A stretch of 64,000 bases of DNA. Origin: an uncultured Myxococcales bacterium. GTDB taxonomy: Bacteria > Myxococcota_A > Bradymonadia > UBA7976 > VGTA01. How positions within the stretch are numbered: position 1 is the first letter of the stretch; each line of letters starts with the position of its first letter. Below the pieces are notes generated by a model that saw only the letters and a list, made by a program, of their open reading frames with translations, ran no database searches and was not told the DNA's origin. Positions 1-64,000 of the stretch are shown one piece after another. The DNA lies in contig CAKZRU010000041.1 in NCBI GenBank assembly GCA_937146725.1, forward strand, positions 5,154 to 69,153. Reading direction: 5' to 3'. Both the position numbers and the translations under genes were made by a program.

Positions 1-603
1 GACTGCTAATTGAATCCCACGACCCCAACCAGCGGGCATGGCAAGATGAATCCAAGCCACAGCTAAGTGTTCAAGTGTAGCCGCATTACGCAAAGGTCCA
101 AGATCAATCGGGCGCATGTTTAAACTGCTCAGTAGTTTTGACACTGTCGCTTTGGCCTCAGCATTATCTCCTGCAAACAGATGATCAAGTGGTCGTTCAG
201 CACTTGCTGTAATCAGGCTGTGTTCTGCACCAAAAGTATTAAAGGCCTTGATGACATAAGCATCAGGCAGTAGCGCTTGTAGCCGAGCGGCACCGCTGGT
301 AAAGCCTTCTGGTGGATTATGTACCGGGCCACCTTCCCAACCTAATGGGTTACTCGCATCAATTACAACCTTACCTGCTAATCCCAAAGTTGGTAAAAGA
401 TCTTGTGCCGCCGCCGAGGGAATTGTTGAAATCACAACATCAACTCCCTCAGCACTTTGGGAAACGGTCGCCCCGGTTTCGGTCAGCAAGTCACTGACCT
501 TATCAGGATTTCGTACTCCAATTGTCACCGTATGATTCGCATGAGCTAAAGCTCGAATGATATTACCACCAACATTACCTGCCCCAATCACATGTACCTT
601 CAT
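1..603 (-). CDS. NAD(P)-binding dinucleotide-binding oxidoreductase (COG2085 / F420-dependent NADP reductase-like); C-terminus lies beyond window start (partial)
   Basis: Reverse-complement of 541-603 translates MKVHVIGAGNVGGNIIRALAHANHTV... (Rossmann GxGxxG motif at N-terminus); ORF continues without stop to position 1; ATG at 603-601. Confidence 0.7.
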   Translation of the reverse strand, partial: MKVHVIGAGNVGGNIIRALAHANHTVTIGVRNPDKVSDLLTETGATVSQSAEGVDVVISTIPSAAAQDLLPTLGLAGKVVIDASNPLGWEGGPVHNPPEGFTSGAARLQALLPDAYVIKAFNTFGAEHSLITASAERPLDHLFAGDNAEAKATVSKLLSSLNMRPIDLGPLRNAATLEHLAVAWIHLAMPAGWGRGIQLAV

Positions 604-955
604 TTTGAACCTTCTTTTATGAATCTCTACTGACTTATTGTGACTCTTGACTATGAGTCATACATCATAAATAGAGAATATTTAGATTATTTAGCTTATT
701 TAGAGACTGTACAAAGATCAAGAGTCACAAGCAGGCTAAATCATTAAGTTCAGATGTTAGACCTTGTTGATCTAAACTGTGGATCTAAGTTAACAACTCT
801 TGTCAACAGACACTTTACAGTGATCACTTTTTGCTTTGTTTGTTTTGAGTTATTTCCTTTAATAATAGATATTTAGTAATTTTTTAGCTTGTGGCATAGC
901 TTTTGCTGTTATTTACAGGTGTTCCTAAGTTTATTCAATCGTAAAGGGAGTTGTC

Positions 956-3433
956 ATGAAGCAGCCCAATGTAAGACAAACACTTAAACAGTCCACTCAA
1001 TCTTATCATCTAGTCAACGCCAAGTTAGCCTTACTCATAAGCATACTTATCGCCACAATGCTTGGCGCTTGCCAAGATGAAAATTCCTCTGAAGCCATCG
1101 GTTCGTTTAATGAGCCTAATAGTAACTACAATGGTGATGGATATGACGATTCTGAAGCAGCCGCCGGTACCTCAATGCCTTCTGGAATCCCAAATGATAA
1201 TTCGCAAGATGTATCAGCAGAGGGTCAGACACAAGACTCAAATAGAGATGTTGAAGAACCAGAAGAGCCAGAAGAGCCAGAAGAAGAACCCACCGAGCTT
1301 TTGTGCGAGGATCAAGGGCCGACTCAACTTTTCCTTTCGGCGGATGACTCCAATTCACAAGCTTCACCGGTTTTGGCTAGATCTCTGATTCAGCAAAAAC
1401 GCTTTGTACCTGCCAAGTCGGTGCGTACATATGAGTTTCTTAATTATGCAGAATTTGACTATCCGGCACCTAGTGAAGGCCTCGCTTTATATCCAGAAAT
1501 GAGACTGGCACAGGGAGAGCATGCCGGTGATGGTAATTACCAATTACAAATTGGTTTAAGAGCACCTCAATTAGAGCTCAATGATTTACCTCCTATGCAC
1601 TTGGTTTTGGTCTTAGACAGTTCAGGCTCTATGAATGGTTCTGCCTTTCAAACCTTAAAATCAACCGTGCAAACCCTGAGCAGAAACTTACGTTCTAATG
1701 ATCGTATTTCAGTGGTTAAGTTAGATGCTAATCCAGAGCTTCTTTTAAATCACCAAGCTGTTGATGAGGCTGAGATTAACGAGCTACTTGATGAATTAGT
1801 GCCCAATGGTATCACCGCTTTTGGTCAAGCAGCAGAAATTGCCTATGCCCAAGCTTTAGAGCATCAGCGTGAGGGTAGCAAAACCCATGTCATTTTAATT
1901 TCAGATGGTGGGGCCAATGCCAATGACGATGAGTTGGCCCAGATTTCCGAAATGGCAGGCACCTCACAACAGGCCGGTATCTTTTTAATGGGTGTAGGTG
2001 TAGGAGAGGGCTTTAATGATGGCCTAATGGATGCAGTCACCGATGCCGGTAAAGGCTCTTATGTATTTATTGATTCCCAAGCAGAAGCCGAGACGATTTT
2101 TAATACTCAATTTGTGAATCATTTTTCTGTAGCGGCTTTGGATGTGCAAGTCAGTCTTACCTTGCCCTCTTTGTGGTCCATGCAGGTCTTTTTTGGTGAG
2201 CAGATCTCTACTGTGGCTTCCGAGGTACAAACTCAAAATCTAAGTCACAATGACCAAATGATTTTCAATCAAGTGCTGAACCACTGCGACCCACAAGCGA
2301 TTGATGAAAGTGCTGAATGGTTAGCACAGGCAAGCTACACAGACCCCCAATCTGGCGAGCGTATGGAAAGCGAAATCCGTTTTACCTTTGCTGACTTAAT
2401 GGAAAATACAGCACACAACCTCGAAAAAGGATCGGCTATTGTCTCTTTTGCCGAAGGACTGAAGAGCTTGTTTCCTTTAAGAGCTAAACCCTATCAAGCG
2501 CCTCGTACATTGATTGAAGATTCTTCTGATGATCAAGATTCTCGTTCAGTTATTGAGATTTGTGAAGAGGTAGAAGCAATGCTTAATCAGGCCCAAGCTT
2601 CTTTAACCGAAGAAGACTTAGAGTTAAGTCTATATCAAGAGTTAATCACAACTTACTGCCAAACAATCACCGTAGGCCAATCTCCTGATCGTGGCTGTGA
2701 TTGCAAGCAAGATGCTAGCCCTCGACAAGCCTTAGGTATTTGTGAAAGCGATCTTGTTGAAGATGATGAGGTTCTTGGAATCACTGGTACTTCTGTAGAA
2801 GTCTTGGCGAATCTCAGAGATGGCAGTGATGCCTATGCAAGACAAGGATGCCAACTTTTGGCTCTTTCTTCAGGCGATATCCAATCTGAAGATAAGTTTA
2901 GTGGTGAATTACCATCTCAACAAAGCAATACCATTTTACCAAAGTTTAGTGGTGTCGAGCGTATTTCTCTTGACCGTAGCAATACCTTTGACATGACTCA
3001 ATACAAGGTCACCTTAACCGCGCCCTCTGATGCAAAAAGCTTTTCTTTTGATTTCCGTTTCTTTTCGGCAGAGTTTCCCGAGTACATAGGCTCACAGTTC
3101 AATGATGCTTTTTACGCCATCCTAGAGGCGGACAGCACCAATAACGGAGAGCCCACCAATATTTCCTTTGATGCTGTTGGTAAGGCGATTGAAATAAATA
3201 ATAATTACTTTGCCTCTCCCTTTCATCCTTGTAGTGAAAGAGGCACCGGCTATGTTCGTGGCGGTTCAACATGCTGGTTAAGAACCAGTTGGCCTATCCA
3301 AGCCGGAGAAACCTTTACGATCACTTTCTCTGTGCATGATACCGGCGATCAAATCTACACTTCCACAGTACTTTTAGATCACTTTAAGTTCCACAAAGAT
3401 GCCGCTGTTGGCATGACTGACCCATTGAACTAA
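956..3433 (+). CDS. von Willebrand factor type A (vWA) domain lipoprotein, YfbK-like, with acidic low-complexity linker and C-terminal Cys-containing beta-rich domain
   Basis: Lipobox LLISILIATMLGAC near N-terminus; vWA MIDAS region HLVLVLDSSGSMNGS...ITAFGQA...HVILISDGGAN; upstream vWA-N-like RFVPAKSVRTYEFLNYAEFDYP; EEPEEPEEPEEEP acidic stretch. Confidence 0.8.
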   Translation: MKQPNVRQTLKQSTQSYHLVNAKLALLISILIATMLGACQDENSSEAIGSFNEPNSNYNGDGYDDSEAAAGTSMPSGIPNDNSQDVSAEGQTQDSNRDVEEPEEPEEPEEEPTELLCEDQGPTQLFLSADDSNSQASPVLARSLIQQKRFVPAKSVRTYEFLNYAEFDYPAPSEGLALYPEMRLAQGEHAGDGNYQLQIGLRAPQLELNDLPPMHLVLVLDSSGSMNGSAFQTLKSTVQTLSRNLRSNDRISVVKLDANPELLLNHQAVDEAEINELLDELVPNGITAFGQAAEIAYAQALEHQREGSKTHVILISDGGANANDDELAQISEMAGTSQQAGIFLMGVGVGEGFNDGLMDAVTDAGKGSYVFIDSQAEAETIFNTQFVNHFSVAALDVQVSLTLPSLWSMQVFFGEQISTVASEVQTQNLSHNDQMIFNQVLNHCDPQAIDESAEWLAQASYTDPQSGERMESEIRFTFADLMENTAHNLEKGSAIVSFAEGLKSLFPLRAKPYQAPRTLIEDSSDDQDSRSVIEICEEVEAMLNQAQASLTEEDLELSLYQELITTYCQTITVGQSPDRGCDCKQDASPRQALGICESDLVEDDEVLGITGTSVEVLANLRDGSDAYARQGCQLLALSSGDIQSEDKFSGELPSQQSNTILPKFSGVERISLDRSNTFDMTQYKVTLTAPSDAKSFSFDFRFFSAEFPEYIGSQFNDAFYAILEADSTNNGEPTNISFDAVGKAIEINNNYFASPFHPCSERGTGYVRGGSTCWLRTSWPIQAGETFTITFSVHDTGDQIYTSTVLLDHFKFHKDAAVGMTDPLN

Positions 3434-3503
3434 TGTGAACTTTTTTTCAGCTAGATAAAGCCTTCAATAAGAAAAACGGAGTCATAAAAGCAAGCAAACA
3501 GCC

Positions 3504-4559
3504 TTAATTACTAGTTGCATTCAAACGATAGCTTACCCCTGATAAATCAACTTGGCCCATTGCCATAAAGGAGTTCATCACTGAGGCCAATGGATCAAGT
3601 ATAATATAATAGCGAATCCCAGCTGATAATTGTATATCCAAAACTGCTTGGTGAGAAGGTTGTACATCCTTTGTAGCCATCCCTTCTACGGAAAACTGAC
3701 AGCCCAAAGGTTCTTGATCTATTTGTCGACTCTCACCTGGGCAAGTACTAAGTACTATGATTGAAACTGGGATATCAAACTGACCAACACTGACTCTTCC
3801 GGTAAAGCGTACACTCATATCAATTGGAAGTCTTATGCTGTAAATCATGTCATAAGAGCGAGCCGAATCTTCTATCAGATGTGCTGGCAAGCAGTGAGTA
3901 TTTGTATAAAGCTGATCTGCAAATTGTCCGTTTGGGACCACACTTGATGAATCAAGTACAATAGGTGAAGCACAAGAGGCGGGTGTTTCGGGAGCCGGAA
4001 AGTCAAAAGAGTAAAAGCAGTAATTGTCTACACACTCATATTGCTCACAGTCACCGCTTTGTAAGCAACTTCTTTGGGCAAGTGCCATACAGCGGCCAGC
4101 CTCACATACTGATCGGTCGTAGCAAAGCTGTTCATCACAGCAAGTACTTTGATCGTTAGGACTAGGATCTTCATCAATATGTCCATCGCAGTCATCATCT
4201 CTTTGATTACAGATTTCTCCTATTTGTTCGGGTTGCCAAACGCCTGCAACGCAACGTTCCCAACCACATTCTTCTGCTTCTCTTTGCTCATTTTCATCAC
4301 ACTCTGCTGTCTGCATATCAGAAGCTGACATATCAGTAGTTGACATATCAGTAGTTGACATATCTATAGCCGACATATCATCCATCATCCCTGTGTCCCC
4401 ATTGGGTAATAAAAGAGGGACTTCAATCGTTTGTCGTCGGCCGACATCTACAAGATTGACCGAATTTTCATCTTCACAGGCGCAGGTTAAAACAGTAAAC
4501 AATAAAAGCAGTAGACTTGTTGCTAACCTCATCATGGTCGACCTCAAAGTTCGTTTCAA
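3504..4559 (-). CDS. secreted Cys-rich lipoprotein with two 4-Cys modules and a C-terminal PPC-like (pre-peptidase C-terminal-like) beta-sandwich domain; small paralog of the 8139-12998 giant protein
   Basis: Lipoprotein signal LLLLLFTVLTCAC; DMSTT/DMSAS repeats; modules CDEQLCYDRSVCEAGRC and CLQSGDCEQYECVDNYC; C-terminal IVLDSS...DMIYSIRL...GIRYYIILDP resembles PPC-domain pattern D.vL.l...G.YY..v. Confidence 0.6.
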   Translation of the reverse strand: MKRTLRSTMMRLATSLLLLLFTVLTCACEDENSVNLVDVGRRQTIEVPLLLPNGDTGMMDDMSAIDMSTTDMSTTDMSASDMQTAECDENEQREAEECGWERCVAGVWQPEQIGEICNQRDDDCDGHIDEDPSPNDQSTCCDEQLCYDRSVCEAGRCMALAQRSCLQSGDCEQYECVDNYCFYSFDFPAPETPASCASPIVLDSSSVVPNGQFADQLYTNTHCLPAHLIEDSARSYDMIYSIRLPIDMSVRFTGRVSVGQFDIPVSIIVLSTCPGESRQIDQEPLGCQFSVEGMATKDVQPSHQAVLDIQLSAGIRYYIILDPLASVMNSFMAMGQVDLSGVSYRLNATSN

Positions 4560-4782
4560 GCGATCACTTGTATGCTTGAGTTAAACATAAAAGTTAAGCT
4601 CAAGATGTATGTGAAGCTATTTCGCATGCGATTACCTCTCAAGTTTTCTTAAAGCTTTTTTATCATAAGACCATAAACTTATATAGCTTTTGTACTCACG
4701 ATCGAAAAAATCTTAAGAGTATGTTAACTTGAGATCAATGTTCATGTGTCATTTGATTATTTTGGCCAAAAGGATATCGTTT

Positions 4783-5634
4783 ATGCCCAAGGGTAGCCCA
4801 ATCTCTTTGATAGAACTCACTTTGAGCGAACTTGCTCAGCACCACAATGCCTTACCCAATATGCTAGATGAGTCTTGCACTGCGGTCATTGTTCGTGAGG
4901 CCTTTCCCAAAAGCCTTATGCAAAAGGCTTGTGAGCGCTTAAGTGCCAAAGAACTAGAATCTCAACTTACCTCACCCAATCAAGGAATGCCTGGTGGAGA
5001 ACTTCTTACATTAGGCGCGGCGGCCACGCCCACCATGACTGCTTTAAACGGGCCTAAAAACGAGATTTACATCGAAAGTGCTCAACATGCACAAGAATGG
5101 GAAAATCTTATATTTGGAGAGTTTAGCGTATCTGCACAAGTGGCCAAAATATTGGCTGGACTCAACCAAAATAAACCCGCTCAACCAGCCCCTTTTCAAG
5201 ATCCTCACTTAGGCCAATGGCTTCCCTTTAATTATCGAATATTACCCCCTAATACACAGATCTACTCTCACCATGATATGCATTATCGCTTGCCTATTTA
5301 TGACCTATTGGCGGATGGATATAACCAAAAAAAGCTTTTAAGTTGGTTTATCACCGGACAAGAAGCACTGTCAGGTGGCGAACTCATTATTTATGGCTTA
5401 CGCAGTGATGATCCTCATCCGCCTATGTTAGCTAATCGCTTTGTTGATACTGAAGCCTTAGAAAAAGAGTATTACAAGCTCAACTTAGATCTTAAAGCAG
5501 GTGATTTCTTGATTTTTAATTCAGGTTTACATGTGCACAGAGTCAGTGCTGTACAGCAAAAGCAATCACGGATCACCTTTGGGGGCTTTGCAACCTTTGC
5601 TCTTGACCAAAGTCATATGATTTATTGGAGCTAA
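4783..5634 (+). CDS. hypothetical protein, probable 2OG-Fe(II) oxygenase superfamily (prolyl-hydroxylase-like HxD...H...R arrangement)
   Basis: Start moved from 4729 to ATG 4783 preceded by AAGGA (4769-4773, 9-nt spacer); motifs SHHDMHY (HxD), GLHVHRV (distal His), SRITFGG (Arg) in the expected spacing for 2OG oxygenases. Confidence 0.5.
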   Translation: MPKGSPISLIELTLSELAQHHNALPNMLDESCTAVIVREAFPKSLMQKACERLSAKELESQLTSPNQGMPGGELLTLGAAATPTMTALNGPKNEIYIESAQHAQEWENLIFGEFSVSAQVAKILAGLNQNKPAQPAPFQDPHLGQWLPFNYRILPPNTQIYSHHDMHYRLPIYDLLADGYNQKKLLSWFITGQEALSGGELIIYGLRSDDPHPPMLANRFVDTEALEKEYYKLNLDLKAGDFLIFNSGLHVHRVSAVQQKQSRITFGGFATFALDQSHMIYWS

Positions 5635-5794
5635 AGATGACACAATCAATCACTTGTAAATAAGCAATAAACTTGATGCTTATCATGACATTTTGCTTTA
5701 ATTGATCTTGCTTGGCTCTCTAGTTTTGCTTTAGATGCCTCAACGACCAAACTTTATCTTATTTATGACTTTCGATACGGACGAACCTTACCTT

Positions 5795-8071
5795 ATGAAG
5801 CTTTATCAACTCCTTGTCTTATCCTGCTCGCTTTTTTATTTGAGTTCAGCTCATGCCCAAGCTACTTCGGAAGGTAAGGTAAGCGCTCCAAAGACAACTC
5901 AAACCCCAAAACAAAAGGCTAGCAAGACGCAAGAAGCCAGTAAGACGCAAGACGCCAGCAAGAAGCAAGAAGCTAGCAAGACACAAGGTTCTGAGCCTAA
6001 AGAAAAAAAGGCAGAGAACTCTGTTGCTAAAAAAGATCAACAAGAAACAAGTTCGCTAGTACAAAGCCCACAAGTACAAGCAGACCTAGCAACACCCAAA
6101 GCTAAAGTAAGCATTGGTCAAGAACGTCGCTTACCCAATGACCGAGTGGCGGTTCAACAAAGAGCGATGAGTCGAGAGGGCTCTATTGGTTTACATGAGG
6201 TGAAATCGGCTGATGTTGGTCCACAAGGCACTCTGCGCTTTGGTGTGCAAGTCAGTGGCTTTAGTTCGGATCAGTTTTTAACTTTAGGCACCAAAGAGCG
6301 CTTCTCAAGAGGTGACTTTTCTTTATCATATACGCCAATCAACTTTGTTGAAGTCTACGCGAATACCCGCTCATTAAGCTATACAAATCCCTTAGGGGCA
6401 CCAAGTTATGTTCAAGGTCAAGGTGATCTTAAATTAGGTGCTAAGGTGGGACACTTTTGGGGTACGATTGGAGCCGGTTTATCTTTAGCCGCTCAGCTTT
6501 TTAGTGATCCGGAAGGAGGCGCTTGGCGAGGCGAGGCGACTAACTTTGAAATCAGCGCTTTGTTTACAACTGATTTAACCAAAAAGGCAGCGCCGATTCC
6601 CTTTAGGTTTTTGCTTGATGTAAGCTTTACCAAAGAAAACAGTGAAGCCTTGACAGATTTTTTGGCCCAAGAACCAAGCCTAATCCAAGAATGGGGCTAT
6701 CAATCAGGTCGCTACGATCGTTTAATGCTCAATTTTGGTATTGAAGTGCCTACCGAATATGTGAGCCCTTTTATCGAGTATCACATTGGTACACCTTTCT
6801 TGGTGGAAATGCCTCGCATGGGTGAGTATTCCCGTATCTTTGCCTTTGAGTCAGTTCCCAACTACATGGCCGGTGGTCTGAGAGGCTTTCCAAGACCGGA
6901 CATTGCAATTGAGCTCGGGGGGACTTTAGGCTTTAGCGATGCACCCTTTACCGGTGTGCCGGCAACCCCACCTTGGAGCATTTGGGGCGGTGTGAGCTAT
7001 ACTTTAGATCCAAGACCTGAAGTAATTGAACGAGAGATTAAAATCGAGCCTCCTCCGGCACCCAAGGTTGAACCTAAACCTTTGGGTGCTTTGTTAACTC
7101 TTATGGTCGTGGATGCCGTTGATCAAAAGGCGATCGAGGGCGCAACATTAAGGTTTAACAATGAAGAACTCAGCCCACAATACAGTGATGAGCAAGGGCG
7201 TTTTATTGGCTATCGCCTAGCACCTAAAAAGTATATCATTGAGGTGTCGGCTGAGGGCTATTTAAGCAAAAAAGTCCGCTTGGGTATCAAAAAAGGGCAA
7301 GAGGAGCGCAAGGCTAGGCTCAAACTCAAGCGAGATCCGCAACAAAAGCTCGCTCGCTTTGCCGTCAGCTTAAAACTTAAGCCGGAAGAAGACGCAAACT
7401 TGGCCCGCTTTGAGTTGAGTTTTATTGGCCCAGAAGCACATAAAACCACTTTGAGCGCCTCTACTCCATTTAGCAAAGAGCTATTACCAGGCGACTATGT
7501 TCTACTGATTAACGATGCTGAGGGACGTAGCTATCATGAGTTAATTACTTTGGGTAGTGGGGGTGAAGGGACTCGCGAGATTACGCTTGATATGATTAAA
7601 GGGGTTCAAGAAGCCGATGATAACAATGCGCAAACCAAGACTTCCAAAAAAGCCAAAAAGTCATCTAACGAAGCACTTAAGGGCTCGACTAAGTGGCTTA
7701 AATATAACTTAAAACGTAAATATTTAGCCACCAAGCGAGGCATTAGTTTTAATGGTGAAGGCGCAAGTCTGACTAAGTCCGGTAAGCGTATTGTTCGTGG
7801 TTTGGCCGAATTCCTAAACAGTGAAACCAGAATCCAAAAGATCGTTTTAATGATCCATACTCATAGTCGTGGCGATCTTAAAGCTGACAAGCGCTTGGGC
7901 TATCAACGCGGGCAAGCGATTAAGAAACTACTAGTCGCCGAGGGCGTAAATGCAAGCCGAGTGTCTGTATTTAGCTATGGAAGTGAAAAGAGCATTGACT
8001 CAAACCTAACCAGACGTGGCCGACAGCGTAATCAAAGAGTCATGATGCGCATTAAATCAGTAGATTTATAA
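5795..8071 (+). CDS. OmpA-family outer membrane protein with N-terminal ASKTQ repeats, CarboxypepD_reg-like domain and C-terminal OmpA/MotB peptidoglycan-binding domain
   Basis: Signal peptide MKLYQLLVLSCSLFYLSSAHAQA (start moved to ATG 5795); 18-nt tandem repeats encoding ASKTQE x4; C-terminal TKRGISFNGEGASLTKSGKRIVRGLAEFL...RLGYQRGQAIKKLLVAEGV...RRGRQRNQRV typical OmpA-like domain. Confidence 0.75.
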   Translation: MKLYQLLVLSCSLFYLSSAHAQATSEGKVSAPKTTQTPKQKASKTQEASKTQDASKKQEASKTQGSEPKEKKAENSVAKKDQQETSSLVQSPQVQADLATPKAKVSIGQERRLPNDRVAVQQRAMSREGSIGLHEVKSADVGPQGTLRFGVQVSGFSSDQFLTLGTKERFSRGDFSLSYTPINFVEVYANTRSLSYTNPLGAPSYVQGQGDLKLGAKVGHFWGTIGAGLSLAAQLFSDPEGGAWRGEATNFEISALFTTDLTKKAAPIPFRFLLDVSFTKENSEALTDFLAQEPSLIQEWGYQSGRYDRLMLNFGIEVPTEYVSPFIEYHIGTPFLVEMPRMGEYSRIFAFESVPNYMAGGLRGFPRPDIAIELGGTLGFSDAPFTGVPATPPWSIWGGVSYTLDPRPEVIEREIKIEPPPAPKVEPKPLGALLTLMVVDAVDQKAIEGATLRFNNEELSPQYSDEQGRFIGYRLAPKKYIIEVSAEGYLSKKVRLGIKKGQEERKARLKLKRDPQQKLARFAVSLKLKPEEDANLARFELSFIGPEAHKTTLSASTPFSKELLPGDYVLLINDAEGRSYHELITLGSGGEGTREITLDMIKGVQEADDNNAQTKTSKKAKKSSNEALKGSTKWLKYNLKRKYLATKRGISFNGEGASLTKSGKRIVRGLAEFLNSETRIQKIVLMIHTHSRGDLKADKRLGYQRGQAIKKLLVAEGVNASRVSVFSYGSEKSIDSNLTRRGRQRNQRVMMRIKSVDL
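5918..5989 (+). repeat. 18-nt in-frame tandem repeat x4 (encodes ASKTQEASKTQDASKKQEASKTQG) inside the OmpA-family gene
   Basis: gctagcaagacgcaagaa / gccagtaagacgcaagac / gccagcaagaagcaagaa / gctagcaagacacaaggt read directly. Confidence 0.8.
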
Positions 8072-8138
8072 TGTACCTAAAACGAGTTTTGTCAATGAGC
8101 GTGGCGTGGGCTAATTTATTTACCAAAAGGGTAAAACG

Positions 8139-11100
8139 ATGATCAACTATCTAATCAATACGCAAAAGCTTTTGAGTCGTATGCACCTGTTTTTTATGGG
8201 CAGTATGATCATACTCAGTGCCTTAGGCTGTGGTCGAAGTGAGCTTCAATGCGATACCCACTTGGACTGTGCCAATGGTGAGGCCTGTATTCAATCTCAA
8301 TGTCTGACCGGCCCAGCCTGTGTAGAAGGGCTTTGCCCAAGCACCCAAGAATGCGTCGCTGAAATTTGCATAGATCGAGAATTACTCAAAAGCGAATGTG
8401 ATGAGCTTAATGCTTGTCCTGAAGGCTTAAGTTGCATCGAAGGCCGTTGTTTGCTGACCTGCGAAGGCGAGCAATGTGTGACGCCACCTCCAGAATGCAC
8501 TGAGGATGTTGAATGTGGTGATGGGCGAATTTGCCAAGACTTTAGCTGTGTTGAAGGTTGCAATTTTAACATACAATGCCCAGAAAATTATGACTGTGTG
8601 GATAATACTTGTGTCGCCTTGGCCTGTGTTGATGTTGACTGTCCTCAGGGCTTTGAATGTGTAGAGGATATGTGTGTTCCCAATGAAATCTGCGAGGAAA
8701 ACAGTGATTGTCCGGAAGGCTTAGTATGCGATTTAGGCCTCTGCCTTGATGTACCTTGTCAACAGGATGATGACTGTCTACAAGGCCAGCAATGTGTAAA
8801 TAATCAATGTATTGCCGCCCCTCAGTGCTTAAACTCAGCTGAATGTCCACGAGGCTTTGACTGCGTTTTAGGTGTATGTCGCTTTAATCCGGAATGTAAC
8901 TCGGATGATGATTGTGATGAGGGTGAAATCTGTTCAGCTAATGCCTGCATTCCATTTTTGGCTTGTATGGATAACAGTGACTGCCCACCCAACTTTGATT
9001 GCGCCGAAGGGCGCTGTGAGTTTAGTGGGCGTTGCAGTGATGACTTAGATTGTCCACCCATTGCCCTTTGCTTAGAAGAAGTCTGTGTCGAGAATGCTTG
9101 TCGAACGAGTCAAGAATGCGGAGTTGGCTCTGAATGTCTTGATAACCGCTGTGTGGAAGCTCCTGAATGTAGGGTCAATGGAGACTGTCCTTTTGGGACT
9201 CGCTGTGAGGATAGTCGCTGTGTAGAAGCTCCTGCTTGCCAAGTAAACACCGATTGTTTAGCTGGTGAATCATGTATCAATAATGTGTGTACGCCAAGTG
9301 GTTGTGAAAGCGCGGGGATTACCTGTCCACCCAATACCAACTGCATAAATGATGTATGTGCACCAAGTTCATGTCGAATCGATCAAGATTGCCCTCGTTC
9401 ATTCTCTTGTATCGATCAAGTTTGCTTGCCTACCTTATGTGAGCAAGATGCTGATTGTGGCTTAGGGTCAATCTGTCGGGCAGGGCGTTGTTTCTTCCCA
9501 GCGAGATGTATGAGTGATAATGAATGTGCTGGTGGTGAGCGGTGCTTGGCGGGTGTATGTACTCCGCAAGGCTGTAGTGTTGACCGAGACTGCCTAGATA
9601 ATGAGCAATGTGAAGCAGGTCGCTGTGTGGCACTAAGCTGTGTAAATGACATCGACTGTGGCCCCGAAGTTTACTGTATTGCCAACCAATGCATTCCGGA
9701 TTTAGTTTGCCAAAGTGCCGATGATTGTCCTGGTGGCATTCCCTGTGTGAATCGTCGCTGTCGCCTTGGTGATAATTGTGAGCGTGACAGTGACTGTCCC
9801 GTTGGCTTGGAATGTGCCTTTGGTGAATGCTTGGAAGTGCCGGTTTTAGAGTGCGCGCAGGACAGAGATTGTGCTCAAGGTCAGCGCTGCGAGTTTGGAC
9901 AGTGCACCGGAGAGGTGAATCTTTGCCAAAGTGACTTTGATTGTGGACCGGGCTTCACTTGTTCGGGTGGAGTATGTGTAAGCAATGATTGTATGAATGA
10001 TAGTCAATGCCCTGCCAATGAGATTTGTCAAGCGGGTCTTTGTGTACCAGCACCGGAATGTCGAGTCAGTACAGATTGTGGGCCAAACGAAGAATGTCGT
10101 AGTGGAAGCTGTGTCTTTACGGGTGAATGTCGTAATAACTTAGAATGCCAAGACCCCTTTATTTGTGTTGATTTTGCCTGTGTGCTCGATGGCGCTTGTG
10201 GACCTGATAACCCTTGCCCAAGTGGAGAGACCTGTATTAATCGCACCTGTATTCCAAATAATGGCTGTATACAAGATAGTGATTGTGGCTTGGGTGAAAG
10301 CTGTCGAGCGGGTCGCTGTCTCTTTACAGGAGAATGTCGTCTACCAAGAGATTGTCCGGTTAACTTTACCTGTCGCAACTTTGTTTGTGAGGCACTAAAC
10401 CAGTGTGTTGCTGACGTGGATTGTGGACCAGGTTCAAGCTGTGTGAATGGCCAGTGTGTATTTACGGGAGAATGTCAAAATGACATGGAATGTACTGGCT
10501 CTGATCGCTGTGTTGACTTCCTTTGTGTGCCGGCTTTACAGTGTGGACCAGGCCGCTTGTGTCCAGTAGGCGAAGAATGTATGGACGGCCTTTGTGTATT
10601 TAATGGCGAATGCCGAAATAATAACGACTGTCCTGCACTCAACTCATGTATCAATAACCAATGCGAAGAAACCGGACGCTGTGATCGAGATAGTGATTGT
10701 GCGGCAGGGCTTGTTTGTGATGCGCTGAGTCAACGCTGTGTTGCAGATATTGACTGCGCAAATGATGCCCAATGTGAAGCAGGGCAACAGTGTATTGGTG
10801 GGCTGTGTCGTGATGTGCTTGGATGTACACGAGATGCCGATTGTGAGTCGGATCAATACTGTGAGTTAGCTGCAAACTTATGCTTGGCTCGTCCGGATTG
10901 CTTTACCGATCAAGAATGTGCGGCAAATGAGCGTTGTGATCAAGGAAGCTGCGTGCCTACTTCTTGTAGTAGTGATGATGATTGTAATGCCGAGCAAAGC
11001 TGTGCAGCCGGTCGCTGTATTCCACGTCTTTTCTGTGGTGATGACTCCGATTGCTTTATTCCAGGCACACAGTGCATCAACAACGTTTGCGAAGTGCCCA

Positions 11101-12998
11101 ATGGCTGTACTAATGATGCTGAATGTGGACCATTTCAAGCGTGTTTAGCAGGTGCGTGTATTCCTGCTCCACCAAGTATCTGTCAACGAGATGAGGACTG
11201 TCCGGGTAGCTTGGTCTGCGAATTTGGACTTTGTATTCCCAATCAAGGCTGCGGTGGTGATAATGATTGCCCAAGCGGTCAAGTTTGTGAAGCTGAAACC
11301 TGCATTCCGGCACCAAGTGCTTGTCGCATTGATGCAGAATGTGCCAATGGTCAAGTCTGTGATCTTGACTTAGGGGGTGTATGCGTTGATGCACCAGCAT
11401 GTCGAGTCAATGAAGATTGTAATTTAGGAGAAATCTGTCGGGGCGCCTTGTGTGTGGCCGGCTGCGTAATTAGCGATCGCTGTCCACAGGGTACACGCTG
11501 TATAAATAATTTCTGCCAAGAAGGCTTAGGCTGTAATAGTAATGATGAATGTATGTCGGGTTCGGTCTGTGATTTAAGCACTGGCGAATGTGTAGTGGGA
11601 GAGTGTAGCCAAGACAGTGATTGTGCCAATGGGGCAGTATGCTCAAACTTTAGCTGTGTTGACCCAAGTGCCTGCACAACAAGCCAAGATTGTCCGGTAG
11701 GCCAGCTTTGCTTAAGCGGAAGTTGTGTTGAAAGTGATCGCTGTGACCCAAATGTAGAAATCATAGATATTGTTTTGGGCGGGATTGGTGATGAAATTGG
11801 ACTCAGTGTAGATACCAGTGGTCGTGAAAATCAATATCAGGCCAGCTGTGGGGGTGGTGCTCAATCGGGAGATCAGCCAATTGCCGTACGCGTCAATGCC
11901 ATTGGCTTATTTACGGCAACAGTACTCAGCGCTCAAGGTTATGATACTGTACTCTTTATGCGTTCTCGCTGTGAAGTGGAAGACAGCCAAATTGTCTGTA
12001 ATGATGATAGTAATGGCCTGCTGAGTGAGATCAGTACACCTATTCTGACACCGGGCATCTATTATGTATTTCTTGATGGCTTTGGATCAGCACGAGGCGT
12101 GGCCGAATTACAATTTAGCCTGACTTCACTGACAGAATGTACACAGGATAGCGATTGTGAAGGTGCTCCATGTGTTGATGGAGTATGTGGGGCTCCCGAA
12201 TGCGTTGGCGATATTGACTGTGCGCCCAACGGAATTTGTAATGCGGGTATTTGCGTAGATGGCACTCGCTGTCAAGTAGACAGTCAGTGTGCGGCCGATG
12301 AAATCTGTGAAAATCGAAGCTGTGTACCGGCTGAATGTCTACAAGATACCGATTGTGGTGTACGCCAAATCTGTAATGAAAATCGCTGTGAGCGACCAGA
12401 ATGTCGCCAAGATGCAGACTGCCCGAGTGGAAACATTTGTGATGTAGGTCGCTGCATTGAGAGCTGTCGAGTCGATGCCGACTGTGATGATATCTTTGCG
12501 ATTTGCGAGGCCAACAGCTGTGTTCCGGCAGAATGTTTAAGAGATGATCAATGTGCTCAGGATGAAAGCTGTGATGCCGGACGTTGTATCAGTGGTAATG
12601 GCGGTGGTGGAACCGGTCAAATTGGTGATCCATGCGTGAATGATAGTTTGTGTAGCAGTGATTTAATTTGTGAAAATGCTCAATGTGAGTCTGCCGAAGG
12701 CCTATGTGCAGAAGTAACCGACTGTGGTGGAACCGGCGCCTGTCTAGGTGGTAACTGTGTACCAGCACCTAGCTGCCAAACCGCCGATGATTGCAGTGGA
12801 TTAATTCCTATTCCTATTCCCCTACTTTGTATTAACAGCCAATGCCGATCGGCTTTTGTCCAATGTAGCTTAAACCAAGATTGCGGTGATGGACAAAGTT
12901 GTGCCTTTGGTGTTTGTCTGCCGATTCCAGCGAATGAATGCTTAAGAGATACAGACTGCGGTAATGGTCGCTTATGTGAGAATGGCTCATGTCAGTAG
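8139..12998 (+). CDS. giant (1619 aa) secreted cysteine-rich repeat lipoprotein: ~60-65 tandem 4-Cys modules (C-x3-4-[DN]-x-[DE]-C-x2-G-x2-C-x4-5-C) with one embedded PPC-like beta-sandwich domain (~aa 1205-1330)
   Basis: Lipobox MIILSALGCGRSE; module period ~22-25 aa repeated throughout (e.g. CRIDQDCPRSFSCIDQVC, CEQDADCGLGSICRAGRC, CSVDRDCLDNEQCEAGRC); insert IVLGGIGDEIGLSVD...DTVLFMRSRC...GIYYVFLDGFG...LQFSL matches PPC-domain pattern. Confidence 0.8.
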   Translation: MINYLINTQKLLSRMHLFFMGSMIILSALGCGRSELQCDTHLDCANGEACIQSQCLTGPACVEGLCPSTQECVAEICIDRELLKSECDELNACPEGLSCIEGRCLLTCEGEQCVTPPPECTEDVECGDGRICQDFSCVEGCNFNIQCPENYDCVDNTCVALACVDVDCPQGFECVEDMCVPNEICEENSDCPEGLVCDLGLCLDVPCQQDDDCLQGQQCVNNQCIAAPQCLNSAECPRGFDCVLGVCRFNPECNSDDDCDEGEICSANACIPFLACMDNSDCPPNFDCAEGRCEFSGRCSDDLDCPPIALCLEEVCVENACRTSQECGVGSECLDNRCVEAPECRVNGDCPFGTRCEDSRCVEAPACQVNTDCLAGESCINNVCTPSGCESAGITCPPNTNCINDVCAPSSCRIDQDCPRSFSCIDQVCLPTLCEQDADCGLGSICRAGRCFFPARCMSDNECAGGERCLAGVCTPQGCSVDRDCLDNEQCEAGRCVALSCVNDIDCGPEVYCIANQCIPDLVCQSADDCPGGIPCVNRRCRLGDNCERDSDCPVGLECAFGECLEVPVLECAQDRDCAQGQRCEFGQCTGEVNLCQSDFDCGPGFTCSGGVCVSNDCMNDSQCPANEICQAGLCVPAPECRVSTDCGPNEECRSGSCVFTGECRNNLECQDPFICVDFACVLDGACGPDNPCPSGETCINRTCIPNNGCIQDSDCGLGESCRAGRCLFTGECRLPRDCPVNFTCRNFVCEALNQCVADVDCGPGSSCVNGQCVFTGECQNDMECTGSDRCVDFLCVPALQCGPGRLCPVGEECMDGLCVFNGECRNNNDCPALNSCINNQCEETGRCDRDSDCAAGLVCDALSQRCVADIDCANDAQCEAGQQCIGGLCRDVLGCTRDADCESDQYCELAANLCLARPDCFTDQECAANERCDQGSCVPTSCSSDDDCNAEQSCAAGRCIPRLFCGDDSDCFIPGTQCINNVCEVPNGCTNDAECGPFQACLAGACIPAPPSICQRDEDCPGSLVCEFGLCIPNQGCGGDNDCPSGQVCEAETCIPAPSACRIDAECANGQVCDLDLGGVCVDAPACRVNEDCNLGEICRGALCVAGCVISDRCPQGTRCINNFCQEGLGCNSNDECMSGSVCDLSTGECVVGECSQDSDCANGAVCSNFSCVDPSACTTSQDCPVGQLCLSGSCVESDRCDPNVEIIDIVLGGIGDEIGLSVDTSGRENQYQASCGGGAQSGDQPIAVRVNAIGLFTATVLSAQGYDTVLFMRSRCEVEDSQIVCNDDSNGLLSEISTPILTPGIYYVFLDGFGSARGVAELQFSLTSLTECTQDSDCEGAPCVDGVCGAPECVGDIDCAPNGICNAGICVDGTRCQVDSQCAADEICENRSCVPAECLQDTDCGVRQICNENRCERPECRQDADCPSGNICDVGRCIESCRVDADCDDIFAICEANSCVPAECLRDDQCAQDESCDAGRCISGNGGGGTGQIGDPCVNDSLCSSDLICENAQCESAEGLCAEVTDCGGTGACLGGNCVPAPSCQTADDCSGLIPIPIPLLCINSQCRSAFVQCSLNQDCGDGQSCAFGVCLPIPANECLRDTDCGNGRLCENGSCQ

Positions 12999-15124
12999 TC
13001 GCCAAAAAACTATCTGCTTTAATTGAAAATGCAGGGTTTTCTTATGAGTTCTTAAATATAGCATCTACGAGTGATCCTTTGGTTCAGGAGGTCACACTCG
13101 ACTTAGATGAGGTGAGCTTAGGCGTACTGTTTATTGCAAGAAAGCTTTGGTATGTAGACACTCATCAGCAGATTGATGAGGCTATACAAAAGGGGGCAGT
13201 GGCGGTTTTAGTCAGCGACTCAAGTCAAGTGAGTGAAAAGACCTTACACAATACGCAGGTGCCCATTGTGCTTTTAGAGCATGAAGATCCAAGCTTGGGG
13301 CTCATTTGCGCGCGCTTTTATGAGCATCCCTGTGCACAGCTTAAAGTGTATGGGGTGACCGGTACCAACGGAAAAACTTCAGCGGTCACCTATTTGGCAG
13401 ACTTACTCACCGCATTAGGGGAACGAGTAGCAGTAATTGGTACGGTGGAATACCGCTTTGAACATCGGCGCTTAGCCGCAGCAAACACCACACCGGATGC
13501 CTTGGTGATTCAGCGCTTTGCAAGACATGCACTCGACCTAGGAGCGACTGCTTTAACCCTAGAGGTCAGCTCTCATGCGCTTAGCCTTGATCGGGTGGCT
13601 GGGGTTTATTTTGATGCTGTGGGCTTTACTTCTTTTGGGCGAGATCACTTAGATTTTCATGGTAGCTTAGAGGGCTATCGCAATGCCAAGGGGCGTCTTT
13701 TTGATGATTACTTAATGAACTCGCTTCAACATGGTAAAACACCTATTGCTGTGGCACATGATGATGTTGAAGGCCAAGCGATGTTAGGCCGCACACCAGG
13801 TGGCGTCGAAAGAGTCTATTGTCATGTGCAAACAAAAGTAACGTCTGAAACAAAAGTAACATCTGAAACAAAGTCCTTAAGCTTAGTCTCTGATCACTCT
13901 CATAGTCTTAAGCTTAATATTCAAGATGAAGTCAGCTTAGCAGGTATTACGCTTGAAGGTACTTATGCAACTCAGCAAGACAACACTGAGCTACCGGCCA
14001 TCAAGGTTGGACTCATTGGAGACTACCATCCGGCAAATGCTGCGATTGCTTTGGGTATGCTACTTAAAACTCACCAAGAACGTTTTTTGGATGCTTGGTT
14101 CAGTTTGCAAAAGACGCGGGGCGTACCAGGGCGAATGGAAAGAGTCATACTACCCGATGCATTATCTTATGAAACTCGGGTCGCTTTGGTAGACTACGCG
14201 CATACGCCTGATGCGATTACTCGTGCGATTCAAGCCATTAAAGCGGTGCATCAAGGGGCACTCTCAGTTATCATCGGCTGTGGGGGTGATCGTGACCGGG
14301 GTAAACGACCTCAAATGCTGAAAGCTGCCTTACAAGAAGCAGATCAGGTTTGGCTAACGAGTGATAATCCTCGGAATGAGTCACCACAGCAAATTATCGA
14401 TGATGCTTTGAGCTTGGCTGAGCTTGAACCCGCACTTTATGCTGAGTTCAAGGCTAAACTCGTGGGCAAAATTGTCGATCGACGTGAATGTATCGCACAA
14501 GCATGGCAAGGGCTTACCAAAGAGGGCGCGCTACTGATTACCGGCAAAGGACATGAATCCTATCAAGAAGTTCAAGGGCGTCGTTATCGTTTACAAGATC
14601 ACGAAGCACTGAGAGCAGGAGCTTGGGCGGAACATAAGCAACTTGATTTACAGCATGTACCTTATCTACAGAGTTGTCTCTTTAATGATACTACTCTAGA
14701 TGAGAATAATCATTTGGCTCGACTTTTACTTTTACTCCGAGAGGCCTGCTTTAGACCGAATGGATTGGTGTTACGCTGTTTAAAACAGACAGACGGTGAA
14801 GAGCCTAGTTTATCCACAGATCACTTCATCATTCATTGCCATAAAGCCGAAAGCTCTACTTTTGAGTCTTATACAAACTTTAGTGATTTCTTGTGGACTC
14901 AATTAGCTGGATTTAGTCCACAACATAAAGAGATTCATGTTTTAGTGTCTAGATTTGTGGGGTTTGGACAAGTGTCTGGATTTATTGATGAAATCTTAGG
15001 TATGGCTAATGAGTTTGCCTACCCTCATGCAGAACTAACGATCAAAACTGATTTAAGTGATTGCAAGCCGACCGGTGGATGGTCAAAGCAAAGTACCGGA
15101 CCTAAAATTCCGTCTTTAGTTTAG
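12989..15124 (+). CDS. murE: Mur ligase family protein, MurE-like (UDP-MurNAc-L-Ala-D-Glu:meso-DAP ligase) with an internal insertion and a ~230-aa C-terminal extension of unknown function
   Basis: P-loop GVTGTNGKTS; DYAHTPDA; TSDNPRNE (DNPR motif, meso-DAP-type MurE); N-terminal domain GVLFIARKL...DEAIQKGAVAVL; ATG 12989 overlaps stop of upstream gene (12996-12998) by 10 nt; extension after ...EALRAGAWAEHKQLD has no Mur ligase motifs. Confidence 0.7.
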   Translation: MSVVAKKLSALIENAGFSYEFLNIASTSDPLVQEVTLDLDEVSLGVLFIARKLWYVDTHQQIDEAIQKGAVAVLVSDSSQVSEKTLHNTQVPIVLLEHEDPSLGLICARFYEHPCAQLKVYGVTGTNGKTSAVTYLADLLTALGERVAVIGTVEYRFEHRRLAAANTTPDALVIQRFARHALDLGATALTLEVSSHALSLDRVAGVYFDAVGFTSFGRDHLDFHGSLEGYRNAKGRLFDDYLMNSLQHGKTPIAVAHDDVEGQAMLGRTPGGVERVYCHVQTKVTSETKVTSETKSLSLVSDHSHSLKLNIQDEVSLAGITLEGTYATQQDNTELPAIKVGLIGDYHPANAAIALGMLLKTHQERFLDAWFSLQKTRGVPGRMERVILPDALSYETRVALVDYAHTPDAITRAIQAIKAVHQGALSVIIGCGGDRDRGKRPQMLKAALQEADQVWLTSDNPRNESPQQIIDDALSLAELEPALYAEFKAKLVGKIVDRRECIAQAWQGLTKEGALLITGKGHESYQEVQGRRYRLQDHEALRAGAWAEHKQLDLQHVPYLQSCLFNDTTLDENNHLARLLLLLREACFRPNGLVLRCLKQTDGEEPSLSTDHFIIHCHKAESSTFESYTNFSDFLWTQLAGFSPQHKEIHVLVSRFVGFGQVSGFIDEILGMANEFAYPHAELTIKTDLSDCKPTGGWSKQSTGPKIPSLV

Positions 15125-15159
15125 ACTCAAACTTGCTCATCATAACAAGTCTAGTTGTA

Positions 15160-16518
15160 CTAGCCGATTTGCACGAGACGCGGCGCTCTTTTGAGCTTAG
15201 CTCGCCGTTCTTCATCGGTCCAAATTGATCCATCTTTCCAATGTAAAGCTAAGACTTTTTCCAAAGGAATACCCAAGATCTCTGGGGGAGCATTGGGCTC
15301 TTCATCGGGAATTGGAAATAGTCTTGTTTCAAAAACACCATGATCAAAGGGAATACCGGGCGGTGGGCTGACTCTGACTAACTGCTCATGAAGTCCACGC
15401 TGTTCATATTCCAAGGCTCGGTGGATACAGTATGGATTATTTCCCGCTTTACCCATGGTACAATGCGAAGTCCACGTACAGCCACCCATGCAAACATCAG
15501 CATAATAACATTCTTTACAGTAGCCCCAAAGGTCATCTCGGTTACGTAAACGGGTATGGCTCACCTCTTTAGCATTATGCAAAACATCAATGATGGCTTC
15601 GCTATGCGTGTAGCCACCGGTAAAGTAGTCAGAGGGCAAAGAAGGGCATCCTTTGATTTTACCGTCGGCTTCTACACCAATGCAGTTTTTTCCTGCTTTA
15701 CAGCCACTCCAATGTGTGCCCGACTCTCCGCCATAGCGTAAGATTTCTTCAAACGGACCAAAATAGCCAATGTTATTCCCCGGAAATAAGCGGGCACCGG
15801 CCGGTTTAAGTTTTTGGGTTTTAATCCAAGAGAGCAAAGGGAAAACATCAAGCAAGTCATACGGCTGTAAAAGCATGTCTGGACGGTCAGCGCCACGACC
15901 CATAGGTACAGTGATTTGGATTTGCCAACCGATTGCTCCCAAATCAATCAGTAATTGAGAAAGAGCAGGAAGCTCCGGAAGAGAAAGGCGATTAATTTGC
16001 GTATTCATGCTTACGCCCATTGAACTTTTGGCCACTCGCTCTGCACCATCAACCGCAGCTCGCCATGAGCCTAATACTGCCCGTTGAGCATCATGAGTGT
16101 GCTCAAGGCCATCGATAGAGAAGGAAATATGCCTAAGGCCAGCATCTTCGGCTCGCTTGACTCGCTCGGCATTCATCCCTCGACCGCCGGTGGTCATAGT
16201 GCATGCCATGCCACTTTTAGTGATCGCGGCCGCAATAATATCCCAATCTTCACGCAGATAGGCCTCGCCCCCAATTAAGGTGACCTCGGTAAAACCACTA
16301 TCTTTGAGTTGCTTCACCACATCAAGACATTGCTCAGTGCTCAGTTCATCATTACGAGCCTTGCCGGCTCGAGAGCCACAGTGCTTACAGCCTAAATCAC
16401 AGGCTAAGGTGATTTCCCAAACGCAGTATCTTGGCACCACTTGATCAGGAGCTGATTTTTCAGCAAATCGGGCAAATTGATTGGGTTTTTCTGTAGATGA
16501 CTTAATACTTGAACTCAC
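15160..16518 (-). CDS. radical SAM / SPASM-domain enzyme (PqqE/anSME-like peptide- or protein-modifying maturase) with ~80-aa C-terminal tail
   Basis: CDLGCKHC (Cx3Cx2C radical SAM cluster motif) near N-terminus after VWEITLA; GGEAYLR SAM-binding region; SPASM auxiliary cluster motifs SGCKAGKNCIGVEADGKIKGCP ... GYCKECYYADVCMGGCTWTSHC. Confidence 0.85.
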   Translation of the reverse strand: MSSSIKSSTEKPNQFARFAEKSAPDQVVPRYCVWEITLACDLGCKHCGSRAGKARNDELSTEQCLDVVKQLKDSGFTEVTLIGGEAYLREDWDIIAAAITKSGMACTMTTGGRGMNAERVKRAEDAGLRHISFSIDGLEHTHDAQRAVLGSWRAAVDGAERVAKSSMGVSMNTQINRLSLPELPALSQLLIDLGAIGWQIQITVPMGRGADRPDMLLQPYDLLDVFPLLSWIKTQKLKPAGARLFPGNNIGYFGPFEEILRYGGESGTHWSGCKAGKNCIGVEADGKIKGCPSLPSDYFTGGYTHSEAIIDVLHNAKEVSHTRLRNRDDLWGYCKECYYADVCMGGCTWTSHCTMGKAGNNPYCIHRALEYEQRGLHEQLVRVSPPPGIPFDHGVFETRLFPIPDEEPNAPPEILGIPLEKVLALHWKDGSIWTDEERRAKLKRAPRLVQIG

Positions 16519-16589
16519 GGAGATACCTAAACTTGATCGATGAGGTTTGTAAAAGAAGAACGACTTGGTCGGTTATAACTTGGTCTTGG

Positions 16590-17138
16590 TTATGGCTTGG
16601 CTTTATTGACCTTATCCATTTCTTCTGTGCCAGCCATTTCACCGGTCGAAGGTACGCCAGAATCTTCTTGTGGAATATCTTCTCTAGCGGGTTCCATCAT
16701 GATCGGACCGCCCACGAACTTGCTGACAGGAGAAGCACCATAAACTTCTTGTGGAATCTCTTCTCTAGCGGGTTCTATCTTTATTTCATCTTCAGTGGCC
16801 ATAATGCCAACCGGTGGGCCTCCGTATAGAGATTCTACCATCCCGGTGGGTGTATCAATCACTTTGGTACCAGGGGTATTTTCAATTACTTCGTCCTCAT
16901 CATCACACGCCCCAAAACTTAGGCTTGCACTTAATAAGCCAAGAGCAAGTTTTGACGTTTTTGAAAACTTAGAAGCTGTTTGAGATACAGCAGTATTACT
17001 GATGAGTTGTCCACCACAGAAAGTACATTCAAGTGCAAAGAGTTCAGCACTGCTCAAGCTAGAGTCAACTTGATGATGTCTAGCGCAAGTATTACAACGA
17101 GTTAAGCTATCTTTGGAAACAGCAATGATTTTTTTCAT
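16590..17138 (-). CDS. zinc-ribbon (CxxC-x19-CxxCG, FmdB-like) single-pass membrane protein with periplasmic acidic C-terminal tail containing duplicated EPAREEIPQE motif
   Basis: CNTCARHH...ECTFCGGQL; N-in signal-anchor SKFSKTSKLALGLLSASLSFGAC; IEPAREEIPQEVYG / MEPAREDIPQEDSG duplication; lies between M15 peptidase and rSAM genes on the same strand. Confidence 0.6.
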   Translation of the reverse strand: MKKIIAVSKDSLTRCNTCARHHQVDSSLSSAELFALECTFCGGQLISNTAVSQTASKFSKTSKLALGLLSASLSFGACDDEDEVIENTPGTKVIDTPTGMVESLYGGPPVGIMATEDEIKIEPAREEIPQEVYGASPVSKFVGGPIMMEPAREDIPQEDSGVPSTGEMAGTEEMDKVNKAKP

Positions 17139-17188
17139 AATTCTACCTTTTTAAGTAGGTACTTAACCCGCTAAATATCTATAATAAA

Positions 17189-18151
17189 CTATTGTTTGTC
17201 AATGATGAGCTCCGGCCTATACTCAAAGTGCATGGTATCATGGTGATACCACCACCCCCCCCAAATAAAGCCATAGCGTTTAAAGGTTTCGACAATTTCT
17301 ACAGGAAAGCTGTTTTTGTAAGGAATTAAGCCTTGGGCATTTCGGCCATAGACTTTCATTGTCCATTTCCAATAGTTGGAATATTTAACTCCGATATCAA
17401 TCGCCGCTCCAAAACTGTGTACACTTAGACGTTGAGTCCCCTTTATTTTACGCCAAGTAAAAGCACCGGCACTAGGTTCATAATAACGCTTAAACTTTTT
17501 AGGCAGACAGTTCTTAAGGTCGGTATAAATAGCTTGTAAGCGTTGATCGATCTTGTGTAAACGAGTGACCTTAAGTTTTTGCTTGCCCCAATAAACTGTG
17601 GTGAGCTGCTGAGCCACTTCAGCTTTGGATCGACCATATAGTTTTTTGAAAAAGACCTCATCTCTGAGACGACCGGGTTCAAAGTTTACAGGTAAATCTT
17701 TGGGTAGTTGGGAAGTGTGTGGATAAAGCTGTAAAAACTGCTCCGCTAGGCGTGCATGATTGAGTGCATGATCAAAATCCTTAAAGCCCTGTTGCTTCCA
17801 AATCTGAGCCTGTTCCACTTTAGAAAGCTTGGACCAAGTGAAAAGGTCATACTTTTGTTTCGGTCGCTCCCAAGCATGTTTGGTATTGTTTTTAAACACT
17901 AAAGAGCCTTGGGTTTCGGTATGCTTTGAGGCGCTTTTAATCGAATCTGAATAAGCAATCAGTAAAGCTTGAATCTCTGATGGAAGCTGTTGTTCTTCTT
18001 GGTTGAGTATACGAGAAGTTGGGTTGGCGGTAATGACAAGCTCAGGTTGAGAGGGAGGACAGTCAAGATCTTGAGCAAGGCAAGTCATACTTACAGTCAT
18101 ACTCATAACTAAATACATGCAACAGAAATGTTGTCCGTGATGTTTGCACAT
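17189..18151 (-). CDS. secreted M15-family zinc metallopeptidase (VanY / D-Ala-D-Ala carboxypeptidase-like, peptidoglycan peptidase)
   Basis: N-terminal signal; SVHSFGAAIDI (SxHxxGxAxD zinc ligand motif) and GGWWYHHDTMHFEY (second His/Asp motif) typical of M15/VanY peptidases. Confidence 0.7.
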   Translation of the reverse strand: MCKHHGQHFCCMYLVMSMTVSMTCLAQDLDCPPSQPELVITANPTSRILNQEEQQLPSEIQALLIAYSDSIKSASKHTETQGSLVFKNNTKHAWERPKQKYDLFTWSKLSKVEQAQIWKQQGFKDFDHALNHARLAEQFLQLYPHTSQLPKDLPVNFEPGRLRDEVFFKKLYGRSKAEVAQQLTTVYWGKQKLKVTRLHKIDQRLQAIYTDLKNCLPKKFKRYYEPSAGAFTWRKIKGTQRLSVHSFGAAIDIGVKYSNYWKWTMKVYGRNAQGLIPYKNSFPVEIVETFKRYGFIWGGWWYHHDTMHFEYRPELIIDKQ

Positions 18152-18429
18152 AACAATATGACCTCAGTAATGTAACCTCAATAAGATAACCCAAACAGTA
18201 TGATCTTTATTAAAACTCTACAAAGCTATATGTACTCGTAACAAAAATAAAAGTGGTCAAGATTTAGGCTTTTCCTGTTTTATTAGTCAACTAAAGAAAA
18301 GTCTTGCAACTCGGTAGAGGATTGGTGCGTCTTTTAGCAAGGTTACAATTTTGGTCATGACTATTGATTTAAATGCTAAGATCATAAACCTAAGATTGTC
18401 TAAACAAAAAATTTTATGTGGAGTATCGA

Positions 18430-19059
18430 GTGAAAACCATAACTAATAGATCAATCATCATATTAGCGAGCGCTTTATCAAGTATTTTACTACTTAATTT
18501 AGCCGATACCAACAAAGTATATGCTGCACCGGAAGATCGAGGAGCCATGGGCGGGGTTTATGCTTTATCGACAGGTGCTTTTGTTGCCACAGGTACCGAC
18601 CAAGATGATCAACGCCTAAGCTCACAATATGGATACAGTATTGGGTTATTTTTGGGTGAAGAGGTCTTGCCTAAGCTTTTTGTAGGGATTCACCTTAATG
18701 CTCATCTTGATCAGTTTGGTGAGGGAGAGGCAATCAACCAAAGTCAACTTTATGCCTTTGGTTTAGAGGGTCGCTATCGCCTGACCGGAGAAACTCACGG
18801 TTTACTTGCTTTAGGTGGCATTGGGATTGGTACCGGTGCTTTTTTAAGTGCCGGACAATCTTTAACCGATGCGGATGCAAGTGGCGGTGGTTCGATTTGG
18901 AAGCTTGGTCTTGGTTATGAACTTGGGGGAGAGCAAGTATCGGGTTTTACTTATATTCCGAAGCTGATCTTTCAAAGACTTGGTCCACAAATGGAAAATC
19001 AAGTCTCAATGAATGTCATCAGTCTTGGTTTTGAGGTTTTATATGGTGCTGGCCGCTAA
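18430..19059 (+). CDS. small secreted Gly-rich outer-membrane beta-barrel-like protein (OmpW/Opa-like fold guess), hypothetical
   Basis: Start placed at GTG 18430 preceded by GGAG (18420-18423, 6-nt spacer) rather than track start 18418; signal peptide MKTITNRSIIILASALSSILLLNLA..VYA; alternating hydrophobic/Gly-rich strands; ends ...FEVLYGAGR. Confidence 0.5.
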   Translation: MKTITNRSIIILASALSSILLLNLADTNKVYAAPEDRGAMGGVYALSTGAFVATGTDQDDQRLSSQYGYSIGLFLGEEVLPKLFVGIHLNAHLDQFGEGEAINQSQLYAFGLEGRYRLTGETHGLLALGGIGIGTGAFLSAGQSLTDADASGGGSIWKLGLGYELGGEQVSGFTYIPKLIFQRLGPQMENQVSMNVISLGFEVLYGAGR

Positions 19060-19140
19060 ACAGTTGCTTTTAAGTTGCTCTTAATTTGCTTCACAAGCCA
19101 CTCGTATTTGTGGGCGAACCTAACTCACTCTTGATTGCTT

Positions 19141-19941
19141 CTAATGCGTTGGTATTTTGGGGGCTAAGCTACGATCAATCGCTGTTTTAAGTTCATCGAT
19201 ATAAAGCTTAAATGCCTTTGATTTGATCTGGACTTGCTTTTTAGGCTGAGTTTTAGGCTGAGTTTTAGACCGGGCCTTTGGTGAAGCTTCAGAATGGGCT
19301 TTAGTAGACGGCTTAAGCTTAAAAATAGGCGCTTTTAGCTGGAGTTTAGGCCGAGTCTTCACCTTTACAACCTTTAGGGAAGGCTTGGCTTTTTCTTGTT
19401 GAGTCCCATGAGTGCCTGTGGAAACCCCTTGTCTGTTTTTAGTTGAGTTTGTGCCGAGCTTAACCGACTTATGACCCTGCTTATCTGTAAATACTTGTTG
19501 AGAGGCAAGCGGACCAGAAATCAGACGATAAAGAGTTTCGTATTTTGGGTGTGTCTTAAAAATCTGCTCGGTGCGCTCATTTTTTGGCATGGGCGCTAAA
19601 AACAGAGTCCACTCTTGACCTTCTTTAAGTAATTCTTGTCCAATAATATGCTGTGAAAGCCCTTTAAAAACGCCACCGCTTTGATACACATAAAGTGTGT
19701 GAGAGCTTTGCCCCTTAAGAGCTGAGTGAACTCTGAGTGTACTGATTGAATAAGCAAATTGCTGACTGCCACCTGAATGTGTTTCTGTTTTCATCACTGT
19801 GGTATGCACAATTAAATCAGCGCTTCTAATGAGCTCATCTTGGCTTTGTTGGATTAAGCTCAAAGCTTGAACACTTAATAAGCTACTAAAAAATAAGCTT
19901 AAGCTGATGATTGTTTGTCGTTTTAGCTTAGAAAAATACAT
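19141..19941 (-). CDS. secreted hypothetical protein with lysine/proline-rich basic C-terminal tail
   Basis: Signal peptide IISLSLFFSSLLSVQA; C-terminal KAKPSLKVVKVKTRPKLQLKAPIFKLKPSTKAHSEASPKARSKTQPKTQPKKQ low-complexity basic tail. Confidence 0.5.
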   Translation of the reverse strand: MYFSKLKRQTIISLSLFFSSLLSVQALSLIQQSQDELIRSADLIVHTTVMKTETHSGGSQQFAYSISTLRVHSALKGQSSHTLYVYQSGGVFKGLSQHIIGQELLKEGQEWTLFLAPMPKNERTEQIFKTHPKYETLYRLISGPLASQQVFTDKQGHKSVKLGTNSTKNRQGVSTGTHGTQQEKAKPSLKVVKVKTRPKLQLKAPIFKLKPSTKAHSEASPKARSKTQPKTQPKKQVQIKSKAFKLYIDELKTAIDRSLAPKIPTH

Positions 19942-20072
19942 AGATGTCTCCTATGGTCAGGTTTACTAAAAAGTCTTATGATTACAGTAGTTATTGAGCT
20001 TTTTACCTAGGTTATTCAAAGAGGATTTATGAGTGATTTTAAATTAATTTACTCATAGGTGATGAATCTAGC

Positions 20073-20101
20073 TTGACAAGGGGCAGGCAAATTCATATTT
20101 T
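20073..20101 (+). promoter_or_regulatory. sigma70-like promoter upstream of rpsU (TTGACA-17-TATTTT), followed by a 14-nt perfect palindrome ctctcagctgagag (20117-20130)
   Basis: TTGACA at 20073-20078, 17-nt spacer, TATTTT at 20096-20101; about 155 nt upstream of rpsU start. Confidence 0.45.
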
Positions 20102-20257
20102 CACACGTCTTTACAAGCTCTCAGCTGAGAGTTTGGTGAGCAGATTTGCTCATTATTAAATTATTAATCAACCTAAATCCGCAGAGAGGCTAAACTCTAG
20201 TTGATTTGACTAAGTTTATACTTCACTGCGACCCAGTAACGAGAAAGGTCGTATACC

Positions 20258-20497
20258 TTGAGCCAAAATGAGTTAAACCTCCGACCATTGGAGGTCGTTG
20301 TAGATGGAGATAATGTAGAGCGTGCTATCAAGGCCCTCAAGCGTAAAGTTGCCCACGAAGGAATCTACAAAGAGCTCAAGCGCCGCCGTTTTTATGAGAA
20401 GCCTTCTGTAAAGCGTAAGCGTAAGCAACGTGAAGCAGAGCGTCGTCGTCGTAAAGAGCGTCGCCGTGCTTTACGTGCAAACGTTCGTCGTCGCTAA
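20258..20497 (+). CDS. rpsU: 30S ribosomal protein S21
   Basis: TTG start with AAAGG upstream; ...NVERAIKALKRKVAHEGIYKELKRRRFYEKPSVKRKRKQREAERRRRKERRR matches S21 core (FDVALRRFKR..REFYEKP..RKR..) and Arg-rich tail. Confidence 0.85.
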   Translation: MSQNELNLRPLEVVVDGDNVERAIKALKRKVAHEGIYKELKRRRFYEKPSVKRKRKQREAERRRRKERRRALRANVRRR

Positions 20498-20507
20498 TTA
20501 GCACTTT

Positions 20508-20571
20508 AGCTAAATAAATATGGAGCTAAATAAATATGGAGCTCAATAAATATAGAGCTCAATATTTATAC
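20508..20571 (+). repeat. 16-nt tandem repeat x4 (agctaaataaatatgg / agctcaataaatatag variants) immediately downstream of rpsU stop
   Basis: Units at 20508-20523, 20524-20539, 20540-20555, 20556-20571 read directly from sequence. Confidence 0.85.
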
Positions 20572-20585
20572 GACCCTTTGCTCGG

Positions 20586-20858
20586 TTGAGAGATGGTCAG
20601 CGAAAAGTCTCAAACAAGAGCCTAATAAAAGCTGAAAAGCCCAAGATAAGTCAGGTAGACATAACCATGAGTGCTTATAATGCTGTAAAAGTGTTTACTG
20701 CGACCCGAGCTAAAGAGCGGGAGTCTTTGGGCGAAGTAATGAGTGCTTGGCTTAAGCAAATGGCTGACAAGATCCAAGTGGTAGATACCAAGGTCCTTCA
20801 ATCAAGTGACCAACAGTTCCACTGCTTAACCATTATCGTTTTCTATAGAGAACTTTAA
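20586..20858 (+). CDS. small hypothetical protein
   Basis: 90-aa ORF (possibly starting at internal MSAYNAVKVF...); no recognisable motif. Confidence 0.3.
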   Translation: MRDGQRKVSNKSLIKAEKPKISQVDITMSAYNAVKVFTATRAKERESLGEVMSAWLKQMADKIQVVDTKVLQSSDQQFHCLTIIVFYREL

Positions 20859-20917
20859 TCAAGAACTTTAATAGAGACTGATAAAACACTTAATCAGCAG
20901 TGAGTTATTGGACTAAG

Positions 20918-21628
20918 TTATTGGGCCGGTTCCGCATAGAGGTAAAAACGATCTATGCAGTTTACTGGGCCACCACAAGCGGTAAGCGCACCTTGATACT
21001 CATCACTCGACAGGCTATTTGGCTGTCCGTTTAAAGGTAACTCGATACTGAGTTTGTGTCTAACCGATAGCTCACCTTGGAATATACTTGATTCATTTGT
21101 TGGTAAATAAATTGCTTGCGCATTGCTTTCCTGTGCAGTGCAACACTCGGCTAGGGCCTCCTGCCACTCAAGATCACTTGGGCGCAAAGAAGATTCGCCC
21201 ATAGGAAAGGCAGTATCGGGTATTGAGCGAGTCAGCGTACAAGCAAGTTGGCCATCTAATTCATCTCTTATTCCGGGAGCTCTCATAATACTTTGCAGGA
21301 TCAGACTTTCTCTCGAAGCTAGGCATAAAGATTTATTTGGGGGCTGAGATTCCTCGCATTTTAGCCCCTCAAGTCGCCAAGTAAACAGGGGGGCTTTGAT
21401 TAAAGCGACAACAGCTTGATCCTGCTTTCCTAAGTTCATTGTGCCATAAATAGGCTCAGAAGATAACTGAGTCCCTACTTGAGCACAGGTGCTAGTACTG
21501 AGCTTGAGTTCTAACTGATACTCAAAGGGCAAATCCTCAATGGGAATTAAGCTTGATGGATCTTCACAAGCCAATACACCTAGGAACATACCTGCTATGG
21601 TCATTAAGTGTACTAAATTACGATTCAC
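20918..21628 (-). CDS. hypothetical lipoprotein
   Basis: Lipobox MTIAGMFLGVLAC; no recognisable catalytic motif. Confidence 0.5.
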   Translation of the reverse strand: MNRNLVHLMTIAGMFLGVLACEDPSSLIPIEDLPFEYQLELKLSTSTCAQVGTQLSSEPIYGTMNLGKQDQAVVALIKAPLFTWRLEGLKCEESQPPNKSLCLASRESLILQSIMRAPGIRDELDGQLACTLTRSIPDTAFPMGESSLRPSDLEWQEALAECCTAQESNAQAIYLPTNESSIFQGELSVRHKLSIELPLNGQPNSLSSDEYQGALTACGGPVNCIDRFYLYAEPAQ

Positions 21629-21659
21629 TTAAAATGCTTCTTTTAGCTTATGAAAAAAC

Positions 21660-22514
21660 TTAGTATTGTTTAGCCTGCTCAAGGTTAACATTGGGTTGAC
21701 TTGTTGGTGGTGGATCAAAGGGATCACCCTCAATGCCTTTAAATGGATCGAGTCGTCCTATCAAGTGAGTAAGTGACATTGCTGATGAGACTTTAATGTC
21801 GATTTCAACCGGCCCAATCATACGCTTTGTCGATACCTTTAAGCCGGTTTTTAGAATACGCCATTTATCCATTTTTATTTCTAGGCCAGACACCAAAAGT
21901 TGCTCTGACCACACTTTTATGCCAGAGGGTAAGCCATTATCGTCGATACTCCATAAAAAAGTATCTCCGGGATGCTCACCACCTTTCCGATAGTGCACAA
22001 GCAGACTCTTTTTATCTTTACCAACTTTGACCGAGTAGCGTTCAACACCATGATCAAAAAGGCTTTGAGATGGCTCCAAAATGAAACGATCTCTCAGCCA
22101 ATAATGTTTGGCTTGCTGGGCAATGGGCGCAGCTTCTGATTCAGATAGAGTCACCCAGCGGTTTGCCTTTGGACCAGAATTAGCTTTGCTTCGTACAACA
22201 TAACGTTTAAAATCAACATCAAATAGCGCTTCGTGCTCAGCTTGACGATCACTAAAACGAGTACGAACTAAACCACGTCGTAGATCCCAAAGGTGTTGGT
22301 TGCCTAATAGTGACCAACGAATCACGCCTGTATTAGCCCAAGCGCTGCGTTTAACAGCCTTTTGTAAGCCTCTAGCAATGACATCAGCCCCTTTGCCTGC
22401 TTCATACTGCTTGGGGATATTTGATCTCAATAAGAAAATATATCCTCCACCAAAAATAATACTCAAGACAACACAAATGATGATGAGTCTTACAAGCAAT
22501 AAAATATGACGCAT
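21660..22514 (-). CDS. membrane-anchored hypothetical protein (single N-terminal TM, periplasmic domain)
   Basis: N-terminal hydrophobic LLLVRLIIICVVLSIIFGGGYIFLL; 284 aa, no known motif. Confidence 0.5.
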   Translation of the reverse strand: MRHILLLVRLIIICVVLSIIFGGGYIFLLRSNIPKQYEAGKGADVIARGLQKAVKRSAWANTGVIRWSLLGNQHLWDLRRGLVRTRFSDRQAEHEALFDVDFKRYVVRSKANSGPKANRWVTLSESEAAPIAQQAKHYWLRDRFILEPSQSLFDHGVERYSVKVGKDKKSLLVHYRKGGEHPGDTFLWSIDDNGLPSGIKVWSEQLLVSGLEIKMDKWRILKTGLKVSTKRMIGPVEIDIKVSSAMSLTHLIGRLDPFKGIEGDPFDPPPTSQPNVNLEQAKQY

Positions 22515-22612
22515 AGAGTGATCCTTAAGCTAGTTACATAAAGGATTAAATAACAAGTTTAGAGCTGATTTAATACATACTAAGACGAATAGGCAAGAAA
22601 AGGTACCTTAAA

Positions 22613-23506
22613 TTACATCATATCTTTTCCATTGAGGATAAACTCAAAGCCTTTTTTGAGTACCGCTTTTTTGTCCTTATCTGATTTAGGCAAAGGAAGC
22701 TTACTTCCACCTTCGGGGGTAAAGGCTTTAAGGGCTCTTAAAGCTGCATCATCAAAAAACTTATTTCCACTACTCTTCTTAAGTTTAAGCTTACCTTTGA
22801 TTTGAGCCACTGTTTTGCCCACAGCTTCAAGACGAACATAAATCTTTACACTCAGCTTTTTAAGTCTTCTTTTATCAATACTAGCCGGTGCTTTAAATCG
22901 TCGGCCAACATGAGATTGAAGTCGACTCAGATATGCGTTGACCACGCCACCATTCCATTGCGTTGTTGTGCCCTCAAGATGACCACGTCGATCACCTCGG
23001 CGAGGCCCCTTGTCTGCTCGTGGATCAGGTGAACTCAAGCCTGAAAAAAGATCGCTCTTAGAGACTTTACGTTTTTTCTTTTTAGGCTTGGCCTTAGCGC
23101 GTTTTTTAGGTTTGGGCTTGGGCTTTTTTTTGGGCTTGGGCTTTTCTTTGGGCTTGGGCTTTTCTTTGGGTTTGGGCTTTTCTTTAGTGATCTGTCGACT
23201 AAGGCTGACAGCTTTTGTTTCTTGTTCTGGGGGGGGAGGCGGGGCGATAATTCGAGGAAGGGCTTTCGGTGGTGGTGGCTCACCTAAAGCGGTTAAAGCC
23301 ACCATTTCTACCGCGATCACTTCTTCTTCGGGAACTTCATCAGCCTGCCCCATACCCAAAAAAAATAAAGCACCAAAAATATGTAAACCAACACTAAGGC
23401 CCAAACCGATTTGGTCTGATTTAGCATTACGGTGCTGGCCCATGTAAAGCGATTGGAATGGAGTGAGCCCAGATTCGACCTGCCCAGATTCGACCTGCTT
23501 AGACAT
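22613..23506 (-). CDS. tonB: energy transducer TonB
   Basis: N-terminal TM GLGLSVGLHIFGALFFL; Pro-rich and KPKPKEKPKPK spacer; C-terminal TonB domain (...VKIYVRLEAVGKTV...); last gene of exbB-exbD-tonB operon. Confidence 0.8.
   Translation of the reverse strand: MSKQVESGQVESGLTPFQSLYMGQHRNAKSDQIGLGLSVGLHIFGALFFLGMGQADEVPEEEVIAVEMVALTALGEPPPPKALPRIIAPPPPPEQETKAVSLSRQITKEKPKPKEKPKPKEKPKPKKKPKPKPKKRAKAKPKKKKRKVSKSDLFSGLSSPDPRADKGPRRGDRRGHLEGTTTQWNGGVVNAYLSRLQSHVGRRFKAPASIDKRRLKKLSVKIYVRLEAVGKTVAQIKGKLKLKKSSGNKFFDDAALRALKAFTPEGGSKLPLPKSDKDKKAVLKKGFEFILNGKDMM
23081..23185 (-). repeat. in-frame tandem 12/18-nt repeats encoding (KPKPKE)n spacer of TonB
   Basis: plus strand tttgggcttgggcttttcttt repeated; encodes KPKPKEKPKPKEKPKPKKKPKPKPKK. 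Confidence 0.8.
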
Positions 23507-23507
23507 A

Positions 23508-23996
23508 TTAGCCTCCCTGTCCCTCGGGAGGATTGGTAACCATACCTAGCTTAGTGTAGCCGGCATTTTTGATTTGAGCGAGTACATCAACAGTAAAGCC
23601 ATAAGGTAAGCTGCGGTCAGCTAAAAAGAAAATAGTCATATCAGTAGATAGCTTAGGATTCTTTTCGAGTTTAGCTTGTAGGGCTTCAATACACTTACTT
23701 TGAATGCTCATATCCTTAGGCGTAGGTGGACACGCAACAAGTATGGAAGGCCCTTCCCCTAAATCGAGCATAACTCGATAATCGGGATATAAAACAACCA
23801 TCGTTCTCATATCTGATTTTTGCACAGGCACAGCATTGGTGCTTGGCAAGTCGATTTCAACCTTACGCTGTACCATGTCTTCAGCGATGATGGGCGTGGT
23901 GACCATAAAAACAACAAGTAGAACCAACATAACATCGACTAACGGTGTGATATTGATTTCGTTTAAAGCACCACCACCACTACTTTGAAAAGCCAT
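23508..23996 (-). CDS. exbD: biopolymer transport protein ExbD/TolR
   Basis: EINITPLVDVMLVLLVVFMVTTP signature N-terminus of ExbD/TolR; stop 1 nt before tonB start. Confidence 0.85.
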   Translation of the reverse strand: MAFQSSGGGALNEINITPLVDVMLVLLVVFMVTTPIIAEDMVQRKVEIDLPSTNAVPVQKSDMRTMVVLYPDYRVMLDLGEGPSILVACPPTPKDMSIQSKCIEALQAKLEKNPKLSTDMTIFFLADRSLPYGFTVDVLAQIKNAGYTKLGMVTNPPEGQGG

Positions 23997-24064
23997 TTAT
24001 CTTTCCTTATCACTAAGAATGAGATGCTCTAGGAATAGCAAGTCTTTATCTTTAACCCAAGTTT

Positions 24065-24775
24065 CTAACCTAGATGACGCTTAATAATATTCAAAAAGTC
24101 ATTACTAAATGTGTCTATTTCAGTATCGAGGGAACGAAGCTTGTTATAAAATACATTATAAGCAATTACAGCTGGAATCGCCGCGACTAAGCCAATCGCT
24201 GTCGCAATTAATGCTTCTGCAATCGGTGGGGCAACTGTAGTTAAGGTCGCATTTCCCTCTTGGGCGATATTCAGAAAGGCATCCATAATGCCCCAAACTG
24301 TACCAAAAAGACCAATAAAGGGCCCCGCACTCGCAATGGTTGCAAGCATTGCCGTTCGTTCTGATAGACGAGCCATTTGAACACCTTGTTCACGCTTGAG
24401 AGCACGATGAATATTATCGATATCGCTTGAATCTTTTTCACCACGTCGAGCTCGGGTTTCTTTGACTTTATCAAGCTCATCATAGGCCTTTTGAAAGCAA
24501 CTGACGACCGGACTTTGTTGATACTGTGGACTTTCTTCATAGGCAACTTTGATGTGAGGATTTCCCCAAAATAGTTCAAGGAATCCACGAGTATCTTGCT
24601 CGGCTTTGCTGAGTTCTCGCCATTTAGTAAAAATAACCCACCAACACATGACCGAGGCGGCACCAAGCAAGATCAATACAAGTTTTACAACAAAGCTTGC
24701 CTGAAGAAGAAGATGAGCAATGCTCAGTTCACTGTTTTCAGCTAAGGTGATTAAATGGACTAAATGACCTTCCAT
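24065..24775 (-). CDS. exbB: MotA/TolQ/ExbB proton channel protein
   Basis: Three TM segments; C-terminal GLFGTVWGIMDAF...TTVAPPIAEALIATAIGLVAAIPAVIAYN typical of ExbB/TolQ. Confidence 0.85.
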   Translation of the reverse strand: MEGHLVHLITLAENSELSIAHLLLQASFVVKLVLILLGAASVMCWWVIFTKWRELSKAEQDTRGFLELFWGNPHIKVAYEESPQYQQSPVVSCFQKAYDELDKVKETRARRGEKDSSDIDNIHRALKREQGVQMARLSERTAMLATIASAGPFIGLFGTVWGIMDAFLNIAQEGNATLTTVAPPIAEALIATAIGLVAAIPAVIAYNVFYNKLRSLDTEIDTFSNDFLNIIKRHLG

Positions 24776-24841
24776 AATAAAATAATAACCTTCCTAAGTA
24801 CCCAAAAATATTTGGATGAATATGGCATTCACCGATGGGTG

Positions 24842-24907
24842 AAATGAGACTTGCAAGCTATTCAAATGAGACTTGTAAGCCATTCAAATGAGACTTGTCA
24901 ATAAGGG
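24842..24907 (+). repeat. 22-nt direct repeats x3 (aaatgagacttg[c/t]aagc[t/c]attc) in the exbB-exbD-tonB promoter region
   Basis: Units at 24842-24863, 24864-24885, 24886-24907 (third degenerate); located 67-130 nt upstream of exbB start codon (24775, minus strand). Confidence 0.8.
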
Positions 24908-24909
24908 AA

Positions 24910-26184
24910 TTAAGCTTGCAGATAACCCTGTTCTAACAAGAAGAGCAAGGCCTTAATGCCTTCTCGTTCTCCTTGTGGATGGCAATCAATAATCGCACGT
25001 ACTTCATATTGGTTGATCGCAAGTTGAAAGAGATACAACTGTTCTTGGCTCAGTGCAGTCAACAATGGTGTGAGAGGCTGAGCAAGCGCAAGCCTTTGAT
25101 TGAGGGATGGAAGCTGAGACCTAAGCTGATTCATTTCTAAACAGGTTTGCTTAATTCTCTCTAAAAGGCTTCGGCTTTCCTCGTTAATCTCTTGTTCAAA
25201 AGATGGCAGAGCCGTCATAGATTTGACTTTAAAACGACCTTGAGACCAGCAGCAGAGCTTAACGAGTGCTTCATGTGGTGGTGTATGAACTTCTAATACA
25301 CGATGCGGGTCTTCATAGGTCGCAAAGTAAATTCGTCCTCCTCTAAAGTAGATGCTACCTTCTCGTTCTTCGGGGTCAAAGACCGCTAAGATGCCATCAT
25401 GACGTCGTTCAAGTAAGCGTTCGATCATTGTAGATACATCCGGTGCATCTGCAGAAGGAAAGGTACCAACGATCGCTTTGGGGCGAGGGCGAGCACCGTT
25501 TAATGATGGCATCCCATTGAAACTTGGAGGCATAGGCGCAATGCCAGCCCCGCCATTCATGTTATGGTTAAAAGAGGAGCCTGAAGTCGAGCTAGGATTT
25601 GAGCCACCAAAGCTACCAAAGCCACTATTAGCGCTTGCTGGAGCTTGTAGAGGATTACCTTGTAGGGGAGTACTCGATAAACCTTGATGACCTTGGCCAT
25701 AGGCATTATTGGTTGGTGTGGAAGGAAATGCTCCCATCCCCCCCATATTTCCCATGTTACCCATATTTCCCATATTTCCCATATTTCCCATAGCGTTTGA
25801 ATTGGAAAGATTAGGCTGAGCTTGACCAAAGTTTGCCCCGACATCATAAGCGGGGGCTTGGTTATAACCCGCTTGTTGAGGTGCATTGATTAATTCCAAA
25901 ATACAAGTGCCTACGGTTAAGCTATCCCCAAGTTGCAGGCGCTGTGATCCTTGAACTCTTTGTTGATTGACTGAGGTCCCGTTTGTACTTTCAAGATCCT
26001 GCAGGACAATTTGCTCATGAAAAGTCAAAATCTTGGCATGACGACGAGAAACCATATCCTCGTCGATCACAATATCTAGGTTTGCTCCTCGGCCAAGAAA
26101 AAGCTCACTATTTTCAGGTAAATCATAGATGTGTCCCTTAAGTTTACCTTCGAGAACTCTAAGTGCATATTTATTAGACCCCAC
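24910..26184 (-). CDS. FHA-domain protein with Gly/Asn/Met-rich low-complexity linker ((MGN)n) and C-terminal DUF4388/PATAN-like domain
   Basis: GTG start with GGAG 9 nt upstream; N-terminal FHA (LFLGRGANLDIVIDEDMVSRRHAKILTFHEQIVLQDLESTNGTSVN); MGNMGNMGNMGNMGNMGGMG; C-terminal GILAVFDPEEREGSIYFRGGRIYFA...EALVKLCCWSQGRF resembles DUF4388. Confidence 0.7.
   Translation of the reverse strand: MGSNKYALRVLEGKLKGHIYDLPENSELFLGRGANLDIVIDEDMVSRRHAKILTFHEQIVLQDLESTNGTSVNQQRVQGSQRLQLGDSLTVGTCILELINAPQQAGYNQAPAYDVGANFGQAQPNLSNSNAMGNMGNMGNMGNMGNMGGMGAFPSTPTNNAYGQGHQGLSSTPLQGNPLQAPASANSGFGSFGGSNPSSTSGSSFNHNMNGGAGIAPMPPSFNGMPSLNGARPRPKAIVGTFPSADAPDVSTMIERLLERRHDGILAVFDPEEREGSIYFRGGRIYFATYEDPHRVLEVHTPPHEALVKLCCWSQGRFKVKSMTALPSFEQEINEESRSLLERIKQTCLEMNQLRSQLPSLNQRLALAQPLTPLLTALSQEQLYLFQLAINQYEVRAIIDCHPQGEREGIKALLFLLEQGYLQA
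25733..25795 (-). repeat. 9-nt in-frame tandem repeat x6-7 encoding (MGN)n in FHA protein
   Basis: plus strand cccatattt/cccatgtta repeated. Confidence 0.8.
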
Positions 26185-26525
26185 TTCATCTTCTCCAATA
26201 GTGTTTTGATCGACTTACGTCAGAGCGAGTATACAGCAAAATTAAGGACTTTATGTTTAAAAAGCATTGAAGCATCAGCTTACCATGAACTTTACTAAAC
26301 ATTAAGTTTTACATTGTAACTTAGCATTATATCTTAAACATTTTGATTTGGCGATTTTTAATTGTATTTGTCAACCATTGTACCCAAGCTCGTCTTCACT
26401 GAACTTACTCAGAGATTCATAAGTAATATGATAAATAGGCTTGAGCTTAATAACAGAAGCACATAAATAAATAATGCTGTGATTCACATGGACTCACATT
26501 TCATCAACAAGCAAAGAGGTAAGCA

Positions 26526-27242
26526 ATGTCGAAAGTCATTATTCTCGTTCCGACTTATAATGAGATTGAAAACCTTGAAAAAGCGATTTCGGCGATTCAT
26601 CACCATGCTTCGCAGGCACATATTTTAGTCATTGATGATCAAAGTCCAGATGGCACAGGTGACTTGGCTGATCGCTTGGCTGAGCAAGACGAAAGAATAC
26701 ACGTTTTGCACCGTCAAGCTAAAGAAGGCTTAGGCAGAGCATATTTGGCTGGTTTTGCTTGGTCCTTAGCGTATGACTATGAACTCATCTTTGAAATGGA
26801 TGCTGATTTGAGCCATCCAGCAGAAGCGATTCCAAGAATGATGGAAGCGGCTCATCAGGGGGCTGATCTAGTACTAGGCAGCCGTTGGGTTAAAGGCGGT
26901 GGTGTTGTCGGTTGGCCACTTAAACGAAAAATACTGAGTCGAGGTGGAAGCCTTTATGCTCGACTCATTTTAGGTGCTCCGATTAAAGATTTTACGGGTG
27001 GATTCAAATGTTTTAAGCGAGACACCTTACTGCAAATTAATCTTGCTGATGTTAGTGCTGTGGGATATGGCTTTCAAATTGATTTGACTTGGAGAGCCTT
27101 GCAAAAGGGGCTAGTGGTGAAGGAGATTCCAATCATTTTCACAGATCGGGTGGCCGGTAAGTCTAAAATGTCAGCAGATATCTTTAAAGAAGCTTTACTC
27201 TTGGTTTGGAAGCTTCGCTTTGCGCAAAAAAACTTAAAGTGA
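26526..27242 (+). CDS. GT2-family glycosyltransferase, soluble Dpm1/Ppm1-like polyprenol-phosphate mannose (hexose) synthase
   Basis: VIILVPTYNEIENL, VIDDQSPDGT, EMDADLSH (DxD) motifs; 238 aa without TM helices. Confidence 0.8.
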   Translation: MSKVIILVPTYNEIENLEKAISAIHHHASQAHILVIDDQSPDGTGDLADRLAEQDERIHVLHRQAKEGLGRAYLAGFAWSLAYDYELIFEMDADLSHPAEAIPRMMEAAHQGADLVLGSRWVKGGGVVGWPLKRKILSRGGSLYARLILGAPIKDFTGGFKCFKRDTLLQINLADVSAVGYGFQIDLTWRALQKGLVVKEIPIIFTDRVAGKSKMSADIFKEALLLVWKLRFAQKNLK

Positions 27243-27292
27243 CTCTCGATCAAAGCGGTCATAAAGTACCTTTGGACCAAGTGATGATTTAA

Positions 27293-28780
27293 GTGAAGCT
27301 TGCCTTTTGGATAAAATTGAGCTGTGTGCTTGCTTGGTTTGCTCAAGTTTATCTGGTTGCTTATTTACCAGAGCTTGCGGATGAAGCCTATTATAAACGA
27401 TGGAGTGAGCAGCTAGATTGGGGGTACTTTGACCATCCGCCAGCGGTTGCTTGGTGGTTTTTAGCTGGAGGAAGAATCCTTAACCTTTGCCTTTTACCAC
27501 TCGCTTGGTTCAATTTTATCTGGGCCGGCCGACTCTTGGGAGCACGTCAATCGCCCTGGTTAGTTTGTTTGATTGCTTGGTCAACTCCACTTGGTTTAGC
27601 TTCGGGGGTATTAGTAACACCAGATATTCCATTATTGTTCTGTTGGAGCTTGGCGACTTTAGGCTATGCCTTAGCTTCCTATCCCTTGATGACTTTGGCT
27701 CTAAGTTTAGCTTTGTGGTCTAAAGCAATGATACTGCCGGCAATGAGTGGCTTATTGTACTTGTGTTGGACTGATCAACGCCTAAAGCCTAATCAAAGGC
27801 AAATCAGATGTATATTGATGTGCCTCACTATATTCATACTGTATATCCCACAGTTGTATTGGTCGGCGAATCATCATTGGCTGCCATGGAGTTTTCAAGG
27901 CGGAAGGCAGTGGAGACTGCTTTCAAGTTTTGAGTTTTTAGCAGGACAATTTTTAGTGGGTGGAGGACTATGGTTTATTTATCTCTTAAACAGTTATAAA
28001 GAGTTTATAGTAGACCACTATTCTATTGATTGGCTAACGAGTAATTGGGTAAAACGGACTGTATTTCGCCAAAATATAACTTCGGGGCCTACTTCGGTGG
28101 CAAGCACATCTGAAGAAACGGTTTTTAAAAGTTTAGAGTTTGATCGGGTTTGTTTCTTTTTATCAGTACCCACCATGCTTTGTTTTAGCTTGGTGAGTTT
28201 ATTGTTTAGAGTCGAAGCAAATTGGACTGCCTTAGCTTGGCCAATGGGACTGGTTTGGTTGGTGGAACGACTTCCCTATTATAAGTTGATAAGGGCTTGG
28301 AAAGGGTCATTATTATTTGTTCTGCCTTGTTTATTACTCCCGATCATTCATCACTTGATCCCCTTATCTTGGGGGCCTCCCAGAGATGGAGAAAAACTAA
28401 AGAATTGCCTGAATGCAGTACAAAACTCTCAACCAGATATTCGTTATTGGGTTGCCGGACGCTATCAAGAAGCGGCTTTATTAGGCCTAAATCTTGATCA
28501 ACATAATGCTCAGCAACTGAGTAAAAATCATAGGGTAAGCATTATTTACCAAAAAGCTTTTGGGCGTAGGCAAAGCCAATATGATTTAAGTGTCAATAGG
28601 CAAAAACTTCAGCAAGAACACTTAACTTGTCATTCACTGTGGCTTGGCCCCAAACAATGGGCTCAAGGGATTTGTGCAGCGGAAAACATAGATTTAAAAG
28701 AGGAAGATAAAAACTGTCGACTCTCTCTTTCTCGCTGTCGCTGTCCGGTGGATAAACATCGAACTTCTGTTGTGGAGTAA
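27293..28780 (+). CDS. GT-C fold polyprenol-phosphate-dependent glycosyltransferase (GT39 PMT / GT83 ArnT-like) with C-terminal soluble domain
   Basis: GTG start; many TM helices; first-loop acidic motif YLPELADEAYYKRW...DHPP characteristic of PMT/ArnT-type GT-C enzymes; directly downstream of Dpm1-like GT2. Confidence 0.65.
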   Translation: MKLAFWIKLSCVLAWFAQVYLVAYLPELADEAYYKRWSEQLDWGYFDHPPAVAWWFLAGGRILNLCLLPLAWFNFIWAGRLLGARQSPWLVCLIAWSTPLGLASGVLVTPDIPLLFCWSLATLGYALASYPLMTLALSLALWSKAMILPAMSGLLYLCWTDQRLKPNQRQIRCILMCLTIFILYIPQLYWSANHHWLPWSFQGGRQWRLLSSFEFLAGQFLVGGGLWFIYLLNSYKEFIVDHYSIDWLTSNWVKRTVFRQNITSGPTSVASTSEETVFKSLEFDRVCFFLSVPTMLCFSLVSLLFRVEANWTALAWPMGLVWLVERLPYYKLIRAWKGSLLFVLPCLLLPIIHHLIPLSWGPPRDGEKLKNCLNAVQNSQPDIRYWVAGRYQEAALLGLNLDQHNAQQLSKNHRVSIIYQKAFGRRQSQYDLSVNRQKLQQEHLTCHSLWLGPKQWAQGICAAENIDLKEEDKNCRLSLSRCRCPVDKHRTSVVE

Positions 28781-28907
28781 GTAAAAAACTGTCTTTTAAT
28801 CGAATTTTAGTTTGAGAGATTCTTACTTGTCTTTTTAGTTTTTGTTGACAATTAAAGCTAAGGGCTGTCACTGAGTAGCTCTGATACAGCCTAGAAAAGG
28901 AACTTTT

Positions 28908-30020
28908 ATGACTTCTACAACAAGCGAAATACACGAACTTAAGGTGCCGGTCATAGACTTAGATAAGCTAAGAGAAGGTGATGCGGATGAACTTGCTAAC
29001 CTAGCTTATGGTTTAGGCGATCTTGGTTTAATTCATATCAAGAATCATGGTATTGATGCCGAACAGCTCGATTCATTTTATGCAGCCTTTCAAGAGTTTT
29101 GTGCTAAACCCATGGCCGAAAAAGAAAGCTTGAGTCAGGCGCATGTTTGGTTTCAAAGAGGGTGGACTCCCCCAGATACAGAAAAAGCTGTACTCGCTGG
29201 TGGGCAACCGGATTTCAAAGAATGTTATTTTGCGACCCCCGAAGAAATTGATCCCTTTCTACAAGCTGAATACCCTCAGATCTTTGCTGACAACATATGG
29301 CCGGCTGATGCTCAGGAAAGTGGCTTTGCTGATCGTTATTTAACCATTGGTCGTCAGCTTCATCAGATTGGTTTGAGTTTATTAGAAGGAACTGCTCAAG
29401 CCTTGAAGCTTCCCAAAGACACTTTCACTCGTTTTGTGCAAGGGGGGGCTCATGTCACAAGAGCACTACACTATTTACCCTTGCAGGAGTCACAAGTAGA
29501 TACAGGAGTTCGTTGGGGAGAGGAACACACTGATTTTAATCTACTTACGCTTTTACCAGGGGGTCGTTTTTATTATGAGAATGGTGAAGCTTATACACCA
29601 AAGGGGGTATCAGGCCTCTATCTTAGAGCTCGGGCTGATGAACAGCATCCTCAAGGACGACGCGTCAAAGGTTCAGCACCAGCTGGTTGTATTGTTGCTC
29701 AAGTTGGTCAGCAGTTAGAAATCTTAACCGGTGGTAAGCTGTTAGCGACCCCTCATGAGATTTTACCACCTAATGAAGCTGGTGTGCATCGTTCCTCTAT
29801 GGCGCATTTTATTCATAGTCATCCTCACCAAGTATTGATGCCGTTTGAACAGTTTAAAACTCCAGAAGCCATACAAGCTTACCGCCCACCGGTTTTAGCG
29901 GGTAACTATTCTTTAAAAACTTTGGTTGATATCGGACTAGCACCAAGCGAAGAGCTTGATAAGTTAGGATATCGCCACTATCGACGCTTGGCCGAGCAAA
30001 GAGCTCAAGAGGGTCGTTAA
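28908..30020 (+). CDS. 2OG-Fe(II) oxygenase, isopenicillin-N-synthase/flavonol-synthase-like family
   Basis: N-terminal non-haem dioxygenase-N-like region (LGLIHIKNHGI); HYLPLQE...EEHTDFNLLTLL (HxD) ... ATPHEI (distal His) motifs. Confidence 0.7.
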   Translation: MTSTTSEIHELKVPVIDLDKLREGDADELANLAYGLGDLGLIHIKNHGIDAEQLDSFYAAFQEFCAKPMAEKESLSQAHVWFQRGWTPPDTEKAVLAGGQPDFKECYFATPEEIDPFLQAEYPQIFADNIWPADAQESGFADRYLTIGRQLHQIGLSLLEGTAQALKLPKDTFTRFVQGGAHVTRALHYLPLQESQVDTGVRWGEEHTDFNLLTLLPGGRFYYENGEAYTPKGVSGLYLRARADEQHPQGRRVKGSAPAGCIVAQVGQQLEILTGGKLLATPHEILPPNEAGVHRSSMAHFIHSHPHQVLMPFEQFKTPEAIQAYRPPVLAGNYSLKTLVDIGLAPSEELDKLGYRHYRRLAEQRAQEGR

Positions 30021-30157
30021 GGCTTGATTTAATCATTTAGATCTTTGCCTTTAGATCTTTTGGTCCTTATTTTTATTGGTCTTCAAAAGATCTTTAAGGT
30101 CTGATTTGTTTTTAATAGGACCATGGAACTGTTGAGAGTTTTTTTGCCCTGGGAAAA

Positions 30158-33100
30158 TCAGTGATAAATGGTGACTTTAAGGATATTTTGATCGTAACTC
30201 AATACAGCAAAGTCATCCTTACCATCATCATTCATATCACCCGCTCCGGAAGTGGCGATCTTTTGTCCGCTCGGTGCTGATGCACTGAGTGATACACCAC
30301 GCCCCACAGTGACTTGGTCAGAACCAAAGCTTGCATTACCATCATTATAGAAGACAAAGACCTGCTCGGCATTACTGAGTGTATTATCTTCATTATTGGC
30401 AATCAAGTCCATAAAGCCGTCCCCATTAATGTCTCCTGCCAAGTCAAAACGTGAACCAAAGCGATTTTCACCACGGCGGAAGCAATCGAGTTGCTGTAGA
30501 TCACTTGACATCACTACCATAAGCTTATCTGACGCATTACCTACCACAAAGTCAGCGTTATCATCACCGTTAAGATCTACACCACCTCTGAGCATCGTTC
30601 CAAAACTTGTTGGCCCTAGCTCAGCACAGGGATTATCCACTTCGATAAAGTCTGGATTTGTACCATCAAAAGTCAGTTCTCCACCATTCGTAGCAAGCGC
30701 TGTTTCTAGGGTGCTGCCACCGTAGACTAAGTGGAGGTGGTCAATGCTGTCACCGGCCGAGAAGATAAGCTCAGAAGTACCATCTCCATCAAGATCACCA
30801 GCGGTCGATACTTGTACACCGGCATTATTGTAGGTGCTTGTCAATTTGTAATATCCATCAGAAACACTTGGTGTCACAACATCTTGAATCACGGCCGGCC
30901 ACTGGCTACGACCTTCAATGATGGTGACAAAGGTGTTGTAGTTAAAGCTAGGATCAAAACCACCACCAAGCACAATATCATCACAACCAACCGCAAGACC
31001 TTGAACCAAATCACCCCGATTTGATAGAGCAACGCGTGAGTGTCCGGGACTGAAAATAACACTATCGGCTGTGGCCAATTCGCTATTAGTACAGTTTTGA
31101 GCTAACGGACAGCCAAAGTATACGGCAAAGGCTGACCCATTAAAATCGAGCGGATAGCCCGCTACAACAATGTCAGGTGCTCCGTCTCCATTCACATCAC
31201 CACCACTAGTGACCTCAATACCAAAGAGTAAATTACTCATTTCTACGGGGATATTGAGTGCCAAGGTGTTGCTATTTAATACACTTAAATCATCCATACC
31301 CTTAATGATTAAGACATCACTGATAAAGTCTGGACCAACGGATTGGGCCGAGTTGACCATTAGGTCATCATAGCCATCACCATCAAAGTCGCCGATTGAG
31401 TTAAGAGCGTTTCCTGTGGTGAAAGTCGGCTGGGTACTATCCCAATTACCGCTTCTTGGGTTAAAGTTCACAGTGGCTCGGTTGAGTCGAGTATCGATGA
31501 GCGCTGAACGAACTGCACCAAGGCGACCAACATCATCACGAGCGCGAAGGGATAAGTAGAAACTCTTGTTAGGCGGCAAGTTCTCGATAGACAAAGTCTC
31601 AATGGCACCCGGCTGAACGCTTGGAATAAGTTCATTAAGCAAACGAGCAGACTCCCAAGTTAACTCACTGTTGATATTGTTGAAAGACCAACGAGCCTCA
31701 TAGGCTTGAACTCGATCTCCACCACTTTGATCATCACCAGGTGCAGTAAAGCTTACTTCAACTTCTGGAATACGCTTGTTCATCACAGTTGGGTTAAGTG
31801 TGATTCCGGTGGGGGCTGAAGGGTCAGCGATAATGGTAAAGCTTTGGCAACGCTCATTTTGTGCTTCATCACTGATGCATAATTGGTAGCTTGCTTCTCT
31901 TGCCGGTGGGTTAAGCCCAGTGATACGTAGTTCAACTGTATCTTCATTGGGCGCAGGGTCATCTACACTAATCTCTAAGGGGAGCTGTACGCCATCAATC
32001 GAGATTCGAGCGCTACGAGAAGACGTGCTGGGTGCTTCTGTAACGGTTGCAACAAGTGTCATTTGCTGTCCGGCTGCTTCAGGGTCATTATCCTGTAACA
32101 CCTGTCTTACGCCTTCTGCATTAAGGGCAGGCGAGGTAATCACAATCGAGCTTGGGGCAATTAAGTCAACTCGGATATTTTTGCCTAAAGATGAGGTGAC
32201 TTCATTGTTTAAGCGAATTCGAGTTGAAACACTGTGTTCCCCTTCTGGAATTGTAACTTCGCTGAAAACAATATCTCCGGTACTTTGATCGATAGTTGTT
32301 GAGCCCAAAAGTTCACTACCATCTAAAAGTAACTCCGCCTGAGCGCTTGCACATTGTGGATCCAACAGATCAACACGACCACTAATATCAAGTCTTAGCT
32401 TGTTATCAGCAGTGACGATCCCCTGATTTGGCCCAAGAAGTTGGCCACTAATCAGACTGGTAATTTGACTGCTACACCCATCGATCGCAATATCGATATT
32501 CTTTGCTTGCGAAGTACTTGGGTTTTCGCAGGCATCTTCGCTTCTGACACTTAAGGCATGTGGCCCCGGAGGTAGGGTTAAGACCGCTGTGAGAGTTTGA
32601 CTATCAGCCACAGTAGTGATTAATTGAGCAGGTAAAGTGGGTAAGCGCTCCTCACCACTGTAGATTTTTAGTTCTTGGCCGGCTTCTAGTCCAGTAGCGT
32701 CAATACTTACATTTACTTGGAAACCGTCAGCTGGAGACTGATTTGCATCATCACTGGCAAGCAGAGTTTGTCCATCATCAACCCCATTTAAGACCAAAGT
32801 TGGTGCGCTTAAGTCTACTGAGATTGGCACAGACAAAGGTGCAGACCAATCTGGACGATCACCAATCGTATTAAAGCCCGCTACGCTACCAGCGTTACCA
32901 CAGCTATCTTCGGCAACAAGAGATAAGAGATGATTGCCCTCTGATAAAAGAATGGTCGAAAAGGTAAAGGTAGGATTTGAGACCGTTTCTCGTTGTACGA
33001 TGATGCCATCAAGGCCCAAGCTTAAAGAGACCGGTTCGCCTTCTACCCAACCAGAGCTTACTTGAGGTTGATACTGAGCACCGGCCTGTGGCTCAAGATC

Positions 33101-36100
33101 ATCCGCGATATTGAGACATTGGTTGGCCATAGGTCGTAATAACTCGGGAGTAGGTGCTTCAGTGTCGATGAGCAGTAAAAGAGGAGCAAAGCTTTCATCA
33201 TCTTGGTTGGGTAAAGAGTTACCGACAACATCAGTACCTGCCAGATAAATAAAGTGTTCACCTTGAGGCAAGTTTACATTTGAGATAGAACCACGACCTT
33301 CCGATATTTCAACGCTACCTAAGGGAACTTGGCCTGGCAAAGAGAAAACTCGGACTAAGCGGTTATCTTCAATACCATTGACTTGGAAATCAACAGTAAA
33401 ACTTGCGTTACGACTGCTTGCACTCGCATTGATGCGCTCTTGTGCGTTAATGCATTGATCATCATTAAGATCTTCGGCAATCGAGATTTCGACTACGTTT
33501 GGCGCGGTGCAATCACTTAGAATTGAAATGGTATTTGAACGTAAATCAACGCCATTTTCACGAGCGACTAAGGAAATGTCATGCTGGCCGTCACTTAAAG
33601 TGATTGGACAGCGGATATTGTTCCCCTGCGCACTTGTACTACATTGACCTTGAGAAGCATCGCTTTGATTACCACATAAGGGAGACAAAGCACCGGCTTG
33701 GTTAGAAGCACATAAAGCGAACTCAACATTTTCAATATCGGTAAAACCCGCACTTCTTACATCAACTTCGATTTGACAGCCGGCTGTTTCTAAATCCTGA
33801 TCTTCGCTTCGGTTAATTAAGGCTTGATCTCGAGGCTCAATAATCACAATGCTCACGTTGGTATCACCTTCGATATTTTGACTAAACTCTTGTGTGTTTC
33901 CACAAGCATCGCTCACTGTCGCGGTAAGTAGTTGACTGCCATTGGTATAGGTGAGTAGGCCTAAATCTACAGTTTCACATTCTTCTTCTCCTAAAGTGTT
34001 AGTGATGGCCTCTTCACTTTGGGCTGGAATGGTGGCTACAGTCATTACTTGTCCTGCTGCACCACAGACTCTTACGCGAGTTGGAAACTGAATGCCGGGG
34101 ACGAGGCCATCATTATCATCCAGTAGATCAAGAATTGTATCGGGAGCCGGTAGAACGAGTTCTACTTCAGGTGGAGTTCGGTCAACTGTAAGGCTGAATT
34201 GCTGAGACATGGGTAAGCCACTCACATCCATCGCAACAAACTCTAAATCGCATTGGCCATCCGGTAAGGTCACTGTTGAAAAGGTAATTAAGGCCGATTG
34301 TCCAAGATTGATTACTGCACCATTTTGCTCATCAACAAGTTCTCGTTGATCATTGCCTGGTAACTGACAATAAACTTGGACCTGAGGAATACTATTTGCA
34401 GCTAAAGCATCAGCATCGACTTCAAAGCGCATTTGGAAGCCTGGTGCTGATGAACGATCTTGAACTTGATTATTTAGACATTCAGCGACATCACTTAACG
34501 GACGGACCGAGAGCAGAGGCCTAATTTCATAGCTGGTAAGATTTAGGGATTGACCACGTCTTTGCTCTGATACTGGCGTTAAGATGATCTCTGTAGCTCC
34601 ATCAAGACTTGTCGGTAGGGTTACAGCGAGCTCACCTAAACCAAGAGAGTCTAAGGTCAGAGGGCCAACAATCATGCTTGGCTCAGCATTTACATTAAGC
34701 TCGAAGTTTACGATCTCATTTGCATTACCGCTCAGTGAGAGAGATATTTGTAAGCCTTCGGTTTCATTGTCAATATCATTAAGCAAGGTGACTCCAGAAC
34801 CATCGCTCCAATTGGTGACTCTGAGTGGTGCCTGACAGCCTTCTGCATTGAGAGTAAAGTCAAACTCACTGCTTGCGCCCGCACAGTCGATGACCTGCAT
34901 GTTGATGGTGTTTTCACCAGGAATAAAGTTATAGCTAGGTGTTCTTACAATCCCTTGGGCTACTTGATCAGTACAGGTGGGTAAGCTTCCGTTTAAGCTA
35001 AAGCAAACTCTTTCAGCACTTTCATCACTCAAAGAGAACTCAACCGAAGATTGAATGCAGTCTGAAAGATCAGAGTTTTGGTCATTGGCTAAGGTGAGTG
35101 AGCCATTGGCCGGATTTAGAGGGCCTACTACCGGTACTTCGTTATCGATCAGTACTTCGATAGGATCACTAGGGATAACAGAAATATCAACCCCACCGCT
35201 GGTGCCTGAAATGACTAAGCTGTAGCGACCATCGGCCAATTGCTGATTGGTTAAATCCAAAGAAGTGCTGTAAAAGTTGCTATCTTGAGCCTGTAGCTGT
35301 CCAAAGCGGGCAACCTGACCGCCTTCACTATACAAAGTATAATTGAGCTCGGTATTACCTTCCGAGAATTGACGAGCTTCTCCACCAATAAAGAATAAGT
35401 CAGAAAAACAAGCATAAGTTCGACCATTGGAATTAGGCGCAACAATAGGATCAAGGATTTCAAAAATAGGTTCATCTGTAATGACCGGATAAAATGAGCT
35501 CGCTAAAACCGGTTCGTTTTGTCCGGTCATAGCGACCGGCTTACATGAGTAAGTATCGGCTCTTGGGAATGAGACAAAAATCGGTCCTTGATAGACACCA
35601 GATTCACCTTCGACAGCGCTTAATTCACTACGTAAAACGGAACTAATGCTAAGGACTTCAGAAGAACCACCTTCACCTCGTGCACAATGGATTTCAATCG
35701 GATAATCCTCACTCTCTCTTTGATCTTCGACTCTGATCGTAAATTGAGTTTGTAAACCTTCATTTTCTGGATCGATATCAGTGTTGATAAGCTCGAGTTG
35801 AGCCGGATCTACGATTGATAAACGTGGGGTTACACCATCAAAGCAAAAACTGTAACTTGGGGTTTGATGCACGCCTCCACATTGATCATCACCACTAATT
35901 GTAATTTGATGGCCACAGAGATAATCGCCTTCAAGTTCGATCGTAAAACGACCTTGACCGTCTAGCGTCAGTGTTTCAGGCGCATTTTCGAGTGGCGGCT
36001 CAATGGTTAATCTAACCTCTGAGTTTGCAGGAAGATTAGAAGTAAAGCCATTAATTCTCCACTTTAAAATCGCTTCGCCTTGAGCATTAAAGCTAGTGAT

Positions 36101-37228
36101 GGCTTGACTTAGGTTTCTTCGGTTAACACCGATTTCTTCAAATTGATCAATAGAAAGTTCAGGATCTGTTGTATCAACATCAAGCACATAGGTATCAACA
36201 TTAGCCCCAAGTCCATTTTCACTTTGTGCTCGTGCGCTAATTGTATTTTCACCATTATTTAGGGTCACAACAAGGCTCGCTTCTCCATCCACCACAGTGG
36301 CCGGAGTATAACTTTGTCCGTTCACTGTCCAAATGACTTGTTCGCAGTCACTTGTTGCCTTGAGTTCAGCTTGTAGTCCTGGACGGTCAGGATCAACATC
36401 AGCGGTTGCACCAATATCACAACCATCCATTGGCGCAGGGCTCAAAATAAGTTCACACTCACTTGCATTTACCTCAACCGATACACTCGCCTCGAGTAGA
36501 CCATTAGGACCGGTCGTAAATGCGCGCAATTCATGTGTGCCTGATAAAGGAAGGGTAACACTTTCAAAAAAAGCTTTGCCATTTTCAACTTGAGTGCGAA
36601 CTGGATTTCCACCATTCACTTCGACTTCCACAAGATTACTGAGATTGGCGACTGGCCCATTCACTTCGATTTCAACCGGAACTTGTACGCCATTGGTTAA
36701 GTCATTATCTAGGTCATCACTTGCAGTAAAGATTGTTCCTTCAACCGGATTAATGAAAGAGATAGAGCTTTCATTGACACCGCATAAAGGGCTTTCGGGG
36801 TCAATCTCAACAGTGATCGCAAGGGTTGCGCTAGCGCGTTCAAGCTCACCGTTTAAAAGTTTTGCTTCAAACTCATAGTTACCAGCACTTAAAGCAAGAT
36901 CACTAAAGATGACCCGACCATCATCGGTTAAGGCTCGACGTTGGGCTTCAAAGCGACTTGGCATTGCGCTCAGCTCAATGACAAGATTATCTAATTCAGA
37001 AGCCGGGGCTTGTGCGCTTAAGCTAACAGCGATATCAATTTCATTGGGTGTAGATCTTTTAAGATCATCGGCACACCCAAGTATACTATCGGCTTCGGGT
37101 AATATAAACGAGAGTTCATAGCTCTCGGGCTTAATAGGTTCATCATCACAGGCAACCATGCCGAAAAGACTTAGGCAGAGAGCCCAACAAAGCGACAGTG
37201 ATTGAAAGTGTTGTTTTTCAGTGTTCAT
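30158..37228 (-). CDS. giant (2356 aa) surface lipoprotein adhesin with tandem Ig-like/cadherin-like beta domains, an FN3-like domain and C-terminal FG-GAP (integrin-alpha-like) beta-propeller repeats
   Basis: Lipobox LCLSLFGMVAC; long beta-rich repetitive body; FN3-like PSAPTGITLNP...; FG-GAP/Ca-binding repeats DFDGDGYDDLMV, DVNGDGAPDIVV, DLDGDGTSELIFS, DLNGDDNADFVV, DINGDGFMDLI, DMNDDGKDDFAV. Confidence 0.85.
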   Translation of the reverse strand: MNTEKQHFQSLSLCWALCLSLFGMVACDDEPIKPESYELSFILPEADSILGCADDLKRSTPNEIDIAVSLSAQAPASELDNLVIELSAMPSRFEAQRRALTDDGRVIFSDLALSAGNYEFEAKLLNGELERASATLAITVEIDPESPLCGVNESSISFINPVEGTIFTASDDLDNDLTNGVQVPVEIEVNGPVANLSNLVEVEVNGGNPVRTQVENGKAFFESVTLPLSGTHELRAFTTGPNGLLEASVSVEVNASECELILSPAPMDGCDIGATADVDPDRPGLQAELKATSDCEQVIWTVNGQSYTPATVVDGEASLVVTLNNGENTISARAQSENGLGANVDTYVLDVDTTDPELSIDQFEEIGVNRRNLSQAITSFNAQGEAILKWRINGFTSNLPANSEVRLTIEPPLENAPETLTLDGQGRFTIELEGDYLCGHQITISGDDQCGGVHQTPSYSFCFDGVTPRLSIVDPAQLELINTDIDPENEGLQTQFTIRVEDQRESEDYPIEIHCARGEGGSSEVLSISSVLRSELSAVEGESGVYQGPIFVSFPRADTYSCKPVAMTGQNEPVLASSFYPVITDEPIFEILDPIVAPNSNGRTYACFSDLFFIGGEARQFSEGNTELNYTLYSEGGQVARFGQLQAQDSNFYSTSLDLTNQQLADGRYSLVISGTSGGVDISVIPSDPIEVLIDNEVPVVGPLNPANGSLTLANDQNSDLSDCIQSSVEFSLSDESAERVCFSLNGSLPTCTDQVAQGIVRTPSYNFIPGENTINMQVIDCAGASSEFDFTLNAEGCQAPLRVTNWSDGSGVTLLNDIDNETEGLQISLSLSGNANEIVNFELNVNAEPSMIVGPLTLDSLGLGELAVTLPTSLDGATEIILTPVSEQRRGQSLNLTSYEIRPLLSVRPLSDVAECLNNQVQDRSSAPGFQMRFEVDADALAANSIPQVQVYCQLPGNDQRELVDEQNGAVINLGQSALITFSTVTLPDGQCDLEFVAMDVSGLPMSQQFSLTVDRTPPEVELVLPAPDTILDLLDDNDGLVPGIQFPTRVRVCGAAGQVMTVATIPAQSEEAITNTLGEEECETVDLGLLTYTNGSQLLTATVSDACGNTQEFSQNIEGDTNVSIVIIEPRDQALINRSEDQDLETAGCQIEVDVRSAGFTDIENVEFALCASNQAGALSPLCGNQSDASQGQCSTSAQGNNIRCPITLSDGQHDISLVARENGVDLRSNTISILSDCTAPNVVEISIAEDLNDDQCINAQERINASASSRNASFTVDFQVNGIEDNRLVRVFSLPGQVPLGSVEISEGRGSISNVNLPQGEHFIYLAGTDVVGNSLPNQDDESFAPLLLLIDTEAPTPELLRPMANQCLNIADDLEPQAGAQYQPQVSSGWVEGEPVSLSLGLDGIIVQRETVSNPTFTFSTILLSEGNHLLSLVAEDSCGNAGSVAGFNTIGDRPDWSAPLSVPISVDLSAPTLVLNGVDDGQTLLASDDANQSPADGFQVNVSIDATGLEAGQELKIYSGEERLPTLPAQLITTVADSQTLTAVLTLPPGPHALSVRSEDACENPSTSQAKNIDIAIDGCSSQITSLISGQLLGPNQGIVTADNKLRLDISGRVDLLDPQCASAQAELLLDGSELLGSTTIDQSTGDIVFSEVTIPEGEHSVSTRIRLNNEVTSSLGKNIRVDLIAPSSIVITSPALNAEGVRQVLQDNDPEAAGQQMTLVATVTEAPSTSSRSARISIDGVQLPLEISVDDPAPNEDTVELRITGLNPPAREASYQLCISDEAQNERCQSFTIIADPSAPTGITLNPTVMNKRIPEVEVSFTAPGDDQSGGDRVQAYEARWSFNNINSELTWESARLLNELIPSVQPGAIETLSIENLPPNKSFYLSLRARDDVGRLGAVRSALIDTRLNRATVNFNPRSGNWDSTQPTFTTGNALNSIGDFDGDGYDDLMVNSAQSVGPDFISDVLIIKGMDDLSVLNSNTLALNIPVEMSNLLFGIEVTSGGDVNGDGAPDIVVAGYPLDFNGSAFAVYFGCPLAQNCTNSELATADSVIFSPGHSRVALSNRGDLVQGLAVGCDDIVLGGGFDPSFNYNTFVTIIEGRSQWPAVIQDVVTPSVSDGYYKLTSTYNNAGVQVSTAGDLDGDGTSELIFSAGDSIDHLHLVYGGSTLETALATNGGELTFDGTNPDFIEVDNPCAELGPTSFGTMLRGGVDLNGDDNADFVVGNASDKLMVVMSSDLQQLDCFRRGENRFGSRFDLAGDINGDGFMDLIANNEDNTLSNAEQVFVFYNDGNASFGSDQVTVGRGVSLSASAPSGQKIATSGAGDMNDDGKDDFAVLSYDQNILKVTIYH

Positions 37229-37333
37229 AACTCACCTTATTTTTTGGAGAAAGCTTAATTAAAGCTGAAATCATTCTCATGTGAGGGACTAGAGTTTAAG
37301 AAGGGTCAGTAAATATTAATTAGGAGATGATCA

Positions 37334-37639
37334 TCAGACGAATTGAATTAACTGAGCGTTGCTCAGTTCATTGAGAAATTCCTCAAGATCACTTTCTGCA
37401 GATGAAAGAGTTGTATCAAAAGTTTTGATTACCGCTTTGAGTAAGTCGTCTCGATTGCATGTCGACTTGAGAATCAGTGACCAAATAAATGTACCTACTT
37501 CATTCAATTGACGGATTTCATCACGATTGGTATCAAGAATAAGCGCTTGCTCACCAATAATACGGGAAACAACATAAGCATTAGGTTTAATGACCGGTTG
37601 AGATGCTGAAGTTTCGTCAGATTGAGAAGGGCTTGTCAT
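37334..37639 (-). CDS. PqqD-family protein (stand-alone RiPP recognition element-like peptide chaperone)
   Basis: VIKPNAYVVSRIIGEQALILDTNRDEIRQLNEVGTFIWSLI...DLLKAVIKTFD...AESDLEEFLNELSNAQLI matches PqqD profile (P...v..d.e.vll....g....LN.tg..IW.ll.....D....f...L...gli). Confidence 0.65.
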   Translation of the reverse strand: MTSPSQSDETSASQPVIKPNAYVVSRIIGEQALILDTNRDEIRQLNEVGTFIWSLILKSTCNRDDLLKAVIKTFDTTLSSAESDLEEFLNELSNAQLIQFV

Positions 37640-37810
37640 AATAACTCCGCTTGTTGATCGTATTTAGCTTATACATATACAAAATCTATTGATAGTATAC
37701 CACAAAACAAATGCAAGCTTCTCAGCAGACTTGAATAACTTTTAACCTGCTTCACCGATTGAGTCCTTTTGATGTATCGTCGTTTTCCAAAAGATAAAAA
37801 GTAGCAGTCC

Positions 37811-38920
37811 ATGGTTATGAATGTTGGACACAGAACAAGTTTAACCTTGTATGTTTGGCTAATTCTCAGCCTTGTTCAGAGCTTTTCAGTAGCAGAAGCG
37901 GCCTTGGTTGTTTTACCATCAGGGGAACCTCACTCCTTGATGTGGGAACGAGTTTTAATTGTTTATGATAGTTTATCTAAACAGCAAACTGTGATTGGTG
38001 AGGCCGCTGTATCGAGTTCTCCTAGTCAATTTGCAGTTTTGATCGCTACGCCTAAAAACGCGGTGATTAATTATACAACAACTCGAATCTGGAGGAAGCT
38101 AAGGCCATATATTAAAGTGCCAGAACGAACGGTTCGAGCATTGGATTTATCCGTTGATTCTTGGTTATGGAATCGCTTTGCTTTTCAAGACCAAAAAGTG
38201 GCCAAGCATAAAGAGCATATCGATGTCCTCAAGTCTCGAGACACACAAGTACATATTCAAGAGCGCGCCTTACATGAATGGCTGATTAGCCGTGGATTAA
38301 GTTTGAGTCCACAGCAGGCCCTAAGTATTAAAAAAGTATATCAGCTTGGTTTTTCTGTGGCTGCACTTCATGTACGTCCCAGACACAAAGCAAATGAGGC
38401 CTTGGCTGACGAAACTTGGACATCGACATGGATCTTTTCTTATGAGGTTGATAAACCACATTATATGTCTTTATGGCCAAGCCAAAAGGAGTTTGCTCGG
38501 TTCAATCAGAAGGACCTGGCGCAAGCTCATCAAAATAATTTAAGCTCCACAGATAAACTCAAGCTTACCTTTATTTCAGATCAAGCTCTAAAACCAAAGC
38601 ATCGTTCGATTAGCGAAACAGAGGATGAACAAATTGACGGACTTTTAAAAAGTTTAGATCGGCTTCAGCTCAAGGCTCTAAACCAATCACTTAATGCTCA
38701 AAATTGGTCATTTAACCGCCGAGGTATCTTAAGCCATTTTGAGCTTAACGCGCCCTTAGGTTTACAGCACATTAGGGCTGTGGCTTGTGATGAAAAAAAG
38801 ATTATTGCTCCGCCTGCCAAGCTCAAAGTACAAAACTATAAACTGTCTATACCCATTGAAGTTTTATTGGGCTTGATTTTAGCTTTTACTTTAATCTTAA
38901 AGAAGAAATCTAAGTATTGA
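37811..38920 (+). CDS. hypothetical exported protein with N-terminal signal and C-terminal TM anchor (possibly DUF2330-like)
   Basis: Signal TLYVWLILSLVQSFSVAEA; C-terminal IEVLLGLILAFTLILKKKSKY anchor. Confidence 0.5.
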   Translation: MVMNVGHRTSLTLYVWLILSLVQSFSVAEAALVVLPSGEPHSLMWERVLIVYDSLSKQQTVIGEAAVSSSPSQFAVLIATPKNAVINYTTTRIWRKLRPYIKVPERTVRALDLSVDSWLWNRFAFQDQKVAKHKEHIDVLKSRDTQVHIQERALHEWLISRGLSLSPQQALSIKKVYQLGFSVAALHVRPRHKANEALADETWTSTWIFSYEVDKPHYMSLWPSQKEFARFNQKDLAQAHQNNLSSTDKLKLTFISDQALKPKHRSISETEDEQIDGLLKSLDRLQLKALNQSLNAQNWSFNRRGILSHFELNAPLGLQHIRAVACDEKKIIAPPAKLKVQNYKLSIPIEVLLGLILAFTLILKKKSKY

Positions 38921-38952
38921 TAAGTAATAGATTATATTAAGGTTTAAAAGGT

Positions 38953-39999
38953 TTATTGGTTTAAGAGGTTTTGTAGATCTTGAGGCAAAGGACTGTGCCA
39001 TAAACGTTTTTGATTTTTCCAGATGAAACTCAGCTCAGAGGCATGTAAAGCATGGCGATCATGACCAAGCTTTTGATAATCTTCTTGGGTGAGTTTTCCC
39101 GCAAGCCCTTTTAAAAAATATTCTTCATCAAGACCATACAGCTTATCACCAAGCAAAGGTAAGCCCCGCAAAGAAAGATGAACTCGTATTTGGTGCTGAC
39201 GGCCGCTTTTGGGCCTTGCTTTCACGCAAAGGTAATGGTCATGTTTGACTGTCGGTTTGTTGAGTTCTCGATCACTTAATAATGTACTTCGGTATGAAGA
39301 TAAGCCTACAGATAAAACCTTAAAATGAGTGATCGCATCTTTTAATCCCCGTCCCATCTTAATCTTAATTTGACTTCTCAGATCAAAGCCCAAGGAAGTT
39401 GTTTCTAGCCATTGTTTCCCTGATTGATCTATACCTTGTTGTTCTAAAAATGCTTGGCCTTGAGGACTTATATGACAAAGGGCTACATATTCTTTTTGAA
39501 CTTTGTGTTCCAAGAATAATTGTTGTAATTCTGCTTCTACTTGCTGAGTTTTAGCGCAAATTAAAATGCCCGAGGTTTCACAGTCTAAGCGATGGACGGG
39601 TTGAGCTTGGTAGCCCTGCGCTTTCAACCAGGTTGTGATTGCACTATGGAAGCGACTTGCAGTTGGATGAACAACCCAACCGGTGGGTTTATCAATCACT
39701 AGAAAGTCATTGCATTCATCAATGATTTTAGGTCTTTCTAATAGGCTTAGATTTTCTGGTGGTACAGGACGCTCAATCCAAAGAGTTTGTAGAGCTTGCA
39801 AACGCGTGCTTTTTTTTAAGCCCGTTTTTTTCAAAAAGCCTTGCGGATCAAGTTCATACACTTGGAGCTTGGAAGCACGTGTACGTGACACTCTTGGCAA
39901 GCGTCTTGAAATAAAACGATCTAAACGCTCACCATCTCCTTGAGGGTCAACGGTTAATAACCATCCAGGACTTTGAGTTTCTAAAGGGCTAAAACTCAA
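38953..39999 (-). CDS. RluA-family 23S rRNA pseudouridine synthase (RluC/RluD-like, N-terminal S4 domain)
   Basis: LVIDKPTGWVVH, HRLDCETSGILICAK (catalytic Asp), GRQHQIRVHL motifs. Confidence 0.8.
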   Translation of the reverse strand: MSFSPLETQSPGWLLTVDPQGDGERLDRFISRRLPRVSRTRASKLQVYELDPQGFLKKTGLKKSTRLQALQTLWIERPVPPENLSLLERPKIIDECNDFLVIDKPTGWVVHPTASRFHSAITTWLKAQGYQAQPVHRLDCETSGILICAKTQQVEAELQQLFLEHKVQKEYVALCHISPQGQAFLEQQGIDQSGKQWLETTSLGFDLRSQIKIKMGRGLKDAITHFKVLSVGLSSYRSTLLSDRELNKPTVKHDHYLCVKARPKSGRQHQIRVHLSLRGLPLLGDKLYGLDEEYFLKGLAGKLTQEDYQKLGHDRHALHASELSFIWKNQKRLWHSPLPQDLQNLLNQ

Positions 40000-40017
40000 A
40001 TCTGATTCCTTTGTGAG

Positions 40018-41196
40018 CTATTTAATATAGCTCATACGACTCATATCACGAGTCATATTCTTTTGATGCGCTTCATTGGTTCCCCCACCAATTTCAATCA
40101 ATCTTGCATCTCTCCACAAACGCTCTACATGGTATTCACCTACATAGCCATAACCACCTAGGACTTGGATTGCACGATCGGCTACTTGCTTAGCCATTCG
40201 GCCACAATAAAGTTTAACTCCATCTGAATCTAAGCGGTTACCATGACTATTCAAAGAAAGGCGACCAGCCACATTATAAACATAGCTTCTACCGGCCATA
40301 TAATCAGCATATGAATCAGCGATCATGCTTTGGATTTGCCCAAAATCTCTTAAGCGCTTTCCAAAAGCATTGCGATCACTGGCATAGGTGTTCATAACCT
40401 CGATACATTTACGAGCCATACCAAGACTCATGGCAGCGAGTGTAACCCGTTCAAGTTCAAGGTTTCTCATCATATGCAAGGTCGCCTGTCCACGCTCACC
40501 AACCAAGCGATCAGCAGGTACAAAGCAATCTTCAAAAACTAATTCAGCTGTACCCGAAGCACGCATACCCAATTTATCTTTGATACGTTGACCAAGAGAA
40601 AAGCCTGGATCACCTTTTTCCACAATAAACATACTCAGAGATTGGCGATCATCACCGCTCATCCGAGCATACACCAAGAATACATCCCCTAGAGTTTGGT
40701 CATCGATTGCTCCATTGGTAATCCAAATCTTAGCACCGTTGAGTACATAACCCCCTTCGACTTCCTTAGCACTTGTACTCATCCCTAAAACATCAGTACC
40801 TGCGTTAGGTTCACTCATGCACATTCCACCGATGAGTTCACCCGAGCAGGCTTTGGGTAAGTACTTAGCTCTTTGTGCATCACTCCCATTCAGCGCTAGA
40901 TTATTTGCAAAAAGCATACTGTGAGCAAGAAAGGCTAAGCAAAAGCCTGGGTCTGCAGCGGAAAGTTCTTCATGAACAATAGTGGCTGCAACAGCGTCCA
41001 GTCCGGCACCACCCCACTTTTCAGGTACGGTTACACCTAAAAGGCCGAGATCGCCAACCGCCTTAAAAAGCTCCATATTAAATCGCTCATCACGATCATA
41101 CTCTATGGCCTGCTCAAGTACTTCTTTCTCTGAAAATTTTCTGAGCATCTCTCTGAGTGCTTGATGTTCTTCGCTTGGATTAAAAATATCATGCAT
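40018..41196 (-). CDS. acyl-CoA dehydrogenase (isovaleryl-CoA dehydrogenase-like)
   Basis: ACAD N/M/C domain motifs: GLLGVTVPEKWGG, CMSEPNAGTDV, IWITNGA, YEIGGGTNEAHQKNMTRDM. Confidence 0.85.
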   Translation of the reverse strand: MHDIFNPSEEHQALREMLRKFSEKEVLEQAIEYDRDERFNMELFKAVGDLGLLGVTVPEKWGGAGLDAVAATIVHEELSAADPGFCLAFLAHSMLFANNLALNGSDAQRAKYLPKACSGELIGGMCMSEPNAGTDVLGMSTSAKEVEGGYVLNGAKIWITNGAIDDQTLGDVFLVYARMSGDDRQSLSMFIVEKGDPGFSLGQRIKDKLGMRASGTAELVFEDCFVPADRLVGERGQATLHMMRNLELERVTLAAMSLGMARKCIEVMNTYASDRNAFGKRLRDFGQIQSMIADSYADYMAGRSYVYNVAGRLSLNSHGNRLDSDGVKLYCGRMAKQVADRAIQVLGGYGYVGEYHVERLWRDARLIEIGGGTNEAHQKNMTRDMSRMSYIK

Positions 41197-41434
41197 ATGT
41201 ATGAACCCCTTGGTTATGTTTCGAGCTCGATTAATGAATTAGGGCTTTGTAAAGCCACTCAACCACTTATGATCATCATGAGCGACTGTACTGATTAAAG
41301 CGCAATCCTATGTATCATTTTGTGCTCTTAAAAAAAACTTAACATTAACTTTACGCTATTTTTACACACAATCGTGCAACATAAGGTCATGGAAAGCAAT
41401 CCAATAACTATGATCGCAAGCTGATAAAATTTAA

Positions 41435-42181
41435 GTGAAAGATAAAAACATGACTAACATTAAACATCTCGCAATAATTATGGATGGCAATGGTCGTTGG
41501 GCTGAACAGCAAGGATTACCAAGAGCGGTTGGTCATGAAAAAGGTGCAGAAGTTGTGAGAGCTGTCACTCGAGCAGCCAAAGCGAGAAGCATAAAGCATC
41601 TCACACTTTTTGCCTTTAGCAGCTTAAATTGGGGACGTCCCACCCAAGAAGTTAATGCCCTCATGGATCTACTTTGTCATTTTCTTGAATCCCAAGAGCA
41701 GTCAATGATTGAGGAAGGGATTTGTTTAAGGGGGATTGGCGAGCGTTCATTTTTACCACAAAGAGTTAAATCTTTGTTGGAGCGTGTTGAAGAAAATACC
41801 AATCAAAATAATGAGTTATTCCTTAATCTAGCGATTTCGTATGATGGGCGTAGAGACTTGGTTAAAGCGACTCAACAGTTGGTTGCTCTTGCCTGCCAAG
41901 GGCTTTTATTGCCGGCTGATGTGCAAGAAGAATTAATTATGCAAAAATTGGCGACAGGGAATACGCCCGATGTTGATCTTTTAATCCGCACTTCCGGTGA
42001 ACAACGTTTATCAGGATTTTTGCCGATCGAAGCCTGTTATGCAGAACTTGTTTTTATCGATAAATTGTGGCCTGACTTTACCAGCCAAGACTTAGATCGA
42101 GCACTCGATGAGTTTGAGAGTAGGCAACGTCGCTTTGGGCTAACAGGACATCAACTTGAGTTGAGTATGAGTCCTGCTTAA
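41435..42181 (+). CDS. uppS: isoprenyl transferase (undecaprenyl diphosphate synthase)
   Basis: HLAIIMDGNGRWA signature, FAFSSLNWGRP, RTSGEQRLSGFLP motifs. Confidence 0.9.
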   Translation: MKDKNMTNIKHLAIIMDGNGRWAEQQGLPRAVGHEKGAEVVRAVTRAAKARSIKHLTLFAFSSLNWGRPTQEVNALMDLLCHFLESQEQSMIEEGICLRGIGERSFLPQRVKSLLERVEENTNQNNELFLNLAISYDGRRDLVKATQQLVALACQGLLLPADVQEELIMQKLATGNTPDVDLLIRTSGEQRLSGFLPIEACYAELVFIDKLWPDFTSQDLDRALDEFESRQRRFGLTGHQLELSMSPA

Positions 42182-42276
42182 GGCTAGCCATCTTAAATAT
42201 GCTTGAAGGATATGCTTAATAATTGTGACTTTGTTTGCCAAAACGCACTAAGTCAAGATATTGAATCCTTGCTTAC

Positions 42277-44706
42277 TTGGATAGATTAAGTATAAGTTTC
42301 CATTATTTGGTGTTATCAACAAAGTATGTGGAACAAACGATACACCGAGGGAGACTTCTATTGTGTCAAGGTCAAATGAGTGCTTTGGATAGTGCTCAAT
42401 CACAGTTGTGTTTAAGTGATCAAGTAAATTCTTATCCCCGGTATTCTAGAGTACCAAGAGTTACCAAGCCATTCATTTACTTGCTACTCACTTACTTGTT
42501 ATTTATTGGGCCAGGTATTCTCTTCGCTTCTGCACAAACTGCAAACGCAGACCGAAAGAGTTTACAAGTACACCCTAGTATCCAGTTTGCCACCGAACTC
42601 GATGATGGATATGGGGCAACTACACCTGCTTTTTTCAATCTACTCAGTTTTTCCGGAGAAGAAGGCTATTGGAAAAATGCTCAGGTTGAAATCAAGTTTC
42701 CGATCAGAGAAAAAGATCTTTTACTTGCTAAGTCTCTTAAACAATTTACGACATCTAGTTCTGCACAGACAAGCGAAGCAAGTAGTATCCAGAGTATGCT
42801 TCCAAAACTAGATTATCATGCAGTGGGACAACTTGAAGCCATCAATGATTTGGATCCACCTATTTGGGTACTTTGGCTGCCTTTGTCTTCTGAGCAGCTC
42901 AATAAACCGGAACTCAAAGCCGTGGAACAGGTCTTAAGTGTACTTAGAGACTATGCCGAACCGGAAAGTATTGTATATATTTATCAAGGACAGTTGATTC
43001 CCAAATCAACCAATATCAGCTTTAGAGTTGCTGACTTTAATCTAACTAAGATCAAAAAACTCAGAGTTAATGATGACTCTGATCATAAAGAATACAGTCA
43101 ATTTTCGCTTGAGGGCTTTGGAGAATTACTCAAAGCGGTTCAGTTTCAATATAACTCACCCAATGATCAGGTTCTCAGTAAAAGTAGCTATAAGTGTGGA
43201 AGAGCCTGTCGGGAAATGATGCCAACCCTTAGGGTCATTGCTTTAAATCATGGGGAACTTGATTTAAAAACTCAAATACCAAAACGGTTTAAGGCTCTTT
43301 TTGAATCCATTCACTACCCTGAGCATTTTCTGTATAAACCGGTTCTTACCATCGTGAATACCGCAGAGCAAAGTATTGAAAAAAATAATCTATCTGTACC
43401 TTGGTTAAAGAACTTTAGTTTGCCAAGTTTTGAAAAAGATATTCTCGATCTTAACTTTTCTTTCGTACAAAGAATTAAGCAGATTAGATCACATGCAAGT
43501 TCAATGTATTATTTAACAGCACCGATCTCTATTCCTACATACTTTTGGGGCCAAGAAAGTATTGAGATATCAACCCGTGTGAGTCAAGGGGAGGAAAGTG
43601 TTGTTCAAAGCGCTCTTCTCAAGTTTGCTGCACTCAATAATGATCATCTCAGTCAAAAGCGAGTTGAGAAATCAACTGTCTATCAAGATCTTTTAGAAAA
43701 AGCTCGAAAACAGTTCATTCAGCCATCGACAAGACCTTTAATTACCAAAGTTCTACTCGGATTGATTTGGTTAGCTGTTGTTATGGCTATTTTTGTCATT
43801 TTTATTCGCTTACGAAAGACTCGTACTCGAGTGACTTTAGACCATAATATCAATATACAGACAGAGCCTTTAATCAATCATGTAAATGTTGATCAATTTG
43901 ATAAAAGGGATAGCGATCAACAGCCAGCAGAGTATGTTGACAGTATAAGCCAAGCGCCTAGAGCACAAGATTTGAGTCCTGATGAGTATGCACGTCAAAA
44001 AAGACAGGAAAGAGAAAGGTCATTACCTCGGAAAAAGCCTTCACAATTGAGCCCAATGGTTAATCCTGAAGATCCTTCAACTATGCCTGCCCCCGCGGCT
44101 GAAGCAAAGATTTCCGATCAACCACAAAACCTAATGAACCCAAATCAAGAAACTTCTTTTGAGCCTTTAGAATCGATTGACCCCAATGCAGAGATTCCTC
44201 AACTTGGTTCTCATGCTCAGTTCAGTTCACTAGCTGATCATGCTCAGTTCAGTAGCATAAGTTCTATGGAAGCTAGTTTAATTGCATCAGAGATGGACTC
44301 AAGCGAGGCTGTGACCCTAAAAAGTACACCTATTCTTGCAGGGTTATATGCAGAAGCTGGACCGATGAAACGCTTTTTCTTTTTAATCAGAAGAAAGGTG
44401 TCCATGGTTGGACGAGATCCAAGTAATCACTGTGATTTACCGCCTGATGGTACACGCGCAGATCGGCAAATTAGTAGAAGACATTTTGAGCTTACTCTAG
44501 TCGAAACGGATCGTTGGGAAGTAAGATGTGTGTCAAGCCAAGGAATTACGGTTAATCAAACCATGCTAAGTTTAGGTGAAAGTGGAACCATTAAAGATAA
44601 CGACTTAATCTATTTAGGAGAAAGTACTTTACGTTTTCGCTGTTCAACCGCATGGAAAGCACATCAAGTAAAGGCCCACTTAAAAATCATTCCACTGCAG
44701 AGCTAA
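42277..44706 (+). CDS. bitopic membrane protein with large periplasmic N-terminal domain and cytoplasmic C-terminal FHA domain
   Basis: Signal/anchor FIYLLLTYLLFIGPGILFASAQT; mid TM LITKVLLGLIWLAVVMAIFVIFI; C-terminal FHA (MVGRDPSNHCDLPPDGTRADRQISRRHFELTL...NDLIYLGESTLRF). Confidence 0.6.
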   Translation: MDRLSISFHYLVLSTKYVEQTIHRGRLLLCQGQMSALDSAQSQLCLSDQVNSYPRYSRVPRVTKPFIYLLLTYLLFIGPGILFASAQTANADRKSLQVHPSIQFATELDDGYGATTPAFFNLLSFSGEEGYWKNAQVEIKFPIREKDLLLAKSLKQFTTSSSAQTSEASSIQSMLPKLDYHAVGQLEAINDLDPPIWVLWLPLSSEQLNKPELKAVEQVLSVLRDYAEPESIVYIYQGQLIPKSTNISFRVADFNLTKIKKLRVNDDSDHKEYSQFSLEGFGELLKAVQFQYNSPNDQVLSKSSYKCGRACREMMPTLRVIALNHGELDLKTQIPKRFKALFESIHYPEHFLYKPVLTIVNTAEQSIEKNNLSVPWLKNFSLPSFEKDILDLNFSFVQRIKQIRSHASSMYYLTAPISIPTYFWGQESIEISTRVSQGEESVVQSALLKFAALNNDHLSQKRVEKSTVYQDLLEKARKQFIQPSTRPLITKVLLGLIWLAVVMAIFVIFIRLRKTRTRVTLDHNINIQTEPLINHVNVDQFDKRDSDQQPAEYVDSISQAPRAQDLSPDEYARQKRQERERSLPRKKPSQLSPMVNPEDPSTMPAPAAEAKISDQPQNLMNPNQETSFEPLESIDPNAEIPQLGSHAQFSSLADHAQFSSISSMEASLIASEMDSSEAVTLKSTPILAGLYAEAGPMKRFFFLIRRKVSMVGRDPSNHCDLPPDGTRADRQISRRHFELTLVETDRWEVRCVSSQGITVNQTMLSLGESGTIKDNDLIYLGESTLRFRCSTAWKAHQVKAHLKIIPLQS

Positions 44707-44712
44707 ACTTTT

Positions 44713-46821
44713 ATGAATGAGCTACAGAAGGCAAGACCCACCAGTTCAGCACATCGTTTGTATGCCTTAATCAGCATTGTGATTCCAAGTTGCTGCCTAT
44801 TCATCATCAGCATACAAGATCGAGTGCTTAAGTCGAATCATCAAGCATTGAGTTCATCGTTAAAAATATTGGCTGGTACTAGTTTTATTGTTGCTTTAAG
44901 CGCTCTTTTTTATGGTTTACAAAAACGTAAAAAAAGAGAGTCAATAAACTTTGAAGCACTGATTCAATGGCGACCAAGAAGCTCTCATTTTATTCAGACG
45001 ACAGCGCAAGGCTTGGTATATCTTGCCTGGATTATGGCGTGGCCTGTGGCTCAAGAGCATTTACTGCTTTTATGGGCACAAGTTTGCTTTGCTTATCTGT
45101 GTGATGCTTCAATTTCATGGTTTAAGCATGGAAGCTATCGCTTAAATCTTGCACCCATCCCCATTGTATTTAGTACAAATCTTTTTCTCTTTTTTAAGGA
45201 TGAATACTTTGTTTGGCAATGGGCGCTGATTGCAGTCGCTTTGTTATCACGTGAACTGTTTAGATGGCGCCGAGAAGGACGAGATGTACATATCTTTAAT
45301 CCTTCGGCAATCGCTCTTTCTTTGTGTGCTTTGGTACTCATCAATACAGACACAATGCATTATACTTGGGGCGAAATGATCGCTCGATCACATGGCTTTA
45401 GTGAATATCCCTACGAAGTCATGTTTGCTGCCGGTCTTTTGGTTTCTAGCTTCTTTACCGTCGGTTTTACGATCGTAAGCGCAACGATTGGTAGTCTGCT
45501 TTTGGGTGAGCTCTATTTTGAGTATTTTGGGATTTATCGTTACCTTGATACAAGCATTCCAATCGCAGTCTTTTTAGGCATGAACCTTTTGGTGACCGAT
45601 CCGGTGAGTTCACCATGGCGTCGAGATTCAAAGATTTTATATGGCTTACTCTATGGACTCAGTGTTTTTATTTTATACGGAATCTTAAGAGATCTAGAGC
45701 GCAGCCCCACTCCCAATGATGTCGGCTTAAGTGCAGCCTTTTGTGATAAGTTATTGGCTGTTCCCTTATTAAATCTATGTTCACCTTGGCTTGACCGAAT
45801 CATGAGAATGATTTTTGGGGATAAGGAAAAGGGACTGAGTGCTTGGGTTAATCAACAGGAAGCAAGTTTATCAAATGCTGTTAAAGGCCCTTGGTTTGCG
45901 CGCTTTATTTTCATTGGTGCTTGGGCGGGTCTCTTTTTAGCATGGGTACGTCCAAGCGTATATGAGCATCCCGGAAAGAATGTAGAGTTTTGGGTCAAGG
46001 CCTGTGAGTCAGGTGGGGCAGGTGAGGCAAGTACACGGCATCCTTATGCCTGCGAAAACCGAAATCGTATGTATTTGCGTGCTTGTGAGTCAGAAGCGTT
46101 GCCCGCCTGTCACAACTTAGCCTTGATTTTTGAAGAACAGCAACCGCTGTTGTCAATCAAGTATTATGCGCATGCTTGCGAAGGAGGCTTAGCACAAAGC
46201 TGTAATCATCTTGGTGGAATGCTATTTATGAAGGCCGAAAAGACACAAGACAGTGTGCTTTTAAATGAAGCTGAAAAGTACTTACGACAGGCCTGCTCTA
46301 AAGATGTATATGAAGCCTGCACTCGTCAAGCCACTTTGCTTCGCTCACAACTTTTAGATCGAAGTCAATGGACGGCTCAAGATTGGGAAGGACTGTGGAC
46401 TTTGTTAAATCAAGCATGTGATGGTGGTGAGCCTTATGCTTGCTTTGAATTAAGTCAATATAATTTAATGCATCCACAGGATGCGAATATGCGTTGTCGT
46501 GATGGAGATGAACTCATGTGCTTAGTCTTGCAAAAAAGACAGCAATTATCTGTGCAAGCCATACAAGCAAATACTCAGCATATCATGGCCAAGCCATATC
46601 CAAACTTTGAACCGATCTTTAAGGAAGCAAGAGCACAGCTTGCGGTCGCCTGCTCGGCCTCTCTGCCTTTGGCCTGTGTTAATTTAGCATGGATGCTTTG
46701 GAGAGGGGATGGTGGTATTACAGATCAAGCTCGAGCTTTAAAGCTGATGAAGCAGGCCTGTGATCAAGGCCAAAAACAAGCCTGTGAACGCTTAAATTGG
46801 ATGCAAAAGAACTCTCGATAA
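44713..46821 (+). CDS. polytopic membrane protein fused to C-terminal cysteine-containing Sel1-like (TPR-like, HcpA-like) repeat domain
   Basis: Multiple N-terminal TM helices (aa 1-430); C-terminal repeats KACESGGAGEA..YACEN, RACESEALPACHNLALIF, HACEGGLAQSCNHLGGM, QACDGGEPYACFELS, QACDQGQKQACERLNWM (Sel1 pattern A..C..G....C..Lg). Confidence 0.6.
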   Translation: MNELQKARPTSSAHRLYALISIVIPSCCLFIISIQDRVLKSNHQALSSSLKILAGTSFIVALSALFYGLQKRKKRESINFEALIQWRPRSSHFIQTTAQGLVYLAWIMAWPVAQEHLLLLWAQVCFAYLCDASISWFKHGSYRLNLAPIPIVFSTNLFLFFKDEYFVWQWALIAVALLSRELFRWRREGRDVHIFNPSAIALSLCALVLINTDTMHYTWGEMIARSHGFSEYPYEVMFAAGLLVSSFFTVGFTIVSATIGSLLLGELYFEYFGIYRYLDTSIPIAVFLGMNLLVTDPVSSPWRRDSKILYGLLYGLSVFILYGILRDLERSPTPNDVGLSAAFCDKLLAVPLLNLCSPWLDRIMRMIFGDKEKGLSAWVNQQEASLSNAVKGPWFARFIFIGAWAGLFLAWVRPSVYEHPGKNVEFWVKACESGGAGEASTRHPYACENRNRMYLRACESEALPACHNLALIFEEQQPLLSIKYYAHACEGGLAQSCNHLGGMLFMKAEKTQDSVLLNEAEKYLRQACSKDVYEACTRQATLLRSQLLDRSQWTAQDWEGLWTLLNQACDGGEPYACFELSQYNLMHPQDANMRCRDGDELMCLVLQKRQQLSVQAIQANTQHIMAKPYPNFEPIFKEARAQLAVACSASLPLACVNLAWMLWRGDGGITDQARALKLMKQACDQGQKQACERLNWMQKNSR

Positions 46822-46890
46822 AAGAAGTGTCTTTACCTGTCTCTACCATGCGGATAGATAGTTTGGGATATGAGTCGTTGGATATGAGTC

Positions 46891-47394
46891 ATGAATCAGC
46901 CTAATCCTTACTTAGATGATCGCCAAGTTCAGTTTGTGATCGATATGCTCAAGCAAGGCCATACCGTTAAAATACAGGTATATGGAGATTCCATGCATCC
47001 ATCCATCTTATCTGGATCAGATGTCTATATTCAGTCAATCGCTTATAAGAATCTTTCTCAGATTAAAAAAGGTGAACTCATCCTTTGTTTGATCGCTCTT
47101 GAATCTTCACACCCCCATTGGGTTTTACACAGAGTACTCAGTCATCAAAGAAAGCAAAAAACCTTGCTTCTTGGAGGGGAACGTTTACCTATTAATGATG
47201 ATATCCGCTCATACGATCAGGTTTTAGGCCGAGTCATTAGAATAAATAGTCCGCCTCAAAAACTGAAATTAGAACACTTTTTTAGTTATTTACTAGCAAG
47301 ATTGACCCAAAAAAGTCCCCAGTCTATGATCAGTCGTTATTTGGGCTTACTCAACCTTTATTTATATCGACTTTATAGACGACTTAAGTCTTAG
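46891..47394 (+). CDS. S24/S26-family serine peptidase (signal peptidase I / LexA-like catalytic domain)
   Basis: VYGDSMHPSILSGSDVYIQSI (GxSMxP Ser nucleophile motif) with downstream Lys candidates; 167 aa. Confidence 0.5.
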   Translation: MNQPNPYLDDRQVQFVIDMLKQGHTVKIQVYGDSMHPSILSGSDVYIQSIAYKNLSQIKKGELILCLIALESSHPHWVLHRVLSHQRKQKTLLLGGERLPINDDIRSYDQVLGRVIRINSPPQKLKLEHFFSYLLARLTQKSPQSMISRYLGLLNLYLYRLYRRLKS

Positions 47395-48338
47395 TCTGAA
47401 GAATCTTCATGAAAGCTTTGAGGTAACAAACCAAGCAGTTTACCGATTAAACGATCAAATACTCGAGTTGGCAAGCGCTTGGGTAAAAAGACTCTTATAA
47501 AAAAGCCGGGAGTTTTTACATAGCGTGTCTTGGGTTTAGAGGCAATTAAAGCCTTGTGGATGACCTTAGCGATTTCCACGGGCGCTAAACCTTTGCGACC
47601 TCCTTGCACAATGAATTCATAAAAGCGCTTAAGGGCATGAGCATAAAGGCCATCTTTAAATGGATTTTCTTCGGGGGTTGGAGCCTTATCCCAGATTTCT
47701 GTATTAATGGGACCCGGCTGAACAATGATGACATCTACCCCAAAGGGTAAGAGCTCCATTCGTAAAGAATCAGATATACCTTCAAGGGCAAACTTAGAAG
47801 CCGTATACGGACCTACAAAGGGCATCGCTCGCTCACCAGAGATTGAACTGACCTGAATAATTCGTCCGCCTTGCTTAGAGCCTGCTTTAACGCCTAAAGC
47901 AGGTGCCAAAGCCCTAATCATCCTCATAGGGGCGACCACATTGACTTCAAGTTGCTGTTGAAGAACTTGATCATCTAACTCCACTAAAGGACCACCTAAT
48001 GCAATACCTGCATTATTAATTAAGGCATCTAAATATGGTCTTTGATTAAGATGTAAAAACTGATCTATGGCCACTGCCAAGGCATCGACTTGATCAGGAA
48101 AACAGACATCGAGCAAGATTGGGAAGATATTGCTGTGTAACTTGGTTAGACGTTCAGCATCTTGAGTTTTGCGTACCGTAGCAATGACAAAAAACTTGCG
48201 TTCAGCCAAATAAGAGGCGCTTGCATACCCAATACCTGTCGATGCACCGGTTAATATAACAATTGAGAGATCGGAGCTGACTTGCTGATTGGCAAGGTCT
48301 TTGTAAAGCTCTTTAGAGTTGGTGATTGGTGAGGTCAT
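47391..48338 (-). CDS. SDR-family short-chain dehydrogenase/reductase
   Basis: TGASTGIG cofactor-binding motif, NNAG, YTASK (YxxxK active site). Confidence 0.85.
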   Translation of the reverse strand: MTSPITNSKELYKDLANQQVSSDLSIVILTGASTGIGYASASYLAERKFFVIATVRKTQDAERLTKLHSNIFPILLDVCFPDQVDALAVAIDQFLHLNQRPYLDALINNAGIALGGPLVELDDQVLQQQLEVNVVAPMRMIRALAPALGVKAGSKQGGRIIQVSSISGERAMPFVGPYTASKFALEGISDSLRMELLPFGVDVIIVQPGPINTEIWDKAPTPEENPFKDGLYAHALKRFYEFIVQGGRKGLAPVEIAKVIHKALIASKPKTRYVKTPGFFIRVFLPKRLPTRVFDRLIGKLLGLLPQSFHEDSSD

Positions 48339-48432
48339 AAATTCTACCTATAAATCAAGATATGTATCTGTTCAGATCGCTTTGTTCGTGTTATCAATCT
48401 TCAGTAAATTTCTCTAGACTCAAGCCGAGATC

Positions 48433-50847
48433 GTGCAGATGAAAAAGATTAAACCTACATTAAAGAAAACTAAGGTCCAAGGTCTACCAAAGATTGGTAT
48501 TTTCTTGCATACCCACCTCAGACATAAATTGGCTGCGCTTACAGCGAGCTGGTATCATGATTTAGCGCAAAAACTTTCTGAACACTTAGAACTCAAATTA
48601 TATTTAAGTGCTGTTCAGGATCATAAGCTTGATGAAATCGCCACAAAGTTTGATTTTAAACGAATCACCGTGACTGCCGGTAATACTCTCGGTGTACAGC
48701 TCAATGAGGGCTTAGGTAGTTTAAAATCCGAATCTCTTGATGCTGTGATACCGGTCAATGTTGGTGATTTCCTAATGAGTGAACTCATCATGCAACATGC
48801 AAGTCATCTCAAAGAGGGCGGCTTACTGAGCGGTCTTTTAGACCAATATTTTTATGATCCAAATGAGCTAAAGTGTATTCATTGGGCACGAGGTGAAGTC
48901 AAAGAGGGCCTAGATCGAACTTGTGAATTAGGCCTATTGCTTTCAAAGAATTTACTTGATCAATTAAAATGGCAACTATGGCCTAGTCAATCCACAAGAA
49001 AGTTAGATGTTTTACATCAAGCTGTCATGGAAAGAATAGGTCAAATTCTTCAATATGCCCCACCTAAGACTTGCTTACTCAAAACAATGTCAGCTTATGG
49101 TGGCAAGGCTTTTAGCTTTAAAAGCGAGCTAGGCCGAGCGCTTTTTGATGAGCGTAATTGGCAACAACATTTAGCTCAAAGCGATGTAGACTTTGAGTTT
49201 ACTTTTATGGATTCAATGGGTGAGGATTGGATTAATACAGTCGATACTTTTGACGAGAGAGTCACAGTCGATGTTGTTGTAGAAGCGCCTGATTTAAATG
49301 CAAGTTACTTCAGCTTATGGCTCAAACACTATGAGTTTTTACCTTATAAGTTTGACCCTTATGCACAGGTACGACTCAGAGTCATTCCACACAGTAGTCA
49401 GGCTGAATATGAATGGTCGCCAATGTGGGAAACTGTAGATATTAATCCAACAGATCACCGTGGCCAAGCGTGGAATCAAGCGATTAATGAAGTCATCAGT
49501 GATGAGTCAGATTTAGTCTTGTTTGGGGGTAAAGGAAGCTTAGTCGACCTAAAAACCATTGAGCACTACATTATCTTTGCCATGCAAAAAGGGGCTCAAT
49601 TAATGTCGGTGTCAAACTTCTTTGTCGCTTTTGAAGACGGGCATCAAGCTCATTTTTGGCCCGGTCAAGAAGGACTTGGCTTTCAAAGAGCGCTTGGCTT
49701 TGGGTCTTGCGTACACAGCGATTATCTAAAGCGCTTAGGTAGTAATATTTTTGATGAGCAAGGTAGATTGACGCCAGAAAGCCAGCAAGCTTTTGATCAA
49801 ATTCTGAATGATCCTAGTTCCAAGCATCAGCGAGTGATGTTTCAACTCGTTCGGCATGAACTCGGTTTAATTGCCTTTGAAATCGATGGTGCCTTTGGTT
49901 TTTCTGATCTGATTGATGTTGATCAGCTACAGCCTATATCCTTGATCCAACATCTTCATACTTCTACTTATCTCGTCAAGCAAAGAGATCAAATTGCTCA
50001 ATGGGAAGCCGGATACAATATTGGTGAAGCAATCGAGCAAGTACATATTCCATCTTATTCTGCCCCTCAGGAGTCAACCATGAGTTCCGATCAAAGCTCT
50101 AATAATTTAAGTGCACTTGAACGTGCTAAAGCCTTATTGAACCAGTCAAAAGCTCAAGCCACCGAAGCAACCATTGCGCCTGTAGAAGCGGACTCAAGCA
50201 CGCCCGAAGCGAAACCAATGAGTGCACTTGAACGCGCTAAAGCTTTGTTAAAAGCACAATCTGCAGGTCATGAGCAGCCGACTGTATCTACACCAAAGAT
50301 GAATGAGTCAGAAGCAGAAAGCACAACTGAGGCTAAGCCATTAAGCGCTTTAGAAAGAGCTAAGCAGTTACTAAAAAATTCAGGGCAAGAAGCAGCGAGT
50401 CCTGCGCCTGATCCTACGCAAGCCTTATTGCAGCAGGCTATGCGTGGAGCTGAAGCTATGATTGGTCAATTACAAGCAACCGCAGATGCTGCTAAGGCTA
50501 TGGTGAGCCAAGAAAAAGGGAACATTAGTCAATTAGCGGATGACGTGGGGGCCAATAGCCCAGGCAATCTATTGTGTGAGCGAGGTGAGCAAGCCTTTGA
50601 AACAGGCGATATAGAGCAAGCTCAAACACTATTTGACTCGGCTTTACTTGTAGATCCTGCCTGCATTCGTGCACTCAATAATTTAGGTGTTTTGGCTTTA
50701 CAAAATGATGAACCTTGGAAGGCATTGAGCTATTTCCTTATGGGCGTTATTCAAAATCCAAGCCATGAGGATATCTTAATTAACTTACGCGGTTTGTTTG
50801 ATTTACATCCCGAGCTAAACACAGCCAAAACTGTGATTTTTGATTAA
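48433..50847 (+). CDS. hypothetical cytoplasmic protein with three ~40-aa SALERAKALL-containing repeats and C-terminal TPR-like motif
   Basis: Repeats LSALERAKALLNQSKAQ / MSALERAKALLKAQSAG / LSALERAKQLLKNSGQE; C-terminal GEQAFETGDIEQAQTLFDSALLVDPACIRALNNLGVLAL TPR-like. Confidence 0.55.
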   Translation: MQMKKIKPTLKKTKVQGLPKIGIFLHTHLRHKLAALTASWYHDLAQKLSEHLELKLYLSAVQDHKLDEIATKFDFKRITVTAGNTLGVQLNEGLGSLKSESLDAVIPVNVGDFLMSELIMQHASHLKEGGLLSGLLDQYFYDPNELKCIHWARGEVKEGLDRTCELGLLLSKNLLDQLKWQLWPSQSTRKLDVLHQAVMERIGQILQYAPPKTCLLKTMSAYGGKAFSFKSELGRALFDERNWQQHLAQSDVDFEFTFMDSMGEDWINTVDTFDERVTVDVVVEAPDLNASYFSLWLKHYEFLPYKFDPYAQVRLRVIPHSSQAEYEWSPMWETVDINPTDHRGQAWNQAINEVISDESDLVLFGGKGSLVDLKTIEHYIIFAMQKGAQLMSVSNFFVAFEDGHQAHFWPGQEGLGFQRALGFGSCVHSDYLKRLGSNIFDEQGRLTPESQQAFDQILNDPSSKHQRVMFQLVRHELGLIAFEIDGAFGFSDLIDVDQLQPISLIQHLHTSTYLVKQRDQIAQWEAGYNIGEAIEQVHIPSYSAPQESTMSSDQSSNNLSALERAKALLNQSKAQATEATIAPVEADSSTPEAKPMSALERAKALLKAQSAGHEQPTVSTPKMNESEAESTTEAKPLSALERAKQLLKNSGQEAASPAPDPTQALLQQAMRGAEAMIGQLQATADAAKAMVSQEKGNISQLADDVGANSPGNLLCERGEQAFETGDIEQAQTLFDSALLVDPACIRALNNLGVLALQNDEPWKALSYFLMGVIQNPSHEDILINLRGLFDLHPELNTAKTVIFD

Positions 50848-50879
50848 GATATTGATTAAGACTAGGCGGATTTAAGCAT

Positions 50880-51608
50880 ATGGCTCCCAAAGGTGCATTG
50901 CCTCCACTTTCTAAAAGACGTCTTGGTTTTGAATTACCGGATTTAAGCCAAGTTAAACTTGATATCGTGGCAGAAAGTAGTTCTTGGGTACTTGTATCTA
51001 AGCCAGCGGGTTTACTATCAGTGCCAGCAAAAGATCCTCTATTTAAAGACTGTGCTTTGGATAGAGTACAAAAGCTTTATCCTCATGCCACTGGGGGTAT
51101 GGTGGTTCATCGGCTTGATCTACCAACATCGGGCCTTCTTTTATTTGCCTTAACGCCTCAAAGCCTTAGTCATCTCAATCAGCAATTTGCTCAACGTAAA
51201 GTCTCAAAAACATATACAGCAATTTTAGAGAAAGTACCTTTAGTTGCTGAAGGAGATATTTATCTACCATTGCGCTTGGATCCCTTTCAAAGGCCGTTAC
51301 AAGTGGCTGATCCCTTGCATGGTAAACCTTGCCATACACGTTGGCGTATACTTGATGCACAACATCCACAAGGTTGCAAGGTAGCGTTACAGCCTTTAAC
51401 CGGACGCACTCATCAACTTAGACTACATTCAGCCCATCCACTTGGGCTAAACTCACCAATTCTTGGTGATCCTCATTATTCTGTGAATGCTCAAGCAAAT
51501 GGAAGCCCGCCCCAAGGTATACGCTTACATCTTCATGCTTCAGAGCTTAGTTTTGATGACCCTGAAAGTGGTCAGCGCCTATATTTTAAGGATGAAGCGC
51601 CCTTTTAA
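50880..51608 (+). CDS. RluA-family pseudouridine synthase (RluA/TruC-like, no S4 domain)
   Basis: LVSKPAGLLSVP, VHRLDLPTSGLLLFAL (catalytic Asp), GRTHQLRLH motifs. Confidence 0.8.
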   Translation: MAPKGALPPLSKRRLGFELPDLSQVKLDIVAESSSWVLVSKPAGLLSVPAKDPLFKDCALDRVQKLYPHATGGMVVHRLDLPTSGLLLFALTPQSLSHLNQQFAQRKVSKTYTAILEKVPLVAEGDIYLPLRLDPFQRPLQVADPLHGKPCHTRWRILDAQHPQGCKVALQPLTGRTHQLRLHSAHPLGLNSPILGDPHYSVNAQANGSPPQGIRLHLHASELSFDDPESGQRLYFKDEAPF

Positions 51609-51673
51609 ACCCTAACATTTGAGTTTACTGAGCACTAAGCAATCTTAAAGTCTGAATAGAATAGTCGACCTTG

Positions 51674-52726
51674 TTACAGCTTCGAGATTTCAATAATCTC
51701 AATATCTTGAAGACCTTTGAGAGGTGTTGGTCCCAAGCTTTTAGTACTCAATGTGGGTAGGTCTGAGTTTGTTTTGATCGCATTTTGAAGGGCTAAAGCA
51801 TGCTGTTGAGTCACAGCAATAGTATGAGGAGCGCTCACCCCACATAAACGAGCGGCAACATTCACCGTGTTACCCCATACATCAAATTGATAGCGTAAAT
51901 CGCCAACAATTCCCGAAACTAAAGGACCAATATAGACACCCGCTCGAGCACTCCAATCTGGCGTAATTTTAGGAGTGACTGTACACATTTCAAGAGCGGC
52001 AAGCGAAGCAGCTAATAAGGGATCATCAAAGCGAGGTTTGATATTTAGACCGGCAGTGGCCATAAAGGCATCACCGATGGTTTTGATCTTTTCTACTTGG
52101 TAGTAGCTTGCAATTTTTTCATACTCTTTAAACAAGGCATCTAAGCGTTCAACAACTTTGGTTGCAGGATGCTTTTGGCTGTATTCAGTAAAGCCGACTA
52201 CATCACAAAAAATGACCGCAACAGCTTCATGGGATTTGGCTGCAACTGATCCGGATGTTTTAAGCTCTTGGGCGATGGATAAAGGTAAGATGACTTCTAA
52301 GAGTTGATCGGTCTGTTGTCGTAGTTGGCTCTCTTGGCGTAAACTTAGTTGTAAAAGTAACTGAGATCGAACTCGAGCCCTTAAAATCGCAGGATTGATA
52401 GGTTTAGATACATAGTCGACAGCCCCCAATTCTAACCCTTTTTGCTCATCACTATGGTTGGAAAGTCCGGTTAAAAAGATAATGGGGATATGTGCTATAT
52501 GATCTGAGTTTTTCATCGCCGTTAACAGTTCATAACCATTAAACTCCGGCATATTCACATCGCTTAGGACTAGGTCAGGCGGTGACTGTTCCATTAGCTT
52601 TAAGGCCTGCAAAGGTTGGGTGCTCACTTTGAGTTGGCATAAACCTTTTAGAGCCTTGGTAATCAAGCCAAGCGTTAGGGGGTCATCATCAATAATAAAT
52701 ACTGTTGCTGGGTAAGGTTCTTGCAT
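51674..52726 (-). CDS. response regulator with class III adenylate/guanylate cyclase output domain
   Basis: REC: VFIIDDDPLTLGL...LVLSDVNMPEFNGYELL...IPIIFLTG; CYC: AVIFCDVVGFT...KIKTIGDAFMATAGL...ARLCGVSAPHTIAVT. Confidence 0.8.
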   Translation of the reverse strand: MQEPYPATVFIIDDDPLTLGLITKALKGLCQLKVSTQPLQALKLMEQSPPDLVLSDVNMPEFNGYELLTAMKNSDHIAHIPIIFLTGLSNHSDEQKGLELGAVDYVSKPINPAILRARVRSQLLLQLSLRQESQLRQQTDQLLEVILPLSIAQELKTSGSVAAKSHEAVAVIFCDVVGFTEYSQKHPATKVVERLDALFKEYEKIASYYQVEKIKTIGDAFMATAGLNIKPRFDDPLLAASLAALEMCTVTPKITPDWSARAGVYIGPLVSGIVGDLRYQFDVWGNTVNVAARLCGVSAPHTIAVTQQHALALQNAIKTNSDLPTLSTKSLGPTPLKGLQDIEIIEISKL

Positions 52727-53019
52727 CTGCAGATCACTTCGCTTCTAAAAATAACTGACGATTACTAACTGAATAAACAACAGCTTTATAAACTGACTAT
52801 AAGCTAAAGACTAGTATCATGTGTATGTGATCTTTTTACAAGCTTAAAGCTGTTAGAAGCTTAAATCTGTAAGCCACTGAACTTCGATCAATTTTCTCCA
52901 TTTAAATCAGAGCTCTTTATTGACCTAGGTGTGCTCTTTTTTATAGTCTATGTTTTTAAAATAAAGAAAAGATCATCATCTTTCTTATTCATAACCTATT
53001 TAATTAAATAAAGATAAAT

Positions 53020-53958
53020 ATGATGAACTCTGCAGCAGCCACCGCCTTTCAAACAAGTCTTGAGTCAAATTACCATTTGGCTAGTCTTGAGGAACTTCTT
53101 ACCCAACATCAAATTACGACGCAAGACTTGGAATTGGTCCGTCAATACGGTGAGTATATAACACCAAAGTTTCCCTTCTATGTGGATCGCTTTTACTCAT
53201 GGATGGAAAATATGCCTGAGTTTAAGATCTTTTTTAAAGATCAAAAAAAGCTCTTACGAGTGCAAGGGTCTCAAAATAGATTTTGGGAAATCTTTTTTGA
53301 AGCAGAGGTGAATGATCACTATCTTGAGATGCGTAGAAAACTTGGTGAAGTTCATGCTCAGATAGGCTTATCACTTCCGGCTTATTTTGCGGCCTTGAGC
53401 GTTTCTCAAGATATCTTACTTTACGAGCTTTATGATGGTGATCTTACAGAATCACAGCGAATGGCTTGCATTCAGGCCTGTAACAAGCTCATTCAGCTCG
53501 ATGCCTCATTAGTGGTTGAAGCCTATGCAAAACTGAGCAATGAGCGCTTATCAGAGCAAGCCAAAGCAATGATGGAAATGTCAACGCCGGTGACCTCATT
53601 ATGGGATAATATTCTCATGCTTCCGGTGGTAGGGATTATTGACTCAAAGCGAGCTCAAAATATGATGAGTTCTGTGCTTCATAAAATTGCCGAAACTCGA
53701 GCAAAGGTATTTATCATTGATATTGGCGGTGTGTCAGTGGTGGACACTGCGGTTGCAAATCATCTAATAAAGATTACCCAAGCGGCTCGTTTAATGGGCT
53801 GTGTGTGTTTGCTTTCAGGCGTATCTCCAGCCATAGCTCAAACTACGATTGAATTAGGCATTGATGTAGGAAATGTTTTAACACGAGCAACCATGCGTGA
53901 CGCGCTAGAGGAAGCCTTTAGGTTGATCAATGTTGTTGTCTCCAAAAAGGATGCTTAA
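53020..53958 (+). CDS. stressosome sensor RsbR-like protein: N-terminal sensor-globin (protoglobin-like, candidate haem-binding) domain + C-terminal STAS domain
   Basis: Globin-coupled-sensor-like region YVDRFYSWMENMPEFKIFF...LGEVHAQIGLSLPAYFAAL (candidate proximal His); STAS: LPVVGIIDSKRAQNMMSSVLHKIAETRAKVFIIDIGGVSVVDTAVANHLIKI. Confidence 0.7.
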   Translation: MMNSAAATAFQTSLESNYHLASLEELLTQHQITTQDLELVRQYGEYITPKFPFYVDRFYSWMENMPEFKIFFKDQKKLLRVQGSQNRFWEIFFEAEVNDHYLEMRRKLGEVHAQIGLSLPAYFAALSVSQDILLYELYDGDLTESQRMACIQACNKLIQLDASLVVEAYAKLSNERLSEQAKAMMEMSTPVTSLWDNILMLPVVGIIDSKRAQNMMSSVLHKIAETRAKVFIIDIGGVSVVDTAVANHLIKITQAARLMGCVCLLSGVSPAIAQTTIELGIDVGNVLTRATMRDALEEAFRLINVVVSKKDA

Positions 53959-53970
53959 GAAAGCTGATCA

Positions 53971-54369
53971 ATGGTCATGAGAACGGTACAATCTTCGGCT
54001 CAAAAGCTCAATGAATCTCTTCGCTTAGTCTTTACTGAGATTCAAGATACACTGATTTTAACCTTTCCTCCTAGTTGTGGCTTTTTAAGCCAAGAGCTAG
54101 AAGATATCAAGTCTTCGACTCTTCAGCGTTGTGCTCAAAAGCAATATAACTCGGTAATCTTTGACTTAAGTGCGGTTGAGTTGATTGATTTAAGCGAGTG
54201 GGAAGCACTTCGTAAGCTCAATCAAAGTATTAAGCTCATGGGGCCAGATTCATGGTTTGTAGGCTTAAGAACGGATTTGATTATTACCTTGATTTCATTG
54301 GATGCTAAAACCCAAGACCTAAATTATGCCTTAGGTGTAGAAGAAGCATTGACTGAAAGCTTAGGATAA
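53971..54369 (+). CDS. STAS-domain protein, RsbS-like stressosome scaffold/antagonist
   Basis: 132 aa STAS fold; conserved phosphorylatable Ser region IDLSEWEALRKLNQSIKLMG; position between RsbR-like and RsbT-like genes. Confidence 0.65.
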   Translation: MVMRTVQSSAQKLNESLRLVFTEIQDTLILTFPPSCGFLSQELEDIKSSTLQRCAQKQYNSVIFDLSAVELIDLSEWEALRKLNQSIKLMGPDSWFVGLRTDLIITLISLDAKTQDLNYALGVEEALTESLG

Positions 54370-54373
54370 AAAC

Positions 54374-54973
54374 ATGAAAGCTAAGTCACCTATTGTCGAC
54401 TTATCTTATATAAATAAAGACGATCATTTATCGGCGGCTAAGGATCAGAAATATCCGCTTGATAATTGTCCACTTGAACGTGGGTTAGTCAGTATTATGA
54501 AAGATCGTCAAGAAAAGTCTGAACCTTTATTTCTCTGCCATCTGCACAATGAACTAGATATTAATCGAGCACGTTATTTACTTAAGTCCTTTGCATCAGA
54601 GTTAATCATGCAGAATCAACCTTTAGTAGATCACTGTGTCATCTCAACGGATACGATTGCTCTGACACGCCTTTTAACCGCTTGTAACGAGTTATGCTGG
54701 AATGCGGTAAAGTACGCAGGTGGCGGTGTACTAGCACTGTGGAGTGAAGTGACTCAACAAATGATTACACTAACTCTGCAAATTGCCGACGAAGGACCGG
54801 GGATTGCAGACTTAGAGTGGGCATTTCACGATCATAATAGCAGTGGGGGAACTTTGGGTCTTGGCCTTTCGGGAACAAAACGCTTAGTGGATTGGCTCAA
54901 CATTGAAAGCCCAATCCAAGGTCTAGGCTATGGCACCTTAATCACAGTGCAAAGCCAGTGGAGAAGAACATGA
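54374..54973 (+). CDS. RsbT-like GHKL serine kinase / anti-sigma regulatory factor
   Basis: HATPase_c Bergerat motifs ELCWNAVKYAGGG (N box), IADEGPGI (G1), GTLGLGLSGTKRL (G2); 4 nt after RsbS-like stop. Confidence 0.7.
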   Translation: MKAKSPIVDLSYINKDDHLSAAKDQKYPLDNCPLERGLVSIMKDRQEKSEPLFLCHLHNELDINRARYLLKSFASELIMQNQPLVDHCVISTDTIALTRLLTACNELCWNAVKYAGGGVLALWSEVTQQMITLTLQIADEGPGIADLEWAFHDHNSSGGTLGLGLSGTKRLVDWLNIESPIQGLGYGTLITVQSQWRRT

Positions 54974-57966
54974 ATAAAGAAGTCACTGTCGCATTGGGAT
55001 GGATTCGTAGTTATCCAGAAGAGGCGAGAAATGAGTCTAGAGCACGTTTATTAAAGACTCTTAAAGGTCCATTAAAACAAAGCTCTCATCAAGCGAGTCA
55101 AGTGATTGTTTTGCTGTCTGAAATGCTAAAAATACAGCAAAAACAATGGTCCAAAGAAGAATGTCAAATCGTGGGAGATAGTCAGTTTAAGCAGAGCTTA
55201 TATTTTGAGCCCGAAGGAAGTGGTTTAAGATTGGTGATGATCCTGAACTTTGATCGTTTTAGAATGAGTCCTATGCTGACTGAAAGCTTAGAAAGTAAAT
55301 TAAGTTATTGGTCGGCCTTAGGCTTTGACTACACCGACCAAATCAATAAAAATCATCTTGGGGCAGATACGATTAGGGTAATCAAGCTAGCACTCTCTTT
55401 TAAGCAAAGACTTACGCAAGCGCTGATTGCTGACTGTAAAAGTATTTTAGCACAGCGAACTCTTACTGAATTAACCGCTAGTCTCCAAGCGCAAAATAGC
55501 TCACTTGAAGCACATAAAAGAGGTCTTGAAGAAGCGGTTGAGCGCCGGACTGAGGAATTGAGGGTAGCCAAGCAAAAAGCAGAAGAAGCGACCGAGGCCA
55601 AGTCGATGTTTTTAGCGAATATGAGCCACGAGATTAGAACGCCGATGAATGCGATTATTGGCTTATCTCATCTTGCCCAACAGCAAGCCACAGAGCCGGT
55701 ACAAGTAGATTACTTAAGTAAGATTCATACAGCGGGGACTTCACTGCTTACAATTATCAACGATATCTTGGATTTTTCTAAAATTGAAGCCGGAGAAATG
55801 AGCTTTGAGTCTGTGGAATTTGACTTGGATCACTTGCTCAATAATTTAACCGCTTTGACTGCTCATTTGGCTTCAAGTAAAGGCGTGGAGCTCAGTGTTA
55901 TTGTTGACCCTAATGTACCGAGTATTCTCAAGGGTGATCCTTTAAGACTCAATCAAGTTTTAGTCAACCTGCTTAATAATGCAATCAAGTTTACTCAAAA
56001 GGGCGAAGTCAGCTTATACATCACTTATCAAAATCAATCCGAGCAAAATTCTGACCCAATAGCTCAGCTTTTTTTCAAGGTGAAAGATACTGGCATTGGG
56101 ATGAGTTCTGAACAGGTAAATCGACTCTTTAAACCTTTCTCCCAAGCGGATGAATCAACCACCCGTAAGTTTGGTGGAACTGGTTTAGGCCTAACGATTT
56201 GCCAACGCTTGGTAGAACTGATGGGTGGAAAGATTTTTGTTAAAAGCGAATTGGGGCGGGGAAGCGAGTTTAGTTTTACCTTGCCTCATCTGATTAATAC
56301 TCAAACAGAAAGTAACCTTAGTCGCTTAGAAAAAGTATTTAAAGAAGGCTTGAGCTTTAGAGGGCAAAGGGCGCTAGTGGTCGAGGACTCTCCGGCCGCC
56401 CAAGAAGCGATTGAAGCGTTGTTAAACCGCTTACATTTTGATGTTGAGATTGCTTCTGGCGAAACTGAGGCCCTGAGTCGCTTTCAATATGCTCTCGAGC
56501 AGGATCTTGGATTTTCTTGGATTTTCTTGGACTGGAAGTTGGCGGATGGAAGTGGGCTGAGTCTTTTGAAAAAATGGGGGGCTATTAATAATTTAAAAAT
56601 TATTCTTGTGACGGGCTATGGTGATCACGAACTAAAGCAAAGAGCCAAAAAGATGGGGGCAATGGCCACCTTACAAAAACCTCTTACGGCCTCTCTTTTG
56701 GTTGATACCTTATCAGATGTTTATTTTAATCGAAAAGTTAGTGAACAAAAACTCGGCTCAAACTCGCTAAAACCAACAGTGAACTCACAAAAACAAGCAG
56801 ATCATCACTGGCATGGTTTAAAGGGGAAAACTGTGCTGTTGGTTGAAGATAATGAGGTTAATCAACTTGTGGCTAGTCAAATGCTTAAGCAAGTGGGTTT
56901 AAAAGTACTGATTGCTAATCATGGACAAGAAGGGGTTGATCTAGCTTTACAGCATCAAGCAGAACTTGCTTTGGTATTGATGGATATTCAAATGCCACAG
57001 TTGGATGGTTATCAAGCCACTCAAAGGTTAAGGTCTCACGGCTTTGACTTACCGATTATTGCGATGACAGCACATGCGATGGCTGAAGAAAGAAACCGCT
57101 GCCTAAAGGTAGGGATGAACGATCATTTGACCAAGCCGATTAATCCGCAAGTTTTATATAAAACAGTCAGCGAATGGATCTCTAAAAGCCAAGATCAAGT
57201 CGAAGTTCATAAACCAAGCGAGGATTCTACAAGTGAAGCTTCTGCAGAACTCACTCAAGCTGAGTCCATTCAAGCTGAGTCTACTCAAGCCGAGTCTACT
57301 CAAGCAAATAAAGCTCAATTTCACATTGATACTGTTTTAGCAGAGCCTATTTTGGATATGGATTTGGGACTTGCACTAACCGGTGATGATCTGTCATGTT
57401 ATTTACAGATGTTACAACTGATTCATAAAAGCTTTGCAGAAGCGAAAGAGTTTGCTTCGAGTCTTTTGGTAGATCAATCTCACCAAAGTCTACTTTCACT
57501 TAATGAAGCACAGTCTATAAAGCTTGAAAGACTTGCTCACACCCTTAAAGGAACCGGGGCTCAATTAGGCTTCAAAAGAATTTCTCGCATCAGTTCTTAC
57601 ATCGAAGAGTCATGCCATGGCGAACAAAGGGTCCAAAATGCCTATCTTAAGTTTTGGCTAGAATCACTGCAACAAAGTCAGCTTGAGATCGATAGAGTGA
57701 CGCAAGAAAACGCTGTCCTTGATGAGAAAAATGAGTCAGTAATAGCTGATATTCAGCCTATAAACATTCAAGATCACTTGGAAGAGTTAAGGCAACTGAC
57801 TCAGGCGCTTTTGGCAGCAGATTTTGAAGCGATCGATCAAGTACAAAATCTAGAAAGGATTTTGAAGCATCTTTTAGCCCAAGAGGCAGAGTCTTGGTTT
57901 GCCCAAGTTGATTGCTTTGATTTATCTAGTGCTGGAGAGCATTTAAGAGCATTGTTGGAATCGTAA
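54958..57966 (+). CDS. hybrid sensor histidine kinase (HisKA-HATPase-REC-REC-Hpt)
   Basis: H box MSHEIRTPMNAIIGLSHL; N/G boxes LLNNAIKFT, DTGIGM, GGTGLGLTICQRLVELMGG; two REC domains (LVVEDSPAAQE...; VLLVEDNEVNQLV...LVLMDIQMPQLDGY); Hpt HTLKGTGAQLG; start overlaps RsbT-like stop by 16 nt. Confidence 0.85.
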   Translation: MEKNMNKEVTVALGWIRSYPEEARNESRARLLKTLKGPLKQSSHQASQVIVLLSEMLKIQQKQWSKEECQIVGDSQFKQSLYFEPEGSGLRLVMILNFDRFRMSPMLTESLESKLSYWSALGFDYTDQINKNHLGADTIRVIKLALSFKQRLTQALIADCKSILAQRTLTELTASLQAQNSSLEAHKRGLEEAVERRTEELRVAKQKAEEATEAKSMFLANMSHEIRTPMNAIIGLSHLAQQQATEPVQVDYLSKIHTAGTSLLTIINDILDFSKIEAGEMSFESVEFDLDHLLNNLTALTAHLASSKGVELSVIVDPNVPSILKGDPLRLNQVLVNLLNNAIKFTQKGEVSLYITYQNQSEQNSDPIAQLFFKVKDTGIGMSSEQVNRLFKPFSQADESTTRKFGGTGLGLTICQRLVELMGGKIFVKSELGRGSEFSFTLPHLINTQTESNLSRLEKVFKEGLSFRGQRALVVEDSPAAQEAIEALLNRLHFDVEIASGETEALSRFQYALEQDLGFSWIFLDWKLADGSGLSLLKKWGAINNLKIILVTGYGDHELKQRAKKMGAMATLQKPLTASLLVDTLSDVYFNRKVSEQKLGSNSLKPTVNSQKQADHHWHGLKGKTVLLVEDNEVNQLVASQMLKQVGLKVLIANHGQEGVDLALQHQAELALVLMDIQMPQLDGYQATQRLRSHGFDLPIIAMTAHAMAEERNRCLKVGMNDHLTKPINPQVLYKTVSEWISKSQDQVEVHKPSEDSTSEASAELTQAESIQAESTQAESTQANKAQFHIDTVLAEPILDMDLGLALTGDDLSCYLQMLQLIHKSFAEAKEFASSLLVDQSHQSLLSLNEAQSIKLERLAHTLKGTGAQLGFKRISRISSYIEESCHGEQRVQNAYLKFWLESLQQSQLEIDRVTQENAVLDEKNESVIADIQPINIQDHLEELRQLTQALLAADFEAIDQVQNLERILKHLLAQEAESWFAQVDCFDLSSAGEHLRALLES
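57253..57305 (+). repeat. 15-nt in-frame tandem repeat x3 (encodes QAESI/QAEST/QAEST) inside hybrid kinase linker
   Basis: caagctgagtccatt / caagctgagtctact / caagccgagtctact. Confidence 0.75.
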
Positions 57967-58063
57967 AAGATGAGCATTGTGGGCATAATGTAAAAAGTCA
58001 CAAAGCAATTCGTAGATTTATCTTGACTACAAGCTTTCGTCTTGATAAACCCATGCATCACAT

Positions 58064-58136
58064 ACGGGGGTAGCTCAGTTGGTAGAGCCACGGATTCCAA
58101 ATCCGTAGGTCGCAGGTTCGAACCCTGTCCCCCGTG
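58064..58136 (+). tRNA. trnW: tRNA-Trp (anticodon CCA)
   Basis: Cloverleaf folds by hand: acceptor acggggg/cccccgt, D arm gctcagttggtagagc, anticodon stem acgga/tccgt with loop ttCCAaa, T arm gcagg-ttcgaac-cctgt, discriminator G; no encoded CCA. Confidence 0.85.
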
Positions 58137-58144
58137 TTCTAATA

Positions 58145-58166
58145 GGGAGCTATGCTCCCTTTTTTT
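58145..58166 (+). terminator. rho-independent terminator after tRNA-Trp
   Basis: gggagc-tat-gctccc hairpin (58145-58159) followed by ttttttt (58160-58166). Confidence 0.6.
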
Positions 58167-58254
58167 ATGTCTTTATTCCACGTTAATTGCCTGATCTATC
58201 TTTAAGAGTCAGTGCATAATAGACAACGCAAACGTCAATATTACGGAGGCCAAA

Positions 58255-60351
58255 GTGCAACTCACTAAGCTCTCACCCATTACCACTTGCACCGCAGATC
58301 AAAGTGATGAGACTCAGTTCTCAGTAAAGATGAAAGGTGCACCTGAAATACGCTTTACCCTTGGACAGCATGCGCCTCAGGCCGATCTTTCAATTTGGGT
58401 TGAACAGGGACATACTCGTCTTTTGGTCGCATTAACTGTTGGACCTCCTCCTGCTCATGCAGATTTTAGACCTTTGACCGTTGATTATCTTGAGCGTCCA
58501 AGCGCTGTGGGTAATATGCCCGGTAATTTCCAACGCCGTGAGCTGAGACAAAGCGATCATGAAATCCGCGTCAGCCGTTTAATTGACCGCGCTCTACGTC
58601 CTTTATTCGATGCTGAAGAACGACGCGAGATTCACTTGGTTGTCCAAGTTCTGAGCGTTGATTCTAAAATTGATCTAGTAGGTTTAGCGATTACAAGTGC
58701 CGGTTTAGCGGCCTCTTGTTCTCAATTACCTTTTAATGGTCCGATATTGGGTGCATCACTCATCCTAGATAATGAAACAGATGTTCTTGATGCGATTCTT
58801 TGTCCTGCAAGTCAAGACTTTGAATGGGTGATGACAGCACATCAGGGTGGGTTAGTCATGATTGAAGGTGGGGCAAATGAGCATCTAAGTTCAGCCAAAG
58901 ACTTAGTACATGCCCTTAAGTCCTTTGTTGATGAACAGCAAGAAGCCCTTGACGCATTGGCGGGTTTCGCTCAGCAATATGCCGATCAGGTGAAACCTTA
59001 TCATTCACCGATTGAGGTGGTTGAGCATCCGGCTTTTGACAACTGTTTAAGCGATTTAGCTGCAGCGCTTCGTGAACAGGATAAGCGAGCTCGTGAGCAG
59101 AAATATAATCTTATTCTCGATACACTCAAGCGAGAGGTTGGTGCAGAGCCAAGTGCGGTTGAGTTGACTTTATGGTCTTTGGCTCGTGCCTATTTAAGAG
59201 CAGAGGCTTTAGAAGGACGTCGTCAAGATGGTCGTGCTTTGCATGAAATGCGCCCTTATCAATTTAAGACCGGTGTTTTACCTCGCTCTAGTGGCTCAGC
59301 GATGGTCACTCGTGGTTCTACACAAGTTTTGGTAAGCGCTGTTCAAGGTGGACACTCAGATTCACCAAGCTATGAGACTCTATTTAATCAAGGTCGACCA
59401 GACTTATTCTGCCACTATAATTTCCCTGGATATGCTACGCATCAAATTCGCCAAGGACGCGCACCTAACCGTCGAGAAATTGGTCATGGACTATTGATTC
59501 AAAGAGCCTTAACCCCTTTATATCAATCCAAGCGTGGTAAAAGCCTACGAGTGCTTGCTGATGTCTTAAGCTCTGATGGTTCATCATCTATGGCATCTGT
59601 GATTGGTGCTAATCTTGCCTTAGCTCAAGCCGGCCATCACTTAAGTGAGCCAGTGGTTGGTGTATCTATTGGTCTGGTCACCGAGGATGATCTATCCAAG
59701 GCAGTCTTATTAATGGATATTACCGGTGACGAAGATTATTACGGCGACATGGACTTCAAAGTCGTCGGTAGCCGTAATGGAATCAGCGCCTTACAGCTCG
59801 ACAACAAGCTCGGTGCTTTGTCATGGGAAGTGATCGATGAGGCGATTGAAGCTGCAAGTTCAGCACACGCTTTGCTTTTAGACGAAATTGAGCCACATTT
59901 AGAGCCCTTTGGGGCACCGGTTGAGCGTTTCACTGCCCATATCGAAATTTCTCCCAAGTTGATTGGTAGAGTGATTGGCAAGCAAGGAGAGACTCTAAAG
60001 GCTGCCGAAAGAGAGTTCAATGTTCAGATTTCTATCGATAAGGGTAGCTCGCAAGTAAACGTAATTGGTGAAGATGAAGCCAAGGTACAACTTGCTTTAC
60101 AAAAGATGAAAGCTTTGGGCACTCCTCTTAAGAATGGCGAAGAGTTTGACGCTAACATTGATGGCGTGAAAGACTTTGGCGTGTTTGTCAGCTTTGATCA
60201 CCACAGTGGCCTAGTTCACATTAGCCAGCTTCGCAGCGAAGGTGGAGATGCCACCGAGCACTATAAAGTTGGTGAAAGCTTAAAGGTTAAGGTGATGGGC
60301 GTAGACCAAAAGGGTCGTTTAAAACTCAGTCATCTTGCTACCCAAGCCTAA
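58255..60351 (+). CDS. pnp: polyribonucleotide nucleotidyltransferase (PNPase)
   Basis: GTG start with GGAGG 5 nt upstream; two RNase PH-like domains, KH (IGRVIGKQGETLK) and S1 (DFGVFVSFDHHSGLVHISQL...GESLKVKVMGVDQKGRLKLS) domains. Confidence 0.9.
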   Translation: MQLTKLSPITTCTADQSDETQFSVKMKGAPEIRFTLGQHAPQADLSIWVEQGHTRLLVALTVGPPPAHADFRPLTVDYLERPSAVGNMPGNFQRRELRQSDHEIRVSRLIDRALRPLFDAEERREIHLVVQVLSVDSKIDLVGLAITSAGLAASCSQLPFNGPILGASLILDNETDVLDAILCPASQDFEWVMTAHQGGLVMIEGGANEHLSSAKDLVHALKSFVDEQQEALDALAGFAQQYADQVKPYHSPIEVVEHPAFDNCLSDLAAALREQDKRAREQKYNLILDTLKREVGAEPSAVELTLWSLARAYLRAEALEGRRQDGRALHEMRPYQFKTGVLPRSSGSAMVTRGSTQVLVSAVQGGHSDSPSYETLFNQGRPDLFCHYNFPGYATHQIRQGRAPNRREIGHGLLIQRALTPLYQSKRGKSLRVLADVLSSDGSSSMASVIGANLALAQAGHHLSEPVVGVSIGLVTEDDLSKAVLLMDITGDEDYYGDMDFKVVGSRNGISALQLDNKLGALSWEVIDEAIEAASSAHALLLDEIEPHLEPFGAPVERFTAHIEISPKLIGRVIGKQGETLKAAEREFNVQISIDKGSSQVNVIGEDEAKVQLALQKMKALGTPLKNGEEFDANIDGVKDFGVFVSFDHHSGLVHISQLRSEGGDATEHYKVGESLKVKVMGVDQKGRLKLSHLATQA

Positions 60352-60408
60352 CTAGCCAAGCCTAAAAAACCAAGCTAATCTACTCGATACAAAGCTTGAT
60401 CCGCTGGT

Positions 60409-61716
60409 TTATGTTCGAGGTGTTTTACTGTTCTCTAGTCGTAATACACCTCTTGGACAAACACTAGCACAGACTCCACAGCCTACGCATGAAGCTCTCA
60501 CAATAACTTGGCCTTCTTGTGCGTAGGCTCGTACATCAATGCCCATTTCGCATTGAGCAGAGCATTGACCACAGCTCACACACTGTCCGCTGTTTGTGCT
60601 GATTCTAAAGCGGCTGAAAAAACGCTGTAGAATCCCTAAAATCGCAGCCTGTGGACAGCCAAATCGACACCAAACTCTGCTGCCAAGCAAGGGATAAAAA
60701 CCAACGCCAATGACACCACTAAAAATGAGAGTAATCCAAAGGCCATATCCTCCCCAAAACCAACGTGAACCATCTTCACCGAGTAAAGTTCGTCCACCGC
60801 TTTCATTGATCCATAAGGTGACTGTTACAGCAATGGTCAGCAAAAGGCTTGCATGGATCATATAACGTTCCAAACGCCACATATTTTGGCCTTTTGGACT
60901 TTGAGTTCTCCAAATATCGCCAAAGGTTTCAGCTAAAGCACCACAACCACAAACCCAAGAACAATACCAACGCTTGCCAAAATAGTAAGTTAATATAGGT
61001 GTGGCCACAAAGGACATCATCGCGCCCCATAAGAGCATGGCTCTACCCACAGCCAGACCGTTGACTCGAGCGCTGATGAGTCCACTGTTGGGGTCCATAA
61101 TGTAGTCAAAAGGCAAAAGATAGTCGGCCTTAAGTGGCCAAAAATAGGTAAAGTAAAAGTCAGGAAGCTGGGCTTTTTTGAGTAAAGCGGGTAATAAAAA
61201 TGCAAAGATGAGCTGAAAAAAGACCAAGCAGGCTGTTCTGAGTCTGTGATAGCGAACATGGCCGTGTTTTTTTAATGAGGTATAACCAAAAATAGCGACA
61301 GCATAAGTATATAAGAAACTATAAAGAAACCACTGATCAGCAACTGTATTTGTCAAAAGTTCAGACAATGGTGAAAGCAGTAAGATCCAGCCACGTATCC
61401 AGTTTGGTTGAAAATAAACCGCAATATAAAAGCTACAAAGCGCAAAACTACTGAGCCAACGACCTTTTTTAGATTGAAGCGGCTTAAGGATATTTTGATC
61501 TTGCTTAAGTGCCAAAAATAATGTGCTTAAAAAGAAGCCCCAAGTACTTAGTCCGGCTAATATCGAGCCTAAAGTCTCAATTAGCTGGTCTGCAAAGAGT
61601 AGGCTTCCCATCTGAATGAAGCAGGCGACTGCAAACAACGAGATCACCAAGGAAGGTTCTTCCGCTGGACTTTGAGCATAGCTCCTAACATGTTGAGCAT
61701 CAGCTGGGTTTGACAT
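60409..61716 (-). CDS. polytopic membrane 4Fe-4S ferredoxin-type protein (NapH/MauN/RdxA-like)
   Basis: CX3C(G/P) motifs YCSWVCGCG and WCRFGCP in membrane domain; C-terminal two 4Fe-4S ferredoxin motifs CVSCGQCSAQC and CVGCGVCASVCP. Confidence 0.7.
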   Translation of the reverse strand: MSNPADAQHVRSYAQSPAEEPSLVISLFAVACFIQMGSLLFADQLIETLGSILAGLSTWGFFLSTLFLALKQDQNILKPLQSKKGRWLSSFALCSFYIAVYFQPNWIRGWILLLSPLSELLTNTVADQWFLYSFLYTYAVAIFGYTSLKKHGHVRYHRLRTACLVFFQLIFAFLLPALLKKAQLPDFYFTYFWPLKADYLLPFDYIMDPNSGLISARVNGLAVGRAMLLWGAMMSFVATPILTYYFGKRWYCSWVCGCGALAETFGDIWRTQSPKGQNMWRLERYMIHASLLLTIAVTVTLWINESGGRTLLGEDGSRWFWGGYGLWITLIFSGVIGVGFYPLLGSRVWCRFGCPQAAILGILQRFFSRFRISTNSGQCVSCGQCSAQCEMGIDVRAYAQEGQVIVRASCVGCGVCASVCPRGVLRLENSKTPRT

Positions 61717-61801
61717 ACATACTCCTGTGGTGGCTTTACCTTATGGCTTTGTGTCTTAAGCCTTAAGTCTACTTTAGACTTAGCACAAGTTTACCCAAAG
61801 C

Positions 61802-63973
61802 TTAATTTAAGTCTAGTTGGCTCCAAGCTTCAGCTAAGCCTTTTTGGGCTGGTAAATAGATAAATACTTGATAATGACCTGGGTTCATCTGGATCGGTAC
61901 TTGTGCTTTAAAACGATAAAAGCCCCGAGCATCAATTTGACCCCAGCCGGAAAGCACGACTCCATCTATTTTACTTTTTAAGGCGGCTAAAATATAGCTA
62001 TTCTTAAGTAAGTTTTTTTGCTTGCGGGTCGCCTTTTTAATCCGCCCTTTAAGAGTCATTAAATCACAGCGATGTAAGTCGGTATTTGACAAAGAACGTA
62101 AGGTAATCTGCAGGTTTGAAGATGGCTTTGGAAGCTGATTGATTTCTTGATGAAGAAGTAGATTAAGGTCGCTTAATACTTGAGTTTGTACTTTTAAACT
62201 CAAGCGTGGGCGATTTTGATAAGCATTGGGACAGGAGGCAATATCAAAGCGAGCTTTAATGCTTTCTTCGAGTTCCTTTTGGTTATTCTTTAAAGCTTGA
62301 GTCTTAAAGGCTTGATTCTTTAAAGCTTGCGTGATTTCGGGTGCTGTTTTATCAAGGCGATCATTCCCTTTGTTCTTGATTAGAGAAGACGTAGAAGATG
62401 TTTCTTTGGTTGGGGGATTTATGTTTGTTGACTCAGTATCTTCTAATTCTTCCCCTCGTTCATGATTGACAGAGGTAAGTGATGATTTATTGGGACTTGG
62501 ATGATCTTGACCATTAGCCCTTGAACTGGTTGAGCTTTCTTTAGCTTCAATATCTTGTGGTTTTAGTTTTGAATGAGTTAAGTTCTGCTCACCTTGAGTC
62601 GTTTTTTGGGTTTGTAGTTTGTTTTGGATCTTTTCTTGCTCTTTTTGAGAACTTAAAAAAGGCTTTGGCTGTGGTAAGCCATCATCCGGTCGGTAAGTTT
62701 GGGGTGCTTGCTGAGTTTGATTGAGTACATCTTGGGTCAAACCAAGATCTTCTGGCGCAATCCCTTCTCCACCTAAATCAACCCTACGCCAGCGACCATT
62801 TGGATCCAATACTTCCACAAAGGCATGGACTTGATTGGTGACATAACGCGTGGGTATTCCCAAGGCTCTTGCGGTCACCATAAAGGCATAAGAACGGTGT
62901 CGACAAACACCAATTTGGCTCAGAGTTAAGCGCTCGTACACCGATCCACCTTGCTCGACTTGTTCACCAGGTACAAAGGCTCTAAAGTAATCACTGAGCT
63001 GAAAGATTAAATGCTCAAAAGAGTCAGAATGCTTTGCCTCAAGATTAAAAAGTTGTGCACTCAAATGAAGGGCCTGCCGTTGTAAGTCATCAGGTAAAGC
63101 AAGATTGGGGTGATCTTTGAGTTCTGATAAGCTTAGGCTTGAACGCCATGACCCCGAAAAATATGAAAGTGGAGCCGTGATCACCAAGGCTAATTTATCA
63201 AGCTTTTTTAGGCTTGAATCCGGAGGTGCTGAAAGATAAAAGTTGCCTGCATCATCTTGACTTAGGATCACAGTAGAACCCAGACCAAGGCTTACTAAAG
63301 ATTGCTCAGGAGAAACCGAGGCCACTCCCCGAGGGCGAGTCACATCAAGCCAATTTTGGGTAGAAAATATACCCATAAAACAAGCACTGCCTACTTGAAG
63401 GCAAAGTTGTTGTAAGCAGCCCATATCTAAATCTTGGGCCTGATACCACTGACGTTCACCGAGTGAGAGATAGTGATTTTGATCAGGGGATTCATTGCTT
63501 GCTGACTTTAAACAGGCCTTTAGTTGGGGCAGCTCAATATTTTCAATTTCAGTTAAACCACCGATCTGCACTGCAAGTTCACCGGAATCTTTAATCGTAT
63601 TCCAAACTGTCATTCGTTTATGAGGAGTAACACTTGGCATAAACTCATGGGTATAATTAGGCAAAATGGGTGTACCTTCTGTATCTAAATCCATTTGATA
63701 TTCTCTTTGATTACGAGAACTCGGTGATTCATACAAAGGTTGCTCAGTTGCTTGGCCAAGAGCATTCCAAAGTTCAGCTTGAGCTTGACTAAGTAGGGAA
63801 GGATTAAGATCGACAGGTAGAGATTCTTGACTTGTAAGCTGAGAATTTGAACGTTCTTTGGCCTTTTGCCACTGCCATAATCTGCGCATATATTTGGGAG
63901 GTGGGGTTGGCGCCTCACTCACGCGTATCGAGCTTTCTTTTAAAACATTAGCAAGTGATTTAATGGGGGGCAC
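61802..63973 (-). CDS. transglutaminase-like cysteine protease superfamily protein with long low-complexity linker; 5' end may extend beyond annotated GTG (no upstream in-frame stop before window end)
   Basis: Core GVCRHRSYAFMVTARALGIPTRYV...HAFVEV...WRRVD (Cys-His-Asp triad order of transglutaminase-like domain); GTG at 63973; upstream 27 nt in frame without stop. Confidence 0.65.
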   Translation of the reverse strand: MPPIKSLANVLKESSIRVSEAPTPPPKYMRRLWQWQKAKERSNSQLTSQESLPVDLNPSLLSQAQAELWNALGQATEQPLYESPSSRNQREYQMDLDTEGTPILPNYTHEFMPSVTPHKRMTVWNTIKDSGELAVQIGGLTEIENIELPQLKACLKSASNESPDQNHYLSLGERQWYQAQDLDMGCLQQLCLQVGSACFMGIFSTQNWLDVTRPRGVASVSPEQSLVSLGLGSTVILSQDDAGNFYLSAPPDSSLKKLDKLALVITAPLSYFSGSWRSSLSLSELKDHPNLALPDDLQRQALHLSAQLFNLEAKHSDSFEHLIFQLSDYFRAFVPGEQVEQGGSVYERLTLSQIGVCRHRSYAFMVTARALGIPTRYVTNQVHAFVEVLDPNGRWRRVDLGGEGIAPEDLGLTQDVLNQTQQAPQTYRPDDGLPQPKPFLSSQKEQEKIQNKLQTQKTTQGEQNLTHSKLKPQDIEAKESSTSSRANGQDHPSPNKSSLTSVNHERGEELEDTESTNINPPTKETSSTSSLIKNKGNDRLDKTAPEITQALKNQAFKTQALKNNQKELEESIKARFDIASCPNAYQNRPRLSLKVQTQVLSDLNLLLHQEINQLPKPSSNLQITLRSLSNTDLHRCDLMTLKGRIKKATRKQKNLLKNSYILAALKSKIDGVVLSGWGQIDARGFYRFKAQVPIQMNPGHYQVFIYLPAQKGLAEAWSQLDLN

Positions 63974-64000
63974 TTTATCTTGGGCCCAAGTTTGAGAATT

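Follow-up and report, generated by a model that had tools for sequence, protein, structure and literature searches.

A Variant of the MurE Ligase with a Conserved C-Terminal Extension, Possibly a Relic of MurF, in Uncultured Myxococcota-Like Bacteria

Introduction

The 64-kb window considered here (the whole stretch of DNA that was analysed) carries a gene for a MurE ligase that stands apart from any dcw cluster, starts inside the end of a giant lipoprotein gene and continues well beyond the MurE domains. Three questions are raised by this locus: what the gene encodes, where its extra C-terminal sequence comes from, and whether it is the working MurE of its lineage or a second, specialised copy.

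12989..15124, forward strand: whole open reading frame of 711 aa, formed by MurE, a putative vestigial MurF stub and a conserved tail peptide

A clade of uncultured Myxococcota-like bacteria carries this protein; the same architecture and length are common to about 20 protein clusters (P0002-P0021, the family in what follows) with 45-65% identity. We think it moderately probable that the protein is a catalytically competent MurE whose C-terminus of ~165 aa is a degenerate MurF remnant of an ancestral MurE-MurF chimera, and that it is the working MurE of these bacteria, with the stub and tail acting as a docking module.

The MurE Body

The MurE body comprises residues 1-545 of the 711, and its features are the following:

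12989..14623, forward strand: catalytic MurE body with N-domain, ATP-binding central domain and C-domain, recognised by TIGR01085, Foldseek, phmmer and motif invariance
13352-13381, forward strand: P-loop GTNGKT (aa 124-130), aligned with GTNGKT of E. coli
13676-13702, forward strand: conserved lysine K234 within YRNAKGRLF, aligned with AAKWLLY of E. coli
14192-14209, forward strand: DYAHTP motif of the C-domain
14363-14374, forward strand: DNPR (D459-N460-P461-R462), aligned with DDNPR of E. coli
14543-14557, forward strand: GKGHE motif of the C-domain

The subfamily model TIGR01085 (UDP-N-acetylmuramyl-tripeptide synthetase) matches aa 32-542 with 375.6 bits (cut-off 257.3), covering model positions 4-468 of 472. 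Pfam finds two MurE domains in the full protein and nothing else, Mur_ligase_M at aa 123-356 and Mur_ligase_C at aa 381-521. The N-domain is too divergent for a match to PF01225, and it is aligned by TIGR01085 and, from residue 31, by phmmer to E. coli MurE. The three Mur-ligase domains and the DNPR motif, both already recognised in an earlier sequence-only reading of this DNA, are thus confirmed. The full-length AlphaFold2 model (mean pLDDT 86.5, pTM 0.83) superposes on solved MurEs across ~550 columns, and Foldseek gives target-normalised TM-scores (TMt) of 0.77-0.89 against the enzymes of M. tuberculosis, E. coli and T. maritima. In the phmmer comparison with E. coli MurE (7b6o; E=9e-61) the motifs are aligned as well. 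The NCBIfam MurE equivalogs are not reached (NF001124, 372.1 against 476; NF001126, 362.3 against 373), and the bifunctional MurE-MurF model NF008896 is matched only through its MurE half (positions 29-498 of 965), at 370 bits (cut-off 1023). The protein is therefore a MurE by subfamily model and lies outside the curated equivalog groups.

In 20 sequences of the family the P-loop, EVSSH, DHLDFHG, K234, DYAHTP, GCGGDRDRGKRP, SDNPR and GKGHE are invariant, and the central domain is 78% identical. The position of K234 is that of the lysine carbamylated in E. coli MurE (K224, 1E8C), and the DNPR motif is the mark of meso-DAP-adding MurEs. Since no catalytic or meso-DAP residue is altered, there is no sequence sign of a changed substrate, and the gene apparently codes for a MurE (UDP-MurNAc-L-Ala-D-Glu:meso-DAP ligase) that is competent in catalysis and adds meso-DAP.

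One region of the central domain departs from this constraint:

13799..13999, forward strand: hypervariable surface loop, aa 271-337, as seen from TRF, pLDDT and identity to relatives

The mean identity of the loop to relatives is 23%, against 78% for the central domain, and residues 285-299 are predicted to be disordered (pLDDT <50). Between the blocks aligned by phmmer the protein is ~23 residues longer here than E. coli MurE. TRF reports a tandem repeat at 13830-13872 (period 18, 2.4 copies, 96% matches) that encodes KVTSETKVTSET. The 18-bp duplication is strain-specific, the 99%-identical strain P0001 reading TK-SAEANVTSETK at this site. The insert with a tandem duplication that had been described here is thus right as regards the duplication; it is a hypervariable and partly disordered loop rather than a discrete domain.

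Genomic Neighbourhood

The genes that precede the MurE gene encode envelope proteins:

5735..8071, forward strand: OmpA-family protein with a CarboxypepD_reg-like domain and an OmpA C-terminal peptidoglycan-binding domain (Pfam OmpA at aa 672-766, E=6.9e-13)
8139..12998, forward strand: giant Cys-rich lipoprotein of 1619 aa, 15.7% Cys, with DUF7107 repeats (Pfam E=1.5e-73, 6 matched stretches)
12989..12998, forward strand: 10-nt overlap of the MurE ATG at 12989 with the lipoprotein TAG at 12996-12998, in the sequence ...ctcATGtcagTAGtcg

The N-terminus of the giant lipoprotein has the lipobox LSALGC. Its orthologues (1659-1679 aa, 15.7-15.9% Cys) lie upstream of MurE in loci L002, L004 and L008, in which the OmpA-family gene, the first of the three-gene block, is found two genes upstream of the extended MurE. 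The order OmpA-like protein, giant Cys-rich lipoprotein, MurE is conserved. The 10-nt overlap noticed earlier agrees with the coordinates, and among relatives it is kept in part: 10 nt in L001, L004, L005 and L006, 4 nt in L002 and L003, and a 26-nt gap in L008 and L009. No promoter-like site was found in 12500-12989, and the lipoprotein and MurE genes probably share a transcript and are coupled in translation. The proposed link to the convergent rSAM/M15 genes found no support, as these are absent downstream in L002/L003, L008/L009 and L007; in L004 another gene stands between the rSAM gene and MurE, and the locus ends before any M15 position.

Among the 38 open reading frames of at least 150 aa in the window none is a dcw gene, and dcw genes are likewise absent from 7 other related extended-MurE contexts, which bears out the earlier remark that the gene is outside such a cluster. 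The only other cell-wall-related gene in the window is uppS (41435-42181). A MurE-MurF fusion whose clade is unplaced (P0121 on L017, a match of the MurF search described below) lies inside a dcw cluster, as do canonical murE-murF pairs.

Working Enzyme or Second Paralog

We think that the extended MurE is most likely the working MurE of its lineage, and it may be the sole one. If its extension derives from MurF, as argued below, then the MurF half has decayed while the MurE half is strongly constrained, which would be expected if another MurF exists in the cell and no other MurE does. The possible alternative, to which we give an appreciable and clearly smaller weight than to our preferred reading, is that of a second, specialised MurE paralog next to a canonical murE or fusion in the dcw cluster, with an envelope task tied to the OmpA-like/lipoprotein operon. 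In all contexts examined the extended MurE is outside the dcw cluster, its operon association with envelope proteins is conserved, and it scores below the NCBIfam MurE equivalog cut-offs. Moreover, in phylogeny the extension-bearing clade stands apart from canonical MurEs, which is the pattern of ancient paralogs. Contigs labelled Myxococcota or Bradymonadia-like carry canonical dcw clusters in which murE and murF are separate genes; since their GC content of 54-62% overlaps the range of the family, both types of MurE may co-occur in one genome. However, no genome has been demonstrated to carry both. The catalytic and DAP-specificity residues are all unchanged, which is unusual for a neofunctionalised paralog, and the fact that decay struck only the MurF half points to redundancy of MurF alone. 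Weak evidence in the same direction comes from amino-acid composition, taken as a proxy for GC content: among the nearest relatives of the L014 dcw MurE no low-GC canonical set appeared that would mirror the ten low-GC members of the family.

A scan of genome contigs with the single protein, for which the patterns were over-specific, returned only an unrelated Mur-ligase-like match of Allofranklinella with 25% identity. The MurF of the lineage was sought with the MurF half of fusion P0025 as query. The stand-alone MurFs closest to the fusion MurF (P0122, P0123 and P0129) agree in the length of their longest contigs with the canonical MurEs P0262, P0283 and P0258, which suggests that they lie on the same contigs. 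A low-GC candidate, P0192 (on L016, with murF-mraY-ftsW and no murE within 195 nt upstream), was rejected; the tetranucleotide profile of L016 correlates with a betaproteobacterial contig at r=0.77 and with the window at r ~0.42.

Origin of the C-Terminal Extension

The extension covers aa 546-711, that is ~165 aa. The figure of ~230 aa given previously has to be revised, as the segment LQHVPYLQ that was quoted begins at aa 554, from which 158 residues remain. Its larger part is the following:

14624..15058, forward strand: putative vestigial domain of MurF origin (aa 546-690) with a small alpha/beta fold that lacks a P-loop and Mur catalytic motifs

The fold predicted for it is that of P-loop NTPases, as in the central domains of Mur ligases. 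G..GK[ST] is absent from the extension of every family member, and the hallmarks of a MurF (TIGR01143: its own P-loop, central and C-terminal domains) have no counterpart beyond a remote profile similarity to the junction of the MurF N-domain and central domain. Lacking the P-loop and the C-terminal domain, the stub cannot act as a D-Ala-D-Ala-adding enzyme. When the extension was used alone as query against 1.8 billion representatives, only family members were returned. Beyond the family, the closest relatives are further extended MurEs of 560-770 aa, together with MurE-MurF fusions of ~990 aa.

These relatives provide the link to MurF. Between the "long" extensions and the MurF half of the fusions, hhalign finds a match with a probability of 98.1% (P=7e-14, 170 columns). 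It starts at the MurF N-terminus (APLLxGWSxxRLA), takes in the P-loop strand and reaches EMGAN...PDV. The pooled extensions match MurF with 94.4% (P=8.5e-8). The family of the window matches the other extensions in turn with P=1e-4 to 3e-6, and the order of motifs is kept between them: (V/A)P..S/GW, LLREAxLRxxGL, LxPxHR and the end peptide. Reversed-sequence controls gave P >=0.15, and no match of the extension profiles to the MurE domain was found. Compared directly with MurF, the family of the window matches the homologous site at an insignificant level (probability 1.7-1.9%, P ~0.03), so that its descent from MurF is argued by transitivity and from a rough neighbour-joining tree. In this tree, which has no support values, all extension-bearing MurEs form one clade adjoining fusion P0036, and the remaining fusions together with canonical dcw MurEs are its sister group. 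From profile transitivity and phylogeny we infer that the extension probably descends from the N-terminal part of MurF.

The extension might instead have no relation to MurF and be a regulatory or localisation domain specific to the lineage, with short motifs shared by chance. We consider this improbable, even if the direct comparison is insignificant, the curated NCBIfam models give zero matches to the extensions, and the tail peptide, the best-conserved element, has no counterpart in MurF. Against chance similarity stands a graded series from intact fusions through the long stubs, with their highly significant match to MurF, to the short stubs and the family of the window. The motifs are collinear throughout this series, the MurE-domain clade is monophyletic, the reversed controls are clean, and the linker and the MurF start motif "(A/V)P..GW/S" are still present. 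Thus, the description of the extension as free of Mur motifs remains valid for catalytic motifs, and needs to be amended where it implied an unrelated extra domain, as profile comparisons link the extensions to MurF; the domain-database comparison then recommended gives no curated match and a remote profile link through relatives.

Two candidates for the reciprocal product, a dead MurE with a live MurF, were set aside. P0121 is a normal fusion in a dcw cluster (L017) split by a frameshift, and P0186 begins inside the MurE central domain and looks like a truncation at a contig end.

The Conserved Tail Peptide

The protein ends in a short element that is found throughout the family:

15074..15118, forward strand: conserved C-terminal peptide GGWSKQSTGPKIPSL, aa 696-710, from the family alignment

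The tail follows the pattern GGW-x5-GPKIPSL, with hardly any variation in the family at G697, I707, P708 and L710. A related end motif, [RK]-[IVL]-P-[STR]-L, often with basic residues after it, is present in the majority of the more distant extended MurEs. None of the other long open reading frames of the window ends in the peptide, and a degenerate DNA pattern for GGW-x5-GPKIPSL matched one 1.6-kb contig among metagenome contigs. The tail (K-I-P-S-L-[LV], in relatives often with basic residues after it) resembles the FtsZ C-terminal peptide, which in the related contig L014 reads D-V-P-T-F-L-R-N-P-K-R-R.

A bolder proposal can be built on this resemblance, and we regard it as decidedly doubtful. 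The dead stub and end peptide would be a dedicated tether, kept after the break-up of the chimera, that docks MurE non-covalently to MurF or a divisome protein; the tail might use the docking site of the FtsZ peptide, on FtsA or some comparable protein, and bring precursor synthesis to the division site, and the coupling to the OmpA-like/lipoprotein operon would link envelope-protein output to DAP incorporation.

Activity and Integrity of the Gene

Two further explanations carry very little weight. The protein could be a MurE-like protein without catalytic activity that has taken on another function, as plant PAP11 has; plastid MurE-like PAP11 chains are among the structural and sequence matches and illustrate that MurE folds can be repurposed, but the invariance in the family of all ATP-, Mg- and DAP-binding motifs makes this very improbable. 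An assembly or frameshift artefact, by which a normal murE would be joined in error to a downstream frame, is already refuted by conservation, since the same continuous open reading frame with its conserved C-terminal end recurs across ~20 clusters in independent assemblies and sources (ENA, NCBI, JGI, Logan), and the sole artefact-like case is of the opposite kind, the fusion of L017 split by a frameshift. The fusion of MurE and extension, whose conservation and possible origin by frameshift the sequence-only reading had left to be checked, is genuine and conserved.

Proposed History and Significance

The history that we favour builds on what is established, namely the MurE identity with its intact motifs, the conservation of the extension, its fold class and the synteny. 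An ancestral MurE-MurF chimera would have lost, in its MurF moiety, the P-loop, most of the central domain and the whole C-terminal domain, retaining a small folded stub and the end peptide GGW-x5-GPKIPSL. The gene would have left the dcw cluster to become the last of the OmpA-like/giant Cys-rich lipoprotein/MurE block. Stub and tail may form a non-catalytic docking or scaffold module that holds MurE to MurF, another Mur or a divisome protein; we propose that, with the covalent fusion gone, they persist to keep MurE associated with its partner. This docking role is pure inference on our part.

Our literature search turned up no account of MurE proteins with a decayed MurF stub, nor of this clade. 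If the proposed history is true, a clade in which the MurF half is reduced to a folded, conserved and non-catalytic stub with a new end peptide would be a natural experiment on which part of the fusion matters besides catalysis, and would point to a candidate interaction module. There is also a practical side. The family member MAD61440.1 (P0003, locus tag CMH49_08025), the only one that carries an accession, is labelled "hypothetical protein" by NCBI; with real MurEs labelled in this way and located outside the dcw cluster, pathway reconstructions could mis-score murE as missing or duplicated in uncultured marine Myxococcota-like bacteria.

Comparison with Known Systems

Canonical MurEs (E. 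coli 1E8C/7B53, M. tuberculosis 2WTZ) share with the window protein the three-domain fold, ~30% identity, the P-loop, the position of the carbamylated lysine, DNPR and GKGHE. In contrast to them, the window protein is ~165 residues longer at the C-terminus, its central domain has a longer, disordered loop and its N-domain is beyond the reach of PF01225, and its gene is located outside the dcw cluster, behind a giant lipoprotein gene.

The existence of Mur ligase chimeras is cited in support of a cytoplasmic Mur complex and of substrate channelling (PMC10214165); intact chimeras and their linkers, not decayed ones, were described by Shirakawa et al. (PNAS 2023; PMC10214165). In the MurE-MurF chimeras (Bordetella pertussis 8F5D; NF008896), as presumably in the window protein, MurF-derived sequence follows the MurE part in one polypeptide, and the linker and N-terminal motif of MurF can still be traced in extension-bearing MurEs. 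Unlike the chimeras, the window protein appears to keep only a MurF stub of ~145 aa, with neither P-loop nor C-terminal domain, and its family has a new conserved end peptide. The extended MurE is also outside the dcw cluster, whereas the one fusion examined is inside.

There is also a likeness with the other extended MurEs from uncultured Myxococcota-like MAGs (P0057 of GCA_020633555.1; P0026-P0074), which belong to the same MurE clade and have collinear extension motifs, including the [RK]-[IVL]-P-[STR]-L motif that is also present in the tail of the window family. Like the window gene, they are outside the dcw cluster in both of the two contexts checked, and in L010 the start overlaps an upstream lipoprotein gene by 4 nt. 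They come from high-GC organisms, have extensions of ~95-250 aa and show 42-45% identity. The window family is distinguished by its own version of the stub and by the GGW-x5-GPKIPSL tail.

The MurE body and its loop

The murE-like gene has the position and length that were assigned from the sequence alone, and its ATG at 12989 does lie within the last codons of the Cys-rich gene before it, the overlap being 10 nt.

Features around the gene (coordinates, strand, description)
4729-5634, +, WelO5-like 2OG/Fe(II) halogenase/oxygenase (PF22814, E=7e-37), upstream of the OmpA-like gene
8139..12998, +, Cys-rich lipoprotein ORF, 1619 aa, TAG at 12996-12998
12989..15124, +, murE with extension, ORF of 711 aa
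15160-16518, -, rSAM/SPASM enzyme, convergent (TIGR04103 465 bits, TIGR03913 436 bits, both under cut-off)
16590-17138, -, 182-aa ORF with CxxC pairs
17189-18151, -, M15_4 peptidase

The protein scores 375.6 bits against the NCBIfam murE model TIGR01085 (curated cut-off 257.3; aa 32-542), and Pfam recognizes the Mur ligase middle domain at aa 123-356 and the C-terminal domain at aa 381-521. The MurE equivalog models stay below their cut-offs (372 vs 476 bits and 362 vs 373), so passing the subfamily model makes it a divergent MurE; NCBI labels its closest deposited protein 'hypothetical protein'. Membership in the bifunctional MurE-MurF family and in MurF was tested for each and did not hold, which places the protein outside both. 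Its full-length AlphaFold2 model (mean pLDDT 86.5, pTM 0.83) superposes over ~550 columns on the solved MurEs of M. tuberculosis, E. coli and T. maritima, with target-normalised TM-scores of 0.77-0.89.

The active site is complete. Alignment to E. coli MurE by phmmer matches the P-loop GTNGKT, K234, DYAHTPDA, GCGGDRDKGKRP, DDNPR and GKGHE, K234 being the equivalent of the carbamylated lysine K224 of E. coli MurE. These motif positions, whose coordinates were verified, are invariant across 18 family members and two canonical relatives, including the meso-DAP-specific DNPR motif that had been read from the sequence. The substrate-binding motifs give no sign of an altered amino-acid specificity. 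Judging by these motifs and models, the protein belongs to MurE (TIGR01085) and should work like one, and its catalysis would be ordinary.

The sequence-only reading had also described an internal insert with a tandem duplication. The repeat exists (TRF, 13830-13872, period 18, 2.4 copies, 96% matches) and encodes KVTSETKVTSET; a functional insertion is not what the data describe. The loop spans residues 271-338 against 256-300 in E. coli, with ~23 extra residues between aligned blocks, and within the MurE body it shows the lowest conservation (mean identity to relatives 23%, vs 78% for the central domain), residues 285-299 being predicted disordered (pLDDT <50). Moreover, P0001, the protein of a 99% identical strain (ENA ERZ23491180 scaffold_500), reads TK-SAEANVTSETK where the window has TKVTSETKVTSETK. 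The 18-bp duplication thus arose recently, by slippage, in a surface loop that tolerates change.

The C-terminal extension

The extra domain, previously put at ~230 aa, comes down to the ~165 aa beyond a normal MurE (aa 546-711), the string then quoted beginning at aa 554. It is a conserved, folded, non-catalytic C-terminal module with a conserved end peptide. Conservation of the fusion in relatives was checked in a search of 5.8 billion proteins, which gave P0002-P0014 at 50-65% identity, 690-750 aa long and with 95-100% query coverage, and more distant proteins (P0015-P0021) of the same architecture. Since the assemblies behind these proteins (ENA, NCBI, JGI and Logan) are independent of one another, fusion to a downstream ORF by a sequencing frameshift is excluded.

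Identity of the extension within the family is low (23%), and what stays fixed are the motifs (V/A)P...S, LLREAxLRxxGL, LxPxHR and, as the terminal one, GGW-x5-GPKIPSL. A P-loop (G..GK[ST]) is missing from every extension, and curated models recognize none of them. When the extension alone was searched by phmmer against 1.84 billion representatives, only members of the window's family (the extended MurEs ~45-65% identical to that of the window) were matched; it is neither a mobile nor a stand-alone domain. Two low-GC proteins branching beside this family, P0023 (572 aa) and P0027 (629 aa), run only ~35-45 residues past MurE and still end in QRLP(R/H)L, which points to the end peptide as the selected part. 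The C-terminal peptide of an FtsZ at a related-looking locus (L014, 20036-21352; DVPTFLRNPKRR, HIDVPTFLRNPKRRNDS) recalls the end motifs of the MurEs (KIPSLV, HVPTLGR and KIPSLWDRRGR), the likeness lying in an IP/VP-x-hydrophobic core and a basic tail; we regard this as a lead only, as short motifs may be alike by chance.

Ancestry of the extension

Beyond the window's family, the closest relatives of the MurE body, at 37-45% identity, are of two kinds: MurEs of ~560-770 aa with C-terminal extensions of their own, nearly all ending in [RK]-[IVL]-P-[STR]-L or RPIPVP, and MurE-MurF fusions of ~965-1080 aa. The extensions were compared with the MurF half of these fusions by hhalign.

Profile comparisons of sequences cut after the MurE domain (hhalign probability; P-value; columns); P-values are for single comparisons, from shallow family alignments of ~20 sequences
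'Long' extensions (P0028, 40, 42, 46, 49, 56, 62, 67, 74) vs fusion MurF half: 98.1%; 7.3e-14; 170
All extensions pooled vs MurF half: 94.4%; 8.5e-8; 93
Window's family vs other, more distant extensions: 22-88% by alignment; 1e-3 to 2.7e-6; 76-129
Window's family vs MurF half directly: 1.7-1.9%; ~0.03; 22
Extensions vs MurE domain: 0.6-1.8%; 0.03-0.10
Reversed-sequence controls: 0.1-0.4%; 0.15-0.75

The match of the long extensions runs from the MurF N-terminus (APLLxGWSxxRLAxxxGG), via the P-loop-bearing helix/strand (ALLxEARxxxGLWVIAITGSNGKTT), to EMGAN...PDV, and the profile match puts the motifs of the window's family and of the other extensions in the same order. The direct comparison of the window's family with MurF is non-significant, its best match still falling on the homologous site (LLREACFRPNGLVLRCL vs ALLRFARRTRGGLWVRAITGS). 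Modelled alone, the extension adopts a confident small alpha/beta fold (pLDDT 86.7, pTM 0.82). This is the fold class of Mur central domains; the model is compatible with a MurF relic, if not diagnostic of one. In a neighbour-joining tree of the MurE domain, computed with no support values, all extension-bearing MurEs form one clade with the fusion P0036 as nearest branch, and the other fusions and canonical MurEs of division-cell-wall (dcw) clusters form the sister group.

Taking profile matches, fold and tree together, the simplest reading is that one MurE-MurF chimera existed in an ancestor and that its MurF half decayed in steps, with the stub of the window's family among the more reduced forms. 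That the window's stub is MurF, as the long stub is, we infer by this stepwise route. Full-text literature searches found papers on chimeras and nothing on decayed MurF stubs, the end peptide or a clade outside dcw.

Genomic setting

As had been noted, the window holds no dcw cluster: none of its 38 ORFs of at least 150 aa is a dcw gene by Pfam scan, and their sole other cell-wall-related gene encodes an undecaprenyl-diphosphate synthase (41435-42181). A second giant surface-type protein, of 2356 aa with FG-GAP and bacterial Ig-like (Big_13) repeats, is encoded at 30158-37228 (-).

Placement of the gene in an operon behind envelope-protein genes is conserved. Loci L002/L003, L004/L005 and L008/L009 have the same order: an OmpA-like gene, then the giant lipoprotein (1659-1679 aa, Cys content 15.7-15.9%), then an extended MurE. 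The MurEs of these loci (P0011, P0006 and P0013) are 52%, 56% and 50% identical to that of the window; a WelO5-like oxygenase lies farther upstream in L002 and L004. The overlap is kept at 10 nt in L001 and L004-L006 and at 4 nt in L002 and L003, the exception being L008 and L009 with a 26-nt gap. No sigma-70-like site is found in the 490 nt upstream of the MurE start, which would fit, weakly, with co-transcription with the upstream gene. In the distant, high-GC locus L010 (P0057, GCA_020633555.1), the MurE start has a 4-nt overlap with the stop of a gene for a secreted lipoprotein (8154-10004) with CxDGxDNDxDG-type Cys repeats. One domain of this lipoprotein has marginal similarity (pairwise E=0.004) to the giant protein of the window, at aa 1222-1342. 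The pairing of a lipoprotein gene with MurE may thus predate the window's family. The more distant P0020, P0021 and P0029 have different neighbours, never dcw genes; P0020, a MurE of 851 aa whose extension is longer still, is encoded ~3 kb from a protein of 821 aa that contains a major-vault-protein shoulder domain (PF11978).

The comparison does not support the proposed link to the convergent genes, which lie outside the conserved unit: L002, L007 and L008 lack the rSAM/SPASM enzyme, the 182-aa ORF and the M15 peptidase, and in L004 another gene stands between rSAM and MurE, that locus ending short of any possible M15 position. The three genes are possibly a peptide-modification cassette, not kept beside MurE in relatives. 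The rSAM/SPASM enzyme resembles nif11-class and GDL-peptide maturases.

Sole MurE or second paralog

We lean somewhat towards a sole, working MurE; it is probably non-redundant, and likely the only one, as far as conservation can tell. A genome with another MurF and no other MurE would be expected to show an asymmetry, with the MurE half constrained and the fused MurF half decayed. The MurE half is indeed strongly constrained, with 78% identity in its ATP domain and no variation in any motif, and the fused MurF half is decayed. Pointing the same way, though weakly, the relatives compared included no corresponding group of low-GC canonical MurEs.

The sequence-only reading had considered a second paralog beside a canonical MurE, which we think rather doubtful. 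Related-looking contigs do carry canonical dcw murE-murF clusters, with a GC of 54-62% that overlaps that of family members, and in the tree the extended clade stands apart from canonical dcw MurEs, as an old paralog would. A reference-genome scan with over-specific patterns returned one irrelevant locus, and a metagenome scan one tiny contig.

Canonical murE-murF pairs lie in dcw at L012 and L014, where the closest named Mur-ligase relatives are labelled Myxococcota or Bradymonadia. The taxonomic label used in this account comes from NCBI MAG names ('Myxococcales bacterium'). The clusters (L012 3777-21488, L014 4422-21352, L017 138-14692) read mraZ-rsmH-ftsL-ftsI-murE-murF (or fusion)-mraY-ftsW-murG-(murB)-ddl-ftsQ-ftsA-ftsZ. 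murC is missing from them, and so is a murD between mraY and ftsW; such Myxococcota- or Bradymonadia-like lineages therefore encode other Mur ligases away from dcw too. At L017 the MurE-MurF fusion sits inside a standard cluster, mraZ-rsmH-ftsL-ftsI-[fusion]-mraY-ftsW-murG-ddl-ftsQ-ftsA-ftsZ, and is called as two genes of 218 aa and 759 aa, 9 nt apart (4053-6998, GCA_046766215.1). The split probably reflects an error in the MAG, by frameshift or misassembly, or else a pseudogene.

Proposed role

The extended MurE clade bears on the evolution of Mur fusions and on the question of Mur complexes. In our opinion, the 711-aa protein would carry out the ordinary MurE step, and stub and tail may owe their retention to an interaction that they mediate; MurF, or else some other protein of the proposed Mur/divisome assembly, is the most plausible partner. 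The former covalent MurE-MurF fusion would in that case have given way to a non-covalent tether. Such a role seems reasonable by analogy with the B. pertussis chimera, in which the C-terminus of MurE rests against a hydrophobic patch in the N-terminal region of MurF, and which binds MurC, MurD and MurG (PMC10214165).

Follow-up and report, generated by a model that had tools for sequence, protein, structure and literature searches.

Tyramine spliceases are radical SAM (rSAM)/SPASM enzymes, the X proteins, which excise tyramine at X-Tyr-Gly (XYG) motifs of their substrates, the A proteins, and leave α-keto-β-amino acids in the product (PMC11414181). Validation has been reported for 27 enzyme-substrate pairs, across 189 genera (PMC10849128), and the natural splice tag has been given as 'PIRP-L-YG-LPI' (PMC10533398). 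In the type I systems of Pleurocapsa (PlpA/PlpX/PlpY and PcpAXY), the leader of the precursor is of the Nif11/NHLP type and is cleaved at a GG site, and PlpX belongs to the Nif11/NHLP-associated subclass of SPASM rSAM enzymes (PMC11002830). The type II spliceases of Rheinheimera, RhaX/RasX and RcsX, are binary, that is, they work without a Y protein (PMC11626197, PMC11414181), and hundreds of binary pathways lacking a Y/RRE protein have been described (PMC11414181).

In the window, the 64-kb stretch of Myxococcota DNA analyzed here, a gene for an rSAM/SPASM enzyme (15160-16518, minus strand, 452 aa) follows a gene for a zinc-ribbon protein (16590-17138, minus strand, 182 aa). Judging from the sequences, the enzyme is related to the tyramine spliceases and almost certainly has the neighboring zinc-ribbon protein as its substrate. 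We think it likely that the two form a splicease-class (spliceotide) cassette of enzyme and substrate, including the processing proposed below, in which they would be the X and the A protein. The original prediction could match the enzyme to no described system, but it fits the PlpX-type tyramine spliceases, which act on XYG and often do so without an RRE. As a splicease-related rSAM enzyme with an XYG-bearing zinc-ribbon neighbor, the pair adds a member to a class already described and is no new system.

The radical SAM enzyme and its family

The enzyme contains the rSAM cluster motif CX3CX2C (C40, C44, and C47; 16378-16401, minus strand) and a complete set of SPASM cysteines (C273, C291, C334/C337/C343/C347, and C364), with the auxiliary-cluster CX2CX5CX3C (C334-C347) and the GNNPYC motif (C364) at 15427-15519 of the minus strand. 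All of these are invariant in an alignment of 25 homologs, and the full set bears out the initial assignment of the gene to the SPASM-type peptide or protein maturases.

Two NCBIfam models match the protein over its full length and lie about 300 bits ahead of other families, the next one scoring 152 bits. The best match was TIGR04103 (464.8 bits), the 'nif11-class peptide radical SAM maturase 3', followed by TIGR03913 (436.3 bits), the DUF1843-associated 'GDL motif peptide-associated radical SAM/SPASM maturase'. Since both scores are below the curated cutoffs (725 and 591.75 bits, respectively), the enzyme is no equivalog of either family but represents a sister clade, and the neighboring precursor has neither the Nif11 leader of the first family nor the DUF1843 or GDL motif of the second. 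The core is 48% identical to NCBI-annotated members of TIGR04103 and 46-48% identical to those of TIGR03913. Likeness to spliceases is judged here by the margin of the best model and by identity to annotated family members. In a neighbor-joining tree, the clades associated with zinc-ribbon proteins, with Nif11 precursors, and with TIGR04103 are intermixed. PlpX itself probably belongs to TIGR04103, judging from the InterPro number given for it in a review (IPR026482), which corresponds to TIGR04103, and from the matching architecture of the system.

The annotated members of both families also have XYG-bearing neighbors. A Nostoc member of TIGR04103 adjoins a Nif11 precursor with the core 'RGSIA-LYG-LPPELF' and a 71-aa Y-like ORF, while TIGR03913 members of B. 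pseudomallei and Azospirillum adjoin DUF1843/DUF1842 peptides with 'P-YG-VAI..GDL'. The neighbors in these Burkholderia and Azospirillum systems carry P/M-YG-V/G sites, and some of the substrates are protein-sized (DUF1842-DUF1843, 212 aa). Unlike the zinc-ribbon protein, however, these substrates are helical DUF1843 domains of the cytoplasm that bear a GDL motif; zinc ribbon, signal sequence, and repeats are all lacking.

The AF2 model of the enzyme (pLDDT 85.6) is closest among solved folds to SkfB, PqqE, SuiB, and anSME (Foldseek, E 1e-15 to 1e-12, TM 0.52-0.58). These, too, are cytoplasmic rSAM enzymes that modify a ribosomal peptide or protein, in the case of anSME before export of the substrate, but at 17-22% sequence identity to the window enzyme they catalyze other chemistry; the window pair has no PqqD-type RRE. 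The description of the enzyme as PqqE/anSME-like has to be abandoned at the family level, as the two best models are peptide-maturase families, the PqqE model gives 75.1 bits where 381.35 would be needed, and the 25 best-scoring families do not include anSME. We also found the C-terminal extension to be less peculiar than assumed. It spans residues 376-452 (15163-15393, minus strand) and is structured in the AF2 model (strands 376-384 and 395-402, helices 419-424 and 435-441, pLDDT 83-97), with no match in Pfam or to PqqD. Its length of ~80 aa had been singled out, but extensions of 40-144 aa beyond the last SPASM Cys are common to all clades of the superfamily.

The zinc-ribbon protein and its X-Tyr-Gly sites

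The best-conserved part of the putative substrate is its zinc ribbon (C15xxC18 ... C38xxC41, interrupted by a short helix; 17016-17096, minus strand), whose four cysteines are kept family-wide. AF2 folds residues ~10-50 (pLDDT 80-86; strands 12-15, 21-23, and 44-46, helix 30-35) and leaves the tail disordered. The ribbon, the hydrophobic segment, and the duplicated EPARE[E/D]IPQE motif of the tail were all described correctly from the start, whereas the FmdB label attached to the ribbon has no support in Pfam or NCBIfam, in which the only match of the protein is DUF7879 below threshold (17.3 bits versus 26). From its cysteine pattern, the ribbon is of the generic 2xCxxC type only and not FmdB.

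Behind the ribbon, a basic n-region and a hydrophobic segment (residues 63-78; 16905-16952, minus strand) close in a lipobox-like S-F-G-A-C78. The lipoprotein criteria used were a basic n-region, an h-region, and a lipobox [LVI][ASTVI][GAS]-C near the N terminus. Family members have a K/R-rich region ahead of the hydrophobic run, and the run is followed by [AGS]-C in 63/65 adjacent substrates and in 92/98 relatives found with HMMER. Because the zinc ribbon comes first, the lipobox Cys of the family lies ~60-80 residues from the N terminus, and standard lipoprotein rules would not call the window protein, whose C78 is far past the usual 15-35. Alternatively, the hydrophobic segment may act as an N-in membrane anchor that is not cleaved. 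Export is also not universal, as a Planctomycetota variant (L076) has its YG repeats before C-terminal membrane segments.

The locus had been thought to contain no visible precursor, but the tail of the zinc-ribbon protein carries two XYG sites, both predicted to be spliced. The first, M-V-E-S-L-Y105-G-G-P-P (16812-16838, minus strand), has Leu as X, fits the family consensus X-Y-G-φ-P-P, and is kept in close homologs (EALYGAPP in P0122). The second, I-P-Q-E-V-Y133-G-A-S-P (16728-16754, minus strand), is a motif match with Val as X and comes after an EPAREEIPQE repeat. A degenerate third repeat, EPAREDIPQE-DSG-VP (16665-16694, minus strand), has lost the Tyr and aligns with Q-P-x-Y-G-A-P sites of the homologs. 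Neither YG site has the consensus Pro at position -2. When the whole window was scanned, matches to the family motif were found only at Y105 and Y133 of this protein.

Across the related loci, the tail has the consensus P-[QV]-P-X-Y-G-[ILAVG]-P-P, present in 1-5 copies, with a variable residue before YG (L/E/V/A/P/M/D). In the tails of adjacent substrates, 155 of the 181 Tyr residues are followed by Gly (86%), compared to about 19 expected, and 286/321 are in YG (89%) among relatives found with the substrate profile.

With the type I systems of Pleurocapsa, the window pair shares an rSAM/SPASM enzyme (48% core identity to a TIGR04103 member), an X-Y-G target with Pro-rich flanks (P-X-YG-φ-PP here, PIRP-L-YG-LPI in Pleurocapsa, and IA-L-YG-LPP in Nostoc), and an adjacent precursor gene, often with several copies or several sites. 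The differences are that the enzyme here is not an equivalog (465 versus 725 bits), that there is no Y protein, and that the Nif11/NHLP leader with its GG site is replaced in the precursor by a zinc ribbon and a lipoprotein-type signal; up to five repeated cores are found in a disordered acidic tail, and the host belongs to the Myxococcota, not to the cyanobacteria. The Rheinheimera systems, compared here by description, are likewise made of X and A with no RRE or Y protein. Their activating element is a helical leader, and a single spliced site yields a small disulfide-bridged product, a keto-amide protease inhibitor, whereas here the zinc ribbon and signal sequence would take the part of the leader, and the predicted product is a membrane-anchored, multisite polypeptide.

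A different chemistry of the same pair at Tyr-Gly, be it a C-C or C-O crosslink (cyclophane), epimerization, or hydroxylation with no excision of tyramine, seems unlikely to us. SPASM enzymes are chemically diverse, this one is below both equivalog cutoffs, its nearest solved folds catalyze thioether, C-C, and Lys-Trp crosslinks, and rSAM systems that form cyclophanes typically have short, repeated motifs with aromatic residues. However, a near-invariant Tyr-Gly preceded by a variable residue is the exact XYG signature of spliceases, YG precursors were present in every clade of the rSAM superfamily examined, and the enzyme is 48% identical to the cyanobacterial PlpX-type family. The flanks of the sites also fit the published splice tag (PMC10533398).

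It is quite improbable that the zinc-ribbon protein instead serves, anchored in the membrane, as partner or regulator (anti-sigma-like, or standing in for the RRE) of an enzyme whose true substrate is encoded elsewhere. Its N-terminal zinc finger and single transmembrane helix are a common architecture of membrane regulators, and the ribbon is what the family conserves best, but the sole conserved feature of the tail is the repeated X-Y-G-φ-P-P, and 86-89% of the Tyr residues are in YG. The variation from 1 to 5 copies and the frequent tandem duplication of the gene are typical of precursors, the window has no other motif-bearing ORF, and the pair has no other conserved neighbor.

Conservation of the pair and its gene neighborhood

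Next to the rSAM gene, ~90 related loci have a gene for a protein with a 2xCxxC ribbon, a basic/hydrophobic segment that closes in a lipobox-like Cys, and a disordered acidic/Pro-rich tail. The zinc-ribbon/YG ORF is just upstream of the rSAM gene in 64/83 loci; in most of the others it is either downstream, as in L072, L075, L076, and L078-L081, or divergent, as in L047. The adjacency survives changes in gene order. The reciprocal HMMER search with the substrate profile recovered the ribbon in 92/98 relatives and at least one YG in 89/98, and the two relatives looked up, P0167 and P0199, are both encoded beside an rSAM gene. Two separate rSAM clades, an upstream type and a downstream type, seem to go with this one kind of substrate, which would suggest an ancient origin or repeated recruitment. 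As a conserved, motif-bearing adjacent gene, the zinc-ribbon gene well deserved its nomination as a partner of the enzyme to be tested.

The gene on the other side of the pair (17189-18151, minus strand, 320 aa) codes for an M15-type peptidase, as predicted (Peptidase_M15_4, PF13539, 66.7 bits versus a gathering score of 25). The three ORFs are indeed co-directional, with gaps of 50 and 71 nt (and not 51 and 72 nt), their arrangement is seen again in L089 and L091, which are contigs of the same organism and identical or nearly so, and a MurE gene is convergent downstream of the rSAM gene, all of which would suit the original prediction of a three-gene operon with an orphan rSAM enzyme that forms an undescribed cell-wall-related modification system. 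We nevertheless consider this reading very improbable, and it fails the test set for it in the prediction itself, conservation of the three genes as neighbors. M15 homologs were found beside related rSAM genes in 0/85 loci, including L006 (80% identity of the rSAM, with 5 kb of flanking sequence upstream), all-versus-all clustering of the related loci gave no third conserved gene beside the pair, and a precursor is present. A sigma-70-like promoter match (TTGACA-17-GATATT, 10/12 matches; 17202-17174, minus strand) also separates the peptidase gene from the pair, just upstream of the zinc-ribbon gene, and is weak evidence because the region has nine such sites where chance alone would give 6.6. 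Between the substrate and rSAM genes, no terminator-like site was found. What was taken before as a cell-wall context of the system (the peptidase, MurE, and the Cys-rich giant protein) is a lineage-specific setting of unrelated neighbors outside it.

The prediction was right that no canonical RRE is fused to the enzyme or adjoins it. We found no accessory Y protein or truncated RRE at the pair either, with no third conserved gene and no PqqD match in the rSAM tail, which is compatible with the splicease class since binary types without Y are known from the literature. The PqqD-like gene that had been pointed out (37334-37639, minus strand) does exist (PF05402, E=1.7e-12) and, at 20 kb, is unlinked to the pair.

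Hardly credible is a classical cofactor or enzyme maturase (anaerobic sulfatase maturase, PqqE, or the heme/heme d1 enzymes AhbD and NirJ), given that its weak partial matches (AhbD, 135 bits; NirJ, 99-111 bits; PqqE, 75 bits) and the name 'Heme biosynthesis pr...' of one TIGR04103 member in UniRef stand against cutoffs of 500, 515, and 381 bits, scores ~300 bits below the two peptide-maturase models, and no pqq, ahb, nir, or sulfatase gene adjoining in any locus.

Proposed processing and significance

In the splicease reading, the 182-aa protein would be made with its N-terminal zinc ribbon, lipoprotein-type signal, and disordered acidic tail with two XYG sites, and the cytoplasmic rSAM/SPASM enzyme, encoded 71 nt downstream, would act on these sites before export. 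By analogy with the published relatives PlpX, RhaX, and RcsX, it would excise a tyramine equivalent (C8H9NO, -135.06 Da) per Tyr with rejoining of the backbone, turning Leu104-Tyr-Gly into α-keto-β-Leu-Gly and Val132-Tyr-Gly into α-keto-β-Val-Gly. The zinc ribbon would probably be the leader or activator, a recognition element that stays cytoplasmic and replaces the Nif11 leader/PlpY of the cyanobacterial systems. The modified protein would be exported by Sec, and signal peptidase II probably cuts at Cys78, by which the ribbon and the signal would be removed as the 'leader'. The product may then be a lipid-anchored periplasmic or surface peptide with electrophilic keto-amide warheads, for which a role as a Ser/Cys-protease inhibitor is plausible.

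No route to ribosomal α-keto-β-amino acids is known other than spliceases, and these residues are of use as pharmacophores of protease inhibitors and as bio-orthogonal handles. A bolder proposal, which we put forward tentatively and regard as possible but doubtful, is that the zinc-ribbon/lipobox/XYG-repeat proteins are a distinct, uncharacterized spliceotide type, in which the folded ribbon replaces the peptide leader or the Y activator, Sec/Lgt/Lsp serve as exporter and 'leader peptidase', and the outcome is a lipid-anchored multiwarhead α-keto-amide polypeptide in the envelope of Myxococcota, which are often predatory bacteria. If so, rather than a secreted natural product, it would be a protease inhibitor that is bound to the envelope and housekeeping-like. 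A multisite precursor of the lipoprotein type would widen a class of secreted peptides to include proteins anchored in the envelope, and would show signal peptidase II removing a leader in a natural system.

What looked like an orphan enzyme of a cell-wall operon thus becomes a clear, testable enzyme-substrate pair. Because the two curated NCBIfam models miss this clade, its members are annotated only as 'radical SAM protein' and 'hypothetical protein', and new HMMs for the rSAM clade and its precursor would mend the annotation of thousands of gene pairs. The clade is very widespread in Myxococcota, with hundreds of species genomes at about 60% identity, and the selective motif GNNPYCIH retrieved 569 relatives from GTDB species genomes.

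Radical SAM enzyme and putative precursor

Three minus-strand ORFs lie together in the window, coding for a 320-aa protein with a Peptidase_M15_4 domain (17189-18151), a 182-aa zinc-ribbon protein (16590-17138) and a 452-aa radical SAM (rSAM) enzyme (15160-16518), with gaps of 50 and 71 nt between them. They are located as in the original prediction, and their anatomy is real. The second ORF has two CxxC pairs, a hydrophobic segment up to Cys78, and an acidic tail with a duplicated EPARE[E/D]IPQE; in the third, CX3CX2C and the complete SPASM cysteine set are invariant in homologues. The feature is real and biologically coherent, but the rSAM is neither an orphan nor a new kind of system.

The best NCBIfam family of the rSAM is TIGR04103 ("nif11-class peptide radical SAM maturase 3," 464.8 bits), followed by TIGR03913 ("GDL motif peptide-associated radical SAM/SPASM maturase," 436.3 bits), both over the full length, and the third-ranked family reaches only 152 bits. 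The label PqqE/anSME-like was not borne out, as the PqqE model scores 75 bits and anSME is absent from the 25 top NCBIfam families. The rSAM falls under both equivalog cutoffs (725 bits for TIGR04103 and 591.75 bits for TIGR03913) and is a member of neither curated equivalog family; therefore, we place it in a sister clade without a model of its own. TIGR04103 presumably corresponds to IPR026482, with which the matching system architecture agrees. The AF2 model of the enzyme is confident (pLDDT, 85.6), and the solved folds closest to it (SkfB, PqqE, SuiB, anSME, and ChlB) all belong to rSAM/SPASM enzymes that modify peptides. The PDB contains no splicease structure and no close relative of the rSAM, the nearest by sequence being SkfB and PqqE. 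The C-terminal extension is structured in the model, and such extensions occur throughout the clades of this superfamily; a Pfam search of the tail for a possible fused RRE or PlpY gave no match.

A visible precursor had been reported as missing, but the zinc-ribbon protein is itself almost certainly the precursor, with two Y-G sites, ESL-Y105G-GPP and QEV-Y133G-ASP. Among the small ORFs (at least 20 aa) between 15000 and 18500, it is the only one that is Cys/Gly-rich or bears YG, and a six-frame motif search of the 64-kb window gave no match beyond these two sites. The duplicated EPAREEIPQE forms the upstream half of the predicted splice-site repeat. In a decayed third repeat (16665-16694, minus strand), the second copy of this motif is followed by DSG instead of VYG. 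In the AF2 model, the ribbon is folded (residues ~10 to 50, pLDDT 80 to 86) and the tail entirely disordered, a predicted arrangement that fits the expectation for a leader-plus-core substrate.

The motif is strongly enriched in the family. Among 65 zinc-ribbon proteins adjacent to an rSAM, Gly follows 155 of the 181 Tyr located past the conserved Cys, when about 19 would be expected from the Gly frequency of 0.107 in this region. The consensus from 137 aligned sites is P(-6..-4)-[Q/V]-P-X-Y-G-[I/L/A/V/G]-P-P-[D/E], X being mainly L, E, V, or A. In nearly all of the adjacent proteins (63/65), a basic stretch and then a hydrophobic run precede a lipobox-like [A/G]-Cys. Reciprocally, a profile built from the window protein plus five of its homologues retrieved 95 proteins from 1.84 billion representatives. 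In the 98 family members scored, comprising these matches and the homologues in the query set, the ribbon was found in 92, the lipobox-like Cys in 92, and at least one YG in 89 (those without it being mostly fragments), with 286 of 321 tail Tyr residues within YG. Two distant members that were looked up (P0167 and P0199) are each directly followed by an rSAM gene.

Conservation of the pair and of its counterparts in other clades

Homologues of the rSAM are plentiful in Myxococcota, at ~60% identity. A GTDB scan with one genome per species gave 569 relatives, and the best 80 of the 569 loci were retrieved. They belong to Polyangiales, Sandaracinaceae, Bradymonadia (including the cultured Lujinxingia vulgaris TMQ2, locus L052), some Planctomycetota MAGs, and an alphaproteobacterial group. 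Directly upstream of the rSAM and on the same strand, 64 of 83 loci have an ORF for a zinc ribbon with two CxxC pairs and a tail bearing one or more Tyr-Gly. The equivalent gene is downstream of the rSAM in seven loci (L072, L075, L076, and L078 to L081) and divergent from it in L047, and two loci truncated at contig ends (L030 and L046) nonetheless show the YG tail. In all-versus-all clustering of 1878 flanking ORFs, conservation was limited to the rSAM, along with its antisense shadows, and to the zinc-ribbon family; the next-largest cluster was present in just 8 loci. Neither the M15 peptidase nor the ORFs farther upstream had a tblastn homologue in 85 related loci. Since only the rSAM and zinc-ribbon families recur and M15 is found in no related locus, the conserved unit is the pair, and the proposal of three genes forming a single system fails its own refutation test, in which the trio should be kept together as neighbors. 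The M15_4 peptidase is a lineage-specific neighbor outside the system.

The M15_4 gene adjoins the pair solely in two contigs of the same organism (L089 and L091). The same tblastn comparison with 85 loci ruled out M15, MurE, the Cys-rich giant protein, orf213, and orf266 as parts of the system. Two tandem zinc-ribbon/YG genes beside one rSAM were seen upstream in L014, L022, L025, and L065 and downstream in L072, which is the precursor multiplication typical of RiPP loci. In a Myxococcaceae MAG (L081), the zinc-ribbon substrate gene is followed at ~1.1 kb by a paralogous second rSAM from this family (8021-9340).

For comparison, annotated true members of TIGR04103 and TIGR03913 were taken from plasmids; core identity of the window rSAM to these reference members is 46 to 48%. 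In Nostoc, a Nif11-like precursor with the core RGSIA-LYG-LPPELF is coded ahead of the TIGR04103 gene, which is overlapped on its downstream side by a 71-aa ORF; a Pfam search of this Y-like ORF gave no match, and the Pleurocapsa PCC 7319 protein was not among the 120 best matches of the Nostoc homologue search. The TIGR03913 genes of Burkholderia pseudomallei and Azospirillum have upstream DUF1843/DUF1842 proteins with P-YG-VAI...GDL, and each precursor of the alphaproteobacterial loci is Nif11-like and carries one IYG. All the clades of this superfamily examined are thus tied to X-Y-G. In a neighbor-joining tree, the window rSAM falls within a clade with the zinc-ribbon gene upstream, sister to the alphaproteobacterial Nif11-type clade; the clade with the gene downstream clusters with Nostoc TIGR04103, TIGR03913 being the outgroup.

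The precursors upstream of the related rSAMs of Mesorhizobium (L069 to L071) and a Brevundimonas MAG (L067) are ~180 aa long, with a Nif11-like domain at the N terminus and a conserved one at the C terminus; the lone IYG is within a hydrophobic stretch. The precursor gene is present in two tandem copies in L069, and L071 has a second rSAM-like gene ~2.5 kb downstream. On the B. pseudomallei plasmid (L086), a DUF1842-DUF1843 protein (844-1482) is coded two genes upstream of the TIGR03913 rSAM, with an AAM-YG-VAI site directly before the DUF1843 GDL helix; it is therefore probably a splicease substrate. We matched it to Q63NT7 by length, organism, and domain order rather than by sequence comparison.

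Relation to known spliceases and proposed pathway

The known spliceases PlpX, PcpX, RhaX/RasX, and RcsX are of the rSAM/SPASM type. At the XYG of "A proteins," they cut out a tyramine equivalent, so that an α-keto-β-amino acid remains. A small Y protein is required in the type I systems of cyanobacteria but is absent from hundreds of binary pathways of other phyla (PMC11414181). PlpX is a SPASM rSAM of the Nif11/NHLP-associated subclass, IPR026482 (PMC11002830). A genome survey found YG-rich precursors beside PlpX-like rSAMs across 189 genera; 939 systems were predicted and 27 pairs validated (PMC10849128; PMC10533398). The natural PlpA splice tag, PIRP-L-YG-LPI (PMC10533398), is near-superimposable on the zinc-ribbon family consensus. 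Like the binary spliceases, the window system combines an rSAM of the SPASM clade with an adjoining XYG precursor, the class-defining features accessible to sequence analysis (PlpX, RhaX, and RcsX being compared by description). It differs in its zinc ribbon, lipobox, and repeated cores, in place of the Nif11/NHLP and DUF1843 precursors of known families.

From these sequence features, the pair probably belongs to the known splicease class and would work like the binary type. The splicease types were defined in a 2022 survey, which reportedly looked for YG-rich ORFs beside SPASM rSAMs in reference proteomes. Cultured Myxococcota would very likely have been picked up in this way, and we therefore rate the pair as a member of the known class; it seems rather doubtful that the zinc-ribbon/lipoprotein type represents a variant not described before. 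No indexed paper was found to connect tyramine splicing with zinc ribbons, and a full-text search found none on TIGR03913 or TIGR04103. When the B. pseudomallei DUF1842/DUF1843 protein was crystallized in 2024, the paper called it a "protein of unknown function" and referred neither to the neighboring rSAM nor to a splicease role (PMC10994174). Awareness of such substrates is thus clearly limited.

The two genes would be transcribed together; there is no terminator-like site between them, and a weak promoter-like site is located just upstream of the zinc-ribbon gene. The cytoplasmic rSAM would bind the precursor, plausibly via the zinc ribbon, which may do the work of the helical leader or the Y activator in other splicease types, with the structured C-terminal extension as a candidate docking surface. 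Splicing would convert Leu104-Tyr-Gly to α-keto-β-Leu-Gly and Val132-Tyr-Gly to α-keto-β-Val-Gly. Sec export of the disordered tail would follow, guided by the basic and hydrophobic segment, and Lgt/Lsp processing at the conserved [A/G]-Cys would strip the ribbon and signal as a "leader." The predicted end product is a lipid-anchored envelope peptide whose keto-amide warheads would make it a protease inhibitor; spliced products are known to inhibit Ser/Cys proteases via the keto-amide (PMC11626197).

Lgt/Lsp processing, which the conserved [A/G]-Cys suggests, is the weakest step of this scheme. The lipobox-like Cys is ~78 residues from the N terminus, beyond canonical lipoprotein rules, and the hydrophobic segment could be an uncleaved anchor instead of a lipoprotein signal. 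One Planctomycetota variant has its repeats ahead of C-terminal membrane segments. In this variant (L076, 7011-7679), the zinc ribbon is directly followed by three SVYGAPAF repeats, the hydrophobic segments are C-terminal, and there is no lipobox Cys past the ribbon, a topology that would hold the YG sites in the cytoplasm.

Other genes of the window

A stand-alone PqqD-family gene (37334-37639, minus strand; PF05402, E = 1.7e-12) sits immediately ahead of the co-directional gene for a 2356-aa FG-GAP/bacterial-Ig protein (30158-37228, minus strand), with no rSAM or other RiPP enzyme nearby. We rejected it as a trans-acting RRE, as it precedes the FG-GAP/Ig-like gene and never accompanies the rSAM elsewhere.

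On the plus strand, a giant Cys-rich repeat protein of 1619 aa with an N-terminal lipoprotein-like signal (8139-12998) overlaps the murE start by 10 nt. By tblastn against the 85 loci, homologues of both MurE and the giant protein were found only in the closest relative (L001), where the giant counterpart is 74% identical; weaker relatives of the latter are present in L066 and L047. MurE (12989-15124, plus strand; TIGR01085, 375.6 bits; 711 aa) has a C-terminal extension of ~170 aa past the 472-position profile, and the extended form is also present in L001 (690 aa).

Follow-up and report, generated by a model that had tools for sequence, protein, structure and literature searches.

Discrete RiPP-recognition elements (RREs) are class-independent markers of RiPP clusters and are expected beside maturases. 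The gene for one such element lies immediately upstream of a giant lipoprotein gene in the 64-kb stretch of DNA analysed here (the window), which raises the question of whether it is the remnant of a cluster, the helper of a distant enzyme, or a partner of the giant protein itself. The reading that we favour, with a probability of about 0.6, is that it would be a peptide binder from a subfamily tied to this giant lipoprotein, and that the full form of the system would be a peptide-maturation operon.

The RRE gene and its neighbours in the window

The initial annotation, made from the sequence alone, had noted that the 101-aa ORF fits the PqqD profile, and a profile search agrees: the protein matched Pfam PF05402 (PqqD) with 47.9 bits (E 1.7e-12; gathering cutoff 23.4), and residues 33-98 cover positions 3-67 of the 67-position profile, that is, essentially the whole domain. 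The start codon is preceded by a GGAG at 8 nt upstream. The protein has no signal peptide and is acidic, with approximately 15 D/E against 8 K/R and a net charge of about -7, as read from its sequence. Homologues were found in 58 cases, and PF05402 was recognised in all of them except one fragment; the subfamily is small: at E<=1e-30, a search of 1.84 billion representatives gave 8 clusters.

The reading frame is intact across all lineages. The dN/dS value was 0.11 against L001, the closest locus with DNA, a comparison in which dS is near saturation, and ranged from 0.11 to 0.29 across comparisons, indicating that the gene is under purifying selection. Among 20 sequences of 47-96% identity, 26 residues are invariant. 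Conservation peaks in the beta2-beta3-alpha1 stretch (QALILD..DEIRQLNEVG.FIWS) and again in alpha3 (residues A81, D84, F88 and L92); leader engagement in characterised RREs takes place via beta3 (PMC12710340). The ORF is a real gene and not a chance frame, because it has 58 homologues, a dN/dS of 0.11 and a conserved DNA element upstream (see below).

An AF2 model of moderate confidence (pLDDT 74.8) has the strand-strand-strand-helix-helix-helix topology of the RRE fold, with strands at residues 23-28, 31-36 and 41-44 and helices at residues 47-57, 63-74 and 78-94. The top Foldseek match of this model was TbiB1 with its bound leader (5V1V; TM 0.77/0.88, rmsd 1.3 A), and the best six PDB matches were all lasso RREs with leader peptides bound. 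The subfamily profile also reached TbiB1, at E 3.6e-12. These matches point to a discrete and presumably cytoplasmic protein, predicted to bind peptides in the manner of an RRE.

The features of the region are collected in Table 1. The neighbours of the RRE gene encode the giant lipoprotein, an exported protein of no recognised family, RluA and an acyl-CoA dehydrogenase. A Pfam scan of window ORFs of at least 100 aa detected no lasso cyclase, short B2-type leader protease, YcaO or other RiPP maturase adjoining the RRE gene, in agreement with what had been noted at first; thus, the general rule for RiPPs, a maturase within a few genes of the RRE, does not hold in the window. The tailoring-type enzyme nearest to the RRE gene, a 2OG oxygenase, is encoded on the far side of the 7-kb giant gene, and the sole Transglut_core protein in the window (723 aa) is encoded 24 kb away. 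An Rfam scan of the window gave a single match, a tRNA-Trp.

Table 1. Location of the RRE gene, its flanking elements and other relevant genes (positions in the window)
Feature	Position	Strand	Description
rSAM/SPASM peptide-maturase-like gene	15160..16518	-	TIGR04103 464.8 bits (cutoff 725), TIGR03913 436.3 bits (cutoff 591.75)
GT2 polyprenyl-phosphate-sugar-synthase-like gene	26526..27242	+	Pfam GT2 103 bits
Multi-pass membrane protein	27293..28780	+	495 aa, N-terminal DEAYY motif
2OG-Fe(II) oxygenase	28908..30020	+	Pfam DIOX_N and 2OG-FeII_Oxy; convergent with the giant gene
Giant lipoprotein gene	30158..37228	-	2356 aa; Pfam FG-GAP 55.6 bits, Big_13 49.4 bits
RRE-giant spacer	37229..37333	-	105 nt; holds the ribosome-binding site of the giant gene, AAGGTGAG
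RRE gene	37334..37639	-	101 aa, ATG start; discrete PqqD-family RRE
Conserved non-coding element	37644..37730	-	Between the RRE gene and the divergent gene, upstream of the former
Divergent exported/membrane-anchored protein	37811..38920	+	369 aa; signal-peptide-like N-terminus, C-terminal hydrophobic helix

The exported protein that the RRE gene had been said to face is indeed encoded there, on the opposite strand, and has no match in Pfam or NCBIfam. Its homologues (28-58% identity) occupy the same position in L001, L002, L005, L016, L025 and L029. This arrangement is found in low- and mid-GC clades only, and ETF genes stand in its place in L019 and L020. On the other side, beyond the 3' end of the giant gene, two glycosyltransferase-like genes are conserved in synteny in the window clade. 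The best NCBIfam matches of the GT2-like gene were AglJ and a dolichyl-phosphate hexose transferase, both below cutoff, and the 495-aa membrane protein looks like a GT-C glycosyltransferase, as suggested by its motif.

The non-coding element upstream of the RRE gene is 86% identical to the corresponding DNA of L001 and 76% identical to that of L002 over 80-87 nt (blastn), despite the L002 RRE protein being only 57% identical, and the block could be aligned in L001, L002, L005, L016 and L025. Its core (37686-37719) reads TTGCAT, 11 nt, TGgTATACT (extended -10-like) and then ATCAATAG; TGgTATACT lies at 37694-37702, and transcription is proposed to start downstream of it. When the intergenic regions around the RRE-giant unit were compared with those of related loci (blastn and tblastx), no conserved small ORFs were found, only this element, which is not coding because it is conserved at the DNA level in all frames. 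It is probably the promoter/operator of the RRE-giant unit, the promoter having been read by eye where a consensus scanner made no call.

Pairing with the giant lipoprotein gene

In the giant protein a lipobox (FGMVAC) is followed by DDEP; its further features are Ig-like Big_13-type domains arranged in an array and, at the C-terminus, an FG-GAP beta-propeller. The RRE gene was correctly placed by the initial annotation immediately upstream of it, with a 105-nt gap. A scan of this spacer showed neither promoter-like nor terminator-like sites, and in L029, which belongs to a deep clade, the two genes overlap by ATGA (start/stop), suggesting that the RRE and giant genes are probably co-transcribed.

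In every locus with an RRE at least 34% identical and with enough DNA, the N-terminus of a giant protein is encoded directly 3' of the RRE gene and on the same strand. The loci behind this statement (L001-L003, L005, L007, L016-L023 and L025-L031) amount to about 12 distinct sequences, have GC contents from 37 to 74% and encode giants that are as little as 30% identical. Colinear giant orthologues of 2295-2364 aa were found in all clades, with 30-68% identity over their full length. PqqD proteins at a greater distance (25-34% identity) are encoded in clusters of the lasso or glycosyltransferase kind, and no giant is found there.

The flanks of the pair vary by clade, with ETF genes in L019 and L020, an rSAM cassette in L018 and L024, and the oxygenase elsewhere. 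The initial annotation had treated the giant adhesin as a mere neighbour, a view that did not survive this comparison, since the RRE-giant adjacency is the sole invariant of the locus across all clades. Gene order thus gives good support to a link of the RRE with the giant lipoprotein system, and the adjacency is not accidental.

The order of RluA, the divergent protein and the oxygenase is also largely kept among low-GC loci. Part of the RRE-giant adjacency signal therefore reflects slow rearrangement.

Literature searches on PqqD with FG-GAP, orphan RREs, SynChlorMet and TIGR04103/TIGR03913 returned no description of the RRE-giant pairing. The new finding is that the genes of a small PqqD subfamily keep a fixed place upstream of one giant lipoprotein gene.

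The cassette of L018 and L024 and the client of the RRE

In two high-GC Myxococcales-type lineages, L018 and L024, four genes trail the giant gene in operon spacing, with 20-22-nt gaps or overlaps. In order, they encode a small precursor peptide, a ScmC/HPr-kinase-like P-loop protein, an rSAM/SPASM enzyme and a small peptidase-like protein. The RRE gene and the cassette are visible together in L018 only, as the L024 contig begins inside the giant gene. The two candidate precursors share RRPYxKPxF..FER..L.C.G, with the leader motif 37-38 residues before the C-terminus, contain a Cys-containing core and both terminate in Ser. The ScmC-like proteins (PF27840) carry H-x14-G-x2-G-x-GKS...DE, a motif matching one reported for the lasso peptide kinase BsfK (PMC10368454). 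In the same work, the BsfB1 RRE was shown by experiment to recognise YxxPxL and to accelerate an HPr-kinase-like peptide kinase (PMC10368454). The two rSAM enzymes, with 62% identity between them, each contain a Radical_SAM and a SPASM domain and find their best NCBIfam match in NirJ2/AhbD-like proteins; the best NCBIfam match of the L018 RRE is ScmD. An S24-like peptidase assignment by Pfam is weak, at 15 bits for the L018 protein with no match for that of L024, and the last protein is therefore named peptidase-like only. Homologues of the precursor, ScmC-like and peptidase-like proteins were not detected in the 64-kb window by tblastn. The L018 and L024 lineages may be sisters, in which case the cassette could be one late acquisition and not ancestral.

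We propose that the RRE gene is invariably paired with, and co-transcribed upstream of, one particular giant lipoprotein gene, and that the full system would form a single operon for the RRE, the giant, the precursor (RRPYxKPxF...FER), the ScmC/HPr-kinase-like protein, the rSAM/SPASM enzyme and the peptidase-like protein. The window lineage would have kept at this site only the RRE-giant unit, followed by the 2OG oxygenase and the two glycosyltransferase-like genes. Judging from its fold and from characterised RREs, the protein would bind a short linear recognition sequence, which would dock as an additional beta-strand on beta3 and alpha3, and would pass the bound polypeptide on to partner enzymes. 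In full systems the recognition sequence would be the YxxPx-hydrophobic motif, which resembles the lasso leader motif.

Which polypeptide would be bound in the source genome is a separate matter. L018 and L024, both related loci, are alone in having candidate precursors with a YxxPxF leader, and when six-frame translations of the window and of every window-clade locus were searched with strict and loose leader patterns, no precursor was accepted. The only matches in these searches and in a scan of intergenic small ORFs for Y/F-x-x-P-x-hydrophobic were the bS21 gene and one non-conserved ORF, both rejected as precursors. The client judged most likely, albeit tentatively, is an unlinked precursor/maturase set whose product would act with the giant lipoprotein. 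Ranked next, and doubtful, is a segment of the giant pre-protein itself; this reading is weakened because no Y/F-x-x-P-x-hydrophobic motif is common to at least four of the six aligned giants. It is also conceivable, if rather unlikely, that RiPP-type recognition machinery serves the giant surface protein: the RRE would bind a linear segment of the 2,356-aa precursor (co-translationally where the genes overlap), and would keep it export-competent or present it to tailoring enzymes, or else would load a matured small peptide onto the giant. An RRE that serves a macromolecule would, to our knowledge, be without precedent. If true, such a service would account for a gene fixed upstream of the giant gene and not beside maturases. 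The novel role that the initial annotation had offered as a fallback is now better defined.

Among the rival explanations, the initial annotation had raised as possible an RRE acting in trans with the rSAM/SPASM enzyme of the window, to which it would bring a precursor peptide. This enzyme is encoded 20.8 kb from the RRE gene and is the only rSAM in the window, as had been reported; it is clearly peptide-maturase-like, with TIGR04103 and TIGR03913 scores (465 and 436 bits) that are both below cutoff, and it leaves no room for a fused N-terminal RRE because its CxxxCxxC begins at residue 40. Relatives also show that the RRE subfamily can share an operon with an rSAM/SPASM enzyme. However, the giant-linked rSAMs of L018 and L024 are of another type, only 22-28% identical to that of the window, and the gene of the latter is accompanied by a 182-aa zinc-ribbon membrane protein and an M15 peptidase instead of precursor, ScmC-like and peptidase-like companions. 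With no candidate precursor bearing a leader motif near this gene, and residence in the same 64 kb as its only tie to the RRE gene, the in-trans partnership is not supported and seems improbable. About equally improbable is that the RRE was repurposed as an adaptor for the 2OG-Fe(II) oxygenase, possibly together with the glycosylation genes, guiding hydroxylation or another modification of the giant or of another peptide. The oxygenase recurs after the giant gene in the window, L001, L002, L005, L021 and L025, and also in L029 (57% identity), where it is co-directional with the giant gene, the opposite relative orientation, and separated from it by a tRNA gene. An adaptor would also fit RREs of other systems, which are reported to raise the turnover of precursor hydroxylation (PMC10368454 and references therein). 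The oxygenase is not universal, however: it does not follow the giant gene in L016/L017, L018 or L024, of which L016/L017 and L018 still have the RRE (the L024 contig does not extend to the RRE end), and in the window it is not part of the giant's transcript because the two genes are convergent. DIOX_N-type oxygenases mostly act on small molecules, and no substrate peptide was identified for this one.

A still smaller chance is given to the RRE gene being a relic without function from a RiPP cassette that has been lost, and persisting only through its position in the transcription unit of the giant gene. The remaining genes of the L018/L024 cassette are indeed absent from the window, but the intact frames, the invariant residues and the low dN/dS values described above speak for a working protein, as do the conserved Shine-Dalgarno and upstream element and the peak of conservation in the predicted peptide-binding elements. 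RREs are structurally akin to winged helix-turn-helix domains, and together with the operator-like element upstream this would allow a DNA-binding regulator of the giant gene in place of a peptide binder. Against such a regulator, which we consider the least credible of these explanations, are the strongly acidic character of the protein and the absence of DNA binders from its significant structure and sequence matches, all of which are leader-binding RREs.

The favoured explanation, an RRE tied to the giant lipoprotein, has consequences beyond this locus. A whole subfamily of discrete RREs is anchored to one giant lipoprotein gene in lineages that differ greatly in GC content, and in the L018-type operon the 7-kb lipoprotein gene is joined by genes for an rSAM/SPASM enzyme, an HPr-kinase-like protein and a peptide with a lasso-like leader motif. 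This makes the operon a candidate for a new RiPP-like cassette, in which lasso-type recognition would be combined with rSAM chemistry. It also points to a testable functional connection of a conserved giant cell-surface protein with a modified peptide, or with its chaperone, in uncultured marine and soil Myxococcota-like bacteria. For genome mining it advises caution, as an "orphan" RRE can flag a conserved non-canonical partnership and not a broken cluster.

Comparison with known systems

PqqD of pyrroloquinoline quinone biosynthesis belongs to the same Pfam family and has the same fold as the window RRE, and acts as a stand-alone peptide chaperone for the rSAM/SPASM enzyme PqqE (PMC10906245). 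A PQQ system was rejected here: window ORFs do not include pqqA/B/C/E, no PQQ-specific PqqD model appeared among the NCBIfam matches at E<=10, and PqqD of X. campestris (3G2B) was a poor structural match to the window RRE, at rank 19.

The HPr-rel-A system (the TIGR04353 chaperone with HprK-related kinase A) combines a PqqD-family protein with an HPr-kinase-related P-loop protein, as in the L018-type operon. The L018 RRE scored 25 bits against TIGR04353 (cutoff 35) and the L018 ScmC-like protein 20 bits against TIGR04352 (cutoff 200), and the window RRE had no match to TIGR04353 at E<=10. Unlike in HPr-rel-A, no nucleotidyltransferase was seen.

SynChlorMet clusters encode ScmD (TIGR04248), a PqqD-like protein as is the window RRE, with ScmC and the rSAM/SPASM enzymes ScmE/ScmF. 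The L018 and L024 loci are SynChlorMet-like in that the giant gene shares an operon with ScmC-like and rSAM/SPASM genes, headed in L018 by the RRE gene. Scores remain below the models, with 21.3 bits for the window RRE and 38.8 bits for the L018 RRE against TIGR04248 (equivalog cutoff 100), and 27 bits for ScmC (cutoff 125). Unlike SynChlorMet, there is one rSAM and not two, a 7-kb lipoprotein gene stands between the RRE and the remainder, and the window contains neither ScmC nor ScmE/F.

The lasso B1 proteins include TbiB1 (5V1V/5V1U), TfuB1 (6JX3) and BsfB1 of Bradymonas sediminis. The window RRE stayed below cutoff with the lasso B1 models NF033536 (33.2 bits, cutoff 80) and NF033530 (24.2 bits, cutoff 70), and a lasso system in the window was rejected, with neither Asn_synthase nor a short B2 protease present. 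The L018/L024 cassettes likewise have no Asn-synthase-like cyclase or short B2 protease and encode instead an rSAM/SPASM enzyme together with a small S24-like protein; unlike the genes of lasso B1 proteins, that of the window RRE is fixed to a giant lipoprotein gene. A true lasso cluster (PqqD with Asn_synthase) is found in L012, which encodes a distant PqqD relative. The lasso cluster of B. sediminis is bordered by an FG-GAP protein (PMC10368454), and BsfB1 was rejected as a subfamily relative, being only 26-27% identical to the RRE subfamily and 27% identical to the window RRE. The lasso B1 proteins are nonetheless alike in size (about 85-100 aa) and have PF05402 and the predicted fold in common with the window RRE, as seen above for TbiB1. 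Their leader motif YxxPxL resembles the YxxPxF of the L018 and L024 precursors, and an HPr-kinase-like protein is encoded in both cassettes, as in phosphorylated-lasso clusters (PMC10368454).

The RiPP recognition element and its gene

The initial annotation had described a 101-aa PqqD-family gene, and the ORF is indeed present in the window, with a GGAG 8 nt before its start codon. Its product, the RiPP recognition element (RRE), matched Pfam PqqD (PF05402) at 47.9 bits (E = 1.7e-12; gathering cutoff, 23.4) with near-complete profile coverage, and its 58 homologues are small PF05402 proteins, one fragment excepted. All its NCBIfam matches were PqqD-type peptide chaperones, each below cutoff (lasso_PqqD_Bac, 33 bits; lasso_PqqD_Strm, 24; ScmD, 21; GeoRSP, 15). 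Across 20 RRE sequences sharing 47-96% identity, 26 positions are invariant, clustering in VSR..QALILD..DEIRQLNEVG.FIWS and in the last helix (A81, D84, F88 and L92). The dN/dS ratio was 0.11 against the nearest locus with DNA and 0.15-0.29 against the other loci with estimable dS, values that are rough because dS is near saturation; the RRE is under purifying selection.

From 27 sequences, AlphaFold2 predicted three strands and then three helices, the order known from RREs, with a pLDDT of 74.8. The top Foldseek match of this model in the PDB was leader-bound TbiB1 (5V1V; TM 0.77/0.88, rmsd 1.3 Å, 27% identity); a second lasso B1 protein came next, ahead of the RRE domains of ThcOx, CteB, SuiB and LynD. 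TbiB1 was also recovered at the sequence level by the RRE subfamily profile (E = 3.6e-12). Tested for both PF05402 membership and the RRE fold, the window protein, which has no signal peptide, showed both, and the ORF is a real gene encoding an RRE fold.

The subfamily is small: when 1.84 billion cluster representatives were searched exhaustively with HMMER, only 8 clusters passed E<=1e-30. The number rose to 847 at E<=1e-10 and to 15,023 at E<=1e-3, which shows a gradual transition to the PqqD family at large. Of 185,579 GTDB species representatives, only one, an uncultured MAG, has a subfamily member.

The 80-87-nt stretch just 5' of the RRE gene is 86% identical to L001 and 76% to L002 (two of the homologous loci from other genomes, L001-L031), and is better conserved than the coding sequences of the same loci. 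Within it, TTGCAT-N11-TGgTATACT-ATCAATAG may be an extended -10 promoter/operator that also serves the divergent upstream gene, which encodes a 369-aa exported protein without family match.

Features of the window and of the compared loci
Feature	Location	Strand	Description
RRE gene	37334-37639	-	101 aa, ATG start
Conserved non-coding block 5' of RRE gene	37644-37730, core 37686-37719	- (sense)	76-86% DNA identity to relatives
Giant	30158-37228	-	2356 aa, Big_13 and FG-GAP lipoprotein, N-terminal lipobox FGMVAC-DDEP
2OG oxygenase	28908-30020	convergent with giant	tailoring-type enzyme
GT2 and 495-aa multi-pass membrane protein	26526-28780	+	GT2 AglJ/dolichyl-phosphate-hexose-transferase-like
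Window rSAM	15160-16518		TIGR04103/TIGR03913-like, sub-cutoff scores of 465 and 436 bits
182-aa protein	16590-17138	-	just upstream of rSAM gene, no family match
bS21	20258-20497	+	
WelO5-like halogenase	4729-5634	+	301 aa, PF22814, 127.8 bits, carrier-protein-independent Fe/2OG halogenase family
1619-aa protein	8139-12998	+	multiple DUF7107 repeats, 243 bits
Transglutaminase-core protein	61802-63973		723 aa
Cassette span	L018 7579-10238; L024 4535-7054		
L018 cassette gene 1			60-aa ORF
L018 cassette gene 2			303-aa ScmC-like protein, overlaps 60-aa ORF
L018 cassette gene 3			396-aa Radical_SAM and SPASM enzyme, overlaps ScmC-like gene
L018 cassette gene 4			151-aa protein, weak S24/signal-peptidase similarity, overlaps rSAM gene
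PqqD-headed operon	L010 4941-9930; L015 9965-15056		conserved between both
tRNA-like sequence	L029 ~9480-9560	opposite	between giant and 2OG oxygenase (by eye)

Pairing of the RRE gene with a giant lipoprotein gene

The giant gene lies immediately downstream on the same strand across a 105-nt gap, as had been noted; a scan of this spacer revealed no promoter-like or terminator-like site. Roughly a dozen distinct subfamily sequences were compared in their genomic context, and at every locus of sufficient reach (L001-L003, L005, L007, L016-L023 and L025-L031) the next gene downstream, in the same orientation, begins with the giant N-terminus; spacings vary between an overlap of 4 nt and about 255 nt. 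At L029 the RRE stop and giant start overlap as ATGA, which suggests translational coupling. The giant orthologues are colinear and near constant in length (2295-2364 aa), with identities to the window giant from 68% down to 30%, in loci ranging from 37% (L031) to 74% GC (L018).

The flanks vary. In the low- and mid-GC clades the 5' flank holds RluA and the divergent exported protein, and in L019 and L020 it holds ETF-beta/alpha. On the 3' side, 2OG oxygenase and glycosyltransferase-like genes are found in the window, L001, L002, L005, L021 and L025, glycosyltransferase-like genes only in L016/L017, a tRNA and then a 2OG oxygenase in the other orientation in L029, and an rSAM cassette in L018 and L024. 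The 495-aa protein after the GT2 gene had no Pfam match, but DEAYY near its N-terminus is a motif typically seen in GT-C (PMT/ArnT-like) transferases; together with the GT2 enzyme it could make up a pair for periplasmic glycosylation, conserved beside the giant.

More distant PqqD proteins (25-34% identity) occur without a giant, in ordinary lasso clusters (PqqD and Asn synthase) in L012-L014 and in glycosyltransferase clusters in L010 and L015. Given this and the variable flanks, the RRE-giant pair is the sole invariant feature of the locus. The conserved unit is unexpected, while the PqqD-family assignment itself is ordinary; no account of such a fixed pairing between an RRE and a giant lipoprotein was found in the literature, a weak negative given incomplete coverage.

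The L010/L015 operon is a further non-canonical RRE context, headed by a 150-aa PqqD-domain protein (25-26% identity). The L010 copy includes a 367-aa protein of unknown family, three GT2 glycosyltransferases and a GlcNAc-2-epimerase-like protein, and adjoins an HTTM/vitamin-K-carboxylase-like gene; that of L015 was likened to it by ORFs of matching size.

The rSAM cassette of L018 and L024

In L018, whose RRE and giant are 44% and 30-31% identical to the window counterparts, four genes begin 20 nt past the giant stop. L024, from an NCBI MAG annotated as Myxococcales bacterium (72% GC), was recovered in a search seeded with the giants' C-terminal propeller and has the same order (54-aa ORF, ScmC [PF27840], 403-aa rSAM and 139-aa protein); its contig begins within the giant, so the RRE end is out of view. 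Identities between the two cassettes are 62% for the rSAMs, 47% for the ScmC-like proteins, 52% for the small C-terminal proteins and 42-46% for the short ORFs.

Both peptides contain ...RRPY(E/R)KP(D/G)F-x6-FER-x2-L-(A/S)-C-(A/S)-G..., additional Cys residues and a C-terminal Ser, with the Y-x-x-P-x-F motif 37-38 residues before the C-terminus; the lasso precursor leader motif is YxxPxL, spanning positions -17 to -12 (PMC10368454). In the ScmC-like proteins, H-x14-G-x2-G-x-G-K-S...D-E has the spacing of the catalytic motif reported for BsfK, an HPr-kinase-like lasso precursor kinase whose activity is strongly stimulated by the discrete RRE BsfB1 (PMC10368454). The best NCBIfam matches of the L018 RRE and ScmC-like protein were ScmD and ScmC, both below cutoff. 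Neither rSAM has space for a fused RRE, and the L018 operon has a single RRE, encoded ahead of the giant.

From gene order and motifs, we read RRE, giant, precursor, kinase-like, rSAM/SPASM and peptidase-like genes as one operon. It would be a hybrid RiPP cassette, part SCM-like and part lasso-like, that encloses a 7-kb lipoprotein gene and looks like a combination of lasso-type recognition and rSAM chemistry. This hybrid operon is unexpected and directly testable; the literature, again incompletely covered and hence a weak negative, yielded no account of it.

Role of the RRE in the window and known systems

A family scan of every window ORF of at least 100 aa identified a single radical SAM enzyme, with no space for an N-terminal RRE, and no lasso cyclase, YcaO or pqq genes. 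The absence of a maturase beside the RRE gene is thus confirmed and, with the PqqD profile fit and the downstream giant, the factual description in the initial annotation was correct. The remaining tailoring-type enzymes of the window are the WelO5-like halogenase, the 2OG oxygenase convergent with the giant and the 723-aa transglutaminase-core protein. The halogenase gene adjoins those of a VWA protein, an OmpA-family protein and the 1619-aa protein.

We favour the RRE as an RRE-type adaptor of a giant-lipoprotein system (probability about 0.6). RREs bind the leader as an added strand on beta3 near alpha3 (PMC12710340); this RRE would likewise bind a short linear segment as an extra strand on beta3, beside alpha3. 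In full systems the segment would be the YxxPxF leader, and the RRE would present the bound peptide to the rSAM enzyme and the kinase-like protein. In the lineage of the window, precursor and enzymes may, tentatively, be encoded elsewhere, with a product that works with the giant; pattern searches found no L018-type precursor in the window or any window-clade locus. Action on the giant pre-protein itself is rather doubtful. In its favour are the fixed place of the RRE gene ahead of the giant, and not beside enzymes, and the L029 overlap; against it, no YxxPx-hydrophobic motif is conserved in the giants.

The initial annotation had also proposed an in-trans partnership with the window rSAM, which we consider improbable. 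In tblastn searches with all L018 and L024 cassette proteins, only the RRE and giant were recovered from the window, plus a weak generic match to this rSAM (22-28% identity to the cassette enzymes); the other operon genes are absent from the window. Since it has neighbours of its own (a 182-aa zinc-ribbon/membrane protein and an M15 peptidase) and no cassette companion genes were found beside it, the specific partnership gained no support. Partnership with the neighbouring 2OG oxygenase is similarly improbable, a relic gene is very unlikely, and least likely of all is a DNA-binding regulator, the RRE being acidic (net charge about -7).

The 182-aa protein has a CxxC...CxxC zinc ribbon, repeated xYGxxPV motifs and an internal lipobox-like/signal-anchor segment, LSFGAC then DDEDE, an echo of VAC-DDEP in the giant. 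In bS21, KRRRFYEKPSV matches the L024 leader KKRRPYEKPDF at 8 of 11 positions, a resemblance that is probably due to chance, though odd.

Compared with known systems, the window RRE has neither the model score nor the defining gene partners of PqqD proper. The same applies to ScmD, to which its likeness is the company kept by the L018 orthologue, and to lasso B1, although this is the closest in structure. An FG-GAP repeat protein reportedly flanks bsf, a lasso cluster of Bradymonas sediminis (Bradymonadales; PMC10368454), but BsfB1 shares only 27% identity with the window RRE.
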